Shown one piece after another: positions 1-64,000 of a stretch of DNA of 64,000 bases. Each line of letters begins with the position of its first letter. Positions within the stretch are counted from its first letter, which is position 1. Both the position numbers and the translations under genes were made by a program. The stretch spans positions 32 through 64,031 of the forward strand of contig JBAZHQ010000001.1 in NCBI GenBank assembly GCA_041652235.1. Reading direction: 5' to 3'. The stretch comes from Opitutaceae bacterium (GTDB lineage: Bacteria > Verrucomicrobiota > Verrucomicrobiia > Opitutales > Opitutaceae). The notes beneath the pieces are model-generated. The model did not search any database, was not told the DNA's origin, and saw nothing but the letters and a program-made list of their open reading frames with translations.

Positions 1-1923
1 CGATGCCGCGGTGAATCGGTACCGGCCCGCGTCGAGTCGGCATCCATAGCGAGGCGGCCCAATGCGAACGTCGGCGATTTTGAAGACCATGTTCGTCGGC
101 GAGAGGCCCGTCGGAAACTGGACCGAGGCGATGGCGTCGTTCTGGTTGCCCGTCAGGATGTCGACGTTGCCGCACAGAGAGCCGACGACGCCTCCGTCCT
201 CGTCCCGGATGGTGACTGCGCGATTGCAGTTCGCCGTGCCGTAGCCCACGACCAGGAACTGCGCGTGGTAGGTTGTGTTGGCGGCGAGCCCCGTGATGCG
301 TGCGACCCACGAGCCTCCGTTGTTGGTGTGGAGCACGTAATCCGTGCCGACCTTCATGATCTTGAAATTGAACCAGGTGCCGGTGGCCTCCGTGATCGTC
401 GTGTTGTCGATCACGAATCGCAGAGCCGCCTCCCCCTCGTTCGTGACGGCGGCGAAGGTGAACCAGAACGACACCTCGACGTCCTGGCAGTACGTACCGA
501 GTTTGAAATCAGCGGTCGCTACGTTGAACCCCACGACGCCGTTGCCGACGGCCACCCCAGCGCCCGTGAGTTGCAAGGCATGGTCGGGACCATCGACGAA
601 AGACGCGATGACCGCAGAGGTTGCCGCGCCACCCACAACCCAGTTCGTCGTGTCGCCGAGCGAGAGGTCGCTGTTGCGGTGGAGCGTGCCGGCGTTGCGA
701 TCGGCCGTCAACGCCGACATCCAGTCGTAGATTGCCTGGCCGATCTGCTGTCCAAACTCTTCCGCGGCGGCGGTGCCGAGGATTCCACCCGTCCCGCTAA
801 TCGTCGTCCGGCTCTCCATCGTGGTGGCGACGATCGCGCCGAATTGTTGACGCAACAGGTTGGCGAAGTAGCCCGTGGACGTGCCGGCGCTGGCCTGCGC
901 CCCGAGGTCCGAACGCAACGCCACCAGCGCGGCGGTGAAGTCCGTCTCGCGGTCGGCGTCGCCGGCAGACGTGCATGGGATCTGCGATGCTCCCGTTGCG
1001 CCGACGCTCGCGCCGGTTCCCGCGTTGGCGTGGAAGTCGACACACAGCGCGCAGACCTGCTGGTTGATCGCTCGGCGAATCGCGTCCCCAATGATCCTCA
1101 CTTCGATCGGCGCGTCCGAGTCCAAAATCCAGTTGCGATTGTGATTGAGCGTCTCGCTCGTTCCGGCCCGGGTCTGGCCGATCAGTTGGCCCTCGGGGTG
1201 CAAACTGGGAAAGACATAGAAGTCGGCGATTTGCAACAGCGCATTGGCGTCGTCGCTTCCGCCGACGATCCAATCGACACACCCCTTGAACGTCCACGCG
1301 CCCGTGTGCTCTCCCGCGTGGTTGAACGTGCCGAGCACGACCGCGTACTTGTCCTTGCGCGGAACGCCGTCGTTAGAAATCCGCAGTCCGTAAACCGGCA
1401 TTTGCGGGATGGCCAGACTCGTGGGCATCTGGCCGTGAACCCTGGTCCCGCCGGTGAATCCGACGACGCCGTCCGTGCCAAGCGAGAGCGGGTGCGCGTA
1501 GATGCTGTTGTCCAGCAGCGACCGAACCCAAGTCTGCATCGCCGCGACGGTCCACGGCTCGAAGGTGGCGATCAAGACGGTATCCGCCGTGAAGGCGGCG
1601 CTGTGCGAATAGATGAAGTGGGTTGCATCGGCCGTGACGCTGGAAAATCGAGTCCAGGTTGCGCCGTCGTCTTCGGAAAAGCACCAATAATCCTGCTCGT
1701 CAAACTTGTTTGCCAGCGGAATTTTCAGCGTCGGCTGGCGCCCAGCGCAGCCGGTGAGACGTGCGTGGAACCACCACCAGAGCGTCGTCGCGTCGCCTCC
1801 AGGCGTCAAGACGCAAGATTCCGTGCGCGGCGCGAACGTGATCGTGGAGGTGCCTTCGTTGATAGACGAGGCTGCTACGTCCACCCTTCCGCAGTCGCTC
1901 GGCTCATAGATTGCGAACGCCAT
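1..1923 (-). CDS. Partial (runs off window edge) virion-associated protein: M14-like zinc carboxypeptidase domain plus C-terminal beta-sandwich/lectin-like region
   Basis: Absent from the ORF track because no stop lies inside the window. My hand translation from ATG 1923..1921 stays open to nt 1 (641 codons). FNHAGEH (HxxE), LNHNRNW and VDFHAN fit the three M14 signature motifs. The + ORF 265..1926 is its antisense shadow. Confidence 0.6.
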   Translation of the reverse strand, partial: MAFAIYEPSDCGRVDVAASSINEGTSTITFAPRTESCVLTPGGDATTLWWWFHARLTGCAGRQPTLKIPLANKFDEQDYWCFSEDDGATWTRFSSVTADATHFIYSHSAAFTADTVLIATFEPWTVAAMQTWVRSLLDNSIYAHPLSLGTDGVVGFTGGTRVHGQMPTSLAIPQMPVYGLRISNDGVPRKDKYAVVLGTFNHAGEHTGAWTFKGCVDWIVGGSDDANALLQIADFYVFPSLHPEGQLIGQTRAGTSETLNHNRNWILDSDAPIEVRIIGDAIRRAINQQVCALCVDFHANAGTGASVGATGASQIPCTSAGDADRETDFTAALVALRSDLGAQASAGTSTGYFANLLRQQFGAIVATTMESRTTISGTGGILGTAAAEEFGQQIGQAIYDWMSALTADRNAGTLHRNSDLSLGDTTNWVVGGAATSAVIASFVDGPDHALQLTGAGVAVGNGVVGFNVATADFKLGTYCQDVEVSFWFTFAAVTNEGEAALRFVIDNTTITEATGTWFNFKIMKVGTDYVLHTNNGGSWVARITGLAANTTYHAQFLVVGYGTANCNRAVTIRDEDGGVVGSLCGNVDILTGNQNDAIASVQFPTGLSPTNMVFKIADVRIGPPRYGCRLDAGRYRFTAAS

Positions 1924-2417
1924 TAGTAGGTCTCCATGACCTCGTTGAGCTTGTCGAGAATCACACGGAGCGCATCGAGTTGACCGCTGAGCGTTTTGAG
2001 CGTGTCGGAGTCGGCGCCCGTGCGAGCCAACTTGGCGTTGCCGTAATCCGTGTGCGCCACCACCTCGTAAGAGTCGCCCGTCTGGGGCGTGCGAAGATTC
2101 GCCGCCCCGCCGTCAATAGTAATGCCCGTCGCGGAGCCGCCCCACGAGACACTGTCAACCCCGGCCGCAATCGCCGCATCGGGCAAGTCAAGCCGGTGTT
2201 CCGCGCCCTCAATCACGAGGATGCCGCCGTCCGCGTGCGCGGTTTCAAGTGTTGCAAGATCGCTTGGCGAAATCGCCGTCTTCGCCCCTGCTACGCCACG
2301 ACGATACCACAGTGAGAGCCCCGCCGTGGCCGACGTGACCGTGACGGGCGCTCCCGTCGCAGTTGTCCAGGCGGCGAACTGTACGGATTGATCGGCGAGT
2401 CCGGCTACGAGTTCCAT
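1923..2417 (-). CDS. Hypothetical virion protein (164 aa)
   Basis: Internal ATG (MELVAG...) of track ORF 1923..2666 shares one base with the TGA of the upstream gene (TGATG at 2415-2419). The 83 Arg-rich codons upstream look non-coding. Its TAA overlaps the next ATG (TAATG at 1921-1925). Confidence 0.5.
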   Translation of the reverse strand: MELVAGLADQSVQFAAWTTATGAPVTVTSATAGLSLWYRRGVAGAKTAISPSDLATLETAHADGGILVIEGAEHRLDLPDAAIAAGVDSVSWGGSATGITIDGGAANLRTPQTGDSYEVVAHTDYGNAKLARTGADSDTLKTLSGQLDALRVILDKLNEVMETY

Positions 2418-3136
2418 CAATACGCTCCTGCCATGCGGCGGTGTCGGCGTTGCTGCCACGGGAAACGAGCGACGTAGCTTACCGGATGATCCGCCGAGTC
2501 CCACGTCGGCGAACCCACCAGCGTCGTCGTGAGGCTTCCGAGATCGGATTCCTTGTCGTCGCGCATCGGAAGCCACCACACCGGCGTGCCGACGTCGCCC
2601 GGCTTCGCGCCGGCCACGAGCGCGGCGATCTCGGCGGCCGAGAGTGCCCGGTCCCATTTCGCCCACTCGGCCAGCGAGCCCTTGAACATGCGATCCGTCG
2701 GGGTGTAACTGCGACTGCCAAGATACAGGGCATTGCCGTCGTTGACCGCACCAAACCCGCTCTGGTTTGCCGTTCCGTCGGCGCTACCGTTGATGTATTG
2801 GGTCAAGGTTTCGCCCGCGCAAACGAGCAAAACATGCTGCCACAGCGTTGACGTGCCGGGAGTGCCCGTGGTGTCCACCACCACCGCATCGTGTGTGGCA
2901 TCGCGGATCGCAAATCGACACTTGTTCGGAATGGTCGCGTCCCCCGCCTCACCGAAGTACCAGTTGAGGCTGTTTGCCGCGTTGAGCGTGCCCCAGGACA
3001 AAAAGTATTGAAAGTAGTTGCCCGCGTTGCTCGCAATCTTCAGCCAACCGCCGAGCGACCATCTCGGCGTCAGCGTCAGCACGGCCGCGTCGGCGGCATA
3101 GAGGTATTGCGACGATCCGTTGAGAACGAGCGACAT
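2417..3136 (-). CDS. LamG / concanavalin-A-like lectin domain protein
   Basis: 239 aa with ATG at 3136. The motif GSLAEWAKWDRALSAAEIAAL is the typical LamG_3 C-terminal signature (..W.RALSAAEI..). Confidence 0.65.
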   Translation of the reverse strand: MSLVLNGSSQYLYAADAAVLTLTPRWSLGGWLKIASNAGNYFQYFLSWGTLNAANSLNWYFGEAGDATIPNKCRFAIRDATHDAVVVDTTGTPGTSTLWQHVLLVCAGETLTQYINGSADGTANQSGFGAVNDGNALYLGSRSYTPTDRMFKGSLAEWAKWDRALSAAEIAALVAGAKPGDVGTPVWWLPMRDDKESDLGSLTTTLVGSPTWDSADHPVSYVARFPWQQRRHRRMAGAY

Positions 3137-3137
3137 C

Positions 3138-4052
3138 CTACCCTCTCGCTTTCAAAATCGCGTCGATTATTTCCTCCCGCACCTCGTCGGGGTTGCAATC
3201 ATCCGTGTTTGGAACCACACCGCCCAAGCGCACGAGCGTCTCGGCGTAGCGAAGATCGTAAATCGCCTCCCGGTACGAGTCGCCGTAGAGCAACCCGAAT
3301 CGCCACGGAGCCACGCCCGTGAACCCGCGCGCAAGCGCACGGAGCCCATAGGTGAGCCGGCTGGCGTGCTGTGATCCGTAGACCCACGCCTCGCCCCCGG
3401 CTTTCCGCCACGCCACCGGGTCCACGCCAGGCACGTCGTTGAGGATCGCCAGGTCGATCTGCCCTTCCCCGACGCGCAGGCCCATCTCGGAATTGCCCTC
3501 CAACGCACACATGACGCGCAGACCGTAGCCGCGCGCCACCTGGAAACACGGCACCTGGGCGGCAAGTTCCTCTTCCGTCGGCTCGTCGTGGGCGTACACG
3601 TAGAGCGTCTTGATGCCGTGCTTCTCCAAGACCTTCAGCGCCACGGGAATCTGCGCTTCCATCTTTGGAATCCCAGACGAATTCCAGGGCATCAATCCGC
3701 GCGAGTACAGCGGCTGGTTGGACAGCCCGGCGGCCTCGCGGATGTCGAGGCTGCGCTCGAATGCGGGGGTGATCCACGGCTCCTCGCCGAGCGCCGACAG
3801 GTCAAACCACGACATCGGGTGCGTCACGCCCATGGCGGCGAGTTGCCGGCAGTGGTCCGTGAAGTCCGCCTCGTTGCAGTTGTTGCAGTTGGTTTTGAGT
3901 TGATCGCAGTAGTAGACCGAGGCCCGCAACGGGGACGGCGCGAGATCAAACGGCATCACGTCCACGCCGGCCACCGGAGAACCGTCCGGCGGGACAAGGA
4001 CACTTTTTGAGACGTATTGGCCGCGACAAGCGCGGATCGGGGTGGTGGTCAT
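3138..4052 (-). CDS. Hypothetical protein, 304 aa
   Basis: Long ORF with ATG at 4052 and protein-like composition, packed 1 nt from the next gene. No family recognised. Confidence 0.55.
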   Translation of the reverse strand: MTTTPIRACRGQYVSKSVLVPPDGSPVAGVDVMPFDLAPSPLRASVYYCDQLKTNCNNCNEADFTDHCRQLAAMGVTHPMSWFDLSALGEEPWITPAFERSLDIREAAGLSNQPLYSRGLMPWNSSGIPKMEAQIPVALKVLEKHGIKTLYVYAHDEPTEEELAAQVPCFQVARGYGLRVMCALEGNSEMGLRVGEGQIDLAILNDVPGVDPVAWRKAGGEAWVYGSQHASRLTYGLRALARGFTGVAPWRFGLLYGDSYREAIYDLRYAETLVRLGGVVPNTDDCNPDEVREEIIDAILKARG

Positions 4053-4055
4053 GGG

Positions 4056-4409
4056 CTAGCCCTTCCTACTGTTGACCTCGGCGCAATGCACCTTGATCCC
4101 GACGAGTGCATCCGCAATCTTGCCGTCGACCTCGACCCTCTGCTTGCGTTCCTCCGCCTGATCCCAGCGGATTTGCCCCTTTTCCTTTTGCAAGAGCAAG
4201 ATGATATAGAACATCAACCCCGTTGAACCCGCTTCTGCGATGAGTCGGCCCCACTCGACCGCCTGCGACCCGGGCGATGGTCCGGTCTGTGCCATCGGCC
4301 CGGCGGACAACACCATCGGCATCCCGGGCGTGGACGAGAGGAACGCGGCGGCGTTGCCGCCGACAAGCAGTAGACAGGCTGCCACCGCAGCGACTTGTAG
4401 CTTGACCAT
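4056..4409 (-). CDS. Small membrane/secreted protein (possible holin- or spanin-like)
   Basis: 117 aa with an N-terminal hydrophobic segment VAAVAACLLLVGG and a second one, LMFYIILLL. It lies next to the peptidase gene. Confidence 0.45.
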   Translation of the reverse strand: MVKLQVAAVAACLLLVGGNAAAFLSSTPGMPMVLSAGPMAQTGPSPGSQAVEWGRLIAEAGSTGLMFYIILLLQKEKGQIRWDQAEERKQRVEVDGKIADALVGIKVHCAEVNSRKG

Positions 4410-4435
4410 TCGTCTTGTCTCCGCCGCTGTTACGG

Positions 4436-5233
4436 TCAGTCTTTCGTGGCTCTAATACCGATTGCCTCGTCCGGCACCGCCTTCGTTCCGCTCCGCTCGA
4501 TCAAGTCGTTCTCGTTGTGGCTGTTTCGGATGACCCATCGCAGATTGTTCGGCTTGGACTCATCCCACACTAGACCGGCCAACTCCAGTGCGTGGCCTTC
4601 CCAGTCGTAGGCAATCTGTAGCGGATTGCCTGTCTTGAGGATCGTGACGCAATGCTGGATCATGGACGCCGCGCTGGAGTTGTCGGTATCCCACGCCTCG
4701 GCGATGCGATTCTTCAGCGCATCCTCTTCCCAGCCGTCAACGTAGGAGCGGTAGCTCCGGCTGTGCGGGTCGGGCGTGAACGCCATCGAGCATACGCCGC
4801 GCTCCATCGCCGCTGAGACGGCCGACGACAGATAGTTGCCAGCATTTGCCCAGTTGACCGACCACCCAAGGCTGACCGGCGAGAGCAAGGGGAACGCCTT
4901 GGCCTCCCTCGCCATCGCGTCCATCAGCGCCGCGACGACGGACCACGACCAGCAGTAGTTCAGGCCGTTTTGCGTCCACTGGAAGCCCGGCGGAGCCCAT
5001 GTACGGTGCTGGTGGTACATGGGGAATATCTGCCGTTCGTGGCAGTGGGCGATCACTTCCTTGTAGTCGGCCGGTAGGACCAACTTGTCCGCGAGAGCCT
5101 CGCCGCACGGAACGAGCGGGTATTGGCAGCCGTACTTGCTCTGGCGCTTCAGAACGCCCGGCTCGCCGAACTTTGCCGCTTGGTCACCGGCGATGCTTCG
5201 CCAATGCCCGTCGCAGTTGATTTGCTGGATCAT
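4436..5233 (-). CDS. Papain-like (C1-type) cysteine peptidase-like protein
   Basis: Start set to the internal ATG (MIQQINCDG) that forms an ATGA overlap with the upstream stop at 5230-5233. QNGLNYCWSWSVV resembles the QxxCxSCW catalytic Cys block, EGHALELAG the His block and WVIRNSHNEN the NSW block. Confidence 0.55.
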   Translation of the reverse strand: MIQQINCDGHWRSIAGDQAAKFGEPGVLKRQSKYGCQYPLVPCGEALADKLVLPADYKEVIAHCHERQIFPMYHQHRTWAPPGFQWTQNGLNYCWSWSVVAALMDAMAREAKAFPLLSPVSLGWSVNWANAGNYLSSAVSAAMERGVCSMAFTPDPHSRSYRSYVDGWEEDALKNRIAEAWDTDNSSAASMIQHCVTILKTGNPLQIAYDWEGHALELAGLVWDESKPNNLRWVIRNSHNENDLIERSGTKAVPDEAIGIRATKD

Positions 5234-6105
5234 TTCAGGCCCTCCAAAAGAGTCCAGAACGCAGTGGGATCGGACGGCATGGGAAACTCCTGAACCGCAC
5301 CGCCGCCGATCGGCGCGAAGGCAACCCGGGGCATCGGCTTCCCTTGAATCGCCGCGTAGAACGGCTGGAGTCCCTCGGGCACGACCGCGGGCACTTCGAT
5401 TAGCCTGCAACTTTGCCCGTTGCAAACCGTCTTGGTCGTGGCCTTCGACATCGCGTTGTAATCACGTCCGCCGAGAAAGCGGTGGCCCTTGGCCGTCAAC
5501 TCGTCGCGGAACACGAGTCCGGAGATCATGTCCACTTGGCCGCGCGGCATGTTGTCCAGGTCGTTGCTCTCATAAAACAGCACCACCTGCCATTTCGTGA
5601 CCGGCGGGGGTGGCGGTGGTGGCGGTGGTGGCGGTGGTGGAGGTACGGGACCGCTGCCCACCGTCACAACCAACTCGGCCAGTTGGTCTTGGCCCGTGTT
5701 CCAATCGACTATCACGCGATATTCGCCGGGTGCAGCGGGCGTGTACCGAATCACCGGCTGGAGGGTCGCGCCCTCGGCCGCGATGACCAGTTCCAAGCGA
5801 ACGTCGAGTGATTCCTTTGGCTTGCCCGGGGTCAGGACGTAAACGTACATCCGCCCGTCGCCCAGCGCCCACGCGAGTTGGTCCAAGAGCGGTTTGGCAA
5901 GATCGACCGGCGGAGTTCCGGTCAGCCGCCAGGTTCCTTCGGTCCCGACGGCGAGGGTCGCGGGCCCGGCAATCGTGATCGGCTGAGCCTTGGCCTGTTG
6001 GACCGGCCCATAGGCCGGTACGGTCAAGGTCGAATCGGCGGCCGGCCCTCCGCCGGCCAGAGCAAGCGTTAATAAGATCGGCAGCAAAAAGCGTTTCATT
6101 TGCAC
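5230..6105 (-). CDS. Secreted two-domain protein with a 15-residue poly-proline linker
   Basis: Signal-peptide-like N-terminus MKRFLLPILLTLALAGG, and PVPPPPPPPPPPPPPPPV in the middle. The first codon is GTG at 6105, with an ATG two codons later at 6099. Confidence 0.6.
   Translation of the reverse strand: MQMKRFLLPILLTLALAGGGPAADSTLTVPAYGPVQQAKAQPITIAGPATLAVGTEGTWRLTGTPPVDLAKPLLDQLAWALGDGRMYVYVLTPGKPKESLDVRLELVIAAEGATLQPVIRYTPAAPGEYRVIVDWNTGQDQLAELVVTVGSGPVPPPPPPPPPPPPPPVTKWQVVLFYESNDLDNMPRGQVDMISGLVFRDELTAKGHRFLGGRDYNAMSKATTKTVCNGQSCRLIEVPAVVPEGLQPFYAAIQGKPMPRVAFAPIGGGAVQEFPMPSDPTAFWTLLEGLK
5603..5647 (-). repeat. (GGTGGC)n-type simple repeat encoding the poly-Pro tract
   Basis: + strand reads cggcgggggtggcggtggtggcggtggtggcggtggtggagg. 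Confidence 0.8.
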
Positions 6106-6108
6106 ACC

Positions 6109-6204
6109 TCAGAATGGTCTCGGGCACCACCAGCAGAAGCAGAACCACGCGAGCGTGCCCAGCAGGAGCATCCACCACCAGGCACGCTGCGCTCGGTTCG
6201 TCAC
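6109..6204 (-). CDS. Possible 31-aa hydrophobic peptide (below the track cutoff)
   Basis: Hand translation from GTG 6204 gives TNRAQRAWWWMLLLGTLAWFCFCWWCPRPF, with the stop at 6109-6111. It fills the gap between two genes. Confidence 0.25.
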   Translation of the reverse strand: MTNRAQRAWWWMLLLGTLAWFCFCWWCPRPF

Positions 6205-6213
6205 GACGTCACC

Positions 6214-6633
6214 CTAGTTGGTCGGCGAGGGTTCCGCGTCGTCTTTGTCCAGGAAGATCGGCAGAATCATGGGCAGGTACTTGAGAATCAGCTCAAGCAC
6301 CTTCTGCCAGTCGATGTTCAACCGACCCCCGACGGCTCGGCAGTAGGCTGTCACGGCGGGAGACGCCGCAAGCGCTTCACGGTCAAGTGCGGCAGGCATG
6401 GTCTGAAGATCGGCCCACATATCGCGGAACAACTGCCGGATCACGGCGTCCTGGGCCGTCACCCTGACCATCGCACACAACAGGTCGTCGATCTTGGTGG
6501 CTGTCGCCACGGCCCACGGCTCGACTGTATCGACGATCTTCAGGGCGAAGTCCAGCACCTTGTCGGGATCACCGATGATGCCCTTCAAGATATTCAAGAA
6601 CATCGCAATCAGAACGTTCACCAACTTGTCCAT
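6214..6633 (-). CDS. Hypothetical protein (139 aa)
   Basis: Internal ATG (MDKLVNV) is preceded by AAGGGGAAAAGGGAGCTGATC. The N-terminus is hydrophobic (VLIAMFLNIL). Confidence 0.5.
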   Translation of the reverse strand: MDKLVNVLIAMFLNILKGIIGDPDKVLDFALKIVDTVEPWAVATATKIDDLLCAMVRVTAQDAVIRQLFRDMWADLQTMPAALDREALAASPAVTAYCRAVGGRLNIDWQKVLELILKYLPMILPIFLDKDDAEPSPTN

Positions 6634-6714
6634 GATCAGCTCCCTTTTCCCCTTAGCACTTTTGTAACAGATGATTACGGGCAAGGAGTATAAATCCCCC
6701 AATCATCTAATTCA

Positions 6715-7179
6715 CTAGAACGCCTCCAACAACGCATCAAGAATCACCTCGCCGCATTGAACCAGGTCCACCTCGCCCAACCCCAGGAATTCCCGCTGCG
6801 GTATGTTACGATCTTGAAACCCGTAATTATGCACACCAGCCCCGGGGATGCCCCCAATACCTCCGTCCTTGTCCACACCAGTGAGCAGTGCATTGCCCTC
6901 GACCCGGCTCACATGCCCACCACCCATTCCGGATGCCGCTGCCATCAGGCTACCCGATCCCTCCGTGTTTGTCTCCACCAACAACGGGTGCCCGTCTCCC
7001 TCGATCTTCCGCGTTGGCCAAGCAACGCCATCCGGATTCGACTGCAGGACGAAGTTCTCGAAGATCCCCCGATCAACAATCGGCTTGCACTTCTCCAACG
7101 CCTGCGGAATGACGTCGCGGATCCGTGATGGAATCTGGTTGAGGTCTTCGGCAAACTGTTCTATGGTCTGACGTTTCAT
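6715..7179 (-). CDS. Virion morphogenesis / tail-completion protein (Mu gpG-like)
   Basis: Start at the internal ATG (MKRQTIE) with an ATGA overlap at 7176-7179. C-terminal GFQDRNIPQREFLGL resembles the R.FLG motif of the Mu G/virion morphogenesis family. It lies downstream of the head genes. Confidence 0.5.
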   Translation of the reverse strand: MKRQTIEQFAEDLNQIPSRIRDVIPQALEKCKPIVDRGIFENFVLQSNPDGVAWPTRKIEGDGHPLLVETNTEGSGSLMAAASGMGGGHVSRVEGNALLTGVDKDGGIGGIPGAGVHNYGFQDRNIPQREFLGLGEVDLVQCGEVILDALLEAF

Positions 7180-7526
7180 AGCTGCTTCCGGGCAACAACA
7201 TCTCGGGTAATCACGTCCACACCAAACCCACTTGAAGCAAGATGGCTCACGATCACCCACACCGTGGAATCGGAGGTTGTTATTGTATCCCCTCGTTCAG
7301 GAACGACATCGCCGAGTTGTTTGCAACCAAGACACCAAACGAAATCCGTGGGCTCCAGCCCAAGGTTGCCACCAAGCATCGCCTCACGAAAATTTAGGCT
7401 CCGCACGATCGCCTTGATTCCCGTCGTCTCCTCCCCTGTGACGCTGCCGGTCAGGGTGACCTCCTGAAGATCGTCCCGCAACTCGAAATCGTCGAGGAGC
7501 ATCTGAGCGTAGTCTGGTGTGGTCAT
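7176..7526 (-). CDS. Head-tail connector-like small protein
   Basis: 116 aa, with ATGA overlaps on both sides. The call rests on its position between the capsid and gpG-like genes. Confidence 0.4.
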   Translation of the reverse strand: MTTPDYAQMLLDDFELRDDLQEVTLTGSVTGEETTGIKAIVRSLNFREAMLGGNLGLEPTDFVWCLGCKQLGDVVPERGDTITTSDSTVWVIVSHLASSGFGVDVITRDVVARKQL

Positions 7527-7756
7527 GCTGGCCGGCCCTCAAGAGGTACTTCCCAGGGACCGGCCAAAACATCGATGAGCGCGCTCAGCTCCTTCAGCTC
7601 GCGATACAAACCGTCCTTGTAGCCCACATGGTCGACGGTTCCACCACCCCCTCCGCTTATGTTGGGCCTTCCCCCCGCAGCAGATGTGCTGAGCGCCGCC
7701 AGCTCGGTCATGATCGCCGTTCGGCGAGCCACGGCGTTCTCCAGATCTGTGGCCAT
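7523..7756 (-). CDS. Hypothetical small protein
   Basis: Track ORF 7523..7765 starts at a GTG. ATG 7756 lies 9 nt after GAGGG. The protein has a Gly-rich centre, GGGGGT. Confidence 0.4.
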   Translation of the reverse strand: MATDLENAVARRTAIMTELAALSTSAAGGRPNISGGGGGTVDHVGYKDGLYRELKELSALIDVLAGPWEVPLEGRPA

Positions 7757-7828
7757 CGAAAACACCCTCGTCTAGCCCGCGTGTGCCCCGGACAGGGCCT
7801 CCGTGCCGGGATGCCGTATCGTTTTAGC

Positions 7829-8335
7829 CTACAACCGCTCTCGCTGCGATTTGGCCCTCGCTCGGGGCTTTGGCGACCGCATTGTCCTCGTCCCAGGACC
7901 GGCGACTGCCCCACGTACCTTGGGGGGTTCCACTTCAACCGGTGGTTCCGGATCGGCTACCGGCTCCTCTGGCTCGGCCGGCTGTGGTGCCGACGGCGGG
8001 GACGGCGGGACCGGCTGAAGTACCCGGGCAAGCCCGTCGGCCAATGCGTCGGCCAACCTTTTGGTTGCTCGCATCTCCTGGGTCTCGATGAACTTCTCAA
8101 GAGCGCTCTCGGGAAGTGCGGGCTGCTCGTAGGGGGGCTCGTCGGTCTCGGTGATCTCGTATGGATGGATGGTTGACGAAATTCCCATCATCCTATTGTA
8201 GATCTCCCGGGCCTCCGCAAATCGGTTTTCCCGCCCCATCGATCGCAACTTCGATCCGTCGATAACACGGGTCGCAAGCCTTCGCATCACTTCCGGCGCA
8301 TCCTTATGCACCAAAACCACCTTGATGTTTTCCAT
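7829..8335 (-). CDS. Hypothetical protein with a Pro/Glu-rich C-terminal half
   Basis: ATG (MENIKVV) at 8335 is preceded by AGCTTTGGGAAGAATAACT. The track start is a TTG. Confidence 0.45.
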   Translation of the reverse strand: MENIKVVLVHKDAPEVMRRLATRVIDGSKLRSMGRENRFAEAREIYNRMMGISSTIHPYEITETDEPPYEQPALPESALEKFIETQEMRATKRLADALADGLARVLQPVPPSPPSAPQPAEPEEPVADPEPPVEVEPPKVRGAVAGPGTRTMRSPKPRARAKSQRERL

Positions 8336-8367
8336 AGTTATTCTTCCCAAAGCTTAGGTAAAAGACA

Positions 8368-8414
8368 CCGCCCGGCAATCGATTTCGGCGGCTGAAGATT
8401 TGATTGCCGGGCGG
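8368..8414 (-). terminator. 13-bp stem hairpin about 40 nt downstream of the capsid gene stop
   Basis: ccgcccggcaatc (8368-8380) is the exact reverse complement of gattgccgggcgg (8402-8414), with a 21-nt loop. There is no obvious U-tract. Confidence 0.5.
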
Positions 8415-8454
8415 CGGACACTAGATGAACCACACCAACACCCAAAAACCGAGA

Positions 8455-9837
8455 CTAGTACGGATCCGTCCAAGTCGGAGTCGCAGCCGCGAAGCCCTGA
8501 TTCCGGATCACGTATCGGGGATCCTTGATGCCGGGCATTCCCATCTCATCGATGAACATCGAGAACACCAACCCACGATCGGCCATCTCGTAGCTGGTCG
8601 GGGCCGCACGAACAACGGTCAAGGGCATGTTCTCGACGTAGAAAAACGCCTTCTTGAAATCGCCGGAGTACCAGATCGTATCGGCAGCAGCAGCACCTGC
8701 GGCCAACAGCGTCGTCCCGCTGTAGTAGCTCAAGGACTGCTGAACGTCGATGTACTTCAGCAGGCCCTGAATGGTGCTGTCCGACGCAACGTCGATGATC
8801 CGCTTGTACGCATACTGCGAAACCATCGGCTCGTTGAATCGACCGGCAATCGGATTCTTGCCGTAGCCCAGCGGGGTTCCGACCGTCGTGGTCGCGGACT
8901 CGTCTCCCTGGCGAACCTGGGTGTCGCTGAGGAGCTTCTCGCAGATGGCCCGGCGTCCGGGCATCACCAGCAGATCACGACACTCGATCGAGATCGGTTG
9001 GCCGGTCTCCTGGTCAACCATGCGAGAGAGGAGCTGGTAGACCTTGTCCAGGCTGGTGTAGTCAACCAGATCGTTGTTGACCAGGTTGACCCAGTTCCCA
9101 GAAATCAGGAAGGTCTTGTAGTTGGTGCCATCGTAGGTGTACGTGTTTCGGATACCGAGAACGGTGTCCAGAACCAGGTACTCCTTGCGAAGCGCTAGGG
9201 TCTGCGAGACAAGCTCGGCATGCTCCAGCACCTGGCGGGTCAGATCGAACATCACAGCCTCGCGGGTCACATCGACCGCGTTCGCGCGGTTCTTCGTGAT
9301 GGGCGAGGTGACGTACCGCTCGGTCAGGGCAGCACGCGGGTGCGACTGACCAGGCTTACGCTCCTGGGCGTAGTCGCCGGGCGTCGAGACACCGATGAAC
9401 TTCTCCTGAACCTTGTTGCTCGGGATGTTCGTGCAAAGCCGGTCGGCCAGGAATTCCGGGCGGTTGTACGCCTCAAGAATCTTGACCTCCAGCAGGCCGG
9501 CGACGGTCTCGTTAAATGCCGTGATGTCGCTGAAGGTGCTCGGGACGATGTCATTCCCGGCTTCGAGAACGTCGCCCTCAAGCTCTTGAAACTTCGGAGC
9601 CGGAGACGAGAGCCTCCGCTCGATGTTCTGCTCGCCGAAGATCGCTGTCGCCAGCGCCTTGAGCGAAACACCCTCCGGCCGAATGGTCTGACTCTCCAGA
9701 ACCGGCCGGCCTTCGGCGTTGCGGTACTTGATGCCCTTCTCGTTGCGAAGGCCAAGCAAGCTATGCATCGAATGAATGAAACCGACCGGACCCCGCTCGG
9801 CATACATCCTTCGTGCATGGTCGATGGAAAACGCCAT
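8455..9837 (-). CDS. Major capsid protein (HK97-fold-like)
   Basis: 460 aa, located after the protease/scaffold and decoration genes and followed by a strong hairpin. Composition is typical of capsid proteins. No database check was possible. Confidence 0.65.
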   Translation of the reverse strand: MAFSIDHARRMYAERGPVGFIHSMHSLLGLRNEKGIKYRNAEGRPVLESQTIRPEGVSLKALATAIFGEQNIERRLSSPAPKFQELEGDVLEAGNDIVPSTFSDITAFNETVAGLLEVKILEAYNRPEFLADRLCTNIPSNKVQEKFIGVSTPGDYAQERKPGQSHPRAALTERYVTSPITKNRANAVDVTREAVMFDLTRQVLEHAELVSQTLALRKEYLVLDTVLGIRNTYTYDGTNYKTFLISGNWVNLVNNDLVDYTSLDKVYQLLSRMVDQETGQPISIECRDLLVMPGRRAICEKLLSDTQVRQGDESATTTVGTPLGYGKNPIAGRFNEPMVSQYAYKRIIDVASDSTIQGLLKYIDVQQSLSYYSGTTLLAAGAAAADTIWYSGDFKKAFFYVENMPLTVVRAAPTSYEMADRGLVFSMFIDEMGMPGIKDPRYVIRNQGFAAATPTWTDPY

Positions 9838-9941
9838 GGTAAACTCTCACTTTTCTCAAAAAGGACGTGGTGGTTAAAACTGGGGATGGCCAATGCAGGC
9901 ACAGCCTACATGACCACCCCCAGCGCTTCGGGGGCGGTCGT

Positions 9942-10874
9942 CTACGCACTCCCCTTGATGATTCCCGCAGCAAGCAACGCAGCCTGAAGAGCGTTGACCA
10001 GCGTGTTGATCGCCGTGATATCGGTGACCGTCGCTGCAAGCTGCGTGTTCAACGCGAGGATATCGACTCGGGCCGCGTTCAGGAACGCAACGGCCGTGTT
10101 GAACGCGGCGTTCGTGTTGAAGCCCCAGGCTTCCGCTGCAGCGGAGTTGGATGCCGTCGCCGCGTTGATCGCAGCACCAATCGTCATGTTGGCAACAGCC
10201 ACCGTCTTGACGATCGCGGCCTGTCCAGCACCGCTCGGCTGCACGACCGGCGTGGCATTCCAGAAACCAAGCTTCTGGGTTGCGCCGGTACCGATCTTGG
10301 TGCCGGTGGTCGTGTTGGCGACGATGTTTGCACCGTCGTCCATCGTGATGCCGGCCGTGTTCAGCACCTGCAGCGCCAGGCTGTACAACGGAAGAACCCG
10401 GCTGATCAGGCAAACCGTGACCGTGGTGACAGCGCCTCCGGAGTCCTTCAGAATGTAACCGATCGCGTCGGCTGCCGTCGTGGTCTTCTTGACCTTGGCG
10501 TCCTCCAAAGCCGTCCCGCTGGACGCCTCCGTTGCGGCAAGCATGTCGCCCTGGTAGTACGTGCCGCTTGCGATGGTCATCGGACCAACGTAGACACGAC
10601 CAACCAGAATGGTGTTTCGCTCCTGCGATGCCGACATCGCCTCCTTGGCAACGCCGAGGAATCGCGGGCCGAAGTACGCCTGGTTGGCGGCCTCGCTGCT
10701 TTGATCCGGCATCTGCGAAGCCGGGTAGGCATGGCCCTGAGCAGAGGTGTCACCGTTCTGCAACGTCAGGCTGCCCGCAGTGTCGCTCCACATCAGATCG
10801 TTGATCGACACCGCAATTCCACCGTCAAACGGGCAGTCGACTTTGTCGACATCGCCCCAATACGTAGAACTCAT
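9942..10874 (-). CDS. Head decoration / capsid-associated protein
   Basis: 310 aa between the scaffold-protease and the capsid gene. The C-terminus is Ala/Thr/Asn-rich and repetitive. Confidence 0.4.
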   Translation of the reverse strand: MSSTYWGDVDKVDCPFDGGIAVSINDLMWSDTAGSLTLQNGDTSAQGHAYPASQMPDQSSEAANQAYFGPRFLGVAKEAMSASQERNTILVGRVYVGPMTIASGTYYQGDMLAATEASSGTALEDAKVKKTTTAADAIGYILKDSGGAVTTVTVCLISRVLPLYSLALQVLNTAGITMDDGANIVANTTTGTKIGTGATQKLGFWNATPVVQPSGAGQAAIVKTVAVANMTIGAAINAATASNSAAAEAWGFNTNAAFNTAVAFLNAARVDILALNTQLAATVTDITAINTLVNALQAALLAAGIIKGSA

Positions 10875-10945
10875 CTTTACACCCTTCGAAAATGGGGGAG
10901 GTTTGGCAGGTCCGCCGAGGTGGCCCCCTGCTCGTCGCTATGAGG

Positions 10946-12133
10946 TTAGCGAGCTGCCATCAGCAGCATGGCGTCGTCCTTGAGTTGCTCCTTGGACAAC
11001 ACAGACGCGGTGCTCTTATCCTTGTCCTGGCCCTCCTTAAAGGATTCCATGACCGATCCGCTCTTCGGCTTGGCGGAATTGCCCGCACCCATCTTCGGCC
11101 AGCTCTCGGCCAGGGCCTTGCGATCCGCCACGGGCACCGCAAGCAGTGCCTTAACCCGGATCGAGGTCGGATGCACGTGCGCCGACTCGAGAACGTCCAG
11201 CGCCTGCTCATAGTCGGGCTTGGCGGCCTTGCCCTTCTGCTTCGCGGACTCTTCCGAATCGTCACCCCCGAAATCGCCGCCGAAATCGCCGCCGTCGTCG
11301 GCAGCGGGCTCCTCGGCGGCCGGCTCCTCCTCTTCGTCGGCGAGAGCCTTGATGATCGCGTCGATCTTCTTCTGCAGCTCGCTCAGCATCGATTTCCTGG
11401 TGGCCTTGTCGGTCTTGGGATCCTTGATCGCGGGAAGGTACTTCGCCAGGATCGCGTCGATGGCGACATCCACAGGATCGCTCTCAGTTGCCGCAGCAGC
11501 CCCCGCATCGACGGCTCCGTCGCCGGCCAGGCTGCCCTCGTCGGCAATCGCGTCGTCCCCGGCCATACCCTGTGTATGGGGATCATTCATACTCTCATCC
11601 TCACTTTCAAAAATAGATGAAGTGGTTGCCGGATCCGCGACAAGGTCGACGGATCGCACCCTGGTTATACTCTCGTGAATGATCCCGCCGTTCCCGTCGG
11701 GAACCTGGATCGTCTTCGCGTTGTGGGAGAATCCGAAAATCTCAGGCATCGACTCCGCAGCCTCGCAGGCACGATCCGCGAACGGGTGCGCCTTCAAATA
11801 GTGCAAGTCCGCGTACGCCCCGTCTTCGCCGATGCGGACGTTGTGGAAAATGCCGAAGCGGTCTTCGATGTTCCGGTCAACCCCAGGCGACTCCCGATGG
11901 GGGTGGTTCAGATTGCACTTGGCCCCCTCGTACATCGACTTCGCCGCCTCCAGGCACTCCTTGGAGTACCTGCCCCCGTTCTTGGACTGGAATCCGACAA
12001 CCTTGGCCCCGTAGATGATGCCGGCCTCCCGGTCAACCTTGCACGGACGGGAGGCCTGAAAGTACTCGTAGACATCCCGCTCAACCTTTCGCGGCTTGAA
12101 CGATCCCGTCTTCATATTACTGGGCTTTGGCAT
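10946..12133 (-). CDS. Prohead protease fused to an acidic scaffold-like domain
   Basis: ATG 12133 lies 7 nt after GGGAGG (the track start is a TTG). RVRSVDLVADPA resembles the S.V..PA motif of prohead proteases. The C-terminal half is acidic, Ala-rich and helical (DGGDFGGDFGGDD, EEEEPAAEEP). Confidence 0.55.
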   Translation of the reverse strand: MPKPSNMKTGSFKPRKVERDVYEYFQASRPCKVDREAGIIYGAKVVGFQSKNGGRYSKECLEAAKSMYEGAKCNLNHPHRESPGVDRNIEDRFGIFHNVRIGEDGAYADLHYLKAHPFADRACEAAESMPEIFGFSHNAKTIQVPDGNGGIIHESITRVRSVDLVADPATTSSIFESEDESMNDPHTQGMAGDDAIADEGSLAGDGAVDAGAAAATESDPVDVAIDAILAKYLPAIKDPKTDKATRKSMLSELQKKIDAIIKALADEEEEPAAEEPAADDGGDFGGDFGGDDSEESAKQKGKAAKPDYEQALDVLESAHVHPTSIRVKALLAVPVADRKALAESWPKMGAGNSAKPKSGSVMESFKEGQDKDKSTASVLSKEQLKDDAMLLMAAR

Positions 12134-12179
12134 GGTCCCGCCTCCCAAAGTTTAAGGTAAACGAAAACTTGCTCCCCGT

Positions 12180-12208
12180 ATTATACCTCAGAATCAAGGG
12201 TTCACCAA
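12180..12208 (-). promoter_or_regulatory. Sigma70-like promoter upstream of the protease-scaffold gene
   Basis: Minus strand reads TTGGTG (12208..12203), 17 nt, TATAAT (12185..12180), inside the 70-nt intergenic gap. Confidence 0.45.
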
Positions 12209-12218
12209 ACACTAGTTG

Positions 12219-12773
12219 CTAGTCTATTGGCACCACTCGACCCTGATCTACCCATTTCCGATACAAAGATCTCTCCAGATCCGCACGATGGCTCAGCCCC
12301 GGTGGAAGGTCGTTCTTGGTGTCCCACAAGTAGTTGTCGAACGTTTCCCCGGCCCACCAGCCCGCCGTGTGTACCACGGGAAATTCCTGCAGCAAACAGA
12401 CCAAGGCCATCAACCCAGTGCTCGGCCAACCGTCTTTCTGGCCAAGCAGCATCATCGCACCGATCTCGGTCTCGCGGGGTATTTGCTCCCAATCATCGTT
12501 TAGGTCGAGTCCGTACGGCCGATACCATACCTTCCTGCATTTGGCTGGGGCAGATGGCACGCATGCCGAAGCAAACCATATCGTAACCCGCGAACCCACG
12601 TCCTCGGCGTACTCCCCGCCAAACGGATGCTCGTTAAATCGCACGACTTCGCCGAACGAATCGATCACATGACCAAGTCCCCGGCCGGATAACGACTTGG
12701 TTGCGGTGACCGCGACGACGCCTCTTGGTATAGATGCGGATACCTTCCCGACTTCAGCATCAATTCCATCCAT
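12219..12773 (-). CDS. GT29-like (sialyltransferase-like) glycosyltransferase
   Basis: GLGHVIDSFGEVVRFNEHPFGGEYAEDVGSRVTIW resembles sialyl motif L (G..ID....V.R.N....Y..DVGS). WPSTGLMALVCLLQEFPVVHTAGWW resembles motif S (PSTG...A......V...G). ATG is preceded by GGAGGAGGGGG. Confidence 0.5.
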   Translation of the reverse strand: MDGIDAEVGKVSASIPRGVVAVTATKSLSGRGLGHVIDSFGEVVRFNEHPFGGEYAEDVGSRVTIWFASACVPSAPAKCRKVWYRPYGLDLNDDWEQIPRETEIGAMMLLGQKDGWPSTGLMALVCLLQEFPVVHTAGWWAGETFDNYLWDTKNDLPPGLSHRADLERSLYRKWVDQGRVVPID

Positions 12774-13414
12774 AACAGATCCCCCTCCTCATCTATGTCT
12801 AGGTGAGGATCGTTGTGAACGACCCCCTTGATCCGCAGTTGAGCCCAAAACGCGGCCATATCCGAGAAATCCTGCTGAAGGATTCTCGGCCATAGTGCCG
12901 CAACACACCCGGAAAACGCGTGAATCTGCGGCATATCCTGCGACAAACCTGTCGGAGCAACCATTTCTACCGTCCCATCCACTTGAAGATGTGCGAGAAA
13001 TCCAAGCGGGAGGGAACGAACCATAGTCTGAACAACGTCGTGTTGATCGGTCAGGGCCTCGGCTGTCCGGTGAATCAGCAGGGGCGAATAGCAGGGCGAC
13101 GTCGTCGTTGTCGAAACGATCACGTCTACCTTCCACCGCAGATGTTCTACCGCGTATAACCACGCACGATGAATCGCACGAATCGAATTTTCGTGAACCA
13201 CCGTCGGTTCCCGGCAAACTTCCACCCCGAAATTAGTCGCGACCTTTGCAATGCTGTCGTCATCCGTAACCACGATCGTCCGCCACAGAAGGCCGGCCGA
13301 TGCTATATTCCGCATCGCGTACCACATAAGTGGTTTCCCAAGCACGCGCCGCATGTTTTTCCCAGGAACTCGTGTTGACCCACCCCGGGCCGCAACAACG
13401 CTGAGCAGATTCAT
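12665..13414 (-). CDS. neuA: CMP-nonulosonic acid (NeuA-like) cytidylyltransferase
   Basis: N-terminal AARGGSTRVPGKNMRRVLGKPLMWY is the classic acylneuraminate cytidylyltransferase P-loop. The last 109 nt overlap the GT29-like gene out of frame. Confidence 0.75.
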   Translation of the reverse strand: MNLLSVVAARGGSTRVPGKNMRRVLGKPLMWYAMRNIASAGLLWRTIVVTDDDSIAKVATNFGVEVCREPTVVHENSIRAIHRAWLYAVEHLRWKVDVIVSTTTTSPCYSPLLIHRTAEALTDQHDVVQTMVRSLPLGFLAHLQVDGTVEMVAPTGLSQDMPQIHAFSGCVAALWPRILQQDFSDMAAFWAQLRIKGVVHNDPHLDIDEEGDLLWMELMLKSGRYPHLYQEASSRSPQPSRYPAGDLVM

Positions 13415-14781
13415 TTCAGATCCTCCGTGTTGATCCGATCGAACGCCATCAAGGTATTCTTGAAGTACGGAAGCGTCGTCACAGAATTTCGAAGCATGGT
13501 CTCCACGACCAGGTTTCTGCTGAATCCCCGGCTAAGCATCTGCTCCGTGACCCATTCGTTCGTCTGGCAATTCACATGGCCGTGTCCCACTTGGCCCGGG
13601 ACGGCCCAGGATAGCACCACCTGCCGTTCGGCCATCCGGCAAATATTGTCCAGCAGGGCGTCCTGGTATTGAGCCGGCACGTGTTCGCCCACCTCAAGGC
13701 ACAGGACGGCGTCTGAGGGGCGGATGCCGAGGGGCTCGGTTAGATCCGCCTCCCCATACAAACAGCCCTTGTCGGCCGTTCCTGGCGTCCCGTCGACCCC
13801 GAAAACCGGGACGCCAGCCTTGTCCAGGGCCTCGACGTACCACCCCCTCCCGCACCCCAGGTCTACCACCCGATACTCAGCAGCCCGCCACATCCGGCAC
13901 AGGGCCTTTTCCAGGCCCTCGTCGTGCTGCGCCCCGTCGGGCAGCTCCTCCAACCAGATGCCGTGATCGTCGATCTTTCCCTCGATGGCCTTCTGGGCCT
14001 CCACAAGCCGCTGTGCCGCCAAATCGCCCTTCTGGTCCACCTCCCAGTCTCCCCAGGGAGCTGCTGACGTGAACGGGATCGGACCAACATGCTGTACCGC
14101 GACCTTACGGGTCGCATACAGCTTCGCTCCGTAGCCGTGCAAGATCCGGCTGAGCATCCAATCCTCGGTCTCCGTCTGCGTCTCCCAGCCGCCCCCAGGA
14201 ACGTAGATAATCCTGTTCCGAATCTCGAAGTGGGGCTCCAGCTCGCCACTATCGCCAACCCGGTCCCAGTACTCCGGCCGCAGATCAAGCAGCATGCACC
14301 CGGTGTTCAAGAGCAGTTTGTATCCCAGCGGCCCGGATTGATCGCCGATGTCGTCGATACAAAAGGTCTCCGGCAGCTTGAAAACCTCATGCATGGTAAG
14401 CCGGCCAAGCGGGTTCCAGCGGTTGTCCTTGGCAACCGCTGTGCTGGTGGTGCCGTGCCCGTCTTTAATCGGCGACACAGCGGCTATCCAGTGTGCGCCG
14501 GTGGCCTGCATCTCTTCGTGCAGCGTGTCCAGCCACCAGGCCGATGGAATGATGTCGGCGTGCAGCATGGCCAGGTGCGTGCATTCGCTCTTCGCCCGCA
14601 GATTCAGAGCGAAGCACAGAGCGCGATTGAAGCTCAGCGCCATGTTGCTGCACGGCGACGGATCCAGCCGCATGATGACCTTACCCTCGCCCTTGCTCAT
14701 CTCGGCGAAGTACGCCTTCGCAGCGAACGGGTTGATGTCCCCGAAGCAGGGCATGTACGCAACGATCTTGTCCATCTCCAT
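13411..14781 (-). CDS. Bifunctional GT-A-like glycosyltransferase / SAM-dependent methyltransferase
   Basis: The N-terminal half has a GT2-like layout (FNRALCFALN...LAMLHADI). The C-terminal half carries methyltransferase motif I, VVDLGCGRGWY, and later LCLEVGEH. Confidence 0.6.
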   Translation of the reverse strand: MEMDKIVAYMPCFGDINPFAAKAYFAEMSKGEGKVIMRLDPSPCSNMALSFNRALCFALNLRAKSECTHLAMLHADIIPSAWWLDTLHEEMQATGAHWIAAVSPIKDGHGTTSTAVAKDNRWNPLGRLTMHEVFKLPETFCIDDIGDQSGPLGYKLLLNTGCMLLDLRPEYWDRVGDSGELEPHFEIRNRIIYVPGGGWETQTETEDWMLSRILHGYGAKLYATRKVAVQHVGPIPFTSAAPWGDWEVDQKGDLAAQRLVEAQKAIEGKIDDHGIWLEELPDGAQHDEGLEKALCRMWRAAEYRVVDLGCGRGWYVEALDKAGVPVFGVDGTPGTADKGCLYGEADLTEPLGIRPSDAVLCLEVGEHVPAQYQDALLDNICRMAERQVVLSWAVPGQVGHGHVNCQTNEWVTEQMLSRGFSRNLVVETMLRNSVTTLPYFKNTLMAFDRINTEDLK

Positions 14782-14811
14782 AACTACCCTCCCAAAGCTA
14801 AGGTTTAAAAA

Positions 14812-16179
14812 CTATTCCCCGACGCTCTCCCGATCATTGTGCGCTTCGTCAGTCCAGGCTTCGCTGATGTTGTCGGCCGTGGGATCCTCGACCTTGTACA
14901 TCTTCTTGTTCAGATAGTAGTATTTGCCGACCATACCTCTGATCCACTTAGCCCCTGGAGGCAGCACTTTAGGTACGATCCCCCTTTGTTTTTCCTGGGG
15001 GAGACTGGTAGGAGACGCTGTGGGCTTGCTGGATTCTAGGCGTCCCAACAGCTCCTTTGCCTCGTCGGCAGTCATCGCATAGTTATTGTGGTCCGTATTT
15101 TTGAAACCATACTTCTCGTAGAACCCCCTGGCCTCGTCAGAGCTGGACAGGGTGATACCCGCATTCTGCCTCACCGCATCGGCCGCCACGTGCCTGAGCA
15201 GTGCCACTCCGACGCCTCGACCCCCGACTACAGCCCCGAAGTGGTCGATGGCGATGCTACCCTCCTCCTTCGGCAGGATCGACGTCGCACCAAGGATCCT
15301 ACCCCGCTCATCCCTGATCACAACGCGGTCTGCCCCTTGTGCCATGACCGCAGCCTCAGCCTCACCGATCGCGTTCTGACTCCCCCCTGACGACCGGATC
15401 TCGTTTGAGAGCTTCTTCCATTCATTCAGCTTAGTTCGAGAAGCAACCATTCCCCCGCCGCCTACCACCTTGCTCCTTGGATGCTTTTGCTCTTCCGCCT
15501 TCTTGTTCCGTGCTCGTGTCTCAGCCGACTTCTCACGGGCTTCGTCAGTCCAGGCTTCGCTGACGCCCATCCCCCGGCCCATCTCGTACCGAAGCTCACA
15601 CCTGCACCTCGGGTGCGCCGGCGGCCCGGTTATAGACACCCGGCCCCAAACATCCCGGGACGTCCCGTTCAACGGCCTGCAAACCGGACATACCCGATCG
15701 TCGCGTGCCGTCACCCAAATCACGTCCGGGGCGTCGATCTCCCCAAGGACGACGGCGGTGCCGATCGCACCATACTCGCCGGCCGTCTTCGCCCGGGTCG
15801 TTTCCGTGATCGCGATCTTCTCGGCCCGGTCCTCACCAAACTGCGGTGCGTAGTCCGCCTCCGCTCCGTCGGCCTTTTTCTCTGATACCGCAGCCTTCGT
15901 GTTCGCCACGATCTGCTTCGCCAGCTCGCGGCTGTACCGCTCGGCCCAATCCCCGGCCTTCTTGCTGGCGTCCTTCAGGTCGACGTCGATGTGGTCCGTT
16001 AACCGGTCGAAGCTCGCCTCGTAGGTACCGGACAGCTTCTTGGCGATCTCCGCCTGAAGATCGGCCCGAAACGCGGCCCAGTCAATACTGGGCAGTTGCT
16101 TTTCGTACCGACGAAACAGCAGCAGCAGAATCGCGGCCAGCTCCAGCTCCCGCTTTTTCCGATCCTTAAGATCCGGCAT
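14812..16179 (-). CDS. MuF/SPP1-gp7-like head morphogenesis protein fused to a GNAT acetyltransferase
   Basis: DDRVCPVCRPLNG...PPAHPRCRC is the MuF signature, and GGRGVGVALLRH...ARGFYEKYGF is GNAT motif A. The two domains are separated by SEAWTDEAREKSAETRARNKK. ATG 16179 follows the upstream TAA (TAACATG). Confidence 0.8.
   Translation of the reverse strand: MPDLKDRKKRELELAAILLLLFRRYEKQLPSIDWAAFRADLQAEIAKKLSGTYEASFDRLTDHIDVDLKDASKKAGDWAERYSRELAKQIVANTKAAVSEKKADGAEADYAPQFGEDRAEKIAITETTRAKTAGEYGAIGTAVVLGEIDAPDVIWVTARDDRVCPVCRPLNGTSRDVWGRVSITGPPAHPRCRCELRYEMGRGMGVSEAWTDEAREKSAETRARNKKAEEQKHPRSKVVGGGGMVASRTKLNEWKKLSNEIRSSGGSQNAIGEAEAAVMAQGADRVVIRDERGRILGATSILPKEEGSIAIDHFGAVVGGRGVGVALLRHVAADAVRQNAGITLSSSDEARGFYEKYGFKNTDHNNYAMTADEAKELLGRLESSKPTASPTSLPQEKQRGIVPKVLPPGAKWIRGMVGKYYYLNKKMYKVEDPTADNISEAWTDEAHNDRESVGE
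14843..14867 (-). repeat. 25-nt repeat encoding SEAWTDEA, copy at the MuF-GNAT C-terminus
   Basis: gcttcgtcagtccaggcttcgctga is identical to 15539-15563. Confidence 0.9.
15539..15563 (-). repeat. 25-nt repeat encoding SEAWTDEA, copy at the MuF/GNAT junction
   Basis: Identical to 14843-14867. Related copies lie at 17262-17285, 17822-17845 and 23325-23348. Confidence 0.85.
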
Positions 16180-16180
16180 G

Positions 16181-17896
16181 TTAGAATCCCCGCATCTCCA
16201 GGTCGGTATACAAAGCGATCTCGGACGCAAACTCCCGGTCAAACGCCTCGTCCCAGGATTCCAGAACGTCGAGGGATTCCTGCACGGAAGGATCCTTGAT
16301 AAGCGTGAATGTTTTGTAGCCCGGATGTGACCGAGTCTCCGCTTTGACCTTGTAGCCGTGGCGACGTGCGATCAAAGCCGCTGCCCGACCGTACAGATCG
16401 ACGCGGCTCTCCTCGGATAAGTTGGCCAGGAAATAAAATCTCCTGGGCCTCTCCTGCGACACAAAGCTGTCCAGGGCACCTCCAACCTTCCTGAAAAGCT
16501 CGATGGCTTTCCCCTTCAGTTTTCCGGTGATGCCAAAACCGTAGCCTTCAGATGTGTCCCTGAAATCGAAGTCCCACTCGTTGTTATAATCTTTGTATGC
16601 GCGAGCCCTAAACGGGACGTCACCGACGGAAAAGGTAGTTGTGTAGTTCCCAATGCCTTCTTTCTCCATATTCATCGGCTTTGGGTTGTAGCCCGCGACG
16701 TGCGTGCCCCCAGCAGCTCGTACCGCAGCTCGGCCCGGAGTGCGCAATCTCATCATGCCCTGAGTTGGGTCAGATGTCGGCTGCGCCGGCGTCGGTGCTG
16801 GTGCCGGACGGCTAGTGGGGTTGGCCTGCTCTTTCTCGGTCGCAATAGTGCGCAGCACAGCATCCGGCCCGCCGACCCTCGCGATCTTCTCTACGTCGAT
16901 GTTCTCTTCCTGGGGCGGGGCTGCCGGCTGCGGCTGTGCCGGTCGCTCTGCAGGTTGCTGCCCGGCCGGCCTGTTGATCGGGGCAAGCCGCTCTTTCTCG
17001 GATGAAAACTGCCGAACAAGCTCGTTGGCGTTTTCCTGCCGCTGCCGTCGCGAGATGGGACGGGTTCCCGGCCTGTGCGGACGGCCCAGCTTTTCGGACA
17101 CGGCGTTGTGCATCTCGGCGTTGCGACGTCGCGTTTCCGCCGATAACTCCCGGGCGTGTTCGGTCCACGCCTCCAGCGTCTCGGCGCTTAGATCCGCTCC
17201 CCGGGACACAAGATCGAGAAGGACGGCTTCGTTCATGGGTAACTCCTCTGACTTCCTGCGGGCCTCGTCGGTCCACGCTTCATTGATATCCTCGGATTTA
17301 GGATCGAACGTCCCTCTGTTGCCTGTAGCGGATTTAATCTGATTGGGAGAGAACGCTACAAAAGTAGTTGTTGGCGGACCTCCGAAGGCAAAGTTGCGAA
17401 TGCGATATACTACCACCCCATCATGACCCTTGGCCTTTGCGGTATCAACGATCTTTTGCATGGCCTCTCGCGTGTACAGTTTGCTATTAAAATTGACAAA
17501 GAGTGGATTCTGTACCGACAAATATACAGGCTTCACGTTTAATCCGTGGCCCGACTTAATCTCACCAAACTCTGCCGCGTCTCCGCTATCGCTAGTGAAG
17601 AAAAACACCTGCTCGCTCGTTAGCTTTGACGTATTGAACGTATCAAAATCTGACTTTGTTCCGTGATAGACAACGCGAGGCTTGCCGGACGTATCAACTA
17701 CCCGACTCTTGCCAAACCATTGTCGAAACTGCGGCGTGTCGGTTTGACGAACTCGTGGATGCTTTGTCTCCTCCTGCTTGTTCCGTGCTCGTGTCTCCGC
17801 AGACTTCCTGCGGGCTTCGTCGGTCCAGGCTTCGAGAGTGTCTTCGCTGACAACAGCTCCCCGGGACACAAGATCGAGAAGGACGGCTTCGTTCAT
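16181..17896 (-). CDS. Two-cassette polyvalent protein: leader + ART-like domain, then second leader + Pro/Gln-rich linker + unknown C-terminal domain
   Basis: FRQWFGKSRVVDTSGKPRVVYHGT...FFFTSD...YLSVQNP resembles the ART-like domain of phage polyvalent proteins. The leader MNEAVLLDLVSRGA occurs at residue 1 and again at residue 221. Confidence 0.5.
   Translation of the reverse strand: MNEAVLLDLVSRGAVVSEDTLEAWTDEARRKSAETRARNKQEETKHPRVRQTDTPQFRQWFGKSRVVDTSGKPRVVYHGTKSDFDTFNTSKLTSEQVFFFTSDSGDAAEFGEIKSGHGLNVKPVYLSVQNPLFVNFNSKLYTREAMQKIVDTAKAKGHDGVVVYRIRNFAFGGPPTTTFVAFSPNQIKSATGNRGTFDPKSEDINEAWTDEARRKSEELPMNEAVLLDLVSRGADLSAETLEAWTEHARELSAETRRRNAEMHNAVSEKLGRPHRPGTRPISRRQRQENANELVRQFSSEKERLAPINRPAGQQPAERPAQPQPAAPPQEENIDVEKIARVGGPDAVLRTIATEKEQANPTSRPAPAPTPAQPTSDPTQGMMRLRTPGRAAVRAAGGTHVAGYNPKPMNMEKEGIGNYTTTFSVGDVPFRARAYKDYNNEWDFDFRDTSEGYGFGITGKLKGKAIELFRKVGGALDSFVSQERPRRFYFLANLSEESRVDLYGRAAALIARRHGYKVKAETRSHPGYKTFTLIKDPSVQESLDVLESWDEAFDREFASEIALYTDLEMRGF
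17196..17247 (-). repeat. 52-nt exact repeat, copy 1 (cassette junction with SD and ATG)
   Basis: gctccccgggacacaagatcgagaaggacggcttcgttcatgggtaactcct is identical to 17856-17907. Confidence 0.9.
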
Positions 17897-17907
17897 GGGT
17901 AACTCCT
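17856..17907 (-). repeat. 52-nt exact repeat, copy 2
   Basis: Identical to 17196-17247. It covers the RBS, the ATG and the first 13 codons of the cassette leader. Confidence 0.9.
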
Positions 17908-18184
17908 ACCGTAGCCCCGCTTCGCGTAAACTTCGGTCCATAGCGGCGTCCTGCTCCCGCCGCAGACGTTCCATCTCCAGCTTCAAAAGCTCCTGGCGAT
18001 GCTGATACTCAGCCTCGTCCCGCTGCCGCTCGATCTCCCCGATGGCCTGCTGCTTGCGGTATCCCTCCGCGTAAGCCGCCTGCATCTGCTGCTCTAGCGT
18101 GGGCTCGGGTTTAACGATCTCAACCCGTGTCGGCTTGCAGCCCAAGAGCAGGACCAACGCCATACAAACTGCTGTCGTTCTCAT
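17906..18184 (-). CDS. Small lipoprotein with a coiled-coil tail (92 aa)
   Basis: Only the last 92 codons of track ORF 17906..19000 look real. MRTTAVCMALVLLLGC carries a lipobox L-L-G-C. The ATG forms an ATGA overlap with the portal stop at 18181-18184. Confidence 0.55.
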   Translation of the reverse strand: MRTTAVCMALVLLLGCKPTRVEIVKPEPTLEQQMQAAYAEGYRKQQAIGEIERQRDEAEYQHRQELLKLEMERLRREQDAAMDRSLREAGLR

Positions 18185-20388
18185 GGATAGTTCCCCCAAA
18201 GGATTTCTGATGCCTGCTGCAACGATTCGAAGGCGGGCTGCTCCTCGCCGGATACAAACTGCTGCGCCGGCTGCTGCTCCGGCTCCTGGCCCGCTGGAAT
18301 GGATGGATCGGCTGCCACGCCAGATGGCGGCTCCACGGGCTCCGCTTTCAGGCTGATGTCGGCCTGGGCCTTCACGATCCGCTCCGCTCGGTCGGCCTTC
18401 AGCCCCAACCCCACCAGCAGCTCGGCCGCCGCCTCCGGTGCGATCGTCTTGGCCGAAACCTGCCCCAGCAGCTCGATCGCCGCCGACACCTGCGTTCCGT
18501 TCATGGCCTGCGACGACGGCACCTCCAGCCCGGCGTCGGAGTTGCTGTTTGTATCGCCTCCCTCCTCCGGCTGTTCCGGCTGTGGCTCCGGCTGTGGCGC
18601 TGTTGGCACTGGCCCCTGCACAGCCCCCTCCACGGGAGGTTCCGGCTGGCTCGGCTTCGCCCCGGACGTCGGTGGGGCCTGCACGGGTTCCGTATTGGCC
18701 TCGTCTAGGCCCCCAGCGGCCCCGTCCTGGCCCGGTTGCCCCTGGCCTTGGGCTTTGGCCCCCTTCTTCACTTCGTCGTCGTAGTCGAGCCCAGAACGGC
18801 TTGCCGCCTCGGTCGGAGACAGCAGCCCGGCGTTCATTAGCTCCAGATCCCGTTGCGTGTCCTTCGCTCGGTCCCGCACGTCGATCTGCGGCCCCGTCAG
18901 CACGAACTCCACGGCGTGTTGCAGATCCTTCCACGCGACCCGCCCAAACCGGCCGGCCTTCCAGTTGAAGAACACAACCTTCCAGTAGACCGATTTCCAC
19001 AGGTTCTCGTGCTTGAATTGCCGCTTTTCGATCTCCTTGACGAACGGGCTGCCGGCCTCAAGGATGCTCGCATAGTTGCTATTCGACGCGGACCCCGTGA
19101 TCATATGCTCGGGCATGGACCAGATCTGGGCGATCGACCGCAGCATCCCCTCAAAGATGCTGACTAGCCCGGACGCCATGCTTTGCTGGATCCACGGTGG
19201 GGGAACGAACTTCTGGTTCGCACCCAAATACAAAGTGGTCCCCGGCTGGTACGTCTGCTGGTAGCTCGTCCGTGTCCCGCCTTTGTAGGTCGCCGTATTC
19301 GTCTGCCAGTCCGCCGCCGACATAGTCGCTGAGCTTACCTGGCTCTGGGTCGTCCCCGGGGCCATCTCGCGGATCCACGCGATCGCGGATTGGATAGCCC
19401 CGGCGTGCGTCAGGTTCCGGATCATCTTGCGGGCAAGCTCGACGTCGCCGGTGACCGGCCAAAAGTCCGATACACCACGCTTGATGTTCCGGTCGGTGTT
19501 GCTCTTGCGGGACTCCATCCAGGTGTTCCCGCCGCTCGCGGGCGGGTAGCACGGGTTGGCCCCGCCAGGAAGATAGTCCCAGTCAACCGGGTCGTTCGTC
19601 CATTGCACGTAATAGCCGTGACGGTTGCACGCATCGCCCTTGGTCGTGTGGATGCCGAACGACCAGTTGCTGTCGAACGACAGCCCGCTTTCGGCCTCGT
19701 CGATATGCTCACACAACCAATCCTCAAGGTCTCGGTGATTCGTCGGCTCGCTCACCTGGTCCGGCTCGACCACGCGGATGTCTACGCGGCCCTCGCCCCG
19801 GTTCCAAAGCCCGAGATACACCTCGCCGTCCCGGATGTCGCGGCGCAGAACTTCCTGGTCCAGATCGCCGGTGATCCCGTTCAACTCGTCGAACTCGTCA
19901 AGGACGGTCTCGATCTTCCTGAGCAGCTCCTTGGGGGCGTCCCGCTTCGTCGTGACCTTCCTGGTGAACCCCGTCGAGATCGTATAGTTCTCCAGCTTGT
20001 TCAAAATTCCGAAGCAGGTCTTGTTATAGGCCGAGAGCAGCCGCACCGTACCGCGAATCGCAGCCAGCTCCGGCTCGCTGACCCAGTACGGCCAGTTGCG
20101 ACCCTCCTGCCGATCCGTCTTGCTGGTATAGGTCGCTGCGTACGCTTGGTAGCCGAAGTTGTCGCGGCGGTAATCCTGGATGTCGACGTAGTCCTCGGGA
20201 GCATACAAACCCTCAAGCACCTCCTGGTCGCCGGCGCTGCCGAAGCTACGGTTCGCCGCCGACAAAGCCAGTGCACGATCCAGCACCTTGAATTGCTCCT
20301 CCTGAAGCCGGATGTCCATCTTTAGCTGGTTGGCACGAAATTTCTGCTCCAGCACGTCCACAGCTTCGTTTTCCAGGTCGACCGACAT
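18181..20388 (-). CDS. Portal protein
   Basis: 735 aa, immediately downstream of the terminase, with a Pro/Gln/Glu-rich C-terminal tail. Size and position are typical of portals. Confidence 0.7.
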   Translation of the reverse strand: MSVDLENEAVDVLEQKFRANQLKMDIRLQEEQFKVLDRALALSAANRSFGSAGDQEVLEGLYAPEDYVDIQDYRRDNFGYQAYAATYTSKTDRQEGRNWPYWVSEPELAAIRGTVRLLSAYNKTCFGILNKLENYTISTGFTRKVTTKRDAPKELLRKIETVLDEFDELNGITGDLDQEVLRRDIRDGEVYLGLWNRGEGRVDIRVVEPDQVSEPTNHRDLEDWLCEHIDEAESGLSFDSNWSFGIHTTKGDACNRHGYYVQWTNDPVDWDYLPGGANPCYPPASGGNTWMESRKSNTDRNIKRGVSDFWPVTGDVELARKMIRNLTHAGAIQSAIAWIREMAPGTTQSQVSSATMSAADWQTNTATYKGGTRTSYQQTYQPGTTLYLGANQKFVPPPWIQQSMASGLVSIFEGMLRSIAQIWSMPEHMITGSASNSNYASILEAGSPFVKEIEKRQFKHENLWKSVYWKVVFFNWKAGRFGRVAWKDLQHAVEFVLTGPQIDVRDRAKDTQRDLELMNAGLLSPTEAASRSGLDYDDEVKKGAKAQGQGQPGQDGAAGGLDEANTEPVQAPPTSGAKPSQPEPPVEGAVQGPVPTAPQPEPQPEQPEEGGDTNSNSDAGLEVPSSQAMNGTQVSAAIELLGQVSAKTIAPEAAAELLVGLGLKADRAERIVKAQADISLKAEPVEPPSGVAADPSIPAGQEPEQQPAQQFVSGEEQPAFESLQQASEILWGNYP

Positions 20389-20736
20389 GGCTACGCTCCT
20401 TTTGATACTTCCACCGCTCGCGGCGGAGACGTTTCTTTTTCAGGGCCTTGCGGGACAGGTTCCGCTGCTTGCCTGCCCGCCTGGCGTGCTTTCGATATTT
20501 ATGCCGGTGCCTGCCCATACAAACTGCTCGCGTCCATCTTTCGCTCCTATCTTCTGGGCCTGCCTGGGGACGATGTTGCCGGGAAAGGGATCGGGCATCG
20601 TCCCCAGGGGCCAGGCTACGAACACGGTTCCCAATACACCCCGCTGTGCGGCCCACGTTGGCCCCGTCGCGGGCTTCCGGCCCCCGCCTGGTATCCTTTG
20701 TCCTACCTGCGGCCCTCGCCGCCTGTGGGGCTCCTG

Positions 20737-22275
20737 TTACATCAGCATGCCATGCGTAACGTGCTCGTCGTTGATCTCCTCCGGCGATACTCGCTGCACC
20801 CCGCACTGGAAAACGTCCCGCATCACCCGGACGGCCAGCTCCAGGGCATCCGGCCCGTCATCATACTTACAAGCCGGGAAGCCTCGCAGTTGCTCGACCA
20901 GCAGCCTGGTCCCAGGCGTGTCGCGGAATCGGAATTCCCCACGGCTCAGGTAGGGCGTCAGGGTAGCCCGGATCCGCACCAGCTTGTTTTCCCAGTTGTT
21001 CATCGGCCACACAGGCAGGGCCATTCCAGACGCCTTGCTTTGGGCGTACAGCTCGTCGGCGAGCAGCACCTGCCACATGTTGCTCTCGACGCCCACGGCC
21101 TCCGGCCTGAACCATCGAGCCAGGTCAAGCATGTCGCCAACCACCTGCACCCGGTTCCGCCGGCGCAGATCGCCCTCGACATACATAGTGCCGTCCCGGT
21201 CCAGCCCCATCAGCACGTGTGCCTGGAAGTCGCTCTTGTCGGTTTGGCCCAACGAGGGATCGCAGGTTTGAACCCGATGCACGAAGTCCTCCAGCGGTGG
21301 CCACTCCTTGAACCAAATATTGTCGCCGAAGTAGCTCGGCTCAAACTCGGCGTCCAGGATCTCGGGTGGGTTCTGCTGATACAAAGATTCCCACATCCAC
21401 TCGTAGCCCGATGCGATATACTTCGCCCGCACCGACTCAAGCCATCGTTTTGAAAACCGCTCTGGCCACAGGGCTTCACCTAGACTTCGTCCTAACGGAT
21501 CACGCTCCTCGGCCAGAGCGGGTAATCTTAGCTTCGCCCATCGCTCGCCGCCGTTTTGCATATCCTCGGCTAAGCGGCCTATCAGATCCTTGCGGTGCCA
21601 CCTGGTTGCGATGATTACAACCCAGGCGTCCGGGGCGAGCCGGGTCGACGCTGTCGATAGATACCAGCGGTAGATCTTCTCCCGGTTGGTCTCGCTCAGC
21701 GCCTCCTCCATATTCTTCAGGTAGTCGTCGATAAGCAGCCCGTGCGCGCCTCGGCCCATGATGCTGCCGCCCACGCCGGCCGCCCTTACAGCACCTCCAA
21801 CCTCCATCTGCCAACGGTGCCTAGCCCGAACGTCCTTCCGTACCTGGGCCTGCGGCCCGAATACATCCTTCCCGTATTCCAGGGTGACGTCCAAAGCTGC
21901 TTGGCTGAAATCCATGGCCAGGTCGTCCGTTGCCGAAGTTAGAATCAAATCCCTGTCCGGATACAAAGAGGCATTCCACGAGGGAAAGTACTTGCTGCCT
22001 AGTTCGCTCTTCCCGTGCCTCGGCGGCATCTCAACAAACAGCCTCCTAATCGGCTTGGCCATCTCCGTTTCCGTCAAGCCGATAACGGATCCTAGATACT
22101 GCTGGCTTTCTAGCAGCGGCCTTCCCGTTGCCATTCGCTCCAGCAGGGTATCCAGCAAGATCAAATGTTTTGCCGGCAACCACTTCCCCCTGCTGGTCGA
22201 CGTCGCTAGATATGCTGGGGAAAGTGCTGCCTCGGGAAAGTAGCTGCTGCCGCTTGAATTCGATGTACTCGCCAT
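20737..22275 (-). CDS. terL: Terminase large subunit
   Basis: Walker A-like EMPPRHGKSELG and Walker B-like GLLIDDY, followed by a nuclease-like C-terminal half. KWLPAKHLILLDTL is typical of TerL N-termini, so ATG 22275 is the only usable start. Confidence 0.8.
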   Translation of the reverse strand: MASTSNSSGSSYFPEAALSPAYLATSTSRGKWLPAKHLILLDTLLERMATGRPLLESQQYLGSVIGLTETEMAKPIRRLFVEMPPRHGKSELGSKYFPSWNASLYPDRDLILTSATDDLAMDFSQAALDVTLEYGKDVFGPQAQVRKDVRARHRWQMEVGGAVRAAGVGGSIMGRGAHGLLIDDYLKNMEEALSETNREKIYRWYLSTASTRLAPDAWVVIIATRWHRKDLIGRLAEDMQNGGERWAKLRLPALAEERDPLGRSLGEALWPERFSKRWLESVRAKYIASGYEWMWESLYQQNPPEILDAEFEPSYFGDNIWFKEWPPLEDFVHRVQTCDPSLGQTDKSDFQAHVLMGLDRDGTMYVEGDLRRRNRVQVVGDMLDLARWFRPEAVGVESNMWQVLLADELYAQSKASGMALPVWPMNNWENKLVRIRATLTPYLSRGEFRFRDTPGTRLLVEQLRGFPACKYDDGPDALELAVRVMRDVFQCGVQRVSPEEINDEHVTHGMLM

Positions 22276-22759
22276 TGTCCTCGATCACCCTCTGAAGGCT
22301 CGCTGCCGCTACAGTGAAGCTACCACGAAGGTCGATGCGTTCCGGTTCGTCTAGCCCCATCAGCTTCCGCCTGGATTCGATACACTTCTCGACGATCTCT
22401 AAGAATCTTGGATTGCCCTCACGTCCCTCAGTTGTCTCCGATACCTCTACCCCGTCCTTCGACATCCTCCGAACGATCTTAGTGCTCGGCCTCTGGCTTC
22501 TAGTCCAACCACGCCATGCCTGCCTTTCAACGGCCTCCAGCTTTTTGATCTGCTCCTCTTTGGCATACTCAAATGCCGCCACCATATCAACCCGCCATTG
22601 CTGCCGGATCGCCTTCATATCCTTACAGATCGTCGGCACCGACCAACCAACCAACGATGCTAGCTCGGATTGGTTCGAGATGCCACGCATCATATACTCG
22701 GCCACCTTCAGCCTGCGCGACTCCTTCCTCAATTGATCTGGTGTCTTTTTCCCCGGCAT
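22046..22759 (-). CDS. terS: Terminase small subunit (HTH)
   Basis: N-terminal HTH ISNQSELASLVGWSVPTICKDMKAI, with the gene directly upstream of terL. The last 230 nt overlap terL out of frame. Confidence 0.55.
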   Translation of the reverse strand: MPGKKTPDQLRKESRRLKVAEYMMRGISNQSELASLVGWSVPTICKDMKAIRQQWRVDMVAAFEYAKEEQIKKLEAVERQAWRGWTRSQRPSTKIVRRMSKDGVEVSETTEGREGNPRFLEIVEKCIESRRKLMGLDEPERIDLRGSFTVAAASLQRVIEDNGEYIEFKRQQLLSRGSTFPSISSDVDQQGEVVAGKTFDLAGYPAGANGNGKAAARKPAVSRIRYRLDGNGDGQAD

Positions 22760-22827
22760 CGCATCATCTTTCCGATCTGGATCCTTTATAGTGCAGCGGC
22801 TTTGTCAGGAATCGGGCGGTTATAGGT

Positions 22828-23415
22828 TTATCGTGCCCAGGGAGGCGTTGACAGAGAAGTAAACACCACGTAAGCATCGATACTGTCCCCACCCTGTGAC
22901 CCGTAGGGAACGTCCGGAAGCACCGCCCCGTCATATCCCTTTGCAGTCAGCTTCCGCAACAAACTTCGCACGGCGTCCTCCCCAAAGATCTCCGCATCAA
23001 AGAGGCTGGCTGGCGGTGTGTATTCAACCTCGTCGGCGTCCATTCCAATCTGCAACGCGATCTCCTTCACCACGTCAACCGGGGCGGGATTCTTGATACT
23101 GATCTTGGACGCATGAACAGCCCCGCCACCACCAAAGCGGTCGTTATACATATCGACATAGCTTGCCGCCGCGTCCTTGTCCGTGGTGTAGTATGTCACC
23201 AACTTACCCGGGCGAGCCAACCCGCCGTGATACACAGGAAGATCGACAACTGGCTTGGATCGTGACGTCCCGGGCTCGTCCTCCTGCTTGTTTCTGGCCC
23301 GCGTTTCCGCCGACTTCTCGCGGGCTTCGTCAGTCCAGGCTTCGAGAGTGTCCCGGTCGATAGCAGCTCCCCGGGCTTCCAGATCATACAAACTGCTCGC
23401 GTCCACGATCGTCAT
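22828..23415 (-). CDS. Leader-bearing ART-like protein (paralog of the first cassette of 16181..17896)
   Basis: LYDLEARGAAIDRDTLEAWTDEAREKSAETRARNKQE is followed by LPVYHGG...YYTTDKDAAASY...ISIKNPA...KGYDGAVL...AYVVF. This is colinear with VVYHGT...FFFTSDSGDAAEF...LSVQNPL...KGHDGVVV...TFVAF. Confidence 0.45.
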   Translation of the reverse strand: MTIVDASSLYDLEARGAAIDRDTLEAWTDEAREKSAETRARNKQEDEPGTSRSKPVVDLPVYHGGLARPGKLVTYYTTDKDAAASYVDMYNDRFGGGGAVHASKISIKNPAPVDVVKEIALQIGMDADEVEYTPPASLFDAEIFGEDAVRSLLRKLTAKGYDGAVLPDVPYGSQGGDSIDAYVVFTSLSTPPWAR

Positions 23416-23690
23416 GTCCTATGCTGGATGTCGTAGCCCAATCTGTGCATGGCCGCGTCCGCGATCTCCTCGGCGATCCTGGCGATCTCGCTCGCGACGT
23501 CGTCCTGCTGATCCTTCGGCATCAACGGATCGGCCAGGGTTTCTCGATCCATCAACCTGGTGGCGACGACCGGAATCAGCCCGAGATACAAACTGCGGTA
23601 CGTCGCCAGCACCATCTGCTCCTCGGTCGGCTGATGTTGTTGCTGACCAAGCAGCGGCACCATGCCCGGAGGCAATCCGTTGATCTTCAT
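23412..23690 (-). CDS. Hypothetical protein (92 aa)
   Basis: ATG is preceded by AGCTTTGGGAGAG. ATGA overlap with the next gene. Confidence 0.45.
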   Translation of the reverse strand: MKINGLPPGMVPLLGQQQHQPTEEQMVLATYRSLYLGLIPVVATRLMDRETLADPLMPKDQQDDVASEIARIAEEIADAAMHRLGYDIQHRT

Positions 23691-23713
23691 GCGACTCTCC
23701 CAAAGCTAGAAGG

Positions 23714-23992
23714 CTAATACAAACCGACGATCCCCGTCGCGGTCGTCCCGGTGCTCCAGACCAGCTTAACCAAAAGCGGATAGATCACGCCGGCCAACAC
23801 GGGAACGCTCACCACGGTATCGTCCCACATCGTGACCTTGATCACGCCGGCCACCGTTGCCAGCAGCCCACGATACAAAACAGCCGTCGTGTCCGACGGC
23901 GTCACCTCTTCGGCCCCAACAAAACAATCGATCTGCCGTTGGACCATTCCGCTGACCGGAGAGTCCAGCGGTGCGGCGGTGGGGTAGGACAT
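23714..23992 (-). CDS. Hypothetical protein (92 aa)
   Basis: First ORF downstream of the promoter at 24034-24062, preceded by CCAGGAGGCAGGCCG. Confidence 0.45.
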   Translation of the reverse strand: MSYPTAAPLDSPVSGMVQRQIDCFVGAEEVTPSDTTAVLYRGLLATVAGVIKVTMWDDTVVSVPVLAGVIYPLLVKLVWSTGTTATGIVGLY

Positions 23993-24033
23993 CGGCCTGC
24001 CTCCTGGTTTTTGAGGATGGGATACAACTCCAC

Positions 24034-24062
24034 ATTATACCCCACGACCGGCCGTTTCCCAA
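24034..24062 (-). promoter_or_regulatory. Sigma70-like promoter ahead of the packaging/head gene block
   Basis: Minus strand reads TTGGGA (24062..24057), 17 nt, TATAAT (24039..24034), in the gap after the sbcC-like stop. Confidence 0.5.
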
Positions 24063-24070
24063 CCCAAACC

Positions 24071-25792
24071 CTACACCGTCCGCACGGTAGACCCCTCGGC
24101 CGTCTTCGTCACGTGCAGCGTTCCGTCAAAGCCGAAGTCCAACGATCTGTGGTCGATGACATACACGGCCCGTCCCGTCGCTCCGCTCCGGTACTTCAAG
24201 CAGGCTAGAAGGTCGCGGACACCCTGCGGGCTCAGGTGTGCGGTGGGCTCGTCCCAGACCTCGAATCCGCATACAAACTGCTTCCGACTATTGATCAAAT
24301 TGGCCAGCCCCATCTGGGTCGCCAGCCTCAGTCGCTGCGTCACCCCGCCGCCCCACGCCTTCCACGGGGCATCCTCCGAGGTTCCGGGCGGTACCACGCG
24401 GACATTGAATCCACGGGATACACCTCCGCTTTTCGTCTCCCGGTCGACGCCCATCCGGATCTGCCACCGATCCAGCCCTAGCTGGGCCAGCCCGTTGTTG
24501 GCCTGCATCTCCAGCTCCGCCAGGCTTGCATCTAGAATCCACAGCCGCAGGTCGCGGAAGCCGCGCACCCAATACAAACAGCGCGCCTGCTCGCCCAGCA
24601 CCTGGCCGTGAACGGCCCGCGTCCGCTTTCTCGCCGCCCGGGCCTCCCGCAGATCCTCGGACACAGCATGAAGTCCCTCGCTGTGGGGGTTAAGCTCGAC
24701 GGCATACTGCTCGTCTTTGACCCGCAGCAGGTCGGCGGTGATAGACGCCAGGCTCTCCCGCAGCCCGGACGACTCCCGCTGTGCGGCCCGTAGAAGCCCC
24801 GACAAGCGATCGTTGGCGTCCTGCTCTAATCCTATAGCCGTCTCGATCCGCCGCAACTCCGCCCGCACCCGGGCCTCCTCGGCCGCAATCCGGCCATCCC
24901 AGGCTTCCCCCAGGTCCGAATCGCAGAACGGGCACCGCTGCAGCCCCCGCCTAGAGCCCAGATTCCTCAGATCATTGGTCAACATCCGATGCTGTGCCTG
25001 ATACTCAGCCAATAGTTTATCGCTGCCAGCCAGCACCTCGTGGCTCGCCTTGGCGAATCGCTCGGACCTAGCGTGCAACGAGGCATACAAAGTGCTCCGA
25101 AGCTTCAGCCACTCAACCTTTCGGCAGACCGCCTCCCGCCAAGCTGTGTGCTCGTGTCTCCACGCCGCCGACCGCTCCTTGAGGGATACAAACTGCTCCC
25201 GCATGACCTCGATGCGGCCCGACAACCTGTCGAGATCACGGCGCAGACTGTCGGCCTCGCCGCCCAGCTCGCCGGCCCGGGCCTTTGCCGCGTCGGATCT
25301 CCCCACCCAATAATCCAAGCCCAGCACATCGCTGAGTAGGGACAGTTTGTCGGCCGGCCCCAGATCCAGGAAGTAGTCCGAGAATTGGCCGAGCAGAGCA
25401 CTTTGTATGAACTCGGCCTCGCTCCGGCCAACCAGGTCGTCGACCGCCGCCTGCGTCACCGGGCTGCCATCAATGCGGATCTCGTTCGGGGCCTGCCGAC
25501 GCAGGATACTGACCGCCCGGCCGCCGATCTCCATCTCCAGTTCCACGCTCGCGGTACTCTCACCCCAAGCCACGACGTTGCCCGCACGCAGCCCCCGGGT
25601 CGTCTGGCCATACAAAGCCCAATGGACCGCATCCCATAGCGTGCTCTTGCCAACGTCGTTCCCCTGGAGGGACGTGTCGACCTCGTTGGATCCCCGGATC
25701 AGATACAGCCCGGGCTCCGATGGCAACACCACCCTCTGGTCCCGCTGCCGGAATGTCCGAAACCCGCTGAGGCATACACACAGCAGCTTCAC
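24071..25792 (-). CDS. sbcC: SbcC/Rad50-like ATPase
   Basis: Walker A GNDVGKST, a long coiled-coil middle containing CPFCDSD, signature GGGVTQRLRLA and Walker B FEVWDEPTAHL. GTG start with a GTGA overlap. Confidence 0.75.
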   Translation of the reverse strand: MKLLCVCLSGFRTFRQRDQRVVLPSEPGLYLIRGSNEVDTSLQGNDVGKSTLWDAVHWALYGQTTRGLRAGNVVAWGESTASVELEMEIGGRAVSILRRQAPNEIRIDGSPVTQAAVDDLVGRSEAEFIQSALLGQFSDYFLDLGPADKLSLLSDVLGLDYWVGRSDAAKARAGELGGEADSLRRDLDRLSGRIEVMREQFVSLKERSAAWRHEHTAWREAVCRKVEWLKLRSTLYASLHARSERFAKASHEVLAGSDKLLAEYQAQHRMLTNDLRNLGSRRGLQRCPFCDSDLGEAWDGRIAAEEARVRAELRRIETAIGLEQDANDRLSGLLRAAQRESSGLRESLASITADLLRVKDEQYAVELNPHSEGLHAVSEDLREARAARKRTRAVHGQVLGEQARCLYWVRGFRDLRLWILDASLAELEMQANNGLAQLGLDRWQIRMGVDRETKSGGVSRGFNVRVVPPGTSEDAPWKAWGGGVTQRLRLATQMGLANLINSRKQFVCGFEVWDEPTAHLSPQGVRDLLACLKYRSGATGRAVYVIDHRSLDFGFDGTLHVTKTAEGSTVRTV

Positions 25793-26766
25793 AGCATCGT
25801 CCTCCCAACCTCGGCGTCCGACGGATCCACCCGCTGCGCCTCCACATAGGCTTCAAACTGGTCGGCCGGCGCTCTGGGAACGTCGGTATCGTTGGCCAGC
25901 TTCAGCCGCTCCCGCCGCCGCTCCTGCAGCTCGATCCCACACAGGTCCAGCTCGTTTCGCTTGCAGATAGTCCGGATCGCCTGCCGATACACATCCCACC
26001 GTGAGAAGTCCGCCCGCCGCAACGACACAACGACCTTAACCTGGTCGCCGGCCCGCCACTCGGGCATCTCCTCGATCTCGTCGGGATCCCGGATCCGCAA
26101 AACCAGCTTCCGAATCGTCTCCGGATACAAACTCCAGTGCCGGCCCCCGTCCAGCATCACCACCCGGGGCTCAAACGAGTCCCCGAAATGAATCGGGTAG
26201 GGCGAACCAACATACTCGACCACGCCAACCTGCTGAGGGACATGGATGTCGCCGGCCCAAACCTTCCCCACGCCCTCCAGGGCTCTGGCTCCGACGCCGG
26301 CCAACTCACGGCCCGATTCGCTGACAGCACCGCTGAACACCTGGTGGCAGCCAACATAGTCAATGCCGATCTCCTGCATGTACTTCCGGTCGGCCCATAC
26401 AGGCTCACGGGAATGCGGGAAGAAGGCCCACCGCACGTTGCCGATCTCAACCATACGCTGTTGCGAATAGAAAAAGCACCTGGGAAGCTCCGAGATGAAC
26501 GAAAAGAACGGCTTGGATCCCTCGGCATAGTCATGGTTCCCCATAAGGATGTGGATGCCGATCCCCTCGCGAGCCAGCGCAGCCAGGGCCGATACAAGCC
26601 GGTTGACCAGGTGGCTAGAGTGATAATCTTTTTCGTCGGTGAGATCGCCGAGGATCACCAGGTTTGAGAAGCTTTGCCCCCACAGCCATTCCGTCAGAAA
26701 CGTCCAACGATACTCGTCCTTCGGACGATCCGTCAGATGCAAGTCCGCCGTGACGAGCGTTCGCAT
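25789..26766 (-). CDS. sbcD: SbcD/Mre11-like nuclease (calcineurin-type phosphoesterase)
   Basis: Internal ATG gives MRTLVTADLHLTD, ILGDLTDE and MGNHDY. RBS is GGAGAGAAGGCCA. Confidence 0.8.
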   Translation of the reverse strand: MRTLVTADLHLTDRPKDEYRWTFLTEWLWGQSFSNLVILGDLTDEKDYHSSHLVNRLVSALAALAREGIGIHILMGNHDYAEGSKPFFSFISELPRCFFYSQQRMVEIGNVRWAFFPHSREPVWADRKYMQEIGIDYVGCHQVFSGAVSESGRELAGVGARALEGVGKVWAGDIHVPQQVGVVEYVGSPYPIHFGDSFEPRVVMLDGGRHWSLYPETIRKLVLRIRDPDEIEEMPEWRAGDQVKVVVSLRRADFSRWDVYRQAIRTICKRNELDLCGIELQERRRERLKLANDTDVPRAPADQFEAYVEAQRVDPSDAEVGRTML

Positions 26767-27289
26767 TGGCCTTCTCTCCTGCGTCAATGAACGAGTTTGG
26801 GTTGGTTGCCAGCACCTCGTCGAACGAGTGAACGTAGATCGATAGCTTGGCAATGCAGGCATACACACAGTCCCGTGAATCCTCCGACCCACCTAGCGAA
26901 AGTAGCAGCGGTTTCTGCCCGTTTTCTTTTATGATCATCAGCGGCTGCTTTCCATACAGCTTCGCCTGCTCGCGGGTTTTGATCCACATCTTCGCCAGAT
27001 CCCCGGTCGTCCGGTAGAAGAGGGAATCCAGCTTCAGGCTCTTGTAGTTCTTGCACTCCACATAGAACACATCTAGGAAGTGGTGGCCTTCCGGATCGAT
27101 GGCGGCAATGTCCCCGCTCTGCACGTGCAGGGTCGTGTCGCCTTTCTTCGCCCGCGTCGTCGCCCGGCCGCCGCTCTGACTGCTGCGCCAATACAGATGC
27201 TCGGATCGCCCCCCGCTGATCCACAACGAGAGCTGCCTGCATACAAGCCGCTCAAAGCGGGAGCCTTTGGTTTTTGATGCTCGGCCCAT
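26615..27289 (-). CDS. PD-(D/E)XK-type nuclease, possible Holliday-junction resolvase
   Basis: KGSRFERLVCRQL...SGDIAAI...FYVECKNYK fits a G..FE / D / ExK layout. The 3' 152 nt overlap the sbcD-like gene out of frame. Confidence 0.45.
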   Translation of the reverse strand: MGRASKTKGSRFERLVCRQLSLWISGGRSEHLYWRSSQSGGRATTRAKKGDTTLHVQSGDIAAIDPEGHHFLDVFYVECKNYKSLKLDSLFYRTTGDLAKMWIKTREQAKLYGKQPLMIIKENGQKPLLLSLGGSEDSRDCVYACIAKLSIYVHSFDEVLATNPNSFIDAGEKANANARHGGLASDGSSEGRVSLDVSDGMAVGAKLLKPGDPRRSHRRKRLSL

Positions 27290-27369
27290 CTAGGTCTCCT
27301 TACGGGTAAAAGGTAATCGGGGGTGGCATCGCGGCTTTCGGTTACACGCTCGCTGTCGCCACACCACCA

Positions 27370-28359
27370 TCAGTATTTGCTCCGCTTCGGGGCGAAGGTC
27401 ATCTCCACGCGGTCCCACTCCCGCCGCAGCAGCTTCGAGATGCGTGCCCGCCAACGTCGGTAGTCGCGGTCGTCCAGCCCCTTCATCCACCTGTCGATAT
27501 CCCGCCACCGCCTGCAGCCGTCGACCAGGGACGACGCCGATACACCGTTCGCCTCAAGCCAGTCGCACGCGGCCTGCACGTCGTCCATCCCATAGGAAAA
27601 CAGGATGGGGAAGTCCGCCTCGCGGAACGGTGGGCCGATCTTATTCTTCTTGACCTTCGCCCGGATCTGCACGCCAACCACACGCTTGATCTTTTTCACC
27701 GTCCGCGTGATCTGCTTGAGGTGGGCCAGCCATACAATCTGCGAGGCATAGAAGTCCAACGCCCGGCCTCCCGTCCTTGTGTGCCGCTCGCCGAACATGA
27801 CGCCGATGTTGTCGCGAGTCTGCGAGATGATCACGAACGTCATACACGCCTTGCTCATCCGCTGGGTCAGCCTGCGGAATAGCTGACCCATCTGCTTCGG
27901 CTTGGTCCCGCCGAACGTGGCCTCGTCGATCTTCCGCTTTTGCTCAGCCCGATCCGATACAGCATCCAGGCTGTCGAGGATATACAGCCCCGGGCCGGTG
28001 GCCCGCCCAATCGCCGCCTCCATGTCTTCGAAGACGTCCTCGACGGTTTCCAGCCCCCGCATCATGTCAACGCGGTCCAACGGGAGCCCTAAGCTGCGAG
28101 CGTAGGGCTCGTCGAAGGCCGCCTCGGTCTCGCGATAGAAAATCTTGCCATCCGGATACAGGGCAGCGAAATTGGCCGTCGCCTCGATAGCCAGCAGGGT
28201 CTTGCCGGTGCTCTTGTCGCCCACGATGTTTACGATCCTGCCCTCCGGCCAGCCCCCACCCAGGGCGCAGTCTAGCAGCGCGCAACCGCTGCTAAACAGC
28301 TTCACCGATGCAGGTGGGTCAAAATATGCGCCGCCGCCCAGCTTCAGTCTCTTGGCCAT
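27370..28359 (-). CDS. RecA-superfamily recombinase-like ATPase
   Basis: Start at the internal ATG (MAKRLKL). LDCALGGGWPEGRIVNIVGDKSTGKTLLA is a RecA-type Walker A context, and LYILDSLDA a Walker B. Confidence 0.65.
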   Translation of the reverse strand: MAKRLKLGGGAYFDPPASVKLFSSGCALLDCALGGGWPEGRIVNIVGDKSTGKTLLAIEATANFAALYPDGKIFYRETEAAFDEPYARSLGLPLDRVDMMRGLETVEDVFEDMEAAIGRATGPGLYILDSLDAVSDRAEQKRKIDEATFGGTKPKQMGQLFRRLTQRMSKACMTFVIISQTRDNIGVMFGERHTRTGGRALDFYASQIVWLAHLKQITRTVKKIKRVVGVQIRAKVKKNKIGPPFREADFPILFSYGMDDVQAACDWLEANGVSASSLVDGCRRWRDIDRWMKGLDDRDYRRWRARISKLLRREWDRVEMTFAPKRSKY

Positions 28360-28431
28360 ACAAACTGCTCCGGCTAAAGTGTGTGACAAAAATATGGGAG
28401 GCAGGTTTGAATCCCGCCTCCCACACACGCG

Positions 28432-29385
28432 TCAGCTTTCTGCGTCCTCATCCTCCTGGGCCAGCCGCTTCAGCTTGCGGCCCTTCGCGCATACACAGAA
28501 CCCGCCCTTGCTATTGCGGCCCGTGTCCTCGCAGGCCACGCAGTCGTAGTCCTCGTCATCCTCGTCCTCATCCTCAGAACGGGATGTCGTCGTCCGGGAT
28601 CTGGTCGTAGACGCCGGCCTGCTCTTTTGCCGGCTGCGAGTAGGGCGAGCCTCGTCCTCGTCATCCTCGTCCTCGTCGTCCTCAGCCGGCTTCATCCCGG
28701 ACGCAGCCGCCGCGATCCGCTTGGCGTCGAAGTACTGCAGCACGGATTTCAACGGATTGTCAGCCACGAAGTCCAACCACTCCTGCGCCCGATCCGCGTC
28801 GTCACACAATGGCGACGGCCGACGGTCAATCTTGATGCCGATATACTTTGTCTTCAGCTTCGCCCCGGTCTTGGTGAAGGTGACGTCATAACCCTCTTCC
28901 GGATCGTCGATGAACAAAGCCTCGCGGGACCGCGCGTCGATACACAAAGTGGCGATGTCCCGGTCAACCGTCCAGGCCATGGGCCAAAGCAGGGGGCCGG
29001 CTTCCTCGTCGTCTCGGTCAATGACCCAGCACAACACGCGCTTCGTGGCGGTCAAAGCCCGGACGTAATCCTCGTCGCCGCCCTCCGCTCGATTGCGCTC
29101 CAGGCAGACCGGGCATTCCTCTCCCTTCATCTTGTCCAAGCACAGGTAGCTCTGGTTGTCGCTGCCGATGCCGTAGTGGACATAGATATCGAGCCCGTAG
29201 TGCTCGGCGTCCTCCCAGCTTGCAGGCAGAAATCGCACGCGGTTTTCGCCGTCCTTGACCTTGAAAACGGCGAAGTCCTGCTTGAAGATTGAATCGAACA
29301 TCCCGCCGCTCTGGGATGCCCGTTTCTGCACCGCAGCCTTGTCCCGCCGCCGATACTCGAATCGGCCCCGACTTCTTTTAGCCAT
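28432..29385 (-). CDS. gp32-like ssDNA-binding protein with an acidic tail and an extra C-terminal Cys cluster
   Basis: Start at the internal ATG (MAKRSRG). ENRVRFLP, Zn-finger-like CLDKMKGEECPVC, the acidic run EDDEDEDDEDE, then CVACEDTGRNSKGGFCVC. Confidence 0.55.
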   Translation of the reverse strand: MAKRSRGRFEYRRRDKAAVQKRASQSGGMFDSIFKQDFAVFKVKDGENRVRFLPASWEDAEHYGLDIYVHYGIGSDNQSYLCLDKMKGEECPVCLERNRAEGGDEDYVRALTATKRVLCWVIDRDDEEAGPLLWPMAWTVDRDIATLCIDARSREALFIDDPEEGYDVTFTKTGAKLKTKYIGIKIDRRPSPLCDDADRAQEWLDFVADNPLKSVLQYFDAKRIAAAASGMKPAEDDEDEDDEDEARPTRSRQKSRPASTTRSRTTTSRSEDEDEDDEDYDCVACEDTGRNSKGGFCVCAKGRKLKRLAQEDEDAES

Positions 29386-29532
29386 CTCATTTTCTCCTTG
29401 GTTTGATTCTGAACGCAGACCGAATCGCAGAGAGCTTTCCACCGTAGAAGGCGCGGCTCGCGATCCATACCAGGGCATAGACGCCGGCACACACCGACAG
29501 CACGCCCGCCACAACATACATGACGTTGACCA

Positions 29533-30024
29533 TCACAGCACCCTTCTTGCACGGGACGATTTTTGACGGTACGCCTCACGAAGCGCGTCGCGCCGATCGT
29601 CCTTCAACCGACCCGGCCCGGGGCCACCGACGGCATTGGTTGCAAAATAGCCAGCGACATACAAACTGCACAGATCCTTCAACACGAACGCCCGCTGGGC
29701 AAACGACTCTTTGATAGCGAACGCTTGATCCGCCGCCTCCCTGGCAGTCAGATAGGCATCGACCGCCCGCCTGTATCGCCGATCCATCTCCACCTCCGAC
29801 TTGACCATGGCCTCGGTTAGCTTCCGGTCCTCCTCGGCCGCCTCCTGGCGAATCCGCCCCTCTGCACTCGCCCAAGCCACGCTAACGGCCTCCTTCAGCC
29901 CATCGCGCACCGATACAGCCTGCGCATGATCCTGGGACACCTGGAGAAAGAGCGAAGGCTGCCGCACCAACTCCTGGTCCAGGCTATTGATGTCAATCTT
30001 GATTTCCTGGTCGTACTCGCTCAT
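29533..30024 (-). CDS. Hypothetical helical protein (163 aa)
   Basis: Internal ATG (MSEYDQE) within the recombination gene neighbourhood. Confidence 0.45.
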   Translation of the reverse strand: MSEYDQEIKIDINSLDQELVRQPSLFLQVSQDHAQAVSVRDGLKEAVSVAWASAEGRIRQEAAEEDRKLTEAMVKSEVEMDRRYRRAVDAYLTAREAADQAFAIKESFAQRAFVLKDLCSLYVAGYFATNAVGGPGPGRLKDDRRDALREAYRQKSSRARRVL

Positions 30025-30292
30025 GGGCCGCCTCCCGCTGGTTTTCCCGATCCAGCACTTTGTATGCATCCCGACAAACAGGATGCAGCAGCATCTTACA
30101 CATCTTGCAGTTATTTTCGCACTGGGCCGCCTTGTATGCGATCACATACAAATTGTGGGCCGCCCAACGCAGCCGCCTGATCCGCTGCTCCAGCCCTTCC
30201 ACCAGATCAGCCAACCGATCGCGATCGGCAAAGACCTGCTCCCAGTCTGGTGGGGCCTTCTTCCCTCGCCGAAACCACGCCTTGAGTCCCAT
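29993..30292 (-). CDS. Hypothetical Cys-containing small protein
   Basis: 99 aa containing CENNCKMCKMLLHPVC, preceded by GGTAGGAGGATGAGCG. Confidence 0.4.
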   Translation of the reverse strand: MGLKAWFRRGKKAPPDWEQVFADRDRLADLVEGLEQRIRRLRWAAHNLYVIAYKAAQCENNCKMCKMLLHPVCRDAYKVLDRENQREAAHERVRPGNQD

Positions 30293-30332
30293 CGCTCATC
30301 CTCCTACCTACACATACAAAATGCGCGCGGAC

Positions 30333-31259
30333 CTACGAAAAAATAGCCCGGCCAACAGAAAGCAACAGCGGGGCGAAGCCCTCCGACGAATGATACGGCT
30401 CCGAAAACGCGTCCATCAGTTCCAGGCCCCTACCGGCCTTCTCGTCCGATTTGATCCCCAACGCCACGGTGGTCAGGTACGCCAGGGTGACAAGCCGGAT
30501 GCTCTCGGCGTTTTGATCCCGCAACGGTGCGAGGATCTTTGCCGCCTTTGCCCAGGTCAGGCCACCCCGAACCAGCTCCCGGGCCAACGCGATCGCGTCC
30601 CCGCCCTCGTCGGCCCGCTGCAGGGCCACCAGGGCGTCCTTGGGGGCCTTGACGCTATAACACTGGGCCAAGTAGGACAACGCACGTCGGGGCGAACCCT
30701 GGGCTTGTCGGGCAAGCACCTCAATTACCTCCTGAGAGGTAGGATAGCCCTCCACCTCGACCACCTTGGTGAGCAGCATATAAAGATCGTCCACGCTGAC
30801 CGGCCGCAGCTCAACGCATACACACCGCGTCTCGATGGTCTTGGGGATCTTCCCAGCCTCGGTCGTACAAAACACCCAATACACATGCTCGGGGGGCTCC
30901 TCCACCGACTTGAGCAGGCTCTGCCACGCCTGCTTGCTCAGGGCATGGGCCTCGTCGATCACGACGACCTTGATGCCCGTCTCGCCGAAACCCTGGTAGG
31001 GCACAGACTCGGATACAGATCGCATGGCGTCGATCCCTGTGTGGGTCGCCGCGTCGATCTCTAGGAGGTTTCTGGGGTCACAGCCGACCTCGCCGGCCAG
31101 GATCCGGGCCAGGGTCGTCTTGCCGACCCCGCTCGGCCCTGTCAACAAAAAGGATCTTGCGGTCCGCTTGCGAAGCACCCGCCGAAGGCTTTTGACCGCC
31201 GCCTCTTGGCCATACACCTGTGACCATTCCGTTGGCCGATATTTCACCGCGAGATTCAT
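30333..31259 (-). CDS. Clamp-loader AAA+ ATPase (DnaX/RFC-like)
   Basis: ATG (MNLAVKYRP) lies 6 nt after AGGAGG (the track start is a TTG). KYRPTEW..V.GQ, GPSGVGKTT, VVVIDEAHAL and CTTE motifs are present. Confidence 0.8.
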   Translation of the reverse strand: MNLAVKYRPTEWSQVYGQEAAVKSLRRVLRKRTARSFLLTGPSGVGKTTLARILAGEVGCDPRNLLEIDAATHTGIDAMRSVSESVPYQGFGETGIKVVVIDEAHALSKQAWQSLLKSVEEPPEHVYWVFCTTEAGKIPKTIETRCVCVELRPVSVDDLYMLLTKVVEVEGYPTSQEVIEVLARQAQGSPRRALSYLAQCYSVKAPKDALVALQRADEGGDAIALARELVRGGLTWAKAAKILAPLRDQNAESIRLVTLAYLTTVALGIKSDEKAGRGLELMDAFSEPYHSSEGFAPLLLSVGRAIFS

Positions 31260-31260
31260 A

Positions 31261-32355
31261 CTAGTCCTCCTGATCAAGTCCGGGCAGCGTCACCCTCGCC
31301 CGTCTGTTTGTATGCCCACCAAATGCCGAAAGCCGGCTCTGCACCAAGCAGTGCGGGCTGAACCATACACGCTCCCGCATCGCGTTTTCGCGCGACTTGC
31401 TCTTCTTCCGATCCTTGCCTTTGCGAATCAATCCGTAGCCGCCGACCGCCTTCCACTCCACACACTCCCACGAGTCCGGTATATCATACTCGCCCTCGTA
31501 GCCACACAGGGCGATCCGAAGCCTGGGGTCGTCGCCATGGGCCATGGCCCAACGGTGCGCGTCGTGGCCAACGTCGCCGCTGTCGTTCGAGTACACGCCC
31601 ATCGTCCGATCGGCCGCACTGGTATAGGGCGGGTCGAGAAAGATGCCACAAGTCTTCCCGCAGGCAAAAAAGTGTGCCATCGCATCGCCGCTCTTGCCAC
31701 CGCATACACGGTACCACTCGCCGCTGCATACACGGACCCGGCGCAGCCTCATGGCCAACTTCTCGAAGTAGGCCACCAGGCTCTTAATGCCAGCACGATG
31801 CACGCCCTCGCCGCCGCCCAATTTCGGTACCTTGACGCCGACATCTTCCGCCTGCAATTCCAACCCAAAGCTCCTCCGATGCACGCCGGCTCCACCATCA
31901 CCAAGATTGGGAATCTTCTCTGGGGATTTTGCACCGTCGTCGAAGCACCAGCCACTGCCCAGCCATTGGCTCGCACCCCACACCCACCAACCCGCGATCT
32001 TGGCGTCGAAGTAGTATGGATCGGTCTTGATCTTCCGCTCGTGCCGCTTGCGGTTCCGTCGCAACCACGCATGCCGGGCAACCAAGTCGGCCTCGTTCAC
32101 AGGCCAGTCGCAGTGCATGGCGACGGCCTCGGGATCTTGCTGCACCGCTCGCCAGAAATTGCTCAGGAAACAATCTTTGTCATTGACGGTCTCGCTCCGA
32201 TTCCCGTCCCAAGGCCAGTGCGGTCTCGCCAGCAGCACAGCCATCGACCCCGCGAACGGCTCGATGTAATTTGGGACGTCCCCGAAGTGATCCCATACAA
32301 CCTGGGCGATTCCAGACTTCCCACCAAAGTACGTGAAGGGGGCTTTGAGTGTCAT
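31261..32355 (-). CDS. dam: N6-adenine DNA methyltransferase (D12/Dam class)
   Basis: YFGGKS, EPFAGSMAV and IFLDPPY motifs. Confidence 0.8.
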   Translation of the reverse strand: MTLKAPFTYFGGKSGIAQVVWDHFGDVPNYIEPFAGSMAVLLARPHWPWDGNRSETVNDKDCFLSNFWRAVQQDPEAVAMHCDWPVNEADLVARHAWLRRNRKRHERKIKTDPYYFDAKIAGWWVWGASQWLGSGWCFDDGAKSPEKIPNLGDGGAGVHRRSFGLELQAEDVGVKVPKLGGGEGVHRAGIKSLVAYFEKLAMRLRRVRVCSGEWYRVCGGKSGDAMAHFFACGKTCGIFLDPPYTSAADRTMGVYSNDSGDVGHDAHRWAMAHGDDPRLRIALCGYEGEYDIPDSWECVEWKAVGGYGLIRKGKDRKKSKSRENAMRERVWFSPHCLVQSRLSAFGGHTNRRARVTLPGLDQED

Positions 32356-32540
32356 ACAAAGTGCTCCTTGATCGCTTTGATCGTCCGGACGACTCGCTTG
32401 TACGGATGGTCACAATACAGGTGCATCGCACGCTCCGCATCCCTTCGAAGCTCGTGGGTGAACGGCACCGGACCTATCGACCCCATAAAGGCCAGAGTCT
32501 CCCAAGTCTCCCCGTCTTCGGACCATTCAATCTTCCACAT
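32352..32540 (-). CDS. Hypothetical small protein (62 aa)
   Basis: Internal ATG (MWKIEWSEDGETW) shares one base with the polymerase TGA. Confidence 0.4.
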   Translation of the reverse strand: MWKIEWSEDGETWETLAFMGSIGPVPFTHELRRDAERAMHLYCDHPYKRVVRTIKAIKEHFV

Positions 32541-35143
32541 CAATACACCTCGTCTGAAAAGTAGACTCCGATCGGTTTCAGGTCGGCCCAATTCGGGCCG
32601 ACCGCCACTTCCACGCTTAGTGGGACAACCATCCAGTCATACACGGGCCGAAGCATCTCGCGCACAATCTCCCCCGTAATCCTGTCGACCTCGTCCTTCG
32701 GCACGTAGAATGTCAGATCATCATGAATATCCAATACAGCCTGAAACGCAGGTTGATCCTCACGATCCGCCCGAACGCTCAGCCGGCTCATCGCCTCCAC
32801 AACGATGTCGCTCGCCGCGCCCTGTATGGTATTGTTGAGCAGTTGGTTCGTGCTCAACGGGGCTCGCCGCCGACGACCGGACAATCCTACGACGTACCCG
32901 TCACGGTGATAGGCAACCTGCTGCTCATCCTGCCATCGCCATACACCAGCAAACTCGCTCTTAAACTGCTCAAATAGATCCCGGCAGCAGCGTTGCAATC
33001 CACCAAGCCTCGCCGATACAGATTCATACTCAGCACCATAGAAGCCGGCTAGCACCCAGTTGCTTTTCACATCCTGCCGCAACTTCTTGATGTTCTTACC
33101 GTACCGACGATAGGTCTTCGGATCTGCCTCGGCAATTCGCTCGGCCCAATCCAGATGGATGTCCACGCGATCCCGGATCGAATCGCACAGCTTTCTATCC
33201 CGAGACGCCATCGCGATTACTCGTGGCTCGATCTGGCCATAGTCGGCCGACACCATAACGTGTTCGTGAATCTTCCAGTTCCGATCCAGCTTCGGAGTGC
33301 TAACCATCGCACGGATCCAACCATGCTCCCGCTTAGGGAAATTCTGCACGTTCGGGCTGTCAGAACTAAGCCGCCCGGTGACCGTCGCCATCGCGTTGAA
33401 ATTCGTGTGCAGCCGCCCATCCGCCGATACAAGCCCGCCGACCGGCATACACGGATCGACGTAGGTGCTCTTCTGCTTCTGCAACGTCCGCAGCTCAAGA
33501 ATCGCGTCCGCCATCGGAATGCCCATCGCCGACAATGCCGCGTCGTCCACCGAGTAGCCGGATTTATTTTTGCTTCGGTTACCCTCCGGCCGGCCCAGGA
33601 TGTCGCGGAACAGCACGGTCAGTTGCAAGTTCGACGACGGAGACAACGGCTTCCCCGTTTTCCGTTCATACAGAGCGGCCTCCTCGCTATCCTGGATCTT
33701 GAACATACAGCTCATGATCTTCCGGTCGAGCTGCTTCGAAAACTTCTCGACGGTGTCGAAGTTGACCACGAGACCTTTCTGCTGCGCCTTGACCAGGGTC
33801 AACGTTCGGCGAATCTGCATTTTGTATGTATCGAGGAGTCCCTCGGCGAGGATCTCTTCCCGCTGCTTCGCATACAGTTTGGCAGTATATTTCGCGTCGA
33901 TCGCGTTGTACCTCAGCAAAACGTCGAACGGCACCTCGGACATCTTTGACCGATCCGAGACGCCTCCGAGAGACTTGATCCGCATTCCCAGCGCATACAA
34001 ACAGCAGCTATCCAGGCTGTGGACCCCGGGATGCTCGTCGAGGATGTAGCTTTGGGCCATCGTGTCGCCCCAGCCCGTCCGCCGCCAAGGACCGTGCTCC
34101 GCATACATCCAGGTCAGCCACTCAAGCTCGAACGCTAGATTGTGCGCGACCTTCATACAGGGAGACTTCAGGAATGCCAGGACGCCCTCCCTCAACCGAC
34201 GGGCATCGTCGGCCAGCCAGCCAGCCAGTCTGTGGTGGGCCGGCGCGACCCAGGTAACCTCGCCATCGCTGACCGCGATCGACAGCCAGCCGGCCGTAGA
34301 CGGAACGAAAAAATATGGCCGCAACCCGGCCGTCTCAATATCAAACGCCACGGTGGCCTTGGTGTTGGCCCACTCCCCCAATTGGGCCAACATTCCAGAA
34401 AGCCCCCTGGAGTCCGTGGCGTAGCACACACCGCGATCCGCCCGGGTAGGGCTCTCGGGCCGAGCCCTACCCAAACCGGCCGCCAAACGGGCTGCTAGGC
34501 CCCTCAGATCGCGACGGAAGACCGGCTCCCACTCCACGGTTTCCTGGCCGCCGAACGACCTCCCGGATCGTAATACAAAAGAGGGGTGCAGGATCGGATA
34601 CACCCAGCACCTATGCCCCCCGACCCGGGCCGGCATCAACTTGCCCCGCCACTTCGTGATCGCCGTCTCCCCGGTCAGCCAGGCCAGGGCCACCGCCCCG
34701 ACCGCCAAGATCACCTGTGGCCTCGCCCGCTCAATACTCGCGACCACCCGCTTGCGGCACCGCTCGATCTCTTCCTGCGTTGGAGTCCGGTTGCCGCTGG
34801 GCCGGCACCGCACGCAGTTGTCCCAGCATACAGCCACGTCAACCCCCGCCCGCCGCATCGCCTCCCGCAGCAGCTTGCCGCTCCGACCAACAAACTGCCG
34901 CCCCTCGGAATCCTCGTCTTCCCCGGGGGCCTCGCCGAGAACATACAGAACCGGATTGGCATCCCCGGTTGGCTTCATTTTCGGATGCCGAAGCCGGTCG
35001 TGATACAAACTGCATCCAGAACAGCCCTGAGATCCTACAGCCACGAGATAGTCTTTGGCGATCGCTCGTCCCCGCGCCGGCCCGGGCCGGCTTTGGCCCA
35101 GCCGCCCGGCACGGCTCTTGGCCTCGAAAAAGCTGTCGGCCAC
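32540..35143 (-). CDS. Family-4-like uracil-DNA glycosylase fused to a 3'-5' exonuclease and family A DNA polymerase
   Basis: UDG block GEAPGEDEDSEGRQFVGRSGKLL...HPS. PolA motif A is SADYGQIEPRV, motif B RQDVKSNWVLAGFYG and motif C DIHDDL. GTG start follows AGGAGGG. Confidence 0.85.
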   Translation of the reverse strand: MADSFFEAKSRAGRLGQSRPGPARGRAIAKDYLVAVGSQGCSGCSLYHDRLRHPKMKPTGDANPVLYVLGEAPGEDEDSEGRQFVGRSGKLLREAMRRAGVDVAVCWDNCVRCRPSGNRTPTQEEIERCRKRVVASIERARPQVILAVGAVALAWLTGETAITKWRGKLMPARVGGHRCWVYPILHPSFVLRSGRSFGGQETVEWEPVFRRDLRGLAARLAAGLGRARPESPTRADRGVCYATDSRGLSGMLAQLGEWANTKATVAFDIETAGLRPYFFVPSTAGWLSIAVSDGEVTWVAPAHHRLAGWLADDARRLREGVLAFLKSPCMKVAHNLAFELEWLTWMYAEHGPWRRTGWGDTMAQSYILDEHPGVHSLDSCCLYALGMRIKSLGGVSDRSKMSEVPFDVLLRYNAIDAKYTAKLYAKQREEILAEGLLDTYKMQIRRTLTLVKAQQKGLVVNFDTVEKFSKQLDRKIMSCMFKIQDSEEAALYERKTGKPLSPSSNLQLTVLFRDILGRPEGNRSKNKSGYSVDDAALSAMGIPMADAILELRTLQKQKSTYVDPCMPVGGLVSADGRLHTNFNAMATVTGRLSSDSPNVQNFPKREHGWIRAMVSTPKLDRNWKIHEHVMVSADYGQIEPRVIAMASRDRKLCDSIRDRVDIHLDWAERIAEADPKTYRRYGKNIKKLRQDVKSNWVLAGFYGAEYESVSARLGGLQRCCRDLFEQFKSEFAGVWRWQDEQQVAYHRDGYVVGLSGRRRRAPLSTNQLLNNTIQGAASDIVVEAMSRLSVRADREDQPAFQAVLDIHDDLTFYVPKDEVDRITGEIVREMLRPVYDWMVVPLSVEVAVGPNWADLKPIGVYFSDEVY

Positions 35144-35154
35144 AATACACCCTC

Positions 35155-36174
35155 CTAGCTGATCACCCCAAGCAAAACCTGAAACGCCTCACCCTCCAAA
35201 ACAAGGCTCCGCTCCGATAGCCCGATGGATGTGGCGTCCCCCAGGTACCGTGCAAGATACTCGGCGTGTGATACAGCCCGGATCGGTACCTCACCAAGAT
35301 CGATCCGGACACTATCCTTCACCTCCGCACCCTGAAACGTCGTAGTCATCCGCAGCACGCCGGAGTCGTACACAAACTCCGTCCGATCTTTGTCGACCGC
35401 CATTGCTCGATCGATACAGCCATGCAGGGCCTCGGGGATCTCTGCCATCACGATTGAGGCGGGCTTAACCGCCTCGAAGACCCGCTCAAACTGCTTTGGA
35501 TCCGATGCCCGGCCGGTCTCGGCCTCTCGAATCGCCTGCCCATACAACCTCACGTCAGCCCTCTCCGCATACAAACCGCCGCCCTCCAAAAACCAGATGG
35601 TTCCCTTCGGCGGCATAAGCTCGCAGAACCTCGACGGCATGACCACACTATCCAGGCACGCTCCTCGCGGGATAGACACTCGCACCAAGGTAGTTTCGTC
35701 CGTGGCATACAAAGTGATCCGCCGCTTCGAAAAGGTGAAGGTAATCCCCGAGCGCAAAGGATTCTCTGGATCGCTGGACGCAGAACGGGACGCGATCCGA
35801 AGCGACCCTGTCAGACAATCGTCGATCGGGATGCTCACGCCGGACTTCCTGGGGCATACAAACGGATAGCTCTCCTCGGGAAGCAGCGCAAACCTCGCAC
35901 GAGTCCGACCGATCTTGAAAAGCACTTCAGAATTTCCCTCCCCGATCTCCAGCAACACCTGCTTCGCCGAAGAAAGGCTGAGGATAGACACCACTTCCCC
36001 GGGCACGCACCCGACGAACCCGACGTCGCACGGTGAGCGCAACGCCACGACTCCGTCATACGCAGTTACATACCCGTCCGACCCAAAGCACAGATGCGAC
36101 AAAATCGGCATCGCCCCTCGGCCCAGGGCCGGCGTCACGCGCTTCAGACACCGCAGCAAATCTTCACGATCCAT
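35155..36174 (-). CDS. Sliding-clamp (DnaN-like) protein
   Basis: Start at the internal ATG (MDREDLLRCLKRV...PILSHLCF....VTAYDG). Size and N-terminal pattern resemble beta clamps, and the gene lies next to the polymerase. Confidence 0.55.
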   Translation of the reverse strand: MDREDLLRCLKRVTPALGRGAMPILSHLCFGSDGYVTAYDGVVALRSPCDVGFVGCVPGEVVSILSLSSAKQVLLEIGEGNSEVLFKIGRTRARFALLPEESYPFVCPRKSGVSIPIDDCLTGSLRIASRSASSDPENPLRSGITFTFSKRRITLYATDETTLVRVSIPRGACLDSVVMPSRFCELMPPKGTIWFLEGGGLYAERADVRLYGQAIREAETGRASDPKQFERVFEAVKPASIVMAEIPEALHGCIDRAMAVDKDRTEFVYDSGVLRMTTTFQGAEVKDSVRIDLGEVPIRAVSHAEYLARYLGDATSIGLSERSLVLEGEAFQVLLGVIS

Positions 36175-36370
36175 CACCACCTCCTTTGCTATTAGCCGAT
36201 ACACACTGCTCGGACTCGACCAACTCCTCACGCAAAATCCGGACGTCGTCCGGAGCATCGAAACCTAGCTTAGTGCAACCACTCGTCTGGTGGACAACGG
36301 TGACCTTGATCACCTCTCCGCCGACGAGGATACAAACAGACTGCCCCACCCTTCGAGACAAAACAAGCAT
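36164..36370 (-). CDS. csrA: CsrA/RsmA-family RNA-binding translational regulator
   Basis: MLVLSRRVGQSVCILVGGEVIKVTVV....KLGFDAPDDVRILREEL aligns by eye along the whole CsrA consensus (MLILTRR.GE...IG..I.V.VL......R.GI.AP....V.REE). Confidence 0.75.
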   Translation of the reverse strand: MLVLSRRVGQSVCILVGGEVIKVTVVHQTSGCTKLGFDAPDDVRILREELVESEQCVSANSKGGGDGS

Positions 36371-36458
36371 GATCTGAACCTCCCTTTTCGGTAAAACCGG
36401 GGGAGGGAAGTCTGATAGTTGACTTCCCTCCCCACTCCCCCAAGCAGCCGACCTATTC

Positions 36459-37265
36459 CTACTCGACGATGCCCCTCTCGACCAGCTCGGCCAGCACGGC
36501 CTTCACGGCCGCAATCTGCACGTTCGCCGTCCCCTCCCCGGGAACGATGCCGCGCTTTTCCAACCGCGAGAGGATCTTCCGGGCGTCCACTTCGTGGTTC
36601 TTGGTCCACGCCGTGATGTACTCCGCCCGAATCGCCGCGTTGATGCCGACTTTCTTCGGCTTGGCCTCTTTCGCGGGCTTGGCGGACTTGGCCGCCTTCT
36701 TGGCCGGCTTGGCGGGCTTGGCCGCCTTCTTGGCCGGCTTGGCGGGCTCTTCGTCCTCCTCCTCTTCGTCCTCATCCTCCTCGTCGGCCTCGTCCTCCTC
36801 TTCGTCCTCATCCTCCTCTTCGTCCTCATCCTCCTCGTCGGCCTCATCCTCGTCGTCATCCTCCTCTTCGCCCTCATCCTCCTCTTCGTCCTCATCCTCC
36901 TCTTCGTCCTCGTCCTCGTCGGCCTCATCCTCCTCTTCGGCCTCGTCGGCCTTCTTGGCCGGCTTGGCGGGCTTGGCGGGCTTGGCGGGCTTGGCCGGCT
37001 TCTTGGCAGGCTTTGCCGACGCGTCCTCATCCGGATCGTCGACCGGCTTGTTGGCCTTGATCGCCAGCACACCGTCGTTCACCCAGTCCTGGGCGTCGTC
37101 GCTCAGGCTGTTCCAGGCCGCCTCCTCGTCCTCGGCGTCGACCGGCAGATCCAGCACCGCCTTGACCAGTCGGACCAAGAACGCCTGCCGATCCTCCTTC
37201 TTCTTCGTCTTGATTCCCGTCGCCTCGACCAGCTCCTCCAAAATCGTCTTCGTCTTCACAGCCAT
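36459..37265 (-). CDS. Hyper-acidic protein with flanking KPAKPAK repeats
   Basis: Start at the internal ATG (MAVKTKT). An uninterrupted run of about 65 Asp/Glu residues is bracketed by (A)KPAKK repeats. The N- and C-termini look globular. Confidence 0.6.
   Translation of the reverse strand: MAVKTKTILEELVEATGIKTKKKEDRQAFLVRLVKAVLDLPVDAEDEEAAWNSLSDDAQDWVNDGVLAIKANKPVDDPDEDASAKPAKKPAKPAKPAKPAKPAKKADEAEEEDEADEDEDEEEDEDEEEDEGEEEDDDEDEADEEDEDEEEDEDEEEDEADEEDEDEEEEDEEPAKPAKKAAKPAKPAKKAAKSAKPAKEAKPKKVGINAAIRAEYITAWTKNHEVDARKILSRLEKRGIVPGEGTANVQIAAVKAVLAELVERGIVE
36746..36950 (-). repeat. GAN-triplet low-complexity repeat encoding the Asp/Glu run
   Basis: + strand is (tcctc/gtcctc/atcctc)n. It also generates the poly-Ser + strand ORF 36469..37305, which is an artefact. 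Confidence 0.85.
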
Positions 37266-37358
37266 CGTAAATCTCCTTTTTTGGCCATCTGGCCATACAA
37301 AGTGAAATGGGGAACGCCCCCACAATCTTCTTCCACCACACACATACAAAATCGCACG

Positions 37359-37925
37359 CTACCCTCGACGAAAATCCTCAAGCCACTTCTCAAACATTCC
37401 ACGAAGCGGTGTTCCGGCCGGCAACCGCGCCAGCCTACACAGATACGCATTCGTCGTCTCCCGCCGACCGTCGGCGTGATTCCGGCGAGGCAGCCTCCAC
37501 CGACGCCGCTCCACGGCGTCCAAGAGCTGTCTCACCTCAGGAGGTGCATCCTGGACATGCAACCTCCACTCAATTTCGTCCTCCTCTATTAAGGGATCGG
37601 ATTCAAGCGGCTCGGTCTGCCGCCGACATTTGGCACCTCGGGTGCCACCAATGTTGACGATCCTATTGTGCAACGCGGATCGCCAAAGAGCCAGGAAGTT
37701 ATCCTCGCTCACGTCGGGGTACCTCGACCGGATCGACACAAACAACACGTACGCCTCCTGAAGCAGGTCGTCGAGATCCATCTCCCGCCTCACTCGCCAT
37801 GCCTGCCTCCTGCAGTACCAGATCGCGTACCTGTATGCCGCCTCATCCCATTCCGGCGAGGCATCCCCGGAAAACACAAACAACGATTTTACAGACGCAC
37901 GTACTCGCTCTGCAATCCTAGACAT
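37359..37925 (-). CDS. Sigma-70-family (ECF-like) sigma factor candidate
   Basis: DLLQEAYVLFVSI...FLALWRSALHNRIVNI resembles sigma region 2. The region-4-like C-terminus is weak. Confidence 0.45.
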   Translation of the reverse strand: MSRIAERVRASVKSLFVFSGDASPEWDEAAYRYAIWYCRRQAWRVRREMDLDDLLQEAYVLFVSIRSRYPDVSEDNFLALWRSALHNRIVNIGGTRGAKCRRQTEPLESDPLIEEDEIEWRLHVQDAPPEVRQLLDAVERRRWRLPRRNHADGRRETTNAYLCRLARLPAGTPLRGMFEKWLEDFRRG

Positions 37926-37973
37926 CCAGTATCCTCCCTAGATCGAAAACCGCCAGCCGCCAGAGCAACCTGT

Positions 37974-38002
37974 ATGATAAAACCCTCGGCGGCCGGTGTC
38001 AA
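37974..38002 (-). promoter_or_regulatory. Sigma70-like promoter upstream of the sigma-like gene
   Basis: Minus strand reads TTGACA (38002..37997), 17 nt, TATCAT (37979..37974). Confidence 0.55.
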
Positions 38003-38006
38003 CCCG

Positions 38007-38225
38007 TCAGTGAACGTGCCCGTCCTGCGTATGCTCGTGCAGAACATGTTGCATGCTGTGGCCAACCTCCAGCCTCGACCTCTTGCGAATGGTGGTCTCG
38101 CCGCCAACCGTATCGGCGAGCATCTTGAGCAGCCTATCGGCCGAAACATGATTCGGCCCACTCAAGTCGTCCGTGGTCACAGTGATGGTTCCGTCCTCCA
38201 GAATCTCATACTGAATCTTTGACAT
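38007..38225 (-). CDS. DUF2997-like small protein
   Basis: MSKIQYEILEDGTITVTTDDLSGPNHVSADRLLKMLADTVGGE matches my recollection of the DUF2997 pattern (short beta-hairpin I.DG.V....G..G..C......LE). Confidence 0.35.
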   Translation of the reverse strand: MSKIQYEILEDGTITVTTDDLSGPNHVSADRLLKMLADTVGGETTIRKRSRLEVGHSMQHVLHEHTQDGHVH

Positions 38226-38545
38226 CACAGCATCTCCCTCACAAAGGCCCCCTTGGTCACATTCTCGGTCTCGATCAACCAGCCGTTCAACTTCGCGGTC
38301 TGCTTGATCGCCTGCACACTGTAGGCGCGCTTCAATTCATTCACGCGAAATTGCTGCTGATCCTGGGCCACCACAACCCCAGCAGACAGATCGACGGTCA
38401 TCTCGTAGCCACCTTGGGGTCGCACTAGCACGCGAGCACCGCTCACCGCATAGGTCCAACCCAACGCCTGGATCGCCTTGATCAGCAGATCCTTGTGGGC
38501 TGCCTGAAATTCGACGGACACAGTCCGCACCTCGTAACAGGGCAT
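38225..38545 (-). CDS. DUF1257-like protein
   Basis: 106 aa with TGATG overlaps on both sides. KAIQALGW... resembles DUF1257 proteins, which accompany DUF2997 and AAA ATPases. Confidence 0.35.
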   Translation of the reverse strand: MPCYEVRTVSVEFQAAHKDLLIKAIQALGWTYAVSGARVLVRPQGGYEMTVDLSAGVVVAQDQQQFRVNELKRAYSVQAIKQTAKLNGWLIETENVTKGAFVREML

Positions 38546-39489
38546 CACAGAGTCTCCCTTTTTCTAAAGCTGATCGCACGTCGCGGCGCGACCTCCATCA
38601 AGGTATCGAGCGAAGAGATCACCCGGATCATCTCGTCCATCACCTCGCCACCGACAGCCGCCTGCCGCAGGCTACCTGCGCTCTTGCCTGCCAGCACCTC
38701 CCGCGCCTGGGAAACGAGATTTCCAAGCTCGGCGTCCCCGGTGATGTTCCGAGCCGAAAACAGATCTAAGAACTCGGTCAGCTTCGTCACCGCCGAAGCA
38801 TGAAGCCTCTTTCGACCCCCATCCGGATTCGGCATCAGCCGATCGGCGAGCCCACCAACCAGATCTCGGAATGCCTGCCGCAGGGCGGTGCGAATCTCCT
38901 CCGTGGCCTCCCGCCACGTGTTCTCGGCGCGCTTCTTTTCCACCTCCCACAGGGCCTTCCCCAGTTTGGCCTCGCTCGGGGTTCCGAAATCGAGCCACCG
39001 CCGTTCCACGGAAAAGGCTGCCCGCAGAACCGACTCCTCGGGATAGTTCCGAGGATCCCATTGATCCTTCAGCCGAATCCTGGCCTTCTCTTTCAGTTTC
39101 GGGTAGGCCGCCAGGAATTTCCTGGCGAGCCGTGCATACAAAAGATCGACCTCGTCCATGTGTGTGTTGACCGCGTCGATCAACTCAAGCGGGACCAGAT
39201 ATGTCCCGCGCTTCAGGGGGCTGGGAAGCGATCTGTTTTCCAGCCACCTCCGAGTGTCGCCGGCCAGTCGCAGCACACGTCGGTAGGATTTTGACACGAC
39301 GATGGCCTTCGTCAGGCCCAGCATCGCCTTGTCGGCGTCCGTCGACACCAGGGAGAGGTCCGCCTTGCGGCGGATCCCGGGCCGGTGGAACGTGACGTCC
39401 AGCACCACACACCTCTCCATCAAGCTCTTCGCCGAGGAGTCCACCCCAGCCAAACTGTCGGCCAGGGACAACCGTCTTCGCTTCGCCAT
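38545..39489 (-). CDS. DUF3150-like protein
   Basis: 314 aa. VLDVTFHRPGIRRKADL...LGLTKAIV...YLVPLELIDAV fits my memory of the DUF3150 layout. No search was possible. Confidence 0.35.
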   Translation of the reverse strand: MAKRRRLSLADSLAGVDSSAKSLMERCVVLDVTFHRPGIRRKADLSLVSTDADKAMLGLTKAIVVSKSYRRVLRLAGDTRRWLENRSLPSPLKRGTYLVPLELIDAVNTHMDEVDLLYARLARKFLAAYPKLKEKARIRLKDQWDPRNYPEESVLRAAFSVERRWLDFGTPSEAKLGKALWEVEKKRAENTWREATEEIRTALRQAFRDLVGGLADRLMPNPDGGRKRLHASAVTKLTEFLDLFSARNITGDAELGNLVSQAREVLAGKSAGSLRQAAVGGEVMDEMIRVISSLDTLMEVAPRRAISFRKRETL

Positions 39490-39500
39490 TTCAGTGTCTC

Positions 39501-40904
39501 CTATAAGCTGATCCGCCGACGTTGCCCAGCGTTAGGCTGTCGGCCGAAAAGGTCGCCAGTGCTCGCCCCCAGGTATCGTCCGTCCGCCTCCGACCGCAGG
39601 CTCTCCAGCTCCTGTGGTGCCGCCACGGCAACAGGCACAAAGTACCTCGCGGCCTCGCTGATGCTGCAGTCCAAATTCCAAGCAAGGTCGCAGCACGTCT
39701 TGATCTCCGCCCCAGTCCATTGGGAGTCCTGCGGCATTTCCTGTGTCGCGGCCTTCGGCAGCTTGTACTGCGTCTTGTAGTGCTTCCAGATCTTCCCCCG
39801 CTCCTCAGCCGTAGGAAGATCGAAGAAGTATGTGCCGAAATTAAACCGCCGCCGAAGCGCGGTCGGAATCCCCGCGATCGAATTGCAGGTCGCGATCCAG
39901 AGCGCGTTGTCGCTCGATACAGCCGAGATGACCTTGATCGCGTTGCGAACCGCGCCCTCGCTGGATCCGACCAGCCCGCCCTTCATCGCGTTCGAGTCCC
40001 ACGCAATCGTCGGCACCTTGGCCTCGCAGCCGACCGCTTTGGCCAGCATGCTTTTGCCGGCACCCGGTGGGCCGAGGAGAATCAACCCACGAGCGTTCTG
40101 ATCTTGCATCGATGTCAGCAGCGTTCCCAGGATCCCCTGGCTCACGCCAGAGCTGTCCGACCCCGCCCCGGACGACCCTGCCAGCATCTTTTCGATCTCA
40201 TCGATCCATACTATCGCGTTCGGCGGCCGTCGACCCTTGATAATCCGCCGCAGGAAACCCTTGATAAAATCGAGCCCACCAACATCCTTAAACGACTCGG
40301 TGCCCCGCCATACAGAGAGCCCCTTGGTTTGCTCGATCTGTTTCCGCTTCGAATCCCAGAGGTGATCCAGATCGATCCCATCCTCCCGCAGCGCCATCGC
40401 GACGGCCTGCTCAGCCGCAAAGCTCGACAACCCGCGAACCGCCTCGACCGCCTTCGCAGCCGTGGCGTCGTCCAGGGCGTCGTACCCAGCCGCCACCCGC
40501 GATCCATCACAATCCCGCACGATCGCGAGCAGCTCGTCGTCGCTCGGCAACAATTCGTCGAGCACGACGACATCGTTGATCAGCCCCGTCGGCAATTGAT
40601 GATCGCTGCCAAGCATCACCAGCATCCGATGATTCGCCTTGTAGGCGTCTCGGAGATTCCATACACCCTGCTCCACTCGCGGAGACAGGGCGAAGTACGC
40701 CGGAGCGTTTTGGTAGAACACGATCGTGTTCTCTGGATATTTCTCTGCCCGGGAGAGAAATATCGCGGGCTGCCCGATCGTGATGTCGTCGTCTCGATCG
40801 CCGGTCATACTGGCGACCTCACGGCCGGGCTCGTTGACGGGCAGAACCCCGCGACAAATATCCCATTGCACAATCGGAGCGTCGTTCCCAATCAACCCGC
40901 TCAC
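39501..40904 (-). CDS. Classic-clade AAA+ ATPase (main body)
   Basis: Walker A ILLGPPGAGKSMLAKAVG, Walker B IVWIDEIEK and SRH ATCNSIAGIPTALRRRFN. The track start is a GTG at 40904. See the N-terminal fragment 40901..40996. Confidence 0.8.
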   Translation of the reverse strand: MSGLIGNDAPIVQWDICRGVLPVNEPGREVASMTGDRDDDITIGQPAIFLSRAEKYPENTIVFYQNAPAYFALSPRVEQGVWNLRDAYKANHRMLVMLGSDHQLPTGLINDVVVLDELLPSDDELLAIVRDCDGSRVAAGYDALDDATAAKAVEAVRGLSSFAAEQAVAMALREDGIDLDHLWDSKRKQIEQTKGLSVWRGTESFKDVGGLDFIKGFLRRIIKGRRPPNAIVWIDEIEKMLAGSSGAGSDSSGVSQGILGTLLTSMQDQNARGLILLGPPGAGKSMLAKAVGCEAKVPTIAWDSNAMKGGLVGSSEGAVRNAIKVISAVSSDNALWIATCNSIAGIPTALRRRFNFGTYFFDLPTAEERGKIWKHYKTQYKLPKAATQEMPQDSQWTGAEIKTCCDLAWNLDCSISEAARYFVPVAVAAPQELESLRSEADGRYLGASTGDLFGRQPNAGQRRRISL

Positions 40905-40996
40905 CGACCGACAGTCGATGCCGGGTCTGGGGTGGCAATAGCCACGAGTGGCACGCTCACCCGACGGGCGTGCCCCAATTTGTCCAACCAGTTCAT
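40901..40996 (-). CDS. 31-codon ORF that looks like the true N-terminus of the AAA+ gene, out of frame by -1
   Basis: ATG 40996 is preceded by the conserved leader AAGGTAAGGGAGACTTGAA. It encodes MNWLDKLGHARRVSVPLVAIATPDPASTVGR and stops at 40901-40903, overlapping the GTG of the AAA ORF. Confidence 0.35.
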   Translation of the reverse strand: MNWLDKLGHARRVSVPLVAIATPDPASTVGR

Positions 40997-41015
40997 TTCA
41001 AGTCTCCCTTACCTT
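40997..41015 (-). promoter_or_regulatory. Start-associated leader, copy 1 (AAA+ gene)
   Basis: Minus strand reads AAGGTAAGGGAGACTTGAA directly before the ATG. Confidence 0.7.
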
Positions 41016-41689
41016 TACCTTGTTACGGAAAACGCGTCATACTCCAACTCTGCTCCATCGAACGTCAGAACCCCCACATAGTTGTTGCGAATCGCCTTGA
41101 TGGTCCCAGGCAGCCCGCTCGGAAGGCTCGCGAGGTAAAACCCACGCTTCGACTCGCCAAAACACAGCGGATTGCCCTTCCTGGCGATCATCAGCCGAAC
41201 GGGCTTGCGCCACAATCCCAGCATCGCCAACGGCGCGGTCGCCTGCTCGGCAGCCATCGCCGATCGCATCCCGATCTCGCCCGGGAAACGCGCGATCATC
41301 AACCCCAAGATCTCACTGTCGCATTCCGATTTCGGCCGCAGCCGGTACCGCCGAGATAGCTCGCGGTAGTTGCTCACCACCCCATTGTGTACGATCCAGC
41401 CGCTTCCGGCCGGATGGGGGTGATTGTTGCAATTATCCTCCGGATCTCCGTGGGTCGCCCATCGGCAGTGCCCGATCACCGCCAGGGCATCCCGGCATGC
41501 CTCCAGGGCCTCCAGGTTGGCCGACGCTGGGCCAGCCTGCTTGTAGGTATGGATTGCCCAAGACTGATCCACCCACGCAAGTCCGAAGGCGTGGCGGCCC
41601 CGCGTCTCGGTTTCCAGGGCGATGCGTTTCAGCCGATCGATATTCGGCCCCCGTCCGTTCTTCGTAATGAATCCGAAAATACCACACAT
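41015..41689 (-). CDS. Class II (Ntn) glutamine amidotransferase domain protein
   Basis: N-terminal nucleophile MCGIFGF, GHCRWATHG and HNGVVSNY motifs. Confidence 0.75.
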   Translation of the reverse strand: MCGIFGFITKNGRGPNIDRLKRIALETETRGRHAFGLAWVDQSWAIHTYKQAGPASANLEALEACRDALAVIGHCRWATHGDPEDNCNNHPHPAGSGWIVHNGVVSNYRELSRRYRLRPKSECDSEILGLMIARFPGEIGMRSAMAAEQATAPLAMLGLWRKPVRLMIARKGNPLCFGESKRGFYLASLPSGLPGTIKAIRNNYVGVLTFDGAELEYDAFSVTR

Positions 41690-41708
41690 GCTAAGTCTCC
41701 TTTACCTT
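41690..41708 (-). promoter_or_regulatory. Start-associated leader, copy 2 (GATase gene)
   Basis: Minus strand reads AAGGTAAAGGAGACTTAGC directly before the ATG. Confidence 0.7.
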
Positions 41709-41721
41709 TTGGGTTGCCTCA

Positions 41722-41770
41722 TCAGGTGGCGGGAACCCATCCCGCCACGACGCCCTTGCGGGCGTTTCGG
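41722..41770 (-). terminator. Two adjacent hairpins after the small gene (GNRA-loop hairpin plus a 9-bp hairpin)
   Basis: Minus strand reads ACGCCC-GCAA-GGGCGT, then GTGGCGGGA-TGGGT-TCCCGCCAC. No U-tract. Confidence 0.45.
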
Positions 41771-41771
41771 C

Positions 41772-42042
41772 CTAGTCCGCCGAGTTGATCCGATCCGCAA
41801 GCCCGCGCGCCTCCGCCAGGGCGCGTCCCAAAGCGGATCGCGGGCCGGTGTGCTCGCGGTACCCCACCCCACAATACTCGATCCGGATCCCGCGTCTCTC
41901 CGCAAGATCGCGGCGCAGCACCCGGAGCCGCTCCGCCCCCCTCGGGCACGACCTGCACCGCGACGTAGGTATCCGGCCCGCCAAATCGGTTCGCAACGCT
42001 TCCGCGTGAATGCTGACTTCTGATTTCAACATAAGCTTTCAT
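41772..42042 (-). pseudogene. Small gene apparently split by a frameshift in a G6 run
   Basis: MKAYVEIRSQHSRGSVANRFGGPDTYVAVQVVPEGG (frame of ORF 41722..42042) continues plausibly as AERLRVLRRDLAERRGIRIEYCGVGYREHTGPRSALGRALAEARGLADRINSAD (ORF 41772..42032). The frames switch at the C6/G6 run 41936-41941. Confidence 0.3.
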
Positions 42043-42074
42043 GGCTCAACTCCTGTTTGTATCCAATGCCAAAG

Positions 42075-42359
42075 TTACCGTTCCAAAACCCCTGGGCCGC
42101 TCTGGGCCGCCACCGACAAATGCCAGCCCACCACCTCGCCCATCCGATCGATGTTTGCAACCAACGCCCCCTTCCGCTCCAGCACCACGGCTGCCCGGAC
42201 CAGCCGGGCAAACCGCAGCATCTTGCTCTGCCCCAGCCTCGGCATCTGCTCGATGCTCAGGTACGCTACGGGGCCACCAACCTGCGACCACCGCGCGCCC
42301 AACTTAGCGAGCCGCAGCAGAACATCCTCTGCTGCAGCTACAAGATGACGATTGCCCAT
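42075..42359 (-). CDS. Hypothetical protein (94 aa)
   Basis: Internal ATG (MGNRHLV) is preceded by GAAAGGAGCATTCG. Confidence 0.4.
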   Translation of the reverse strand: MGNRHLVAAAEDVLLRLAKLGARWSQVGGPVAYLSIEQMPRLGQSKMLRFARLVRAAVVLERKGALVANIDRMGEVVGWHLSVAAQSGPGVLER

Positions 42360-42372
42360 CGAATGCTCCTTT

Positions 42373-43077
42373 CTATCGAACCCACCTGTGGGCCTCTTCC
42401 AATCGCGCGGGCCTGGCCTCGCCGGCCAGTACCTCACGAAACATTCTAGCGATCGTATCCCAGTAGGCCGCCTCAAGCTGCCTCGCGCGAAATTGCTTGG
42501 TCGTCTCGATGTTGTGCGCCGGCGACGTCGATCGCCCGTCGAAGTTGTCACCCATACAAAACCGCAGGGCATCGCTGTGGCCATAGTCGAGATACTCAAG
42601 AATCTCGTCCGAGGTTATCCTCTGCTCAGAAATCATCATCACCTGCGCCTCGCAGAACCGCACCCGATCCAGGGTCGCGATGGCCTGCACCGCACCCTCA
42701 AGCTTCCACGTGATCGCCGTCCGACAGTCCGCGATCGATTTGGCAACCTGATCCTGGAACGCCTTGATCTCCGCAACCAGATCTCGATCCCAGCTCGCCA
42801 GGCTCTTGAGGATCGCAGCCATCGCCTCGGCGATCTCGGGCCGGCCCCGCTCGGCGATCACCTGGCCCAACCGCTCGGCCTCGGCCTCGGCCTCGGCCAT
42901 CACGTGCTCCTCCCGGAGCCGCCGAACAACCGCATTGGCGTGGCAGACAAGCTGCGCCTTGGTCGCACGAACGCCATGGTGAGACACGTCGCATCCCCCG
43001 TCGATCAGGGCTTTGAAAAGCGACTCCTTCGTGGCGCGGCTGATCTCGTCGGTCGTCGTTTTGTACGTAAGATTCAT
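42373..43077 (-). CDS. Hypothetical helical protein (234 aa)
   Basis: Internal ATG (MNLTYKT) is preceded by TAGGAGACGAGAG. Confidence 0.5.
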   Translation of the reverse strand: MNLTYKTTTDEISRATKESLFKALIDGGCDVSHHGVRATKAQLVCHANAVVRRLREEHVMAEAEAEAERLGQVIAERGRPEIAEAMAAILKSLASWDRDLVAEIKAFQDQVAKSIADCRTAITWKLEGAVQAIATLDRVRFCEAQVMMISEQRITSDEILEYLDYGHSDALRFCMGDNFDGRSTSPAHNIETTKQFRARQLEAAYWDTIARMFREVLAGEARPARLEEAHRWVR

Positions 43078-43114
43078 CTCTCGTCTCCTATGCCAAAAGT
43101 GAATTTGCACCCCG

Positions 43115-43135
43115 GACGCCCTTGCGGGCGTTTCG
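43115..43135 (-). repeat. 21-nt hairpin repeat GACGCCCTTGCGGGCGTTTCG, copy 2
   Basis: Exact copy of 41749-41769. It sits between the amidoligase stop and the next start. Confidence 0.85.
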
Positions 43136-43161
43136 CCTGCCGCCGCAGGCTCGTCAGCGGG

Positions 43162-44016
43162 TTAGGTTTCCGCGTCGTACTTCTTGGCCAGCCGTCGAAA
43201 CTCCTTCTTGACGACCTTCTGGGTCTCGGCGTCGAGCATCCAGCCATACTGCTTGCCGTTGTGGATCCGGGCGTAGCCCTCGCCCCAAGCCAGGTAGCCC
43301 ATCAACCGCTCGGCCTCGCTTTGGCCCGGGCCGGCTTTGGCCCAGCCGCCCGTCAGCGGCTTGGGTGCCCAGCTCGGCATCCGATTCCCGTTCAAGGCCC
43401 GCTCGACCAGGCCGAGGCAAACCTGAATCCACCCGATCGCCTTGATCTCGTTCAGCGTGCCCGAGAAGGCCCGGAACTCAACCGTGTTCTTCGCCCCGGT
43501 CGCCAGGTTGCGGAGATTCAGGATGTGATAGCGATTCGCGTCCATCTGCCTCTTGGCGGCGGCCTGCGAACCGTACCGCTTGATCCCGTGGCAATAGCTG
43601 CCCCGCTCGCGATGCTTCGTGCCCGTGATCGCGTAGATCCCCGCCTCGGCGTAGGAGGTTATCGTGATCAGCCTGGCCAAGGCTTTGGCCGACCAATCCG
43701 GCCGCCACCCAACATGCACGTGGATCCCGCAGCTCTCGTTGACCAGATGGCCTTTGGCCACCAGGATCCGCATGACCTCGCGAACCTGGGCGAGTCCCTC
43801 GGCACCGCGAAGGATTGGGCTGACGATCTCGCAGCCCAGCGCACCGCTCCCCGACGGCCGGATCGAGCCATCCGATTGAGCCGTCCAGCCGGCCGGCAGG
43901 TAGGGCACCTGAATCCCGTGGCGGTACCCACCGACCACCAACCCAGCCGCAACCGAAGTCTGGGTTGCGATGGTCTCGATCTCGATCCCAAAGGTCAATT
44001 CTGTTACGTCTACCAT
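43162..44016 (-). CDS. Amidoligase_2-family (GCS2/glutamine-synthetase-like) enzyme
   Basis: FGIEIE at the N-terminus, CEIVSP, CGIHVHVG and TVEFRAF motifs are typical of the putative amidoligase family. Confidence 0.7.
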   Translation of the reverse strand: MVDVTELTFGIEIETIATQTSVAAGLVVGGYRHGIQVPYLPAGWTAQSDGSIRPSGSGALGCEIVSPILRGAEGLAQVREVMRILVAKGHLVNESCGIHVHVGWRPDWSAKALARLITITSYAEAGIYAITGTKHRERGSYCHGIKRYGSQAAAKRQMDANRYHILNLRNLATGAKNTVEFRAFSGTLNEIKAIGWIQVCLGLVERALNGNRMPSWAPKPLTGGWAKAGPGQSEAERLMGYLAWGEGYARIHNGKQYGWMLDAETQKVVKKEFRRLAKKYDAET

Positions 44017-44035
44017 CTCAAGTCTCCCTTACCTT
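44017..44035 (-). promoter_or_regulatory. Start-associated leader, copy 3 (amidoligase gene)
   Basis: Minus strand reads AAGGTAAGGGAGACTTGAG directly before the ATG. Confidence 0.7.
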
Positions 44036-44661
44036 GATCGCCAAACCCTCTGAGCGAAATGCTCAAGCAGCCCGTACCGGAGTCGAACCGGCGTCCATCT
44101 CTATTATTTTATGGACCCGCTCGGGCTGTGGGGCTCGCGTGCTAGGCGAGCCCGTGTATGCTTGTCGTCCTCTCCGCCTCCGTCCTGCAGCTCTGGCGTG
44201 GCCACCAGTGTCTTAGCCTGCTTCCGGGTTCGTTTGGGCTGCGGTATTTCAGCCTCCAGTCTCGGGTTCCCCCTGGTGCCGACCCCTCTAAACCTGCTCG
44301 CGCTTCCGGTCGGGGGTCGTCCTCGGTTTCGCCTCGCTGCCTCCTCCGCATCGTTTCCCGCACCTCTCGGGCCGCTTCTAGCTTTGCGTGTTCGTCGTTC
44401 GTTCGTTCCCTTGCCCCCTCGCCTTTAAGTATAATCTATAATCGACCCCTGGGAAGCTTCCCGGGACGGATTTTCCAAAGTATTTTTCCGCCGAGACGCA
44501 AACTGCCGCCACATATAGACTTACGGCGGGAAAAATCTTCTGCCTGACCGAAGATTTCCGAAACACAGGCCGGCCGGCCGGCTAGAAGTCCCTCAAAAAA
44601 ACGTCGTAAGTCCCTATGCCGTATAGAGATGGAAAATTCCCGAGCGTCAATCCCTCCAGGA
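44036..44661 (-). other. About 645-nt ORF-poor region, purine-rich on the transcribed strand (candidate ncRNA and/or origin)
   Basis: No convincing ORF on either strand. Contains (ACGA/GAAC)n, a GGCCGGCCGGCCGGC block, a GGGAAGCTTCCC palindrome, the AT-rich patch TATAATCTATAAT and several hairpins. Confidence 0.5.
44069..44127 (-). ncRNA. tRNA-like element lacking a D-arm (T-arm plus acceptor-like stem plus a 6-bp hairpin)
   Basis: Minus strand reads AGCCCGA-GCGG-GTCCAT[AAAATAATAGAG]ATGGAC-GCCGG-TTCGACT-CCGGT-ACGGGCT. It has a T-loop consensus and a 6/7-bp acceptor pairing but is only 59 nt, with no 7-nt anticodon loop. Confidence 0.3.
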
Positions 44662-45075
44662 TCAATCCAATCGCAGCCGCCGCTTGGGCCGGCCGGCCGG
44701 CCCGGGAACGCCCTCCTCCAGCAGCAATCGGGGCCTCGGCAGGCTGTCTAGAGCGGGTTTCGGCCGCCTGGCCCTAGGAGCCCTCGCCCGCGTTGCCCGG
44801 CCCGTCCGGGCCGCCCGGGGCCTCGTCGGGGCTGTTTCGGGCTCCTCGGTATTTGGGGATCGCAGATCCTCGCCCGGCACCACCACCTGCCCGCAATAAC
44901 CAGCCTTCCCCCTCCAAAGATATACATCGCCGCCCTCCTCGGTCTCCCGCCAAGATCGATCCCCGACCGGGGCGAAGCAGGCCAGCATCCCCGCCCGGAG
45001 CGTTTCGCCCGACCCATGAGCCACTATTCGGGGGGTAGGGTTTAGCTCGCCCCAAAACCACAGCCGCACGTGCAT
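44662..45075 (-). CDS. Hypothetical protein with an Arg/Pro-rich tail
   Basis: ATG (MHVRLWFWG) lies 1 nt after the SNF2 stop (TGAAATG). Confidence 0.4.
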   Translation of the reverse strand: MHVRLWFWGELNPTPRIVAHGSGETLRAGMLACFAPVGDRSWRETEEGGDVYLWRGKAGYCGQVVVPGEDLRSPNTEEPETAPTRPRAARTGRATRARAPRARRPKPALDSLPRPRLLLEEGVPGPAGRPKRRLRLD

Positions 45076-45076
45076 T

Positions 45077-46597
45077 TCAATGCCCTCCGCCAAGGATGTT
45101 CAGTCCGCCCTCAATCAATGATACAAATAGATCCCGACCCTCCGCCAGGTACCGCAAGATCTTCTGATCGACGGTTCGCCGCGCGAACAGATCGTAGACA
45201 AACACTCGCCGATTCTGCCCCGGCCGGTGGCACCGCTTTTCAGCCTGTGATCGCACTATAGGCGACGTTGGAGATTCATAGAAAACGACGTACCTAGCCA
45301 CCTGCAAGTTCAACCCCTGCGCCGCGCTCTGGCTGTTGGCCAGGAAGATCCGGCATTTTGGATCCGATACAAACCGACGAAACTCGCCGGCCTTGTCCCG
45401 CGTCCCCGAGTAGAGCCGCGCAAAGGCGATGCCCGCCGACCGCAAATGCGACTCAACCAGATCTCCAGAGTAGATAAACTCGTTGAAGACAACCACCTTC
45501 TCGGTCTCTGGGATCTCCTCCAGAAGGCCAGCCAACAAATCCAGCTTTGAATTCTGCTGCAGCGGAGATGGCTCGCCGTCCACCGAGACAAACCCGCTAG
45601 TGATCTGCCGAAGACGAACAAACACCCCGGTGATATCAATCAGCTTATTCTGCGTCTGCCGCACCTGGTCCATCACGGCTGAGTAGTAAGCTCTCGCCTC
45701 CTCGGACAATGAGAACGGCCGATCGACCCGAACCAGATCGGGAAGATCGAAGCACTCCTCTGAAGAATACCAGATCGACGAATGCGACAGCATCCTCCGA
45801 AGAACCGGCTCTGCCTTTCGCTTGAATGTGTAATCTATGACTCCCCAACGATTCTGCCTCGCCCGAAAAAACGCGGCCCGAAATGGTCCCAGGGTCGACC
45901 CCAGGGATTTGCCACGATCCACGCAGAAAAACTGCGGCCACAGCACGTGCGGATCGCGGCCCATCGGCGTTCCGGTCAGAGCAAGCCGCCATTGAAAGTC
46001 CCGCGTCAGCCGGCTGACGACATTGAAGGTCAGACTTCGATGGTTCATCAATGCCTGGCTCTCGTCGAAGATCGCACCGTCGAATATTTCCTCAGCCCGC
46101 TCCATCAGTACAGGATCGATCCGACGCCTGTTGCCCTGCCAAGAGCAAACAAGTGATTGTAGGCCGGCATAGGTGCATACACACAGCACTTCGTCTCCCT
46201 CCCACACGTCGGTTCGGTCTCGGCGGGATCCCGTAATGTATCCAGCAGACAGATCCGGCGCATGCCTTCCGATCTCCATCCGCCATCCTTCGATGTTCAC
46301 CACGTTCGGAACAAGAATCAACACCCTGCGTAGCTTTCCGATCTTCCGAAGGTACCGCACGGCGTCGAGAGCTACCTTCGTCTTACCGAGTCCCATATCG
46401 AACATGCAGAACAAACTCGGGTACTTCACCGCAAGGACGAAGCCGATCTTCTGATGCCGCCTTGGCTCTGTGAAGAACTTGGGGCTCTTCAGCCGCCCAA
46501 GCTCCCGGGCCAGCCGCTCGTCGGACCAGTCCTTGGCCAGGCTGAGATTTATCAACGGCTGGTTAAGGTATTTCCGCACGGCGCTCTTGAAGATCAT
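45077..46597 (-). CDS. SNF2/Rad54-family helicase
   Basis: GLGKTK, AIFDESQAL (DExx) and a helicase-C block LNLQVARYVVFYESPTSP...QAEKRCHRPGQ. ATGA overlap with the helicase gene upstream. Confidence 0.8.
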   Translation of the reverse strand: MIFKSAVRKYLNQPLINLSLAKDWSDERLARELGRLKSPKFFTEPRRHQKIGFVLAVKYPSLFCMFDMGLGKTKVALDAVRYLRKIGKLRRVLILVPNVVNIEGWRMEIGRHAPDLSAGYITGSRRDRTDVWEGDEVLCVCTYAGLQSLVCSWQGNRRRIDPVLMERAEEIFDGAIFDESQALMNHRSLTFNVVSRLTRDFQWRLALTGTPMGRDPHVLWPQFFCVDRGKSLGSTLGPFRAAFFRARQNRWGVIDYTFKRKAEPVLRRMLSHSSIWYSSEECFDLPDLVRVDRPFSLSEEARAYYSAVMDQVRQTQNKLIDITGVFVRLRQITSGFVSVDGEPSPLQQNSKLDLLAGLLEEIPETEKVVVFNEFIYSGDLVESHLRSAGIAFARLYSGTRDKAGEFRRFVSDPKCRIFLANSQSAAQGLNLQVARYVVFYESPTSPIVRSQAEKRCHRPGQNRRVFVYDLFARRTVDQKILRYLAEGRDLFVSLIEGGLNILGGGH

Positions 46598-48018
46598 AAC
46601 TCCAACCTCTTCTTCTTTCGCGTCTTCCCGCTCAGGGCCTTCCAGTAAACGGAATTCATCCGTGTCGACGAAATGCAAAACTGCCCGGTCGAGTAGCTCT
46701 GACTAAGCAGGATGGTCATTCCCTTGGCCTCGTCCCGGGCCTTCATGACGTGCAGCCGGGCAAGCCCTAGCTTCCGCTCCTCCTCGGTTTGGTTGTAGCT
46801 TATCGCCACATCGCTGGTTGCGATCTTGCTATAGTCCTCGGCGACGTCCTTCTCGGTGATTATGTTTTTCCCCAGGGCCTGCCGGTTGGTCTGGCTCACC
46901 ACCGCGACCGCGATCCGACGCTCCACGGCGATGCCCCGCAGCTCCTGAAACACGCGGCCCAGCGCCAGCCGGTACTCCTGCTTCCCATCGAGGTGCATCA
47001 GATCCGGATAGTCGATCAGCAGAAGATCCGGAACGATCTTCTGCTGCGATTCCAGAGAGTCCAAGTAGCCGATTAGCTGCTGCACGGTCAGCGCGCCGGT
47101 TGGAAACTGTCGTATCACCAACGGGCTCCGCCGGCGCAGCGCCGCTAGCTTCTTCTGAAGCCTCTCCCGCACCCGACGTGTTTCGATGATCTCGTCCAGG
47201 GCATCAACGTTGTCCGGCTCCTCGATATCCACCCCAGTAAGCTGCCCCAGCTTGTTTTCCACCAGCACCCGATACGAGACATTCCGCTCCTTGCGCTTGG
47301 TGATCCCGCAGAATGCCTGCAAGTACCGCGTCGTCGTTTTCCGCTCGCTCATCTCCAACGTGATGTGGACAACCCGCCGCCTCGCCATGATCGCTGCCTT
47401 CCCAAGCCCGATCAACCACCAGCTTTTCCCATAGTTGCTCGGGGCAATCAACAGGTTCAATTCCCCGACGGCCGGCCCGATCCGCTTTGCATCGAGCTCT
47501 TTGACCCCGGTTGGAATTGCCACCACGTCGTCCGATGCCAGATCGAAGATGTCCGTGTTCCCCAGAATGGTCCCGGGGTGAAACAGATCCAGCCGGCCCC
47601 GCATCGCTTTTTGTATGATGGCCTCGGCCTCATCCAGCTTACCTGATTCTATCAGGTCCACAGACTCCATGATCCCCTCACGAAGGGACTGCTGGCGGAT
47701 AAACGATGCCACCTTCGAAAAGACATACTCCGGGTTGATCCCGCCCTTGCAGTGCTCGATCGATAGAAACAGGCCATCCACGATATCCGCAGCCTTCGGA
47801 TCTTCTGCCCTCAGCTCATCTCGGATGTCCAGGGCATGTTCGCCCGGGGGACGACCATACAAAGTCCAGTATGTAGCAGCCTTCCTGGCCCAACCTCGGT
47901 ATGGCGGGTCGTAGATCTTCAGCGGCACCAGGGACTGAATTCGTGGACCATATTCTGTGTCGTACAAGAGCAGTGCGATGAGGCATTCCTGAAGCGTCCC
48001 CGTCAATTCTTCTCGCAT
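46594..48018 (-). CDS. DnaB-like replicative helicase
   Basis: RecA-type C-terminal domain with APSNYGKSWWLIG (Walker A) and LLLIDYPDLM (Walker B). The N-terminal helical domain fits a helicase. Confidence 0.7.
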   Translation of the reverse strand: MREELTGTLQECLIALLLYDTEYGPRIQSLVPLKIYDPPYRGWARKAATYWTLYGRPPGEHALDIRDELRAEDPKAADIVDGLFLSIEHCKGGINPEYVFSKVASFIRQQSLREGIMESVDLIESGKLDEAEAIIQKAMRGRLDLFHPGTILGNTDIFDLASDDVVAIPTGVKELDAKRIGPAVGELNLLIAPSNYGKSWWLIGLGKAAIMARRRVVHITLEMSERKTTTRYLQAFCGITKRKERNVSYRVLVENKLGQLTGVDIEEPDNVDALDEIIETRRVRERLQKKLAALRRRSPLVIRQFPTGALTVQQLIGYLDSLESQQKIVPDLLLIDYPDLMHLDGKQEYRLALGRVFQELRGIAVERRIAVAVVSQTNRQALGKNIITEKDVAEDYSKIATSDVAISYNQTEEERKLGLARLHVMKARDEAKGMTILLSQSYSTGQFCISSTRMNSVYWKALSGKTRKKKRLEL

Positions 48019-48482
48019 CTATCCAGATCTCCTCCCGCCAAAGCGGATGCCAGCAGCCCCGATTCCAGGTACCCAGGAAAATCCCGCTCTACGATCGACC
48101 AGATGCCCCGCATCCCCATCGAAATCCAGTACACAGTCAGATCCTTCTTCTGCCGGCGAATATCCGACAATACACACTGCACGAGGATGTATAGCGATTG
48201 ATTCCGCATCGGCCTCTGGCTAGGCCGGATCACCTCCTCCATGAACCCATACAAAATGCTGGCACCCGCCCGAAAGTTCGCTGCCTGCTTCGATTTCAAA
48301 ATCGCAAACAGGGGCGGGATGCCCCTGCCCCCCATAGACTCACTGATCGCAGTATACACCTGGCCAACGCGATCGTCGGTGGGGCCTACCAGAATCTCGA
48401 TCAACCCCCGAAGCAAGCCAAGCTCCCGCTTTGAGAGAAGTGGGAGCAAGGCTTGTGCGGCGTCAAAGGCTTTCTGAGTCAC
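48003..48482 (-). CDS. Hypothetical protein (possible helicase loader by position)
   Basis: 159 aa with a GTG start and a GTGA overlap. Confidence 0.4.
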   Translation of the reverse strand: MTQKAFDAAQALLPLLSKRELGLLRGLIEILVGPTDDRVGQVYTAISESMGGRGIPPLFAILKSKQAANFRAGASILYGFMEEVIRPSQRPMRNQSLYILVQCVLSDIRRQKKDLTVYWISMGMRGIWSIVERDFPGYLESGLLASALAGGDLDRCEKN

Positions 48483-48676
48483 AGCGACAGCCTCTTATGG
48501 TTTTCTTTTGCCCAGGCCACCACCGCGTCGAAATCGAATCGGATCGCGTCCTTTTTTGCGCCCGGAATCCGAATGCAGGGAATCTTCCCTGCCCGGTACC
48601 ATAGAGCAATGGTCTGCTCTGTCCGATCGAACATCTCCGCGACCTGGCGAACCGTCAGCAAAGTCTTGACGTCCAT
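48479..48676 (-). CDS. Excisionase/MerR-type HTH DNA-binding protein
   Basis: Internal ATG. LLTVRQVAEMFDRTEQTIALWYRAGKIPCIRIPG matches the Xis/AlpA-type HTH pattern. Confidence 0.6.
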   Translation of the reverse strand: MDVKTLLTVRQVAEMFDRTEQTIALWYRAGKIPCIRIPGAKKDAIRFDFDAVVAWAKENHKRLSL

Positions 48677-48692
48677 CCACACACCTCCAATT

Positions 48693-49079
48693 CTAGCCGA
48701 GCACCAGACCCACACTCATGATCTTTGCGATCGTGCCAAAGGACAGCACACCATCGACGACCTTCTTCTGGTTCGGCATCCTGTAGTTGATTCCACGCGC
48801 GGTTATCGACAGGGTGCCCTCAGAGTTGCCACGCCCGTTTTTGATCCGAACCTCCAAGACGGCATCGCCCAGCAAATCAATCGCCACGGCCGCTTTCGGC
48901 TTCGCCACCCTCGGCCTCGTCCCCACCAACCGCGATTGCCGACGAACGTAGCTTACAAGTGATCTGCTGCACCCAACCTTGATGGCGATCGCCGTACCGC
49001 AAGCTTCTCTGTCCTCGTTCAGCATCGCACGCACCATCGCCGCCTTCTTGCCCTTTTTGCCCTTGGGAAAGCCCGTCAT
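48693..49079 (-). CDS. Putative HTH regulator
   Basis: ATG 49079 lies 8 nt after GGAGG (the track start is a TTG). TAIAIKVGCSRSLVSYVRRQ is HTH-like. It is the first gene after the repeat-bearing promoter. Confidence 0.4.
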   Translation of the reverse strand: MTGFPKGKKGKKAAMVRAMLNEDREACGTAIAIKVGCSRSLVSYVRRQSRLVGTRPRVAKPKAAVAIDLLGDAVLEVRIKNGRGNSEGTLSITARGINYRMPNQKKVVDGVLSFGTIAKIMSVGLVLG

Positions 49080-49122
49080 GACCACGTCCTCCAAAGCTAG
49101 TGTCTGTTGCCCCCGTCGTTAT

Positions 49123-49150
49123 ACTATACAAGATATTCGCTCACCATCAA
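49123..49150 (-). promoter_or_regulatory. Sigma70-like promoter overlapping the proximal TACCTTGA repeat
   Basis: Minus strand reads TTGATG (49150..49145), 16 nt, TATAGT (49128..49123). Confidence 0.45.
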
Positions 49151-49211
49151 GGTACGCTCACCGTCAAGGTATCCGGGTCAAGGTACCGAGTATCCGGGTC
49201 AAGGTACCGAA
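49139..49211 (-). repeat. Operator/iteron array: four TCAAGGTA (minus strand TACCTTGA) boxes
   Basis: Boxes lie at 49147, 49164, 49178 and 49199. They are organised as 2 x 17-nt CGCTCACCRTCAAGGTA followed by 2 x 21-nt tandem GTATCCGGGTCAAGGTACCGA. Confidence 0.8.
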
Positions 49212-49340
49212 TCGGAATCCCCGCCGGCGGTGTCGCAAATGAGTAGCGACCAATTCCGCGCTCGCGGACAACGTTGCATCGGTTGCATCGCCACGAACAA
49301 GTGATCCAATCTTCGTCGGTACTGGGTGCGTATGGGTCGT

Positions 49341-49850
49341 TCATGTCTCGTACCTGGCTGTTTCCTCGTTCAATTCCAGTAGCGACACGGAACCCTCGCA
49401 TAGTCCGCGCACGAAATCGCGTCCATCCTGCCGTCCTTTATGATACGCTCCAGCGGCAATCGCCTCGACACCAGCGTAAAGGTCTCGCAGTGCCTCCAGG
49501 GTCGCCAATTCGAGGTACACGTGATTTGATATGCTGTAGTTTGCTGGCGATCCTGGGATGACCGCTTCGGTTGTATACTGCGAGGACGCCGGCTCCACCG
49601 ATAACGCAACGGTGATGTCGAAAAAAGCATCCTGAAATGCCCTTGTTAATTCGCGATCTGAGTAGCGGATGTACGGTAAGGAACCGCTAGATTTCGGCAA
49701 AAGGTACTGCTGACCAAACCTTTTACGCTGGCGCTTCTCTAACAATTTACCGGCACGGATCATGCGGCTGCAGTTGTCGCAAATCGCGTCCGCCTTCCGG
49801 TAGGCTACGATTTCTCCGCAGCCTGGGCACGGTTTTTTTGTTCTGCTCAT
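49341..49850 (-). CDS. Zn-ribbon protein (CPGCG...CDNC)
   Basis: 169 aa in the lower-GC island, preceded by GGGGAGTCGAGAC. Confidence 0.45.
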   Translation of the reverse strand: MSRTKKPCPGCGEIVAYRKADAICDNCSRMIRAGKLLEKRQRKRFGQQYLLPKSSGSLPYIRYSDRELTRAFQDAFFDITVALSVEPASSQYTTEAVIPGSPANYSISNHVYLELATLEALRDLYAGVEAIAAGAYHKGRQDGRDFVRGLCEGSVSLLELNEETARYET

Positions 49851-50091
49851 GTCTCGACTCCCCGTAATTCCCCGTCACCTCCACCGGCGCGTCCAGGCCG
49901 TGGGACCAAGCCAGGAGGAACGCAAGCCCGGTTTCATCCGTCGAACCCAACGGCCCCCCCCCTCGATCGCGGCCAACGTCCGCCATGCGCGATCACGCTG
50001 CGCGGTGACGCGAGCCAAAGTCTCGTAACTCATGGTTCGTCCCTCACTTCCAGTGTGTTGGGGTCAAGTGGGCTTGCTAAGTAGATCATGG

Positions 50092-50262
50092 TCAGTCTTC
50101 TGTGTACTCTTCTGGCATAATCACCCTATCAATAGCTGGCGTAGCGTCGTGGTTCTCACTAGCGGCGAGAACGGCCTCGGCCATCTCATCCCACTGTTCA
50201 TCGGTAGGGTTGCCGTCGCGGAACAGTCGTATGGCGGCTGCCTTGTATTCATCACACGTCAT
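50092..50262 (-). CDS. 56-aa acidic protein (below the track cutoff)
   Basis: Hand translation gives MTCDEYKAAAIRLFRDGNPTDEQWDEMAEAVLAASENHDATPAIDRVIMPEEYTED, preceded by the island leader AACCAACAGGGGAGTGACC. Confidence 0.35.
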   Translation of the reverse strand: MTCDEYKAAAIRLFRDGNPTDEQWDEMAEAVLAASENHDATPAIDRVIMPEEYTED

Positions 50263-50288
50263 GGTCACTCCCCTGTTGGTTCGTCGTC
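50263..50288 (-). repeat. Island translation leader, copy a
   Basis: Minus strand reads GACGACGAACCAACAGGGGAGTGACC before the ATG. Related copies lie at 50866-50888, 51150-51172 and 51355-51385. Confidence 0.7.
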
Positions 50289-50865
50289 AACTTTCGCGGC
50301 ATTGTTTCCAAAGCGTATTCGGATTGTGAAACGCTTTCAGAAACTCATCAATAAGCCATTCGGCCGTCGGTTGCGGTCCGATCGGCATGGCGAGTGGCTC
50401 AGGCAGCGATAGCAACTCTCGCGGTGGCGGTCCCATCAAATCCCGCCACTCCGTTGCAAGCATCTGGTCATCTGCAAACTTGACCCTCGACACCGCCTTG
50501 GCGTCTGGGAATATCTGTAACTGGCAGAGCATCCTATTGTGAATTCGACGTTCGATGTCAGCGAACTCCGGGAGTGACCTCTTCAGCGGTCGCGTGACGT
50601 CGCCCGTGTATGCCTCGGCACCGTCGTGCAACAACGCGAATCGGACCCTCATCTCGTCCCATTCCATATCGAAGTCGGCTATGTCTCCGCAGAACACCTC
50701 CGCGACGTTCAATGAGTGCTCCAGCACGCTGTAGAACCGCGAGCAGTGGCCGTTGAACCGGCAGAGATTGGACAGCGCGTGAGCGATGTCTTCAATGTGG
50801 AACTGCTCCGGCTTAGGATCGAGCAAATCGAACGCGATGCCGCTGTGTGTTTGAATCCAGGTCAT
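50287..50865 (-). CDS. HD-domain phosphohydrolase
   Basis: YSVLEHSL and ALLHDGAEAYTGDV (H...HD...D pattern). ATG 50865 follows the leader GACGAACCAACAGGAGAGTGACC. Confidence 0.7.
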   Translation of the reverse strand: MTWIQTHSGIAFDLLDPKPEQFHIEDIAHALSNLCRFNGHCSRFYSVLEHSLNVAEVFCGDIADFDMEWDEMRVRFALLHDGAEAYTGDVTRPLKRSLPEFADIERRIHNRMLCQLQIFPDAKAVSRVKFADDQMLATEWRDLMGPPPRELLSLPEPLAMPIGPQPTAEWLIDEFLKAFHNPNTLWKQCRES

Positions 50866-50906
50866 GGTCACTCTCCTGTTGGTTCGTCCTGCCAGTTTCC
50901 AGAATC

Positions 50907-51149
50907 TCAGAACTCCAGCTTCTCCACACGGGCAATCTGCTTCCGTAATGACGCCAGCTTGCGTTCCTTCAGCAGCATCGCGTGCTTACGTGCTGACTTA
51001 AGGGTGGTGTGCCAGAAGGGCTTGTGGACGTAATAGTGGAATCCACGCTCTCCCATCACCACCAACATGCTATCGCATGTGTTGGCAATCTCACCCTCGA
51101 CCTCTTTGATTCCGTCAGTAAGGGCGTGCTGTGTGATCCATACCTTCAT
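50907..51149 (-). CDS. Hypothetical protein (80 aa)
   Basis: ATG is preceded by a related leader, AGAACCAACAGGAGTAACGCGAC. Confidence 0.4.
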   Translation of the reverse strand: MKVWITQHALTDGIKEVEGEIANTCDSMLVVMGERGFHYYVHKPFWHTTLKSARKHAMLLKERKLASLRKQIARVEKLEF

Positions 51150-51354
51150 GTCGCGTTACTCCTGTTGGTTCTGCGCTACGATCAGTGTCGTTATTCAGCG
51201 ACGGACTGTCGAGCGGCTCCAGAATTTCCGTTAGTTTCAAAACCCACCATCGCTTCTGCATATCGGACAAGTGGACATTCATAAACGTCTCGTGGTGATC
51301 GTCTGCCACCGCGACGATCTGGTCTGTCACTGCCGCGATACGTTTACTAGGCAT
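51115..51354 (-). CDS. Hypothetical protein (79 aa)
   Basis: ATG is preceded by ACAAACCAAAAGGGGAGTGACGGCCG. It overlaps the next gene by 35 nt. Confidence 0.35.
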   Translation of the reverse strand: MPSKRIAAVTDQIVAVADDHHETFMNVHLSDMQKRWWVLKLTEILEPLDSPSLNNDTDRSAEPTGVTRHEGMDHTARPY

Positions 51355-51360
51355 CGGCCG

Positions 51361-52485
51361 TCACTCCCCTTTTGGTTTGTCGCCCACGCCCCGCAGCAGT
51401 TTGTGTGCGGCATTGCGCATTGTCTGGCGGAGTCGTTCGTTCTCGGCCTTCAAATCCGCAATGTGCTTCGTCATCCGGTCGATTTCTGAGTCCTTCTCGG
51501 ATGACTGCACACCGTCGATCCATCCGCATTTTCTGAGGCGTGCCAGGAAATCCATCAGTCGGACGAGCTTCGCGGCTACTTCAGAGGATTCCATCAAGCC
51601 ATCGTGACTTATTTGCTCGCTCGCGGCCTTCAGGGACTCAATATGCTTCTTGACCTCGTGCAACTGTTCGTCCAGAGTCTCCGCTGGTTCTCTAGAGCGG
51701 TCGGGAATCATGTTGTATGCGAACGAGGTGCCGTCAGCGATCTCGTCCATTAGATTCTCGTTCTCGGCCTTCAGCCGCTCGACCTCTCGCCGCGCCATCT
51801 CACACGCCGGCCCCCAGTGGTTCGCATCGTAGCCCTTGTAGTCAGTCGCGGTCTTGAGTTGCTGCTTCAGGTCGCGTACCTCTTGCTCCCACTCCGTTGC
51901 GTCCTTGTTTAGCCGCCTGTTCTCGGCCTTCAAACGCGCGTTCTCTTCCTTCATGTCCGCGTTTTCGTGACGTGCTTTCTCCAGGCCGAGTTTGCAGTTG
52001 CTGAGCAGCGACCCCATGACATCATCGCCAAGTGGCCGCGTTGTCAACTCTGCGTTGTCCGACTTCAGGCTTTTGTTCTCGGTCTTGAGTCTCTCGACCT
52101 CCTTCTTGTACGATTCGAGGATGCGGTGTTTATCCCGAACTTGCTCCTCGAATTGGTGTTTCACCCTCTTGTTCTCCGCCTTCAGGTTCTCCAACTCGTC
52201 CGGCGTCTGCCAGCCGCGATGCTTCAGAACCTCCAGCACGGCCGCAATGCCATTGCTGTCGCGACAGATGGAGCTATTACCCTTGTATGCAAACCAAGCG
52301 TTCTTGAACGCATCGTACAGCCCCTCGTCGCCCGGCAGCAGGTCGCGGAAGTAGCGGCGTATGGCTTCGGCTGCAACCGCTTGGGCCGCCTCTTCCACTG
52401 CCTGCTCGCGCACATTGCCAGCCCGATTAGACTTAGCGTAAGCGTCGTCAAATATGGCACCCAGTGTCTTTTCGTTTTCAGCCAT
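51361..52485 (-). CDS. Long coiled-coil protein (374 aa)
   Basis: Repeated LKAEN/LKTEN heptad-like segments. It is the first gene downstream of the leftward promoter at 52530-52558. Confidence 0.55.
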   Translation of the reverse strand: MAENEKTLGAIFDDAYAKSNRAGNVREQAVEEAAQAVAAEAIRRYFRDLLPGDEGLYDAFKNAWFAYKGNSSICRDSNGIAAVLEVLKHRGWQTPDELENLKAENKRVKHQFEEQVRDKHRILESYKKEVERLKTENKSLKSDNAELTTRPLGDDVMGSLLSNCKLGLEKARHENADMKEENARLKAENRRLNKDATEWEQEVRDLKQQLKTATDYKGYDANHWGPACEMARREVERLKAENENLMDEIADGTSFAYNMIPDRSREPAETLDEQLHEVKKHIESLKAASEQISHDGLMESSEVAAKLVRLMDFLARLRKCGWIDGVQSSEKDSEIDRMTKHIADLKAENERLRQTMRNAAHKLLRGVGDKPKGE

Positions 52486-52529
52486 CGCGTTTCTCCCGCC
52501 TTGAGGCTTGAGGTTTGCCCCACACCCTA

Positions 52530-52558
52530 ACTATACAAAATGGTTGCGTAGGCTTCAA
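52530..52558 (-). promoter_or_regulatory. Sigma70-like leftward (early?) promoter
   Basis: Minus strand reads TTGAAG (52558..52553), 17 nt, TATAGT (52535..52530). About 37 nt upstream of the RBS/ATG of 51361..52485. Confidence 0.5.
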
Positions 52559-52564
52559 AAAGAA

Positions 52565-52576
52565 TTCCGCGCGGAA
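52565..52576. promoter_or_regulatory. Perfect 12-bp palindrome TTCCGCGCGGAA next to the -35 box
   Basis: Read directly. It lies 6 nt upstream of the -35 hexamer, inside the 560-nt divergent intergenic region. Confidence 0.55.
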
Positions 52577-53045
52577 CGTCGGCCCCACTTTTGTCTAAGT
52601 AATGTGTGGACCTGTTCCGAGACCCGGGTATCCCCATGGCCGAAACACTGCCGGCGTCACAGCCATCGCAAAACCTCGGCCCCGGCTCCCGCTTGGGTGG
52701 GCATCTCGTAGCAGCTCAGACTCGTGGGCTCCGGCATGGGAAGCAGGACTTCCCAGCGAGTCCCACAGGGTGGGCTGCCGCACCTCAAAGATGTGGAACG
52801 GGCCAGAGGAAGTCCAGCGTGTTCGATCGTGGTGCTACCATAATAAAATCTCCCGGCTCCGCCAACCCCTGCGACCGGGGCACCCGATCAGCCACGATCA
52901 CACGGCACGCAACTCAGTACTCTGGGAGCAGAATTCGATTCTGTTAACCGCCCAAATCAAGCTGCAAGGTCAAGCTGCTAGTGTTTGATCTCCTGCTGCT
53001 GTGATCGGGTGGAATGGGGGAGGATATCACAACGGAGACGAAAAC

Positions 53046-54008
53046 ATGGACATTAGCAGCATCTTAAGTAAGAACAGCATCCCGTTTGTAGAGGAGGGAA
53101 ACAACGTCAAACGGGGGCACATAAACATCAAGTGTCCCTGGTGTGGAGACGCAGATCCAAGCCAGCATCTCGGGATCGAATTAAAGACTGGGCGGTGGGC
53201 CTGCTGGAGAAACACTCTCCACCGAGGGAGAAATCTTCAAAATCTTCTAATGAAGCTCCTTGGGTGCTCCTACGACGCCGCCAACGAAATGGTCGGCGAA
53301 TCCCGATCGTGGCGGGAAAGCCTCGGAAGGCTGACCGTCGACGTCGATGTTGCCGATGTAGAGCCGGCCGAACGAGAGAAGCCGCTGTTCCCCGGGCTCG
53401 ACGATCTGGATAAGCACCGACGAACGAGAACGTCCCCGTATAATCGGTTCTGGAACTACCTGGAGTCCCGGGGGTACAACTTCACGGACGCCTCGATAAT
53501 CGCCTGCAGATACAATTTGAAATGCGCCCTGACCGGACCCTTCAAGAACCGAATCGTCTTTCCAATCACAGCCGATCAGGATGTTGCCGGCTATGTTGGA
53601 CGTTGCATAGACGGGGGTTCTCTTCGATACCTATCGCTCCCCGGGCCGGCAGTGAAAAACAACATCCTCTGGTTTGACTCCGTTGCTTGTGGTGGACGAA
53701 GATTGTACATATGCGAAGGCCCGTTTGACGCACTGAGAATCGATTTCGCGTGTGCGTCTCAGTCCGTTCCGGATCGGGCAACATGCCTGTTTGGAACCTC
53801 GGCTACCCACGGGCAGATTTCACGGCTGTTCTCTCTCCGCTGCCGCTTCGACGAGTTCGTCGTCCTGCTCGATCGAGACGCCCTCTCGGGTGCCACGTCC
53901 TTGCGGGCAGAGCTGTCTGTATTAGGCGCGCGGGCCGTGGTGCTCCCGCCCGGAGCAAAAGACCCGGACGGTCTGACCCTCCCACAGATGCGCCGCCTCG
54001 TAACCTAG
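53046..54008 (+). CDS. DNA primase (zinc-ribbon plus Toprim, T7 gp4 / DnaG-like)
   Basis: The only convincing + strand gene. CPWCGD...H...C..N.LH zinc ribbon, Toprim LYICEGPFDALR and VVLLDRDALSG. ATG follows GGGGGAGGATATCACAACGGAGACGAAAAC. Confidence 0.65.
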   Translation: MDISSILSKNSIPFVEEGNNVKRGHINIKCPWCGDADPSQHLGIELKTGRWACWRNTLHRGRNLQNLLMKLLGCSYDAANEMVGESRSWRESLGRLTVDVDVADVEPAEREKPLFPGLDDLDKHRRTRTSPYNRFWNYLESRGYNFTDASIIACRYNLKCALTGPFKNRIVFPITADQDVAGYVGRCIDGGSLRYLSLPGPAVKNNILWFDSVACGGRRLYICEGPFDALRIDFACASQSVPDRATCLFGTSATHGQISRLFSLRCRFDEFVVLLDRDALSGATSLRAELSVLGARAVVLPPGAKDPDGLTLPQMRRLVT

Positions 54009-54216
54009 TCTGGGGGAGACTCCCTGTGTTATGTATCCCGAGACTCCGAAGTCTCCCGACTCAGGCGTCGTACCCACCAACACTGGCGTCGGTGGGCATC
54101 GCCTCGCACGGCCCCCAGCAGCCCCGCCGTTGCGTCCAGGGAAGCCCCATGGGCCTGGGAGCCCCACAGCGTTTACGGGGGCGCTAAAGGGCCTTGTAGG
54201 GCCTCCTTCGCGCGCC

Positions 54217-54258
54217 GGGCTCAGACTTGAGCCGGCCGGGCTCAGACTTGAGCCGGCC
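54217..54258. terminator. Tandem 2 x 21-nt hairpin repeat between convergent genes
   Basis: GGGCTCAGACTTGAGCCGGCC occurs twice, each forming GGCTCA-GACT-TGAGCC. The second copy contains the stop of 54242..54667. Confidence 0.55.
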
Positions 54259-54667
54259 ACTTGCCCAAGGGGCAGACCTCGGTGGCCATCCGTGCCTTGT
54301 TCGCCATCGGCCACGGGCTGTGACTGACCTTGCAGCCGCAGACGGAGCACGAGCCCCCGGCGTACTTCTCGCACGCCTGGCATGTCACCACGATCGCCGT
54401 GACCTCGCCGTCCGACCGCACCGGGCAGCCTGCCCGCGCCCAGCGGAGCAACGCCGCCGCGTAGTGGCCTGTCTTCGCCGGCAGCGACGGGCCGATGGTC
54501 TCGCGGTAGGCCGTCTCGGCGGTGGCCAGTTCCGCCTCCCGCTTCGCCCGGGCCTCGGGCGTGTCGGCGCCGGGGCAGTTGCGCCTCGGCCACTTGCCGC
54601 CGCGTTTCCACCGCCAGCCGCAAACGGTGCAGCGAGTGTTGTCGGCGTTGGGGATGCAGTCGGTCAT
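54242..54667 (-). CDS. Cys-rich small protein (141 aa)
   Basis: Internal ATG (MTDCIPN) with an ATGA overlap. Multiple CxxC pairs (CTVCGW, CQACEKYAGGSCSVCGC). Confidence 0.45.
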   Translation of the reverse strand: MTDCIPNADNTRCTVCGWRWKRGGKWPRRNCPGADTPEARAKREAELATAETAYRETIGPSLPAKTGHYAAALLRWARAGCPVRSDGEVTAIVVTCQACEKYAGGSCSVCGCKVSHSPWPMANKARMATEVCPLGKWPAQV

Positions 54668-55182
54668 TCTGACAACGTGTAGATATAGGCGGTTTGAGAC
54701 GTGCCGCCGCAAGGCGCAGCGCCGGCGCGACCATATTGAATGTCGGCGGAAATCGGGCGGCAAGGATTTCCAGCGGATGGGCGATTCCCCACAGCGTAGT
54801 AAATTACGTGCAGATGCGCGCTTTCCGTGACACCGGCAACCCACGCATCGGATCGCAACCATGCGCCGATCCGGTTGTGCACATAGGAGCCATCGTCGCA
54901 CACCTCCCCGACCCCATAGTCCCACCAACAATATCCGCTCGGATCGCCAGCGACACGCGACAGAACGTAATCGCCGTTGAGGTAGGCATATTCTGCAGTG
55001 AAGCCGTCAGCGTTGAGGTTAATTTCGTCTGGAAGTTCATCTGGGCATGATCCGCATTCGCTTGTATCTCCATCCTCACAGCACGGATCGCCGCACACCC
55101 CGAACCGCCCGAGCGGATTGAGCGCCATCCCCGGCAGCCAGAGCGTTCGGCGCGGCGTCCAGATGTGAGGAAGGGTTAGCAT
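54664..55182 (-). CDS. Hypothetical tail-module protein (172 aa)
   Basis: Internal ATG (MLTLPHI) and a Cys/Asp-rich segment CGDPCCEDGDTSECGSC. Confidence 0.4.
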   Translation of the reverse strand: MLTLPHIWTPRRTLWLPGMALNPLGRFGVCGDPCCEDGDTSECGSCPDELPDEINLNADGFTAEYAYLNGDYVLSRVAGDPSGYCWWDYGVGEVCDDGSYVHNRIGAWLRSDAWVAGVTESAHLHVIYYAVGNRPSAGNPCRPISADIQYGRAGAAPCGGTSQTAYIYTLSE

Positions 55183-55790
55183 GGGGCCATGTCCGCGTAC
55201 CAGACACCATCCGGCCGCCGGCGAATCCGAACCCACGAGCCCGACGCGATCGAGCCGGTGGTCATCGTCGGCGGGGCCTTCACGCCCTCGATATCCTCGC
55301 CCGTGTCTTCGCTCCAATCGTCCGACCAGATCGACACGGTTTGCGTCCCGTTGTACGCCAGGGCGTCGTCGAGCTTGCCCCACTTAACTAGATCGCCACC
55401 ACTAATAACCAACCCAAGCAGCAGCTTAGTTGTGGAGTTGACCACCCGCAGCACGTTGACTATTGGATTGCTATCCTTCTCGATGGTGCCCTGATCTTCT
55501 ACCCAGCCCCATTGCTCGTCAACGGCCGGGGTGCCGGTCTCGTATGCAACCAACACGACGGGGCCGAAGCACACTCGACCGAATCCACCGACGGGAATGG
55601 GCGTTGGTCCATTGACGGCATAGACAAGTCCAGCCGTGCTATCCGGCTGGGTCACCGCCACGATTGATCTGTCAAGGCCGTCCCCGCCAGTGCAAACACG
55701 ACACACATGCCGAGCACCTATCACAGCAGAACCGACATTCTTGGCCGGCCGCCAGGTGAACAGCTCAGCATCGGTCAGGCGTTGTACCAT
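55176..55790 (-). CDS. Hypothetical tail protein
   Basis: 204 aa, tightly coupled within the tail operon. Confidence 0.45.
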   Translation of the reverse strand: MVQRLTDAELFTWRPAKNVGSAVIGARHVCRVCTGGDGLDRSIVAVTQPDSTAGLVYAVNGPTPIPVGGFGRVCFGPVVLVAYETGTPAVDEQWGWVEDQGTIEKDSNPIVNVLRVVNSTTKLLLGLVISGGDLVKWGKLDDALAYNGTQTVSIWSDDWSEDTGEDIEGVKAPPTMTTGSIASGSWVRIRRRPDGVWYADMAPC

Positions 55791-57532
55791 CAGGGTGTCC
55801 CCGCACGCAGTTGATATTGATGCAAGGTCAGACGGTTGGCCCTGTTCTCGCGAAGACCGGACTTCACGCTGCCCATCAGCTTGCGGTATGTGAGGGGTTG
55901 GACGTGGCGAAGCTGCTCGCTGTTGCGGCTGACGGTGGTAGCGCAGCCGCTCTTGCCGACGCTAAAACTGATCTGTTGGATGGCTCCGTCCAACTCTATG
56001 TACTTCAGACCGGCATAGGTGATACTCTGTGGTCGGGGCGTCTGGTACTGGTTGATCAGTCCATCAAGGTAGTGATTGGCCCGCTCTTGCAGCATGTCCA
56101 AATTGCTGAGGACAATCCCCAGCTCGTAGTCGTAGCGAAACCACACATAGAGATCCGGATAGAACTCATACCTGGGCTCACCCCGATTGCCCACCTCGGT
56201 GTCTCGGTAGAAGTAGTGGCGGACTGGCGAGAAGGTGCCAGGATCCAAGATGGTGATCGCAGCCCTCAAAACTAGCTTAGCCGGCGCATAGATTCCATAT
56301 TCTGAGTTGCTGGGCTTAGAGTAGATCGGCCGATCGAAAACCACGTAGTGCCACTTCGCACTGCCTAGTTGCATCTCGCCGCCGAGGTGCCAGTTGACAT
56401 TATGTAAGGCTGCATCTTCCTGCTCGTCGTAGGAGATGACCGGATCAAACTGGTACGGTGCAATGTTAAACGTCCTTACATTGTTGCCGGTGCCCCCGTC
56501 AAACTCATTGTAGAATATGCCCCCGATAACTGCGGCCGAACATCGTCGCTGCTCTTCGGAGATGTTCCAGTCCTCAACAACGTACTCGCACTGAGTGTCC
56601 TCAATCCTAATCTGCCAGGGGTACTGTACCTCGCTGTTATCATTTCCGTGGCTATCCACAAACCCAGGCACCCGCAGCGGGAACTTCACTCGGTAATACC
56701 GAAACACCGATTGCAGAGCGAAGTTGCGCTCCTTCAGATTGTCGATGCAATCGTAGCCGTAGAGGTCCGCCCACTCCCAACCCTCGTCCGGCTTGTAGCT
56801 CAGATCGTCAATGGCCTTGATCGTGTTCTTTCGATCGTTTTCGATCCCGCACGCCTCCAGCTCCATATCAACCTGATACCTGGTCGGCGGCCCAACAACA
56901 CAGATGCGACGAGGGATGGCTGGGATCTCCAACGCTCCGCTGCTCGTCACCACGTCAGGCGTCTCGGGCAGCTCTGCACCAATTCCGACTCTGCAGATTC
57001 GCACCCGGTTGTCCAGTCCCAGTACCACATTGAATCCAAACTGCCCGCACATATCTTCTAGGACGGCTGCCGGCAGAGCCTTGTCCCACATCACCTCGGG
57101 CCGTTCGGTAGTTGGCAGTGCGCTGACATCATAGTCCGTCTCTCCCATTGCCAATAAACAGGCGGTGGCCAAGTCCTGCAACGTCGCCTCGGTCACGCGA
57201 ATGAGCGAGTTATCCTCGTAGTGCAAATTGGCTCCCTTGCTGATCTCGCCCCCGCCCCCACTAGACTGCCACAGCCACCTGCGATCGACGATCGCCAGCC
57301 GCCAGACCAGGCCGCTCTTGTTCCGCTCAAAGCTGTTTGTAAGCAGCTTAGCGTTGGGCCATTGGAGAGTGGTCTCGCCATCGAAGAAAACCAGCGTGCC
57401 GATTTCTGCGGTGAGGTGTAGCTGGGGTGCAATGGTCAGTGTAGCGGTAGACGGGGAGACTCCAACCGCGAAGGATATAGAGCCCTCCACGATCTGATTG
57501 ATGCCCGGGAAGTAAGCTAAGCCCTGTCTCAT
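55790..57532 (-). CDS. Tail tip / baseplate protein
   Basis: Internal ATG (MRQGLAYF) with an ATGA overlap. 580 aa, located downstream of the tape measure and the Dit-like gene. Confidence 0.5.
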   Translation of the reverse strand: MRQGLAYFPGINQIVEGSISFAVGVSPSTATLTIAPQLHLTAEIGTLVFFDGETTLQWPNAKLLTNSFERNKSGLVWRLAIVDRRWLWQSSGGGGEISKGANLHYEDNSLIRVTEATLQDLATACLLAMGETDYDVSALPTTERPEVMWDKALPAAVLEDMCGQFGFNVVLGLDNRVRICRVGIGAELPETPDVVTSSGALEIPAIPRRICVVGPPTRYQVDMELEACGIENDRKNTIKAIDDLSYKPDEGWEWADLYGYDCIDNLKERNFALQSVFRYYRVKFPLRVPGFVDSHGNDNSEVQYPWQIRIEDTQCEYVVEDWNISEEQRRCSAAVIGGIFYNEFDGGTGNNVRTFNIAPYQFDPVISYDEQEDAALHNVNWHLGGEMQLGSAKWHYVVFDRPIYSKPSNSEYGIYAPAKLVLRAAITILDPGTFSPVRHYFYRDTEVGNRGEPRYEFYPDLYVWFRYDYELGIVLSNLDMLQERANHYLDGLINQYQTPRPQSITYAGLKYIELDGAIQQISFSVGKSGCATTVSRNSEQLRHVQPLTYRKLMGSVKSGLRENRANRLTLHQYQLRAGTP

Positions 57533-58791
57533 GCTGAAATATCCAAGGTATGCCCCGCCGCAATATCGATGGTGACATCCGCCGGCTTGCAAGCGTTGAG
57601 GACGATGCCGTTGGAAAGAGTAACGACGCCGTATGGATCTTTGTAGCTGGCACCAGCATTCATCGTGAAGTTCGTGATGGTCTTGGCTGCCAGGCTCTTG
57701 GCATGATCATACACGGCCTTGGCGAGCATCACGAGCGTCGTGAACGTGCCGGTGCTCTGGTCAATCAACGTCCCACCTACCGTCCCGGTGCCGACGGTCG
57801 CGGACCCACCAACCGTCGTTTCACCATCGTACTGAGTGAATGTGGTGACGTTGGACGCAAAGCTCAGCTTGCCGCCGGCCTTGAGGATCGTAGTCAAGGT
57901 AGCTCCCGATCCGACGGTCACATTCGCATCGCCCAAAACACTGGTGAGGTAGCCGATCGTTAGCGTGGCCACGACGGACGTCTCGCCAGTGAAGAAAGCG
58001 ATGCCAACAGCGCCCTTCAGCACCGTCACTGTGTTGCTGGCGTGGCTACCCTTCAGCAGCACCGCTGGAATGTAACTCTCAGCCTGCGATCCCGCGTTGA
58101 CGATCTGGGCTGCTGTCTGGACAGAACCCACGTCAATCTTGATTCTACCGCTGCCCACTCCGTCGCCCTCGCCGATCCGCAACAAGGTAGCGCCAACCTG
58201 TAGGTACTGATCGCGGTACTCGTGGTAGGCACTGCTCCCGCTGCCGTTGGTTTGGGGTAGCCCAATATATCCTGTGTAAGATTGCTTGATGATCAAGGCC
58301 GCCAGGGTAACGGCATCTAGTGCATCCAGTCCGTACAACACAGAGCTGGCGTTGTTCTCGAACACCAGGGTATCGGTGTCGACGGGCAGCACGCCGCCGC
58401 TGTAGTTAGCGAGGGTGGAGGCGTCGTTCGGCCCGGACGAAACGGTGTCCGGCGTCAGCTCGATCGTCTCGTCGTCGTCTGGGATCGAAGCGACGGTGCA
58501 AGTGAACGGCTTGCCGGGCACGTCGGCGGTCAGTGTGAACGTCCCATCCTCGTTGTCTGCCGCTGTGATCTCGGCAAACTCCGGGGCGATGGCGGAAGTG
58601 AGCGCGTTCCAGGCTGCCACGCAGGCGGCTGCCGCGATCACATTCGTTGCGCCACCAGACACTACCGACAGGGTCTTGCTGCCGATCGTGAACGTGAACA
58701 CGTCATCGGCCGCGACCGTCCCGCCGATCGTTACCAGATCAACCTGGGCAACCGCTGCGGCATCGCCCCGCCATGTAATTGTGGATCCCAT
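57529..58791 (-). CDS. Tail tip protein with a Gly/Thr/Val-rich beta-helix-like repeat region
   Basis: 420 aa with a repetitive T/V/G/S-rich C-terminal half. Confidence 0.45.
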   Translation of the reverse strand: MGSTITWRGDAAAVAQVDLVTIGGTVAADDVFTFTIGSKTLSVVSGGATNVIAAAACVAAWNALTSAIAPEFAEITAADNEDGTFTLTADVPGKPFTCTVASIPDDDETIELTPDTVSSGPNDASTLANYSGGVLPVDTDTLVFENNASSVLYGLDALDAVTLAALIIKQSYTGYIGLPQTNGSGSSAYHEYRDQYLQVGATLLRIGEGDGVGSGRIKIDVGSVQTAAQIVNAGSQAESYIPAVLLKGSHASNTVTVLKGAVGIAFFTGETSVVATLTIGYLTSVLGDANVTVGSGATLTTILKAGGKLSFASNVTTFTQYDGETTVGGSATVGTGTVGGTLIDQSTGTFTTLVMLAKAVYDHAKSLAAKTITNFTMNAGASYKDPYGVVTLSNGIVLNACKPADVTIDIAAGHTLDISA

Positions 58792-58795
58792 GTTA

Positions 58796-59539
58796 TCATC
58801 CTAAGTGAAAAACAACGCCGGCAGATGCGTTCGGATAAGCACCCAGCGGCACGTTTGCGGAGAACTCGTAGGCCCAGGAAGTGGTGCGCTTGCCGTACAA
58901 ATCAGACGGCTTTTCGTAGGTTATGTTGCGGCGATCGCCATGTTCCCATTGGGGCCAGATTGGAGGTGACGGTGGCCAATGCCCCAGATACTCATTGCGG
59001 TGAGCAGAATCCGGAACACAAACAGCAGAGCCGCGCTGGGAACATCGAACGACCGATTGCTGCATGAACATCTGCTGCTGCGGTGGGCCGTTCAGCACCT
59101 CTAAGAATCCCCACACTGGTCCCCCGGTGCCCGTGAACGACAAAGACTCGGACCAGCTCAACAGGACGCTTCTATCCGTATATGCATACTCGCCCTCGAC
59201 CGCCAGGGTATAGCTGCGAAAGGTAGAATTTTCGGCCCCGTTCCCCTTGGGAAAATGTGGGGGCAGAACCACGCGGGTACCGTTGATCGTCTCGGACGAT
59301 CGGAGAATATGGCTAGACCCCGACAGGTACAAGTCCAGTCCGTTCACGCTGTAGGCAGCCAGCAGTGCAGCGACCTTGCTATTCACATCTGAGACCGACG
59401 TCCCGTGCAGCCGCCCGTTGACCGTCCATCGCTCACGGACAGCATACATGCGACCCAGCTCGGACACGAGACCGTCTCGGGAGATGCTTACCTCAGCATC
59501 ACCGACGTCGTGCTGATAATTGCCATAGATTAGGTTCAT
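58796..59539 (-). CDS. Distal tail protein-like
   Basis: 247 aa, immediately after the tape measure (ATGA overlap). The call is based on position. Confidence 0.45.
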   Translation of the reverse strand: MNLIYGNYQHDVGDAEVSISRDGLVSELGRMYAVRERWTVNGRLHGTSVSDVNSKVAALLAAYSVNGLDLYLSGSSHILRSSETINGTRVVLPPHFPKGNGAENSTFRSYTLAVEGEYAYTDRSVLLSWSESLSFTGTGGPVWGFLEVLNGPPQQQMFMQQSVVRCSQRGSAVCVPDSAHRNEYLGHWPPSPPIWPQWEHGDRRNITYEKPSDLYGKRTTSWAYEFSANVPLGAYPNASAGVVFHLG

Positions 59540-61572
59540 CCGGCCTGCACCCCCTCGCCTATGCCCTTCTGCTCGATCTGCTCCCGCAGCTTTGTTAGTT
59601 CTCGGTCAAACCGATCGGACTGGCTAGTGAACAACTCCCGCAGCAGATCGGCAAGTCTGACCGACATGGAATCTGCAGCTTGTGCAGCCGCATCCTTAAT
59701 TCCCTGGATCTTCGTTTCCGTCGCGGCAATGCGCTTTTCCTCTTCGGCCGCTTTTGCCTTCTGATCCTCAACGGCCTCTGTACCTATCCCAAGACCGGAC
59801 AGGATGCCCTCCCGCTCTGGGTGCCGCTGCCGCAATGCATCCAGCCGTTCCTTTGCCTTCTCGGCAGAAGAATGCTGGGCGAGGAATGCTATTTGACGAT
59901 CGGTAGCGGTCCCCGATGCCTCGGCCTTCAACGCCGCCGACAACTTTGCTCTCATAGCCGGATCGGTCGCTAACTGGCCGGCCATAGAGTTTCCGGCCTG
60001 CTGCAATGCCGCTGCATTAGACAGGTGCGCCTCCCGCATCTCCTTCAGCTTGCCAAGGTACTCCTCAGCATATTGTATCTGCCGCTGATACTGCCGCTGC
60101 TCTTCGGCACCGCGTTTCTGTGCGGCATCCTGAAGACGCCTTTGAGCGTCTTCCTGCGCCTTCTCTGCCTTCTGTAGATTGGCCTCCGCCTCGCCAGACC
60201 CTTTTGTTAGCGATCCGGCCCCCATCGCCGCTTCCCGCGCCTGCTGCTCCAGTTTGATCCCGTGCTGACCCCCAGTCATCAGCAGATCATGACCTGATCC
60301 AACGACGCGTTTGTAGCCGGCCCACCAACCCTCGTTAGCATTCGGCAACCAATGGCCATATTCGGCAACCCGCTGCTGGGCTGCCGCTGAATGGCTAACA
60401 CCAAGGTTAGCAGCGTTCCGGGCCGCCTCAGCCTTTCTAGTCGCCTCAGCCACCTCTGTTTTTCGCCGGGCCACCTCTGCCGCAGCGCGGGTCTCCTCCC
60501 CACGCATAGCCTGAAGCCCGGGCTGCCCCTTCGCCCAATCACCTGCAATAGCGGCCTCAACGGCGTTGTACCCAGCGGCACCCGGCTCCCGCTTTTCGCG
60601 GTAGGGGGCGATGGCCCCGGACCACCGCCAGGTCATCTTCGAGAGGATAGGCTGCCGGGCGGTTTGCCATCGCTGCGAATGCTCGGCCTGCCGCTCAGCG
60701 TAGTCCTGCTCTAGCCGACGTTGATTCGACTCCTTTGCGTACTCCAGCTCTGCTATCCGACTAGCGGCTGCCTCGCTAGCTTGAGTCTGCCCTCTGCCGG
60801 CTTCGGTTGTGCCAGAGAAGATGCCCAGCCGCTCTTTGGTACGGGACTCCTCAAGCCTCGGTCCCAGAGTACCTAAGTAGTACCCTGCTGCCGTCCCTCC
60901 CACCACGGCCGCTGCTGGTGCCGCCAAGCCGGCCAACGCCGTCGTGCCCCCAGTACCCAAAGCGCCCGCGAGCTTTGAGCCCAGGCCGCTACGTGCCAGC
61001 ATTCCGTGAGCACCCTCGACCGCCACCAAGGTACGAATGAGCTTTTCGGAATCCTTCTGGCCGACGGACAGCATGAGCGCGAGGCCACGGGTCATCTCCA
61101 TCGACCGCTGCATGGCCTGGCTAACCTGCCGCTCGGCCGCTACCTGTGCAGCCGCCGCCTCTCGATGGGCTTTTTCCCGCTCCTTGATCCCGTTCTTGAT
61201 GGCGTCGGACGCGCGCTTCGCCTCGGCCATCTGATCCCTAGAAGCCTGCTTGTTTAGCTCCGCCGACCGCTTAGCCTGCTCGTTCTCCCACGCCTGCTGC
61301 TGTTGTAGATCGGCTTTGTGTTGCCGCTCGTGCTCCCTCCGTCGCTGCTCAACCCGATCCTGCATCGACTGGCCGGTCGTAGCTGAGCCCTTATGGGCCT
61401 TTGCCTGCTCCTCAAATACCGCCGCAGCCGCCTTTGCCGATTCCGCAAACGACTGCTGAATCTCCTTCTGAGCCTTCTTAACCTGATCGACCAACGACTT
61501 CAGGTCTTGGGAGACGGACTGACCCATCTCCGTCTGGAGCACAAAGACAACTTCTCGCCTTGATTCAGCCAC
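59536..61572 (-). CDS. Tape measure protein
   Basis: 678 aa with Ala/Gln/Glu/Arg-rich coiled-coil composition and a hydrophobic Gly/Ala segment (GALGTGGTTALAGLAAPAAAVVGG). It follows the chaperone pair. GTG start. Confidence 0.7.
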   Translation of the reverse strand: MAESRREVVFVLQTEMGQSVSQDLKSLVDQVKKAQKEIQQSFAESAKAAAAVFEEQAKAHKGSATTGQSMQDRVEQRRREHERQHKADLQQQQAWENEQAKRSAELNKQASRDQMAEAKRASDAIKNGIKEREKAHREAAAAQVAAERQVSQAMQRSMEMTRGLALMLSVGQKDSEKLIRTLVAVEGAHGMLARSGLGSKLAGALGTGGTTALAGLAAPAAAVVGGTAAGYYLGTLGPRLEESRTKERLGIFSGTTEAGRGQTQASEAAASRIAELEYAKESNQRRLEQDYAERQAEHSQRWQTARQPILSKMTWRWSGAIAPYREKREPGAAGYNAVEAAIAGDWAKGQPGLQAMRGEETRAAAEVARRKTEVAEATRKAEAARNAANLGVSHSAAAQQRVAEYGHWLPNANEGWWAGYKRVVGSGHDLLMTGGQHGIKLEQQAREAAMGAGSLTKGSGEAEANLQKAEKAQEDAQRRLQDAAQKRGAEEQRQYQRQIQYAEEYLGKLKEMREAHLSNAAALQQAGNSMAGQLATDPAMRAKLSAALKAEASGTATDRQIAFLAQHSSAEKAKERLDALRQRHPEREGILSGLGIGTEAVEDQKAKAAEEEKRIAATETKIQGIKDAAAQAADSMSVRLADLLRELFTSQSDRFDRELTKLREQIEQKGIGEGVQAG

Positions 61573-61576
61573 GGCT

Positions 61577-61972
61577 CTAAACCCTGGGCAGCATTAACGA
61601 CGCCAGAATGCTCTGGCTGGTCAGTCTGTCATGCGAGGTAAACAACTCGTACAGCATAGCAAAATTCTGTTCCGCCACATCGTCCACCTGTCTCGGCATC
61701 ACCCGATGAGCATAGTAACACTGCAGCGTCATCTGGTTTCTGGCGGATAGCTCCGACCCTCGCCCGATTCTCGGGCTCTTCTCAGCCGAGCCATTACACT
61801 TCGGACATGAGTGGCAAGGGGGCGACGATCCTTTCGGACGCGCGATCGGCTTCCCAGTCGTGTGGTCTCGCACGATGGTGCCGGTCTCGGTATTGAATAT
61901 CCAACGCAGGCAGGCATCACATGATCTCGCGGCAGCGCTGGGGTGTGATAGTAGCAGCAACACCCCAGCCAT
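61577..61972 (-). CDS. Tail assembly chaperone extension (gpT-like, expressed by -1 frameshift)
   Basis: In the -1 frame relative to 61972..62436. Its ATG lies 3 nt past the slippery site. Confidence 0.6.
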   Translation of the reverse strand: MAGVLLLLSHPSAAARSCDACLRWIFNTETGTIVRDHTTGKPIARPKGSSPPCHSCPKCNGSAEKSPRIGRGSELSARNQMTLQCYYAHRVMPRQVDDVAEQNFAMLYELFTSHDRLTSQSILASLMLPRV

Positions 61973-62436
61973 CAGTTTTTTCGGTTGGTCTCGTCTCGAA
62001 CATCACCAACCAGACGATTTTCGTCGATCGCCTGGTTAGCCAGCCCGCCCTCCTCGGCTACCGTCTCGGCAGACCAATTGGGATCGATGTCCGTTGGGAT
62101 CGTGCCGCTGACGATGCCATACATCTTCCAGAACACTTCCGGCGATAGATGCCGGACGGCATCAAGATCGAGTGCCACAGGGTCGCCATTTCGGTCGACA
62201 ACATCCCAGGACACCAATCGGCTAAACAACACCTCGGATCGTTTCAGGAAGTTGGCCGGGTTGCGGGGGGTATCGACCAGGTTTGCCAGCCCGGCGTTGA
62301 AGCCGGCCTGCTGCACCGCCGTCATGGGTCGATAGCTGAACCGCACCTCTTCGTTCAGCCCGGGCCGGGCCTCCACGAATCCAGGCATCGTGTAGCCATC
62401 GTTCGGAATGTAGTTTCTCGGTTTGTGATTTTCCAT
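61972..62436 (-). CDS. Tail assembly chaperone (gpG-like)
   Basis: 154 aa between the tube and tape measure genes, ending in the slippery site. Confidence 0.65.
   Translation of the reverse strand: MENHKPRNYIPNDGYTMPGFVEARPGLNEEVRFSYRPMTAVQQAGFNAGLANLVDTPRNPANFLKRSEVLFSRLVSWDVVDRNGDPVALDLDAVRHLSPEVFWKMYGIVSGTIPTDIDPNWSAETVAEEGGLANQAIDENRLVGDVRDETNRKN
61975..61981 (-). promoter_or_regulatory. Programmed -1 frameshift slippery heptamer A_AAA_AAC
   Basis: Minus strand reads CGA AAA AAC TGA. The heptamer is in the zero frame immediately before the stop. After the slip the frame reads AAA AAA CTG ATG GCT..., which is the downstream ORF. Confidence 0.7.
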
Positions 62437-62466
62437 CGGACTCTCCCCGAAGTAGTGAAGTGGTTG

Positions 62467-63312
62467 TTACGCAAACGCGATGTCGTCCGTTGTGTTGATG
62501 GCCGATCCGCTGACCTTGGTCGCCATCATATTCAGGGTCAGCAGAGATTCCCCGCCCTTGTTGGCGATGTCGGGCGTCTCGGCCGGCACCTGCAGCCTGG
62601 CAAACGTGAACGTGCAGGAGTTGGTTCCGTTGTTCAGCACCAACGTTCCCGCCGCTCCACCAACGGCCTGATCATACAAAGCATAGTTAGTGTCGTTGTA
62701 CGGATGGGTGGACATCAGTTGGATCGTGCGGTCCATCTCGACTACCTGAGCCAGGGTCGTGCTGTTCAGGAATCGTTCGGCGTCCAGGTGGTTGTCGATT
62801 ACGAGCTGGAAGTTCTGTGTCTCGCGGGCGGCGCTCACCAGGGTCAAAACCATGTCGGCCAGAATAAACGGAATCGCACTGTTAGGTGCGGGGGCCGTAC
62901 CAGTGTTCGTGACCTCCGTCTTGCCGACGATGTCCAATGAGCAGGAAATGATCCCACCCTGCGTTCCCGCAATCGTCGCCCGACTGATCTTGCATCCTGT
63001 GTACGTGTCAACCTTGATGTGCCGATTGACCACGGTATTGAACTCGGTGAGTCCTTCGGCAGCGTTTCCGGCCGGCCCAATGGCCAACGCCATGATAACC
63101 ACCAGTTCCGCGTAGGACGGTTCCAGCATAACCGAACCGCCGATCCGCTGCGGGCCTTTGCGAATGTCGGTGTCGAAATGGGCTCGCGTAGCTCGCAACC
63201 CATTTCGCTGCAGCAGCACCTCTTTCTTCCCAATAGAACAGCTTATTGCGCTCATGGCCGTGCCGTTCAAGCCGATCGAGGTCAGCGCATTGGGGGTGTA
63301 ATAGACAGTCAT
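62467..63312 (-). CDS. Major tail (tube) protein
   Basis: 281 aa, upstream of the chaperone pair. The call is based on position. Confidence 0.5.
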   Translation of the reverse strand: MTVYYTPNALTSIGLNGTAMSAISCSIGKKEVLLQRNGLRATRAHFDTDIRKGPQRIGGSVMLEPSYAELVVIMALAIGPAGNAAEGLTEFNTVVNRHIKVDTYTGCKISRATIAGTQGGIISCSLDIVGKTEVTNTGTAPAPNSAIPFILADMVLTLVSAARETQNFQLVIDNHLDAERFLNSTTLAQVVEMDRTIQLMSTHPYNDTNYALYDQAVGGAAGTLVLNNGTNSCTFTFARLQVPAETPDIANKGGESLLTLNMMATKVSGSAINTTDDIAFA

Positions 63313-63322
63313 CTAATCGCTC

Positions 63323-63889
63323 CTATGTTAGGCCACGAGGTTCGCGGCATCTGAACTTCAGCAACAAAGCGGACGCCAGGACATTTTGTCCCCAAGCAAT
63401 GGGTATCACGGTTTCAGCCGGCTCGACGGTTCCGATGATCACCTCGGGCACGCCAGTCAAACGTTGGTTCTGGAATGCGTGCGATATCTTTTCCTGCCAC
63501 AGGCTCATCACGTCCAGGTTCAACTCCAGCGTGGCCTCGGCGTTGTCCTTCATGACCATAGTAACCAGGCACGGTCTGTAATAATCATCCCGATCCGTCA
63601 CGCCCTCGTTAGACGGCGCAGCTACTCGTTGCGGCGTGATTATTATGCACGGTAGGGCAACCGCCTGATCCGCCCGGCTAAAGATGCGGGTCATGGGCAG
63701 CTTCTTTACCACGATAGACTGGGCTGCTAATGAGACGTCATCCCCACCACCAGGATCGTGAACGACCGGGAAGCTGATGCTCGCTATTCTTGTTTGGACC
63801 GCAGCCAAGCATCGGTAATGCACGCTGTCGTCCGGAGACACAGCGGTGCCTACAACACCTGGCGGGTTCCATAATCCAATCGCTATCAT
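63323..63889 (-). CDS. Tail terminator / head-tail joining protein
   Basis: 188 aa, upstream of the tube gene. Confidence 0.4.
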   Translation of the reverse strand: MIAIGLWNPPGVVGTAVSPDDSVHYRCLAAVQTRIASISFPVVHDPGGGDDVSLAAQSIVVKKLPMTRIFSRADQAVALPCIIITPQRVAAPSNEGVTDRDDYYRPCLVTMVMKDNAEATLELNLDVMSLWQEKISHAFQNQRLTGVPEVIIGTVEPAETVIPIAWGQNVLASALLLKFRCREPRGLT

Positions 63890-64000
63890 TCTTCCGGCAC
63901 CGTCCCCGTTATAGTTCGGGCACCCGTTACTGGGTTGTAGGTCACGGACAGCGCGGTGGTCGATCCGTCCTGCCGCTTGAACACCGCAGTATACGTCCCA
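63886..64000 (-). CDS. C-terminal 37 codons of a gene truncated by the window edge
   Basis: Hand translation gives ...GTYTAVFKRQDGSTTALSVTYNPVTGARTITGTVPEE, with a stop that forms an ATGA overlap at 63886-63889. Confidence 0.35.
   Translation of the reverse strand, partial: GTYTAVFKRQDGSTTALSVTYNPVTGARTITGTVPEE

What the first reader, a model, noticed from the sequence alone, without database searches (positions are those of the whole stretch)
14812..23415. Shared leader/junction peptide (..TLEAWTDEAR.KSAETRARNK..) marks domain boundaries in MuF-GNAT and two ART-like proteins: candidate capsid-packaged effector cassettes
The peptide occurs six times. (1) VSEAWTDEAREKSAETRARNKKAEEQKHPRSK lies between the MuF and GNAT domains (about 15478-15566). 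(2) ISEAWTDEAHNDRESVGE forms the C-terminus of the same protein (14815-14867). (3) MNEAVLLDLVSRGAVVSEDTLEAWTDEARRKSAETRARNKQEETKHPRV opens ORF 16181..17896. (4) DINEAWTDEARRKSEELP follows its ART-like domain. (5) It is followed at once by MNEAVLLDLVSRGADLSAETLEAWTEHARELSAETRRRNAEM. (6) LYDLEARGAAIDRDTLEAWTDEAREKSAETRARNKQE opens ORF 22828..23415. The DNA is also repeated, with exact blocks of 25 nt and 52 nt. Each copy precedes a separate enzymatic payload: a GNAT acetyltransferase, two paralogous ART-like domains and an unknown domain. Established precedents exist. MuF/gp7-type proteins are packaged in capsids and are known carriers of C-terminal toxin or effector domains. T4 Alt ADP-ribosyltransferase is packaged through a capsid-targeting leader and trimmed by the prohead protease at (L/I)xE sites. 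Every copy here has a hydrophobic-x-E immediately before AW (TLE/AW, VSE/AW, INE/AW, ISE/AW). My inference is that the motif is a capsid-targeting and/or maturation-cleavage module, and that these genes encode injected host-modifying effectors.
Basis: partly seen in the sequence, partly recalled or inferred. Interest (0 to 1): 0.8.

Follow-up and report, generated by a model that had tools for sequence, protein, structure and literature searches.

The report
Shared tag helix on phage-packaged effectors
Three genes in the head-assembly region of this uncultured phage encode host-modifying enzymes that each follow the same conserved ~22-residue peptide, and this undescribed peptide recurs in many other phages wherever a new cargo unit begins, so it probably marks proteins that are loaded into the capsid and injected.

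Summary
There are four full and two truncated copies of h-x-E-A-W-T-D-E-A-R-x-K-S-A-E-T-R-A-R-N, found only in ORF195, ORF571 and MuF-GNAT. All three lie in the head module (TerL, portal, MuF) of a phage contig binned as an Opitutaceae MAG.

Payloads are GNAT, ART-PolyVal, a divergent ART-like paralogue and an unassigned domain. ORF571 is two cassettes fused in frame. The second keeps its own Shine-Dalgarno and ATG inside a 52-nt exact repeat.

The peptide ("J") is under purifying selection. It is 85-90% identical between relatives whose MuF bodies are about 50% identical and whose post-J domains are unrelated.

A profile search and DNA-pattern scans found J in more than 80 further phage-like proteins. 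It follows MuF, portal C-termini and DUF2213 protease-like domains, and it precedes ADP-ribosyltransferases, NUDIX, Zeta toxin, HExxH domains and small basic proteins. In 21 genes it starts at residue 2 (M-A-W) behind a clear SD.

The residue before A-W is clade-specific. Asn goes with DUF2213 (11/14 loci versus 0/48).

Best reading: J is the N-terminal handle of virion-internal cargo, and internal copies are probably freed by cleavage just before A-W. Packaging and cleavage were not tested. J is absent from Pfam, the PDB and the searched literature.

The parts
22828..23415 (-). ORF195 (NCBI WC378_00125): N-terminal extension, J, then a divergent ART-PolyVal-like payload. It lies just upstream of the putative small terminase gene.
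   Evidence: The payload alone aligns to the ORF571 ART domain with E=1e-5 and 22% identity over the whole domain. It has no Pfam, PHROG or NCBIfam hit of its own.
23287..23349 (-). J copy in ORF195 (residues 23-43, TLEAWTDEAREKSAETRARNK).
   Evidence: It is 100% identical in amino acids to the MuF/GNAT copy over 18 residues, with 7 of 18 codons differing synonymously.
16181..17896 (-). ORF571 (WC378_00095): two effector cassettes fused in frame. Order: leader 1, ART-PolyVal, truncated J, leader 2, Pro/Gln/Ala-rich linker, unassigned C-terminal domain.
17777..17839 (-). J copy 1 of ORF571 (residues 20-40). It follows the 19-residue N-terminal extension MNEAVLLDLVSRGAVVSED.
17306..17695 (-). 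ART-PolyVal domain (residues 68-197 of ORF571).
   Evidence: PF18760, 89.7 bits against a cut-off of 31.2, covering the full profile 1-140. It is 40% identical to the ART module of P0003, which there is fused behind MuF.
17249..17287 (-). Truncated J (INEAWTDEARRKS). It runs straight into the duplicated ribosome-binding site and start of cassette 2.
   Evidence: 18.7 bits.
17196..17247 (-). Internal copy of the 52-nt exact repeat, carrying AGGAG, a 7-nt spacer, ATG (17234-17236, Met221) and the first 12 codons of leader 2. This is the likely independent start of cassette 2. The other copy is at 17856-17907.
17117..17179 (-). J copy 2 of ORF571 (residues 240-260, TLEAWTEHARELSAETRRRNA). This is the most diverged full copy.
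16184..16699 (-). Unassigned C-terminal payload domain of ORF571 (about residues 400-571).
   Evidence: 45% identity to the stand-alone protein P0039 (E=1e-32). There is only a weak phrog_24699 hit. The AlphaFold model is poor (pLDDT 51) and the fold search is uninformative.
14812..16179 (-). MuF-J-GNAT protein (P0001, MFA5262192.1, 455 aa). The start lies 1 nt after the ORF571 stop.
15592..15942 (-). MuF (SPP1 gp7-like) head-morphogenesis domain.
   Evidence: PF04233, 36.7 bits against a cut-off of 29.6. Multiple MuF-family PHROGs also match.
15502..15564 (-). J copy at the MuF/GNAT boundary (VSEAWTDEAREKSAETRARNK).
   Evidence: Short MuF homologues end exactly here. Between relatives J is 85-90% identical, the MuF body about 50%, and the region after J is at background identity.
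15085..15351 (-). GNAT acetyltransferase domain. By my own inspection of the sequence, the R-x-x-G-x-A acetyl-CoA motif (RGVGVA) is intact.
   Evidence: PF13673, 34.4 bits against a cut-off of 23.6; PF13508, 28.1 bits against 27.
14815..14868 (-). Truncated J at the C-terminus of MuF-GNAT (ISEAWTDEAHNDRESVGE, then stop). It is probably the scar of a lost downstream cassette.
   Evidence: (25-nt exact match to 15539-15563).
18181..20388 (-). Portal protein with a long Pro/Gln/Glu-rich C-terminal extension. It is context here. In relatives (P0029, P0041) this extension carries J plus an inserted payload.
10946..12148 (-). 400-aa protein at the protease/scaffold position (context). Its identity as a prohead protease is not established.
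   Evidence: Only phrog_29592, of unknown function. There are no Pfam, NCBIfam, PDB or INPHARED hits, and the AlphaFold model failed (pLDDT 33).

Best explanation
ORF195, ORF571 and MuF-GNAT are a set of virion-internal, injected effector cassettes. They belong to the kind known as phage polyvalent proteins or MuF polymorphic toxins.

Each cargo unit begins with the same ~22-residue module, J. Its consensus is [VILT]-x-[E/K/N/D or start Met]-A-W-[T/S]-[D/E]-E-A-R-x-[K/A]-[S/A]-[L/A/I]-E-[T/A]-R-R. From the sequence it should form one charged helix whose N-terminus is capped by the W-T/S-D-E-A-R box.

J works at the protein level as the common 'handle' of mature cargo. On free-standing proteins it is the N-terminal tag that gets them into the procapsid, close to the portal/MuF vertex. 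In fusions it marks where a cargo unit is hung onto a carrier (MuF here; portal or a protease-like domain in relatives).

Internal copies are most likely cut by the phage's head protease immediately before A-W. In this clade that is after [V/I/T/A]-x-E. Every released unit would then start with the same A-W... end that the M-A-W proteins have from the outset.

The conserved DNA of J also supplies homology for shuffling cassettes, which accounts for the fused ORF571, the two truncated copies and the different payload orders in relatives.

Shown: the anatomy, domain identities, selection, distribution and positional rules. Inferred: packaging, cleavage, the binding partner and injection.
For: **Context and domains**
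- The gene order is TerL, portal, ORF571, MuF-GNAT ... capsid. MuF, GNAT and ART-PolyVal all score above Pfam cut-offs.

**Carrier and payload swapping**
- The ART module that stands alone behind a J leader in the window is fused MuF-J-ART-J-X in P0003, and MuF-...-J-ART in P0038.
- P0002 is MuF-J-ADPrib_exo_Tox.
- The L002 neighbour is J-ADPRT-J-ParB-like...Zeta toxin.
- The MuF body is about 50% identical, J 85-90%, and the region after J is at background.

**Selection on the peptide**
- Window copies are 94-100% identical in amino acids, while 4-7 of 17-18 identical-residue codons differ synonymously.
- The window compared with L004 is 18/18 identical in amino acids, with 9 synonymous differences.

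**Breadth**
- The profile search gave 31 representative clusters out of 1.84 billion at E<=1e-3 (one false positive, P0031), many with several copies.
- Scans found about 10 IMG/VR loci and 50 metagenome loci carrying 73 more copies.
- In proteins with Pfam-annotated domains, J lies between the best-scoring domain envelopes.

**J works on its own**
- 21 genes start M-A-W-[TS]-[DE]-x-A-R with a canonical Shine-Dalgarno 6-10 nt upstream, often in coupled tandem arrays.
- One such locus, L011, runs portal, MuF, J-protein, TopoIB, J-protein, scaffold, P22-type coat.

**Support for a cut before A-W**
- The motif's edge coincides with the start Met.
- Position -4 is hydrophobic (1.9 bits) and position -2 is restricted to N, E or K.
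- Asn at -2 goes with a DUF2213-like domain in 11 of 14 loci, against 0 of 48 loci of the other types. Some phage records annotate the region homologous to this domain as a head-maturation or prohead protease.
- All copies within a genome share the same -2 residue.

**Carrier link**
- All 7 contigs whose head-module genes I scanned with Pfam or PHROGs and that carry J also encode a MuF-family protein.
Against: - There is no direct evidence that any of these proteins is in virions, is cleaved or is injected.
- I could not identify a prohead protease in the window. The 400-aa candidate has no family assignment and its model failed.
- The link between the -2 residue and the protease type is confounded by phylogeny. 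The N-type loci may simply be one clade.
- K-type loci have different proteases: trypsin-like in L007 and Peptidase_S78_2 in L010.
- J occurs with unrelated coat families (Phage_capsid_4, P22 coat) and unrelated portal families. That is awkward for a specific coat-binding tag and points to a more universal partner.
- The relative P0004 fuses a peptidase-like domain to MuF without J, so J is not obligatory for MuF fusions.
- My narrow MuF model found MuF in only 7 of 50 metagenome loci, most of which are short.
Confidence: 0.5

Rival explanations
1. J is an uncleaved adaptor or hinge. It is a binding helix (for MuF, portal, scaffold or packaged DNA) that tethers cargo inside the head, and the polyvalent proteins stay intact. 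The conserved residues before A-W belong to the binding or helix-capping motif, not to a protease site.
For: - J works at the extreme N-terminus with nothing upstream.
- No protease is recognisable in the window.
- L011 has a P22-type coat and scaffold module with no protease visible on its 11.9-kb contig.
- The conserved face of small residues (A+4, S+8, A/T+11) flanked by invariant Arg (+5, +12, +13) suits close packing against a partner or a nucleic-acid backbone.
- Some polyvalent proteins, such as N4 vRNAP, are packaged unprocessed (PMC5512222).
Against: - It does not explain why -4 and -2 are conserved only where a polypeptide lies upstream.
- It does not explain why -2 is fixed within clades and tracks the DUF2213 domain.
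- It does not explain why the motif edge coincides exactly with the start Met.
Confidence: 0.25
2. J acts after injection, in the host. It would be an arginine-rich helix, similar in composition to the RNA-binding arginine-rich motifs of phage N proteins, that directs diverse effectors to a universal host structure such as nucleic acid or the ribosome.
For: - J is conserved across phage clades with different coat and portal families, which suggests a universal ligand.
- Its make-up is an E-T-R-R-R box plus a Trp.
- There is a weak hit of the leader to an 'Lsr2-like' PHROG (E 3.5e-6, but no single stretch passes).
Against: - J is also repeated in scaffold/protease-like giant proteins and in portal extensions that are not effectors.
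- The payloads have unrelated substrates.
- The PHROG hit is marginal.
- Nothing matches in Pfam or the PDB.
Confidence: 0.12
3. J is mainly a DNA-level recombination handle, comparable to the conserved sequence at the VENN boundary of CdiA. It would be kept because it lets cassettes be exchanged, with no function of the peptide itself.
For: - Exact 25-nt and 52-nt blocks are present.
- The four L002 copies are 96-100% identical in nucleotides.
- Truncated copies and a fusion look like recombination scars.
- Payload order differs between relatives.
Against: - Copies in the window, and window compared with L004, differ at 20-50% of codons synonymously yet are 94-100% identical in amino acids.
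- The motif is conserved across clusters below 50% identity, where nucleotide homology is gone.
- Recombination is probably a consequence of J, not its purpose.
Confidence: 0.05
4. J is just a stiff charged single-helix spacer (ER/K-type) between domains.
For: The composition is rich in E, R and K, and J lies between domains.
Against: - W, T/S, A+4, R+5, S+8, E+10 and R+12 are invariant or nearly so, each carrying 3.4-4.3 bits. That is far more specific than a spacer needs.
- J also occurs at the extreme N-terminus of single-domain proteins.
Confidence: 0.05

Closest known systems
Phage polyvalent proteins (Iyer, Burroughs, Anand, de Souza, Aravind 2017, PMC5512222), including the ART-PolyVal family PF18760
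   Same: - Multi-domain effector proteins are encoded beside the portal and terminase genes.
- The ART-PolyVal domain is present.
- Relatives carry Zeta toxin, ParB-like, 2H phosphoesterase, NUDIX and HExxH domains.
- MuF and portal fusions occur.
- All are predicted to be packaged and injected.
   Different: - That paper does not use the words 'linker', 'interdomain' or 'boundaries', and none of the passages I read describes a recurrent boundary peptide.
- It proposes processing by embedded metallopeptidases.
- Here the units are small, are partly split into separate genes, and each is headed by the same ~22-residue module.
MuF polymorphic toxins (Jamet et al. 2017, PMC5576092)
   Same: - A conserved N-terminal MuF domain is followed by a variable C-terminal toxin or enzyme domain.
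- The genes lie next to the portal and terminase.
- Homologues share MuF but not the C-terminus.
   Different: - Full-text term searches of that paper found no mention of a conserved junction motif, of cleavage or of recombination.
- Here the junction is a defined module that also heads proteins with no MuF domain and also follows portal and DUF2213 domains.
- I did not identify an immunity gene.
T4 capsid-targeting sequence and gp21 processing (Alt, IPI-III). This comparison rests on textbook knowledge, apart from the packaging of Alt, which is cited in PMC5512222.
   Same: - A short N-terminal peptide is shared by unrelated internal proteins, including an ADP-ribosyltransferase.
- The proposed cut follows a hydrophobic-x-Glu triplet.
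- Many J-proteins are small and basic, like the T4 internal proteins.
   Different: - There is no sequence similarity.
- J is twice as long, is also internal and repeated, and would remain on the cargo if cut at its N-terminal edge. The T4 sequence is removed.
- Glu is replaced by Lys, Asn, Asp or the start Met in other clades.
- I did not identify a gp21-family protease.
Pre-toxin boundary motifs of polymorphic toxins (VENN of CdiA, PxxxxDPxGL of Rhs). From general knowledge.
   Same: - A short conserved motif lies immediately N-terminal to a hypervariable toxin domain.
- It marks the point where homology between alleles ends.
- Downstream truncated 'orphan' copies occur.
   Different: - The sequence is unrelated, and delivery is by phage capsid rather than by a secretion system.
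- J is repeated within proteins and can be the extreme N-terminus.
Encapsulin cargo-loading peptides and the N-terminal packaging signals of the phage P1 Dar system. From general knowledge.
   Same: Short portable peptides direct otherwise unrelated proteins into an HK97-fold shell.
   Different: The sequences are unrelated. Binding of J to a shell or scaffold is a hypothesis, not a result.

Membership tests
ART-PolyVal (PF18760) / polyvalent proteins | ART-PolyVal domain above Pfam's gathering score | tested here: met
   ORF571 residues 68-197 score 89.7 bits against a cut-off of 31.2, over profile positions 1-140 of 140. The ORF195 payload is only a pairwise paralogue (E=1e-5) and does not reach the Pfam model.
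ART-PolyVal (PF18760) / polyvalent proteins | Several effector domains in one polypeptide, encoded in the virion/packaging gene context | tested here: met
   ORF571 is ART plus a second domain, and MuF-GNAT is carrier plus enzyme. Both lie between the portal (18181-20388) and the capsid genes. The relatives P0003 and P0024 carry 3-5 domains.
ART-PolyVal (PF18760) / polyvalent proteins | Protein is packaged in the capsid and delivered with the DNA | not testable with these tools
   This needs virion proteomics and infection assays.
MuF polymorphic toxins | N-terminal MuF (Phage_Mu_F / SPP1 gp7) domain | tested here: met
   PF04233 scores 36.7 bits against a cut-off of 29.6. TIGR01641 scores 36.6 bits, below its 39.65 cut-off. 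Eleven PHROGs match, mostly of the head-and-packaging category.
MuF polymorphic toxins | Homologues share the MuF part but carry unrelated C-terminal domains | tested here: met
   Compared with P0002, P0003 and P0004, the MuF body is 50-52% identical and the region after J is 10-26% identical in a forced global alignment, which is background. The payloads are GNAT, ADPrib_exo_Tox, ART-PolyVal and a peptidase-like domain.
MuF polymorphic toxins | Temperate phage or prophage setting with a cognate immunity gene | not tested
   I did not look for an integrase or an immunity gene. The whole window reads as phage genes on one strand.
T4-type capsid-targeting sequence with gp21 cleavage | Short N-terminal targeting peptide shared by internal proteins | tested here: inconclusive
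   A shared peptide at or near the N-terminus is present. It has no similarity to the T4 sequence, is also internal and C-terminal, and its targeting role is untested.
T4-type capsid-targeting sequence with gp21 cleavage | Cleavage after (L/I)-x-E by a gp21-family (S77) prohead protease | tested here: inconclusive
   [V/I/T/A]-x-E precedes A-W in every copy of this clade. Other clades have K, N, D or the start Met at that position. No S77 protease, or any other recognisable protease, was found among the window's head genes scanned.
GNAT acetyltransferases | GNAT domain above the Pfam cut-off | tested here: met
   PF13673 scores 34.4 bits against 23.6, and PF13508 scores 28.1 against 27.
Any described protein family or structure for J itself | Match of the J peptide to Pfam, the PDB or the literature | tested here: not met
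   - Pfam: nothing at E<=10.
- PDB profile search: nothing at E<=10.
- INPHARED tblastn: nothing at E<=10.
- Full-text search for the peptide strings: only unrelated papers.

The most novel reading that the evidence does not exclude
J is a portable, sequence-defined capsid-loading and ejection tag for tailed phages. It would be the functional counterpart of the T4 targeting sequence or of encapsulin cargo-loading peptides, but conserved across many phage clades. It would be coupled to a clade-matched protease site just upstream, so that each released cargo starts A-W. If this holds, a simple profile could read the injected proteome of uncultured phages from sequence, and foreign proteins could be loaded into capsids by adding about 22 residues.
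Probability: 0.35. Interest if true: 0.85.

Novelty: new variant of a known kind. Interest (0 to 1): 0.66.

Why it matters
Packaged, injected phage proteins such as anti-defence enzymes and host-takeover ADP-ribosyltransferases are hard to recognise from sequence. Known targeting signals (T4, P1) are lineage-specific.

Here a single short module occurs in over 80 metagenomic phage proteins from several clades. It heads cargo units of many enzymatic kinds and links them to three different virion carriers.

If it is a loading tag, a release site or both, it gives three things:
- a sequence rule for predicting the injected effectors of uncultured phages;
- an explanation of how polyvalent proteins are assembled and re-assorted;
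- a candidate handle for engineering phage-delivered cargo.

It also yields a directly testable prediction: A-W N-termini should appear in virions, with the residue before the cut matched to the phage's protease.

Tried and rejected
**Searches that found nothing useful**
- The word-index protein search returned nothing for the leader profile or for the ORF571 C-terminal fragment. These are false negatives, because the window's own proteins are in that collection. I did not use them as evidence of absence.
- Close relatives were sought in INPHARED by DNA and by TerL and in IMG/VR by ORF195 and the portal. None is close; the best TerL match is below 35% identity.
- The genome-contig scan with the leader gave a single hit, an AEAWTDEARRYY stretch in a Muribaculaceae metabolic enzyme. 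I rejected it as chance.
- The first metagenome scan, confirmed by tblastn, found none. A looser DNA pattern later found 50 loci.
- J has no match in Pfam, the PDB, INPHARED or the literature.

**Leads that failed**
- The 'Lsr2-like' PHROG hit to the leader is marginal and no stretch passes. I keep it only as a weak lead.
- The 400-aa protease/scaffold candidate matches nothing: hhalign against DUF2213 gave probability 0.2, and the PDB, NCBIfam, INPHARED and PHROGs gave no named family. AlphaFold reached only pLDDT 33.
- The ORF571 C-terminal domain modelled at pLDDT 51, and Foldseek gave no hit at E<=1e-3.
- The idea that Lys at -2 goes with a trypsin-like head protease (L007) is not general. 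L010, also K-type, has Peptidase_S78_2.
- The seventh 'copy' at the ORF571 C-terminus was rejected as the tail of the payload.
- P0031 is a false positive made of repeated junk sequence.

Full report
**1. What is there**

All genes between about 8 and 27 kb lie on the minus strand and form a phage head module. In order of transcription:
- an SbcCD-like pair, then two small ORFs;
- ORF195 (22828-23415);
- a putative small terminase, TerL (20737-22275) and the portal (18181-20388);
- a small lipoprotein-like ORF;
- ORF571 (16181-17896) and MuF-GNAT (14812-16179);
- a three-gene sugar-modification cluster;
- a 400-aa protein at the protease/scaffold position, a 310-aa protein, and the major capsid protein (8455-9837, Phage_capsid_4).

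The window is almost all of a 65.9-kb NCBI contig binned as an Opitutaceae MAG. The three proteins are deposited as MFA5262192.1 (GNAT family), WC378_00095 and WC378_00125, the last two as hypothetical proteins. Known phages are only distantly related, with TerL below 35% identical.

**2.

The peptide EAWT[DE][EH]A occurs six times, all in these three ORFs and nowhere else in the 64 kb.

The DNA is repeated, with exact blocks of 52 nt and 25 nt. Chance expects about 5e-6 exact 25-mer pairs in 64 kb.

Four copies are complete and each precedes a payload:
- GNAT (PF13673, 34.4 bits);
- ART-PolyVal (PF18760, 89.7 bits);
- a divergent ART-like paralogue in ORF195 (payload-only BLAST E=1e-5);
- an unassigned domain.

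Two copies are truncated and precede nothing.

ORF571 is a fusion of two cassettes. The 52-nt repeat holds AGGAG, a spacer, ATG and twelve codons. At the internal copy the upstream stop (TAG) of the first copy is replaced by GAG. A relative encodes the second half as a separate 227-aa protein with its own J leader (P0039, 45% identity).

**3. The peptide is selected as a peptide**

Between window copies, 17-18 of 18 core residues are identical while 4-7 of those codons differ synonymously. The window's leader-1 copy and the copy in L004 are 18/18 identical in amino acids, with 9 synonymous differences.

Relatives found through MuF-GNAT show the polymorphic-toxin pattern. The MuF body is 50-52% identical, J is 85-90% identical, and everything after J is unrelated. 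Short MuF homologues end exactly where J begins.

In L002, a related phage with a similar portal, the four copies share a lineage-specific variant (KSLETRRARAKL) and are 96-100% identical in nucleotides. Homogenisation or recent duplication therefore also occurs.

**4. The same peptide on other carriers and payloads**

- P0002 is MuF-J-ADPrib_exo_Tox.
- P0003 is MuF-J-ART-PolyVal-J-X. Its ART is 40% identical to the window's free-standing ART.
- P0038 is MuF-...-J-ART-PolyVal.
- The gene after P0003 is N-extension-J-ADPRT-J-ParB-like...Zeta toxin.

An exhaustive profile search of 1.84 billion representative proteins gave 31 clusters at E<=1e-3, one of them a false positive. They include:
- portals with J plus an insert in their C-terminal extension (P0029, P0041);
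- giant 1100-1550-aa proteins with 2-6 copies around a DUF2213-like domain;
- proteins of 680-760 aa with 4-5 copies;
- small proteins with one N-proximal copy followed by ADP-ribosyltransferase, DRAT-like or HExxH domains.

DNA-pattern scans added about 10 IMG/VR loci and 50 metagenome loci carrying 73 copies. These include NUDIX-J-DUF2213 (L019) and tandem arrays of small basic proteins.

Where Pfam domains are recognisable, J lies between the best-scoring domain envelopes.

J matches nothing in Pfam, the PDB, INPHARED or the searchable literature. Term searches of the polyvalent-protein paper and the MuF-toxin paper found no description of such a motif.

**5. Anatomy of J (56 copies)**

| Position (W = 0) | Residues |
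|---|---|
| -4 | V/I/T/L (1.9 bits) |
| -2 | N/E/K |
| -1 | A |
| 0 | W, invariant |
| +1 | T/S |
| +2 | D/E |
| +3 | E |
| +4 | A, invariant |
| +5 | R |
| +7 | K/A |
| +8 | S/A |
| +9 | L/A/I |
| +10 | E |
| +11 | T/A |
| +12 | R |
| +13, +14 | R/A |
| +16 | A |

Conservation is lost after about +18.

My reading, an inference from the sequence, is a single charged helix. Its N-terminus is capped by T/S, with acidic residues in the first turn. One face carries small residues flanked by invariant arginines.

**6. Positional rules that bear on mechanism**

(a) Twenty-one genes begin M-A-W-[TS]-[DE]-x-A-R, each with a canonical Shine-Dalgarno 6-10 nt upstream. Often the start abuts or overlaps the stop of the gene before it. 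J therefore functions with nothing in front of it, and the edge of the motif is exactly the A before W.

One such locus, L011, reads portal, MuF, J-protein, topoisomerase IB, J-protein, scaffold, P22-type coat.

(b) In internal copies, the residue before A-W is fixed within a genome and a clade but differs between clades. It is E in the window's clade, K or N in two large groups, and D or L in small ones.

(c) Asn at that position co-occurs with a DUF2213-like domain in 11 of 14 loci, against 0 of 48 loci of the other types. Some phage records annotate the region homologous to this domain as a head-maturation or prohead protease.

This is what a P1 residue matched to a clade's protease would look like. 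It is also what shared ancestry alone could produce, so it is suggestive rather than decisive.

K-type loci carry different proteases: trypsin-like in L007 and S78_2 in L010.

(d) All seven J-bearing contigs whose head-module genes I scanned with Pfam or PHROGs encode a MuF-family protein. My narrow MuF model was not informative on the short metagenome contigs.

**7. Explanation**

The best-supported reading is that these are virion-internal, injected effector cassettes of the polyvalent / MuF-toxin kind, and that J is the common N-terminal handle of each cargo unit.
- Free J-proteins would use it to enter the procapsid.
- Fused units hang by it from MuF, and in relatives from the portal or a protease-like domain.
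- Internal copies are probably released by a cut just before A-W, giving the same A-W end that the M-A-W proteins have natively.
- The conserved DNA also promotes cassette shuffling, which fits the fused ORF571, the two truncated copies and the different orders in relatives.

I put this at about 0.5. The descriptive part (effector cassettes with a selected boundary module) is much firmer, at about 0.85. The packaging role and the cut are inferred.

Rivals:
- an uncleaved tether or hinge (0.25);
- a host-side targeting helix (0.12);
- a pure recombination handle (0.05), contradicted by the synonymous divergence;
- a generic ER/K spacer (0.05), contradicted by the invariant positions.

**8. What I could not settle**

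- I could not show that the window encodes a prohead protease. The 400-aa candidate matches only an unannotated PHROG and could not be modelled.
- The ORF571 C-terminal domain remains unassigned.
- The partner of J is unknown. J's presence alongside unrelated coat and portal families argues against a family-specific coat contact. It leaves MuF, scaffold-independent sites or DNA as candidates.

**9. Novelty**

Polyvalent proteins, MuF toxins and capsid-targeting peptides are all known. A conserved, widely distributed boundary/tag module that links them is, as far as these libraries show, undescribed. I rate it a new variant of a known kind.

Noticed in passing
window 12219-14781 (-): Three genes sit inside the head module, between MuF-GNAT and the protease/scaffold-position gene. 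They are a GT29 sialyltransferase-like protein (47 bits), a CMP-sugar cytidylyltransferase (CTP_transf_3, 69.6 bits), and a 456-aa protein whose C-terminal half is a SAM methyltransferase. This could be a virion or host-surface sugar-modification cassette. GT29 is unusual in phages.
   Followed up: no
window 18181-20388 (-); P0029, P0041; L002 8159-9997: The portal has a roughly 200-residue Pro/Gln/Glu-rich C-terminal extension that ends in a conserved W..YP. In relatives this extension holds J plus an inserted payload (P0029, P0041). In L002 it holds a degenerate EACTDEARR.
   Followed up: partly
L023, L053, L072 (metagenome contigs): These contigs carry tandem, translationally coupled arrays of 80-150-aa basic proteins, each starting MAWSDEARRAALEARRLHAK. 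Some have ART-like YRGT or YHGT motifs. They resemble T4-style internal proteins.
   Followed up: partly
L011 6851-7786: A type IB topoisomerase (Topoisom_I, 105 bits) is encoded between two J-headed genes in a portal, MuF, scaffold, P22-coat module. It may be a packaged topoisomerase.
   Followed up: no
window 15478-15500 and 17750-17775; P0038 residues ~215-235; P0027, P0028, P0035, P0040: Other short motifs recur near J. 'KHPR' follows two window copies. P0038 has AHPRDDQGRF after a degenerate MuF-proximal J (LESWTDD). The giant DUF2213 proteins carry GGPGSGHHGHxGIPGxxGGS and Gly-rich hydrophobic stretches.
   Followed up: no
L007 19028-19807: A trypsin-like protease gene lies two genes after the portal in a 97.6-kb phage contig whose J copies all have Lys before A-W.
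   Followed up: partly
L046, L063, L050; P0041, P0042: J is followed by long His/Ala/Glu/Lys-rich helical repeats (...AHxxAAxAHE...), both in free proteins and inside a portal extension. Their function is unknown.
   Followed up: no
window 24071-26892 (-): An SbcC-like ATPase (573 aa) and an SbcD-like metallophosphoesterase-like protein (367 aa) lie just upstream of the packaging genes. This is judged from the translations only and was not scanned against any family library.
   Followed up: no
tool behaviour (versus 26, 47, 84): The word-indexed protein search returned nothing for a 49-residue profile and for a 189-residue fragment, although the parent proteins are in that collection. Negative results from short or partial queries with that tool should not be trusted.
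   Followed up: yes

Follow-up and report, generated by a model that had tools for sequence, protein, structure and literature searches.

Organization of the operon

The analyzed DNA is a 64-kb stretch (the window) of a 66-kb phage-like contig that entered the database as an Opitutaceae MAG. The same sequence was assembled a second time in L024 (Logan SRR18595300), which is 99.985% identical, with a single-base difference. A minus-strand operon of approximately 6.4 kb runs from about 44430 to 38007, and the interval studied here is its front part (Table 1). A consensus scan weakly suggests a promoter at the operon head, just downstream of a GC hairpin and a T-rich stretch (44582-44569). The 5' UTR contains no plausible ORF and no above-threshold Rfam match, and its conservation with L021, the closest backbone relative, is confined to a tRNA-like part. 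Overall, the transcript contains three candidate RNA processing elements: a minihelix in the UTR, a type I hammerhead, and a type II hammerhead.

Table 1. Genes and sequence elements of the operon, in transcript order (window coordinates)
Feature	Position	Strand	Support or remark
Promoter-like site, TTCCCA-16 nt-TATACT	44428..44455	-	Consensus scan, 9/12 matches
5' UTR, purine-rich, ~390 nt	44036..44427	-	ORF list and Rfam
tRNA-like minihelix in 5' UTR	44068..44128	-	Fold and L021 comparison
Hairpin UUGAGC-AUUUC-GCUCAG, between minihelix and leader copy 3	44050..44066	-	Fold
Leader copy 3, AAGGTAAGGGAGACTTGAG, amidoligase translation initiation region	44017..44035	-	
Amidoligase_2 gene, 284 aa	43162..44016	-	PF12224, 90.2 bits (cut-off 22); phrog_2443, E 1e-31
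Type I hammerhead candidate	43109..43163	-	RF00163, 28.3 bits (threshold 34)
orf234	42373..43077	-	No family match
orf94	42075..42359	-	No family match
orf89	41772..42042	-	Broken in window by G6 run, 41941-41936
Type II hammerhead	41708..41772	-	RF02276, 47.6 bits (threshold 37), E 1.2e-6
Leader copy 2, AAGGTAAAGGAGACTTAGC, GATase translation initiation region	41690..41708	-	
Class II (Ntn) glutaminase-domain gene (GATase), stand-alone, 224 aa	41015..41689	-	PF13522 GATase_6, 47.6 bits (cut-off 27)
Leader copy 1, AAGGTAAGGGAGACTTGAA, overlaps GATase stop TAA	40997..41015	-	
AAA+ ATPase gene, -1 frameshift near 40905 (GTGA overlap)	39501..40996	-	PF00004, 57.9 bits (cut-off 21.2)
DUF3150-like gene, 314 aa	38545..39489	-	PF11348, 17.5 bits, sub-threshold (cut-off 24.9)
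p106, 106 aa, conserved, invariant MPCYEVRT...NxLKRAYS	38225..38545	-	No DUF1257 match by HMM
p72, 72 aa, conserved	38007..38225	-	No DUF2997 match by HMM

Two separate gene modules

The amidoligase, class II glutamine amidotransferase, and AAA+ assignments of an earlier sequence-only reading of this DNA are supported by Pfam matches above the cut-offs (Amidoligase_2, GATase_6, and AAA, respectively). Amidoligase relatives in L001-L010 share 59-68% identity with the protein encoded here. The GATase begins with MCGIFG, and its closest solved structure is the isolated glutaminase domain of GlmS (1xff, E 4.5e-13, query residues 2-188). The pairing of the two genes that the earlier reading mentioned holds: of the 10 closest amidoligase loci, 8 also contain a GATase, and the literature reports such pairs from several groups of phages. 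Our data suggest that amidoligase and GATase form a horizontally mobile pair which, in this subfamily, usually has an adjacent hammerhead. As a low-confidence guess, the pair might act as a two-subunit amidotransferase, with the glutaminase providing ammonia for a carboxylate-amine ligase that depends on ATP. Regarding the genes between them, orf234 has no homologue in any retrieved locus, and L024, with five G at the orf89 run, contains an intact 89-aa ORF that ends at a TAG abutting the hammerhead.

The genes downstream of the GATase appear to constitute a distinct backbone module. Amidoligase and GATase were found in none of 79 metagenome loci with AAA+ homologues, nor in L021, L025, L027, and L029, and neither AAA+ nor DUF3150 lies beside any of the 10 closest amidoligase loci. 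This distribution does not support the proposal that all of these genes are a single enzymatic cassette, and suggests that the AAA+, DUF3150-like, p106, and p72 genes are a conserved backbone, with the pair positioned upstream of them here. The DUF3150 assignment falls below threshold for the window protein itself; homologues in L027 and L029 (35-36% identity) carry PF11348 on record. The proposed DUF1257 and DUF2997 matches were not recovered: a Pfam search relaxed to E<=10 finds no such match in p106 or p72, DUF1257 is matched by none of 18 p106 homologues, and no homologue of p106 or p72 has a Pfam domain on record. The AAA+ gene is a single intact ORF in six relatives (L021, L031-L034, and L041) and is therefore frameshifted in the window, as it also is in L024. 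Its ATG at 40996 opens just 31 codons, ending at TGA 40903-40901, and the body of the gene is read in the -1 frame from GTG 40904.

Hammerhead ribozymes at stop codons

The sequence-only reading described a repeated GNRA-loop hairpin. The repeat is exact, with the 21-nt CGAAACGCCCGCAAGGGCGTC identical at 41769-41749 and 43135-43115; what that reading missed is that, judged by sequence and predicted structure, it is stem III together with the GAAA/GUC core in each of two hammerhead ribozymes on the minus strand. In the type II copy, cleavage is predicted after C41749 (41749/41748), and the UGGGU loop of stem I pairs with the 3' tail ACCCA (41714-41710) in a pseudoknot. The type I candidate matches its Rfam model from end to end (E 2.7e-5 in a local search of 201 nt), has a complete core (CUGACGA, GAAA, GUC) with cleavage predicted after C43115 (43115/43114), and forms stems II, III, and I of 6, 5, and about 4-5 bp, respectively. 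Since its stem I is short and a search for a tertiary contact linking stem I to stem II found none, the type I candidate may be slow at cellular magnesium. A lenient pattern scan returned 0.017 type I and 0.033 type II matches per shuffled window and one of each in the real window. Each hammerhead begins where the preceding gene stops, the type I candidate at the amidoligase stop codon and the type II copy at that of orf89.

Rfam or pattern scanning revealed seven further copies of type II adjacent to the closest amidoligase/GATase homologues. A model built from these copies identified another two in backbone relatives (L025 5173-5248 and L032 3790-3861), both of which have complete cores. L002, L005, and L009 contain a type II hammerhead after the amidoligase stop, where the window has type I; no relative has a type I counterpart. 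All eight copies examined in detail contain GAAA, GUC, and CUGAnGA, and seven of them (the exception is in L010) begin 0-1 nt past a TGA, TAA, or TAG triplet; in the window, L001, L002, L005, L006a, and L009, this triplet terminates the upstream gene. Hammerheads are absent from L021 and from distant amidoligase loci; they are not obligatory.

We considered whether the hammerheads could be inactive relics whose GC-rich hairpins serve as passive 3' stabilizers or transcription pause sites. The sub-threshold Rfam score and short stem I of the type I candidate would fit such a role, as would the unremarkable fold z-score of its region (-0.52). Against it, no invariant core nucleotide is lost in any of the ten type II copies or in the type I copy, and at the same time the stems and the pseudoknot covary. 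Across nine related type II copies, 98.4% of the cells in stems I and III are paired, and compensatory changes on both sides occur in 7 of 14 pairs; none of 500 shuffles reached the observed values, and slid controls were 34-58% paired. The loop I-tail pseudoknot covaries as TGGGT/ACCCA, TGGTT/AGCCA, TGGCT/AGCCA, and TGGGT/GCCCA. A kept core within covarying stems and pseudoknot indicates selection on the catalytic fold and not on a hairpin, which makes relics very improbable. From the motifs and their covariation we infer that the hammerheads are active at this locus. Prophage hammerhead clusters in the same arrangement, including the type II pseudoknot, have been described and shown to cleave by Perreault et al. 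(PMC3088659); cleavage was demonstrated there, whereas here it is predicted from sequence.

A clade-wide ribosome-binding region

We next consider the 19-nt leader. On the minus strand, AAGGTAAGGGAGACTTGA is present exactly at 41015-40998 and 44035-44018 and with 3 mismatches at 41708-41691, and the leader copies abut the ATGs at 44016, 41689, and 40996. The claim that near-identical 19-mers sit flush with three start codons is borne out and is non-random (3 observed vs 0.01 expected from shuffles), with the qualification that the AAA+ ATG leads into the truncated 31-codon frame. The first base of copy 2 is the final base of the Rfam hammerhead match.

The sequence-only reading implies a leader that serves as a dedicated translational operator and co-regulates the amidoligase, GATase, and AAA+ genes as members of one pathway, alongside the small DUF genes. 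In favor of this, the 64 kb contains no further copy beyond the three, and the conserved flanks exceed a Shine-Dalgarno (SD) core, as in the start-associated sequences of Cluster K. That analogy is apt: both are short, asymmetric, in one orientation ahead of the ATGs of non-structural genes, and built of conserved flanks around an SD core. Exclusivity extends to the full 19-mer only, since its 3' two-thirds, GGAGAC 3-10 nt before a start codon, precede 15 ORF starts in the window. At the clade level the motif family precedes unrelated genes. Leader variants lie before ORF69, ORF80, and the DUF3150 homologue in L021; before ORF88, ORF64, AAA+, ORF98, and DUF3150 in L032, where 5 of 5 motif copies precede starts; and before many genes in L027 and L029, with CGAAGGAGACTTGAGATG preceding the L027 AAA+ gene. 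The clade-wide start consensus is A-A/G-GGA-n-AC, 3-6 nt, ATG. Moreover, the sequences upstream of the closest amidoligase and GATase homologues are quite unlike those here, AAA+ does not co-occur with amidoligase or GATase in the 79 metagenome loci and four other loci nor in the 10 closest amidoligase loci, and the AAA+ gene is frameshifted here. Coordinated control of three enzymes is consequently very improbable. On sequence grounds, the leader is a clade-wide ribosome-binding region in the best form that the window contains, without specificity for three enzymes. To our knowledge, pairing with a typical 16S rRNA 3' end, which may not be that of the host, does not explain the conserved AGGTAA prefix and ACT suffix.

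The 18/18 identity of copies 1 and 3 is more than selection for a consensus requires. It is possible, if somewhat unlikely, that this near-identity is a recombination footprint, left when an L021/L032-like backbone took up the amidoligase-GATase block at the AAA+ start, or a product of gene conversion; the AAA+ start region would have been duplicated at both block borders, or the copies later homogenized. L021 lacks, between its tRNA-like element and AAA+, a 3.0-kb block that copies 3 and 1 exactly flank in the window. L032 offers a small-scale parallel, in which ORF98 and a type II hammerhead are inserted between AAA+ and DUF3150 with a AAGGAGACTAAGC-type start on each side, and AAGGTAA-AGGTAAGGG, at the stop codon of the GATase gene, is a partial tandem duplication. 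However, no leader-carrying donor is known, the motif being absent from L001-L020, and a simple border duplication leaves unexplained why the motif also occurs within the block, at copy 2. Such an event is compatible with a general ribosome-binding region and addresses only the identity of copies 1 and 3.

Proposed processing of the phage transcript

Taken together, we think it likely that the hammerheads punctuate a phage operon, that the leader is a general ribosome-binding region, and that the gene modules are separate. The hammerheads probably cut the phage mRNA between genes. Self-cleavage after C43115 and C41749 would yield three pieces: the UTR with the amidoligase; orf234-orf94-orf89 (1366 nt); and GATase-AAA+-DUF3150-p106-p72. 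The upstream pieces would each terminate in a stem III hairpin bearing a 2',3'-cyclic phosphate, and the piece 3' of the type II ribozyme would carry a 5'-OH and open with a 9-bp stem I hairpin, with a strong ribosome-binding region approximately 20 nt past that hairpin. The stability and translation of the cistron groups might thereby become independent of upstream sequence. The hammerhead identity changes what the locus is about, from a three-enzyme control switch to RNA processing.

Double cleavage would also leave 5'-OH and 2',3'-cyclic phosphate ends suited to RtcB-type ligases, so that the 1366-nt RNA could be excised for circularization or its flanks spliced, a possibility raised for clustered hammerheads by Perreault et al. 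(PMC3088659), who sought such products and found none. By sequence inspection, the joined flanks do not rebuild a ribozyme, and the excised fragment has no CUGAnGA core and therefore cannot re-form a hammerhead for self-ligation. We regard excision as extremely improbable and retain intercistronic cleavage as the preferred reading.

A tRNA-like minihelix in the 5' UTR

The UTR minihelix consists of a 7-bp acceptor stem, a 6-bp hairpin whose A-rich loop is 12 nt long, and a T arm (GCCGG/UUCGACU/CCGGU); the D arm and anticodon loop are missing. ARAGORN was negative, the Rfam tRNA-Sec score was only 18.9 bits, and the T arm plus 3' acceptor strand match 27 nt of a tRNA-Glu. The minihelix is 78% identical between the window and L021, with an identical minimum-energy fold and with compensatory substitutions in the acceptor stem (C-G to U-A, A-U to G-C). 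Because a lenient scanner gives about 3 chance matches per shuffle (approximately 1 Mb of loci, both strands), the case for the minihelix is made by context and covariation. Seven minihelices were found, every one on the gene strand and with a hairpin after it, and next comes a AAGGAGAC-type start 32-41 nt downstream; the equivalent hairpin lies 3' of every minihelix in L021, L027, and L029. Substrates of RNase P include acceptor/T-stem-loop models and certain phage and polycistronic RNAs (PMC11143913), and the enzyme might act on the minihelix as well. In relatives, minihelices appear to fill intercistronic slots held elsewhere by hammerheads: the slot before the DUF3150 gene contains a type II hammerhead in L032 and a tRNA-like minihelix in L029.

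Gene neighbourhoods of the cassette

A sequence-only reading had placed the AAA+ ATPase, the class II glutamine amidotransferase (GATase) and the amidoligase of the minus-strand operon in one pathway under a private translational operator. Its direct observations, namely the leader copies, a repeated 21-mer and three Pfam families, were largely right, except that the AAA+ gene is not intact from ATG 40996. The amidoligase matches Amidoligase_2 (PF12224) at 90.2 bits against a gathering score of 22, and sequence comparison returned no solved structural relative for it. The GATase matches GATase_6 in Pfam (47.6 bits against 27) and has the N-terminus MCGIFG, with the catalytic Cys directly after the initiator Met, as expected of a class II (Ntn) enzyme. 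Residues 2-188 align to the glutaminase domain of GlmS (1xff) and the synthase domain is absent; judged by this alignment, the protein is a stand-alone GlmS-type glutaminase domain.

We found no nucleotide match to the window region among GenBank phages, and cultured phages carry amidoligase homologues at about 30% identity. In IMG/VR, ten loci contain an amidoligase at 59-68% identity, and a GATase is adjacent or close in 8 of them, with nothing else in common with the window. The expected co-occurrence of these two enzymes was therefore borne out, and such pairs are also found in published phages. Phage pairs of Amidoligase_2 and class II glutamine amidotransferase were described by Iyer et al. 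2009 (as cited in PMC10580990), and LUZ24-like phages and PaP3 (PMC3890496) as well as Phage-ZRK32 (PMC10945688) carry them. Like these PF12224/PF13522 pairs, the genes of the window lie adjacent or nearby in an early or non-structural region; unlike them, they are split by three unknown ORFs that are bounded by the predicted ribozymes, and the PaP3 partners ATP-grasp, COOH-NH2 ligase and gamma-glutamyl cyclotransferase are absent from the window. For the role of the pair, the literature offers suggestions as different as modification of the cell wall and nitrogen metabolism, and cites no direct test.

The AAA+ gene has a different neighbourhood. A 55.8-kb IMG/VR contig (L021) without amidoligase or GATase shares with the window, in the same order, DnaB-like and SNF2 helicases, AAA+ (71% identity), a DUF3150-like protein (57%), the small conserved proteins p106 and p72, and the sigma-like p188. 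Three unrelated ORFs fill the stretch of L021 that runs from a conserved tRNA-like element to AAA+. In the more distant contigs L025-L029, SNF2 and primase genes neighbour AAA+, a true PF11348 protein, p106 and small ORFs, and 0 of 79 metagenome loci with AAA+ homologues contain an amidoligase or GATase. Since amidoligase/GATase loci and AAA+ loci have separate neighbourhoods, the cassette consists of two units, a mobile amidoligase/GATase pair and a conserved backbone module. This removes a misleading lead, as a three-enzyme pathway under a private operator finds no support. The 65,917-bp source contig was deposited under the label of an Opitutaceae MAG and most likely represents the genome of a phage.

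Features of the operon and of related loci (strand is that of the window)
Feature	Position	Strand	Description
Promoter-like site	44455-44428	-	head of operon
Purine-rich UTR	between promoter-like site and leader copy 3	-	~390 nt
G+A-rich untranslated stretch	44427-44130	-	~300 nt, upstream of minihelix; no Rfam match
tRNA-like minihelix	44128-44068	-	folds as 7-bp acceptor stem, A-rich-loop hairpin, canonical T arm
Hairpin 3' of minihelix	44066-44050	-	fold
Leader copy 3	44035-44018	-	AAGGTAAGGGAGACTTGA, exact
Amidoligase	44016-43162	-
Type I hammerhead candidate	43163-43109	-	CCCG / CUGACGA / GCCUGC-GGCG-GCAGGC / GAAA / CGCCC-GCAA-GGGCG / UC / CGGG
21-mer, type I copy	43135-43115	-	CGAAACGCCCGCAAGGGCGTC
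Type II hammerhead	41772-41708	-
21-mer, type II copy	41769-41749	-	CGAAACGCCCGCAAGGGCGTC
Type II core	CUGAUGA 41725-41719, GAAA 41768-41765, GUC 41751-41749	-	invariant core CUGAnGA/GAAA/GUH complete, including A15.1-U16.1 pair
Type II layout (5'->3'), opening part			GCC (stem II 3' strand), GAAA, stem III CGCCC-GCAA-GGGCG, then U-C
Type II layout, remainder			stem I GUGGCGGGA-UGGGU-UCCCGCCAC, CUGAUGA, GGC (stem II 5' strand), tail ACCCA
Leader copy 2	41708-41691	-	AAGGTAAGGGAGACTTGA with 3 mismatches
GATase	41689-41015	-
Leader copy 1	41015-40998	-	AAGGTAAGGGAGACTTGA, exact
AAA domain	40904-39501	-	Pfam
Promoter-like site after p72	38002-37974	-	TTGACA, 17 nt, TATCAT
188-aa protein	37925-37359	-
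296-aa protein	37349-36459	-
Minihelices in L027	536-580, 4183-4225, 4531-4572, about 6160-6215
Minihelices in L029	3041-3081, 4615-4660

The leader motif as a start region

Each of the three leader copies ends one base short of an ATG. We found no other match to AAGGTAAGGGAGACTTGA at up to 3 mismatches in 64 kb, where shuffles expect 0.01, and none of the amidoligase relatives carries the leader as such. A shorter form is more widespread, as GGAGAC with a start codon within 3-10 nt stands before 15 ORFs of the window, five of which are further genes of the operon. The search for additional leader copies thus failed within the window and succeeded in the backbone relatives, where variants precede unrelated genes. 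In L021, TTAGGTAAAGGACACTAGAATG stands before ORF69, CTAGGTAGAGGATACTAGAATG before ORF80 and CTAGGCAAAGGACACTATCATG before the DUF3150 gene. In L032, another backbone relative, GCAAAGGAGACTAAGCGATG precedes both ORF64 and AAA+, variants precede ORF88, ORF98 and DUF3150, and all five motif copies in 6.2 kb precede starts. CGAAGGAGACTTGAGATG precedes AAA+ in L027, and 6 of 7 motif copies in L029 precede starts. Because these versions precede unrelated genes, our data indicate that the leader motif is a clade-wide translation initiation region, as judged from sequence comparison, and it is not private to the three enzymes. The conserved flanks AGGTAA and ACT are only partly explained by a start region. 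We also considered whether the leader has an antisense partner and rejected this, as neither strand carries a complementary copy. Leader copies 1 and 3, whose identity (18/18) is likewise only partly explained, bracket exactly the block that is absent from L021, a pattern that points to a duplication when the block was inserted or to gene conversion.

The likeness to the start-associated sequences (SAS) of Cluster K phages (Pope et al. 2011, PMC3203893) holds for behaviour and fails for sequence and copy number. Both are short, asymmetric and in one orientation, lie a few nucleotides before the ATGs of non-structural genes, comprise a Shine-Dalgarno core with conserved flanks and are kept across related phages before different gene families. 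In contrast, the leader reads AGGTAARGGAGACT and the 13-bp Cluster K consensus GGGATAGGAGCCC, and the window holds 3 full copies and about 7 with the core compared to 11-19 per Cluster K genome. Furthermore, unlike the SAS, the leader is without extended inverted repeats and often comes after an RNA-processing element. By these comparisons, the leader is an analogue of the Cluster K SAS and not a member.

Predicted hammerhead ribozymes at gene junctions

The repeated GNRA-loop hairpin of the sequence-only reading is indeed an exact 21-mer repeat, found twice in the window, but the two copies are not mere hairpins: the 21-mer is the core and stem III common to a type I and a type II hammerhead. 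With a lenient structural pattern only these two elements match in the window, compared to 0.017 type I and 0.033 type II matches in shuffled windows.

The downstream element matches the type II hammerhead model RF02276 in Rfam over its full length (model positions 1-66) at 47.6 bits against a gathering score of 37. Stem I (9 bp) and stem III (6 bp) are loop-closed and stem II (3 bp) is open. The stem I loop UGGGU pairs with the 3' tail ACCCA to form a pseudoknot that covaries among 8 copies; in type II hammerheads this contact between loop I and tail is necessary for fast cleavage (Perreault et al. 2011, PMC3088659). All core nucleotides are kept in the 8 type II copies examined, while stems I and III and the pseudoknot vary by compensatory changes. 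In an alignment of nine copies, which was fitted to the model and favours the structure for that reason, pairing holds in 98.4% of cells, with changes on both sides at 7 of 14 pairs; none of 500 shuffles reached the observed pairing values, and slid controls were 34-58% paired. Together, these data identify the element as a type II hammerhead that is predicted to cleave itself after C41749.

The upstream 21-mer hairpin belongs, by the same structural comparison, to a type I hammerhead candidate that is below the Rfam threshold. It matches RF00163 over its full length at 28.3 bits, under the gathering threshold of 34; its E value of 2.7e-5 in a 201-nt search scales to about 0.01 for the entire window, and it is absent from the whole-window scan output. 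The core is complete (CUGACGA with position 7 free, GAAA and GUC) and is surrounded by three helices, of which stem II has 6 bp and a GGCG loop, stem III 5 bp and a GCAA loop, and stem I, which is open, 4 bp. Inspection and folding revealed no loop-loop contact or pseudoknot partner. Cleavage is predicted after C43115.

Each ribozyme starts right at the upstream gene's stop codon, the amidoligase TAA for type I and the TAG of orf89, one of the three unknown ORFs, for type II. This 89-aa ORF is split in the window by a G6 run at 41941-41936 on the minus strand and is intact, with G5, in a near-identical Logan assembly (L024, SRR18595300); the longer run probably reflects either misassembly of the homopolymer or variation within the population.

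We next consider the relatives. Rfam or a pattern scan finds type II hammerheads in 6 of the 10 closest amidoligase loci: directly after the amidoligase stop codon in L002, L005 and L009, directly after the GATase stop codon in L001 and L006, and upstream in L010. In this subfamily the amidoligase/GATase pair usually has a hammerhead beside it. Scans of distant amidoligase homologue loci and backbone relatives gave nothing relevant at the Rfam gathering score in L011-L016, L018 and L020-L022, and no Rfam match whatever in L017, L023, L025, L027 and L029. With a lineage-specific model derived from the type II copies, we additionally detected complete-core hammerheads in the backbone relatives L025, where one comes after a stop codon, and L032, where one lies between the inserted ORF98 and the DUF3150 gene. 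Most copies start 0-1 nt past the preceding stop codon and are followed by the clade-typical ribosome-binding region.

Gene classes enriched near ribozymes were reportedly listed by Weinberg et al. in 2015, and our literature search found no paper that mentions hammerhead and amidoligase together. Like the prophage clusters of Perreault et al. (PMC3088659), the window has several close hammerheads between phage operon genes, the flanked genes vary, and stem II of the type II copy is very short and has a 5-bp pseudoknot immediately downstream. Unlike in those clusters, the type I and type II elements of the window have an identical 21-nt core plus stem III, and most copies abut the upstream stop codon and precede a clade-typical ribosome-binding region. 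Perreault et al. tested one hammerhead from PaP3 (PMC3088659), a phage in which amidoligase and GATase are both present; we did not locate it by an Rfam E-value scan of PaP3 positions 20800-45503 or by a relaxed pattern scan.

A tRNA-like minihelix in the 5' untranslated region

The 5' UTR contains an element in which acceptor stem and T arm alone are tRNA-like, without D arm or anticodon arm. Its counterpart in L021 (6689-6746) is 78% identical and carries two compensatory acceptor-stem changes. The purine-rich stretch upstream of the minihelix likewise has a purine-rich equivalent in L021 (6400-6690), with which it cannot be aligned. A true tRNA or tmRNA was considered, and because ARAGORN finds nothing in the window and Rfam scores tRNA-Sec at 18.9 bits against 47, we prefer a degenerate tRNA-like minihelix. 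We also considered a phage attachment site (attP) copied from the 3' end of a host tRNA; we do not favour this reading since there was no sign of an attB and the 5' acceptor strand covaries. The single match of the minihelix T arm in a scan of the genome collection is a tRNA-Glu(CUC) within a seven-tRNA array (L110, 6768-7697). The MAG contig with this array is 65 kb long, is labelled Actinomycetales and may itself be phage.

Using a model and a pattern scan, we found shorter minihelices of acceptor stem plus T arm in L027 (three, plus a fourth whose T loop is a variant) and L029 (two). The scanner by itself is unspecific, with about 3 chance matches per shuffle of ~1 Mb of loci on both strands, and therefore the argument for these elements rests on context. 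All lie on the gene strand in intercistronic spacers, and each is followed by a hairpin and then by a AAGGAGAC-type start 32-41 nt downstream. Their acceptor stems differ wholly in sequence and yet pair completely. Moreover, the slot before the DUF3150 gene is occupied by a minihelix in L029 and by a type II hammerhead in L032.

Mitochondrial polycistronic RNAs are punctuated by tRNAs. The acceptor/T-stem-loop is a minimal RNase P substrate, and some phage RNAs and operon mRNAs are also processed by this enzyme (reviewed in PMC11143913). Like RNase P model substrates, the minihelix has an acceptor stem stacked on a T stem-loop; unlike the tRNA genes of tRNA punctuation, these degenerate minihelices lie within phage mRNA leaders and spacers and have no encoded 3' CCA. 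We suggest that the minihelices may direct processing by RNase P.

A further motif that is conserved and structured (...GACGGAGCGGGCCGAC-nn-CCGG...) recurs beside a long GC hairpin in three intergenic spacers, at L027 2063-2164 and 3025-3116 and at L029 969-1135. These spacers sit just upstream of AAGGAG-type starts and have no Rfam match at the gathering score; the motif might be a further processing element.

A model for processing of the operon transcript

The best-supported reading is that the operon transcript would be cut at defined intercistronic points, by self-cleavage at the hammerheads and probably by RNase P at the minihelix. That hammerheads and minihelices converge on equivalent slots in sister phages, even before DUF3150, supports this mRNA-processing hypothesis. 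Cuts by both ribozymes would set free a 1366-nt RNA with orf234, orf94 and orf89. The stem III hairpin and a cyclic phosphate would form the 3' ends of upstream products; downstream of the type II ribozyme, the product would open with a 5'-OH and the stem I hairpin, and the standard start region would come next. We also considered self-ligation or circularisation of the ribozyme-bounded RNA. The released fragment has no hammerhead core and cannot re-form a hammerhead; therefore self-circularisation is unlikely. Under the processing hypothesis, and following the proposal of Perreault et al. (PMC3088659) that hammerheads process long phage transcripts, we would expect the stability and translation of neighbouring cistron groups to be decoupled.

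Every component has precedent, namely hammerheads in phage operons, start-associated motifs, amidoligase/GATase pairs and phage RNase P substrates. The informative part is the comparative pattern, in which a standard start region follows a hammerhead or minihelix, usually with a hairpin in between. RiboJ, reportedly built by Lou et al. in 2012, is a synthetic insulator in which a self-cleaving hammerhead and a hairpin lie just upstream of a ribosome-binding site (RBS). Insulators of this type give a defined 5' end and context-independent expression. RiboJ is an engineered part, whereas the comparable layout of the window appears to be natural, as read from its sequence. We tentatively raise a possibility that we regard as somewhat doubtful, that the spacers of this clade are built from interchangeable parts (a hammerhead or an RNase P-cut minihelix, mostly with a hairpin, and an RBS) and form a natural 'insulator plus RBS' unit. 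If so, horizontally acquired genes, such as amidoligase/GATase here and ORF98 in L032, could be inserted in the operon and expressed independently of context. Hammerheads of bacteria and phages, for which reviews still call the biological role unknown or elusive (PMC6765202), would then have a concrete function that can be tested. Small self-cleaving ribozymes, hammerheads among them, often occur near phage genes. With its relatives, this locus makes a compact case for comparison: in most copies the ribozyme sits exactly between a stop codon and the ribosome-binding region that follows, and it travels with a mobile gene pair.

Genes of the backbone module

The AAA+ gene carries a -1 frameshift. 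ATG 40996 opens 31 codons up to a TGA, and a 467-codon remainder follows from a GTGA overlap at 40904-40901. The frameshift is also present in the independent Logan assembly L024 (99.985% identical), and six relatives have one intact ORF. Programmed frameshifting was rejected: since there is no slippery heptamer at the site and the shift occurs in this genome only, a real and perhaps inactivating mutation, or termination-reinitiation at the GTGA overlap, is more likely. Membership in a defence system was likewise rejected, with the AAA+ domain only weakly IetA-like.

Three small genes had been matched tentatively to DUF families. For the DUF3150-like protein, PF11348 scores 17.5 bits (E 0.0027), below the gathering score of 24.9, and syntenic homologues at 35-36% identity do carry PF11348. 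The other two assignments found no HMM support in the proteins or their homologues. p106 does not match DUF1257 at E<=10, none of 18 homologues does at E<=1, and 23 homologues have no Pfam domain on record; p72 does not match DUF2997 at E<=10, and 18 homologues have no Pfam domain on record.

A strong promoter-like site lies directly after the p72 stop codon. The 188-aa protein that comes next has a weak ECF sigma-70 match (TIGR02937, E 5.5e-4) and is conserved in L021 and L032. The 296-aa protein contains long KPAKPA repeat runs and an acidic D/E-rich repeat block, and accounts for most of the direct-repeat families reported in the region.
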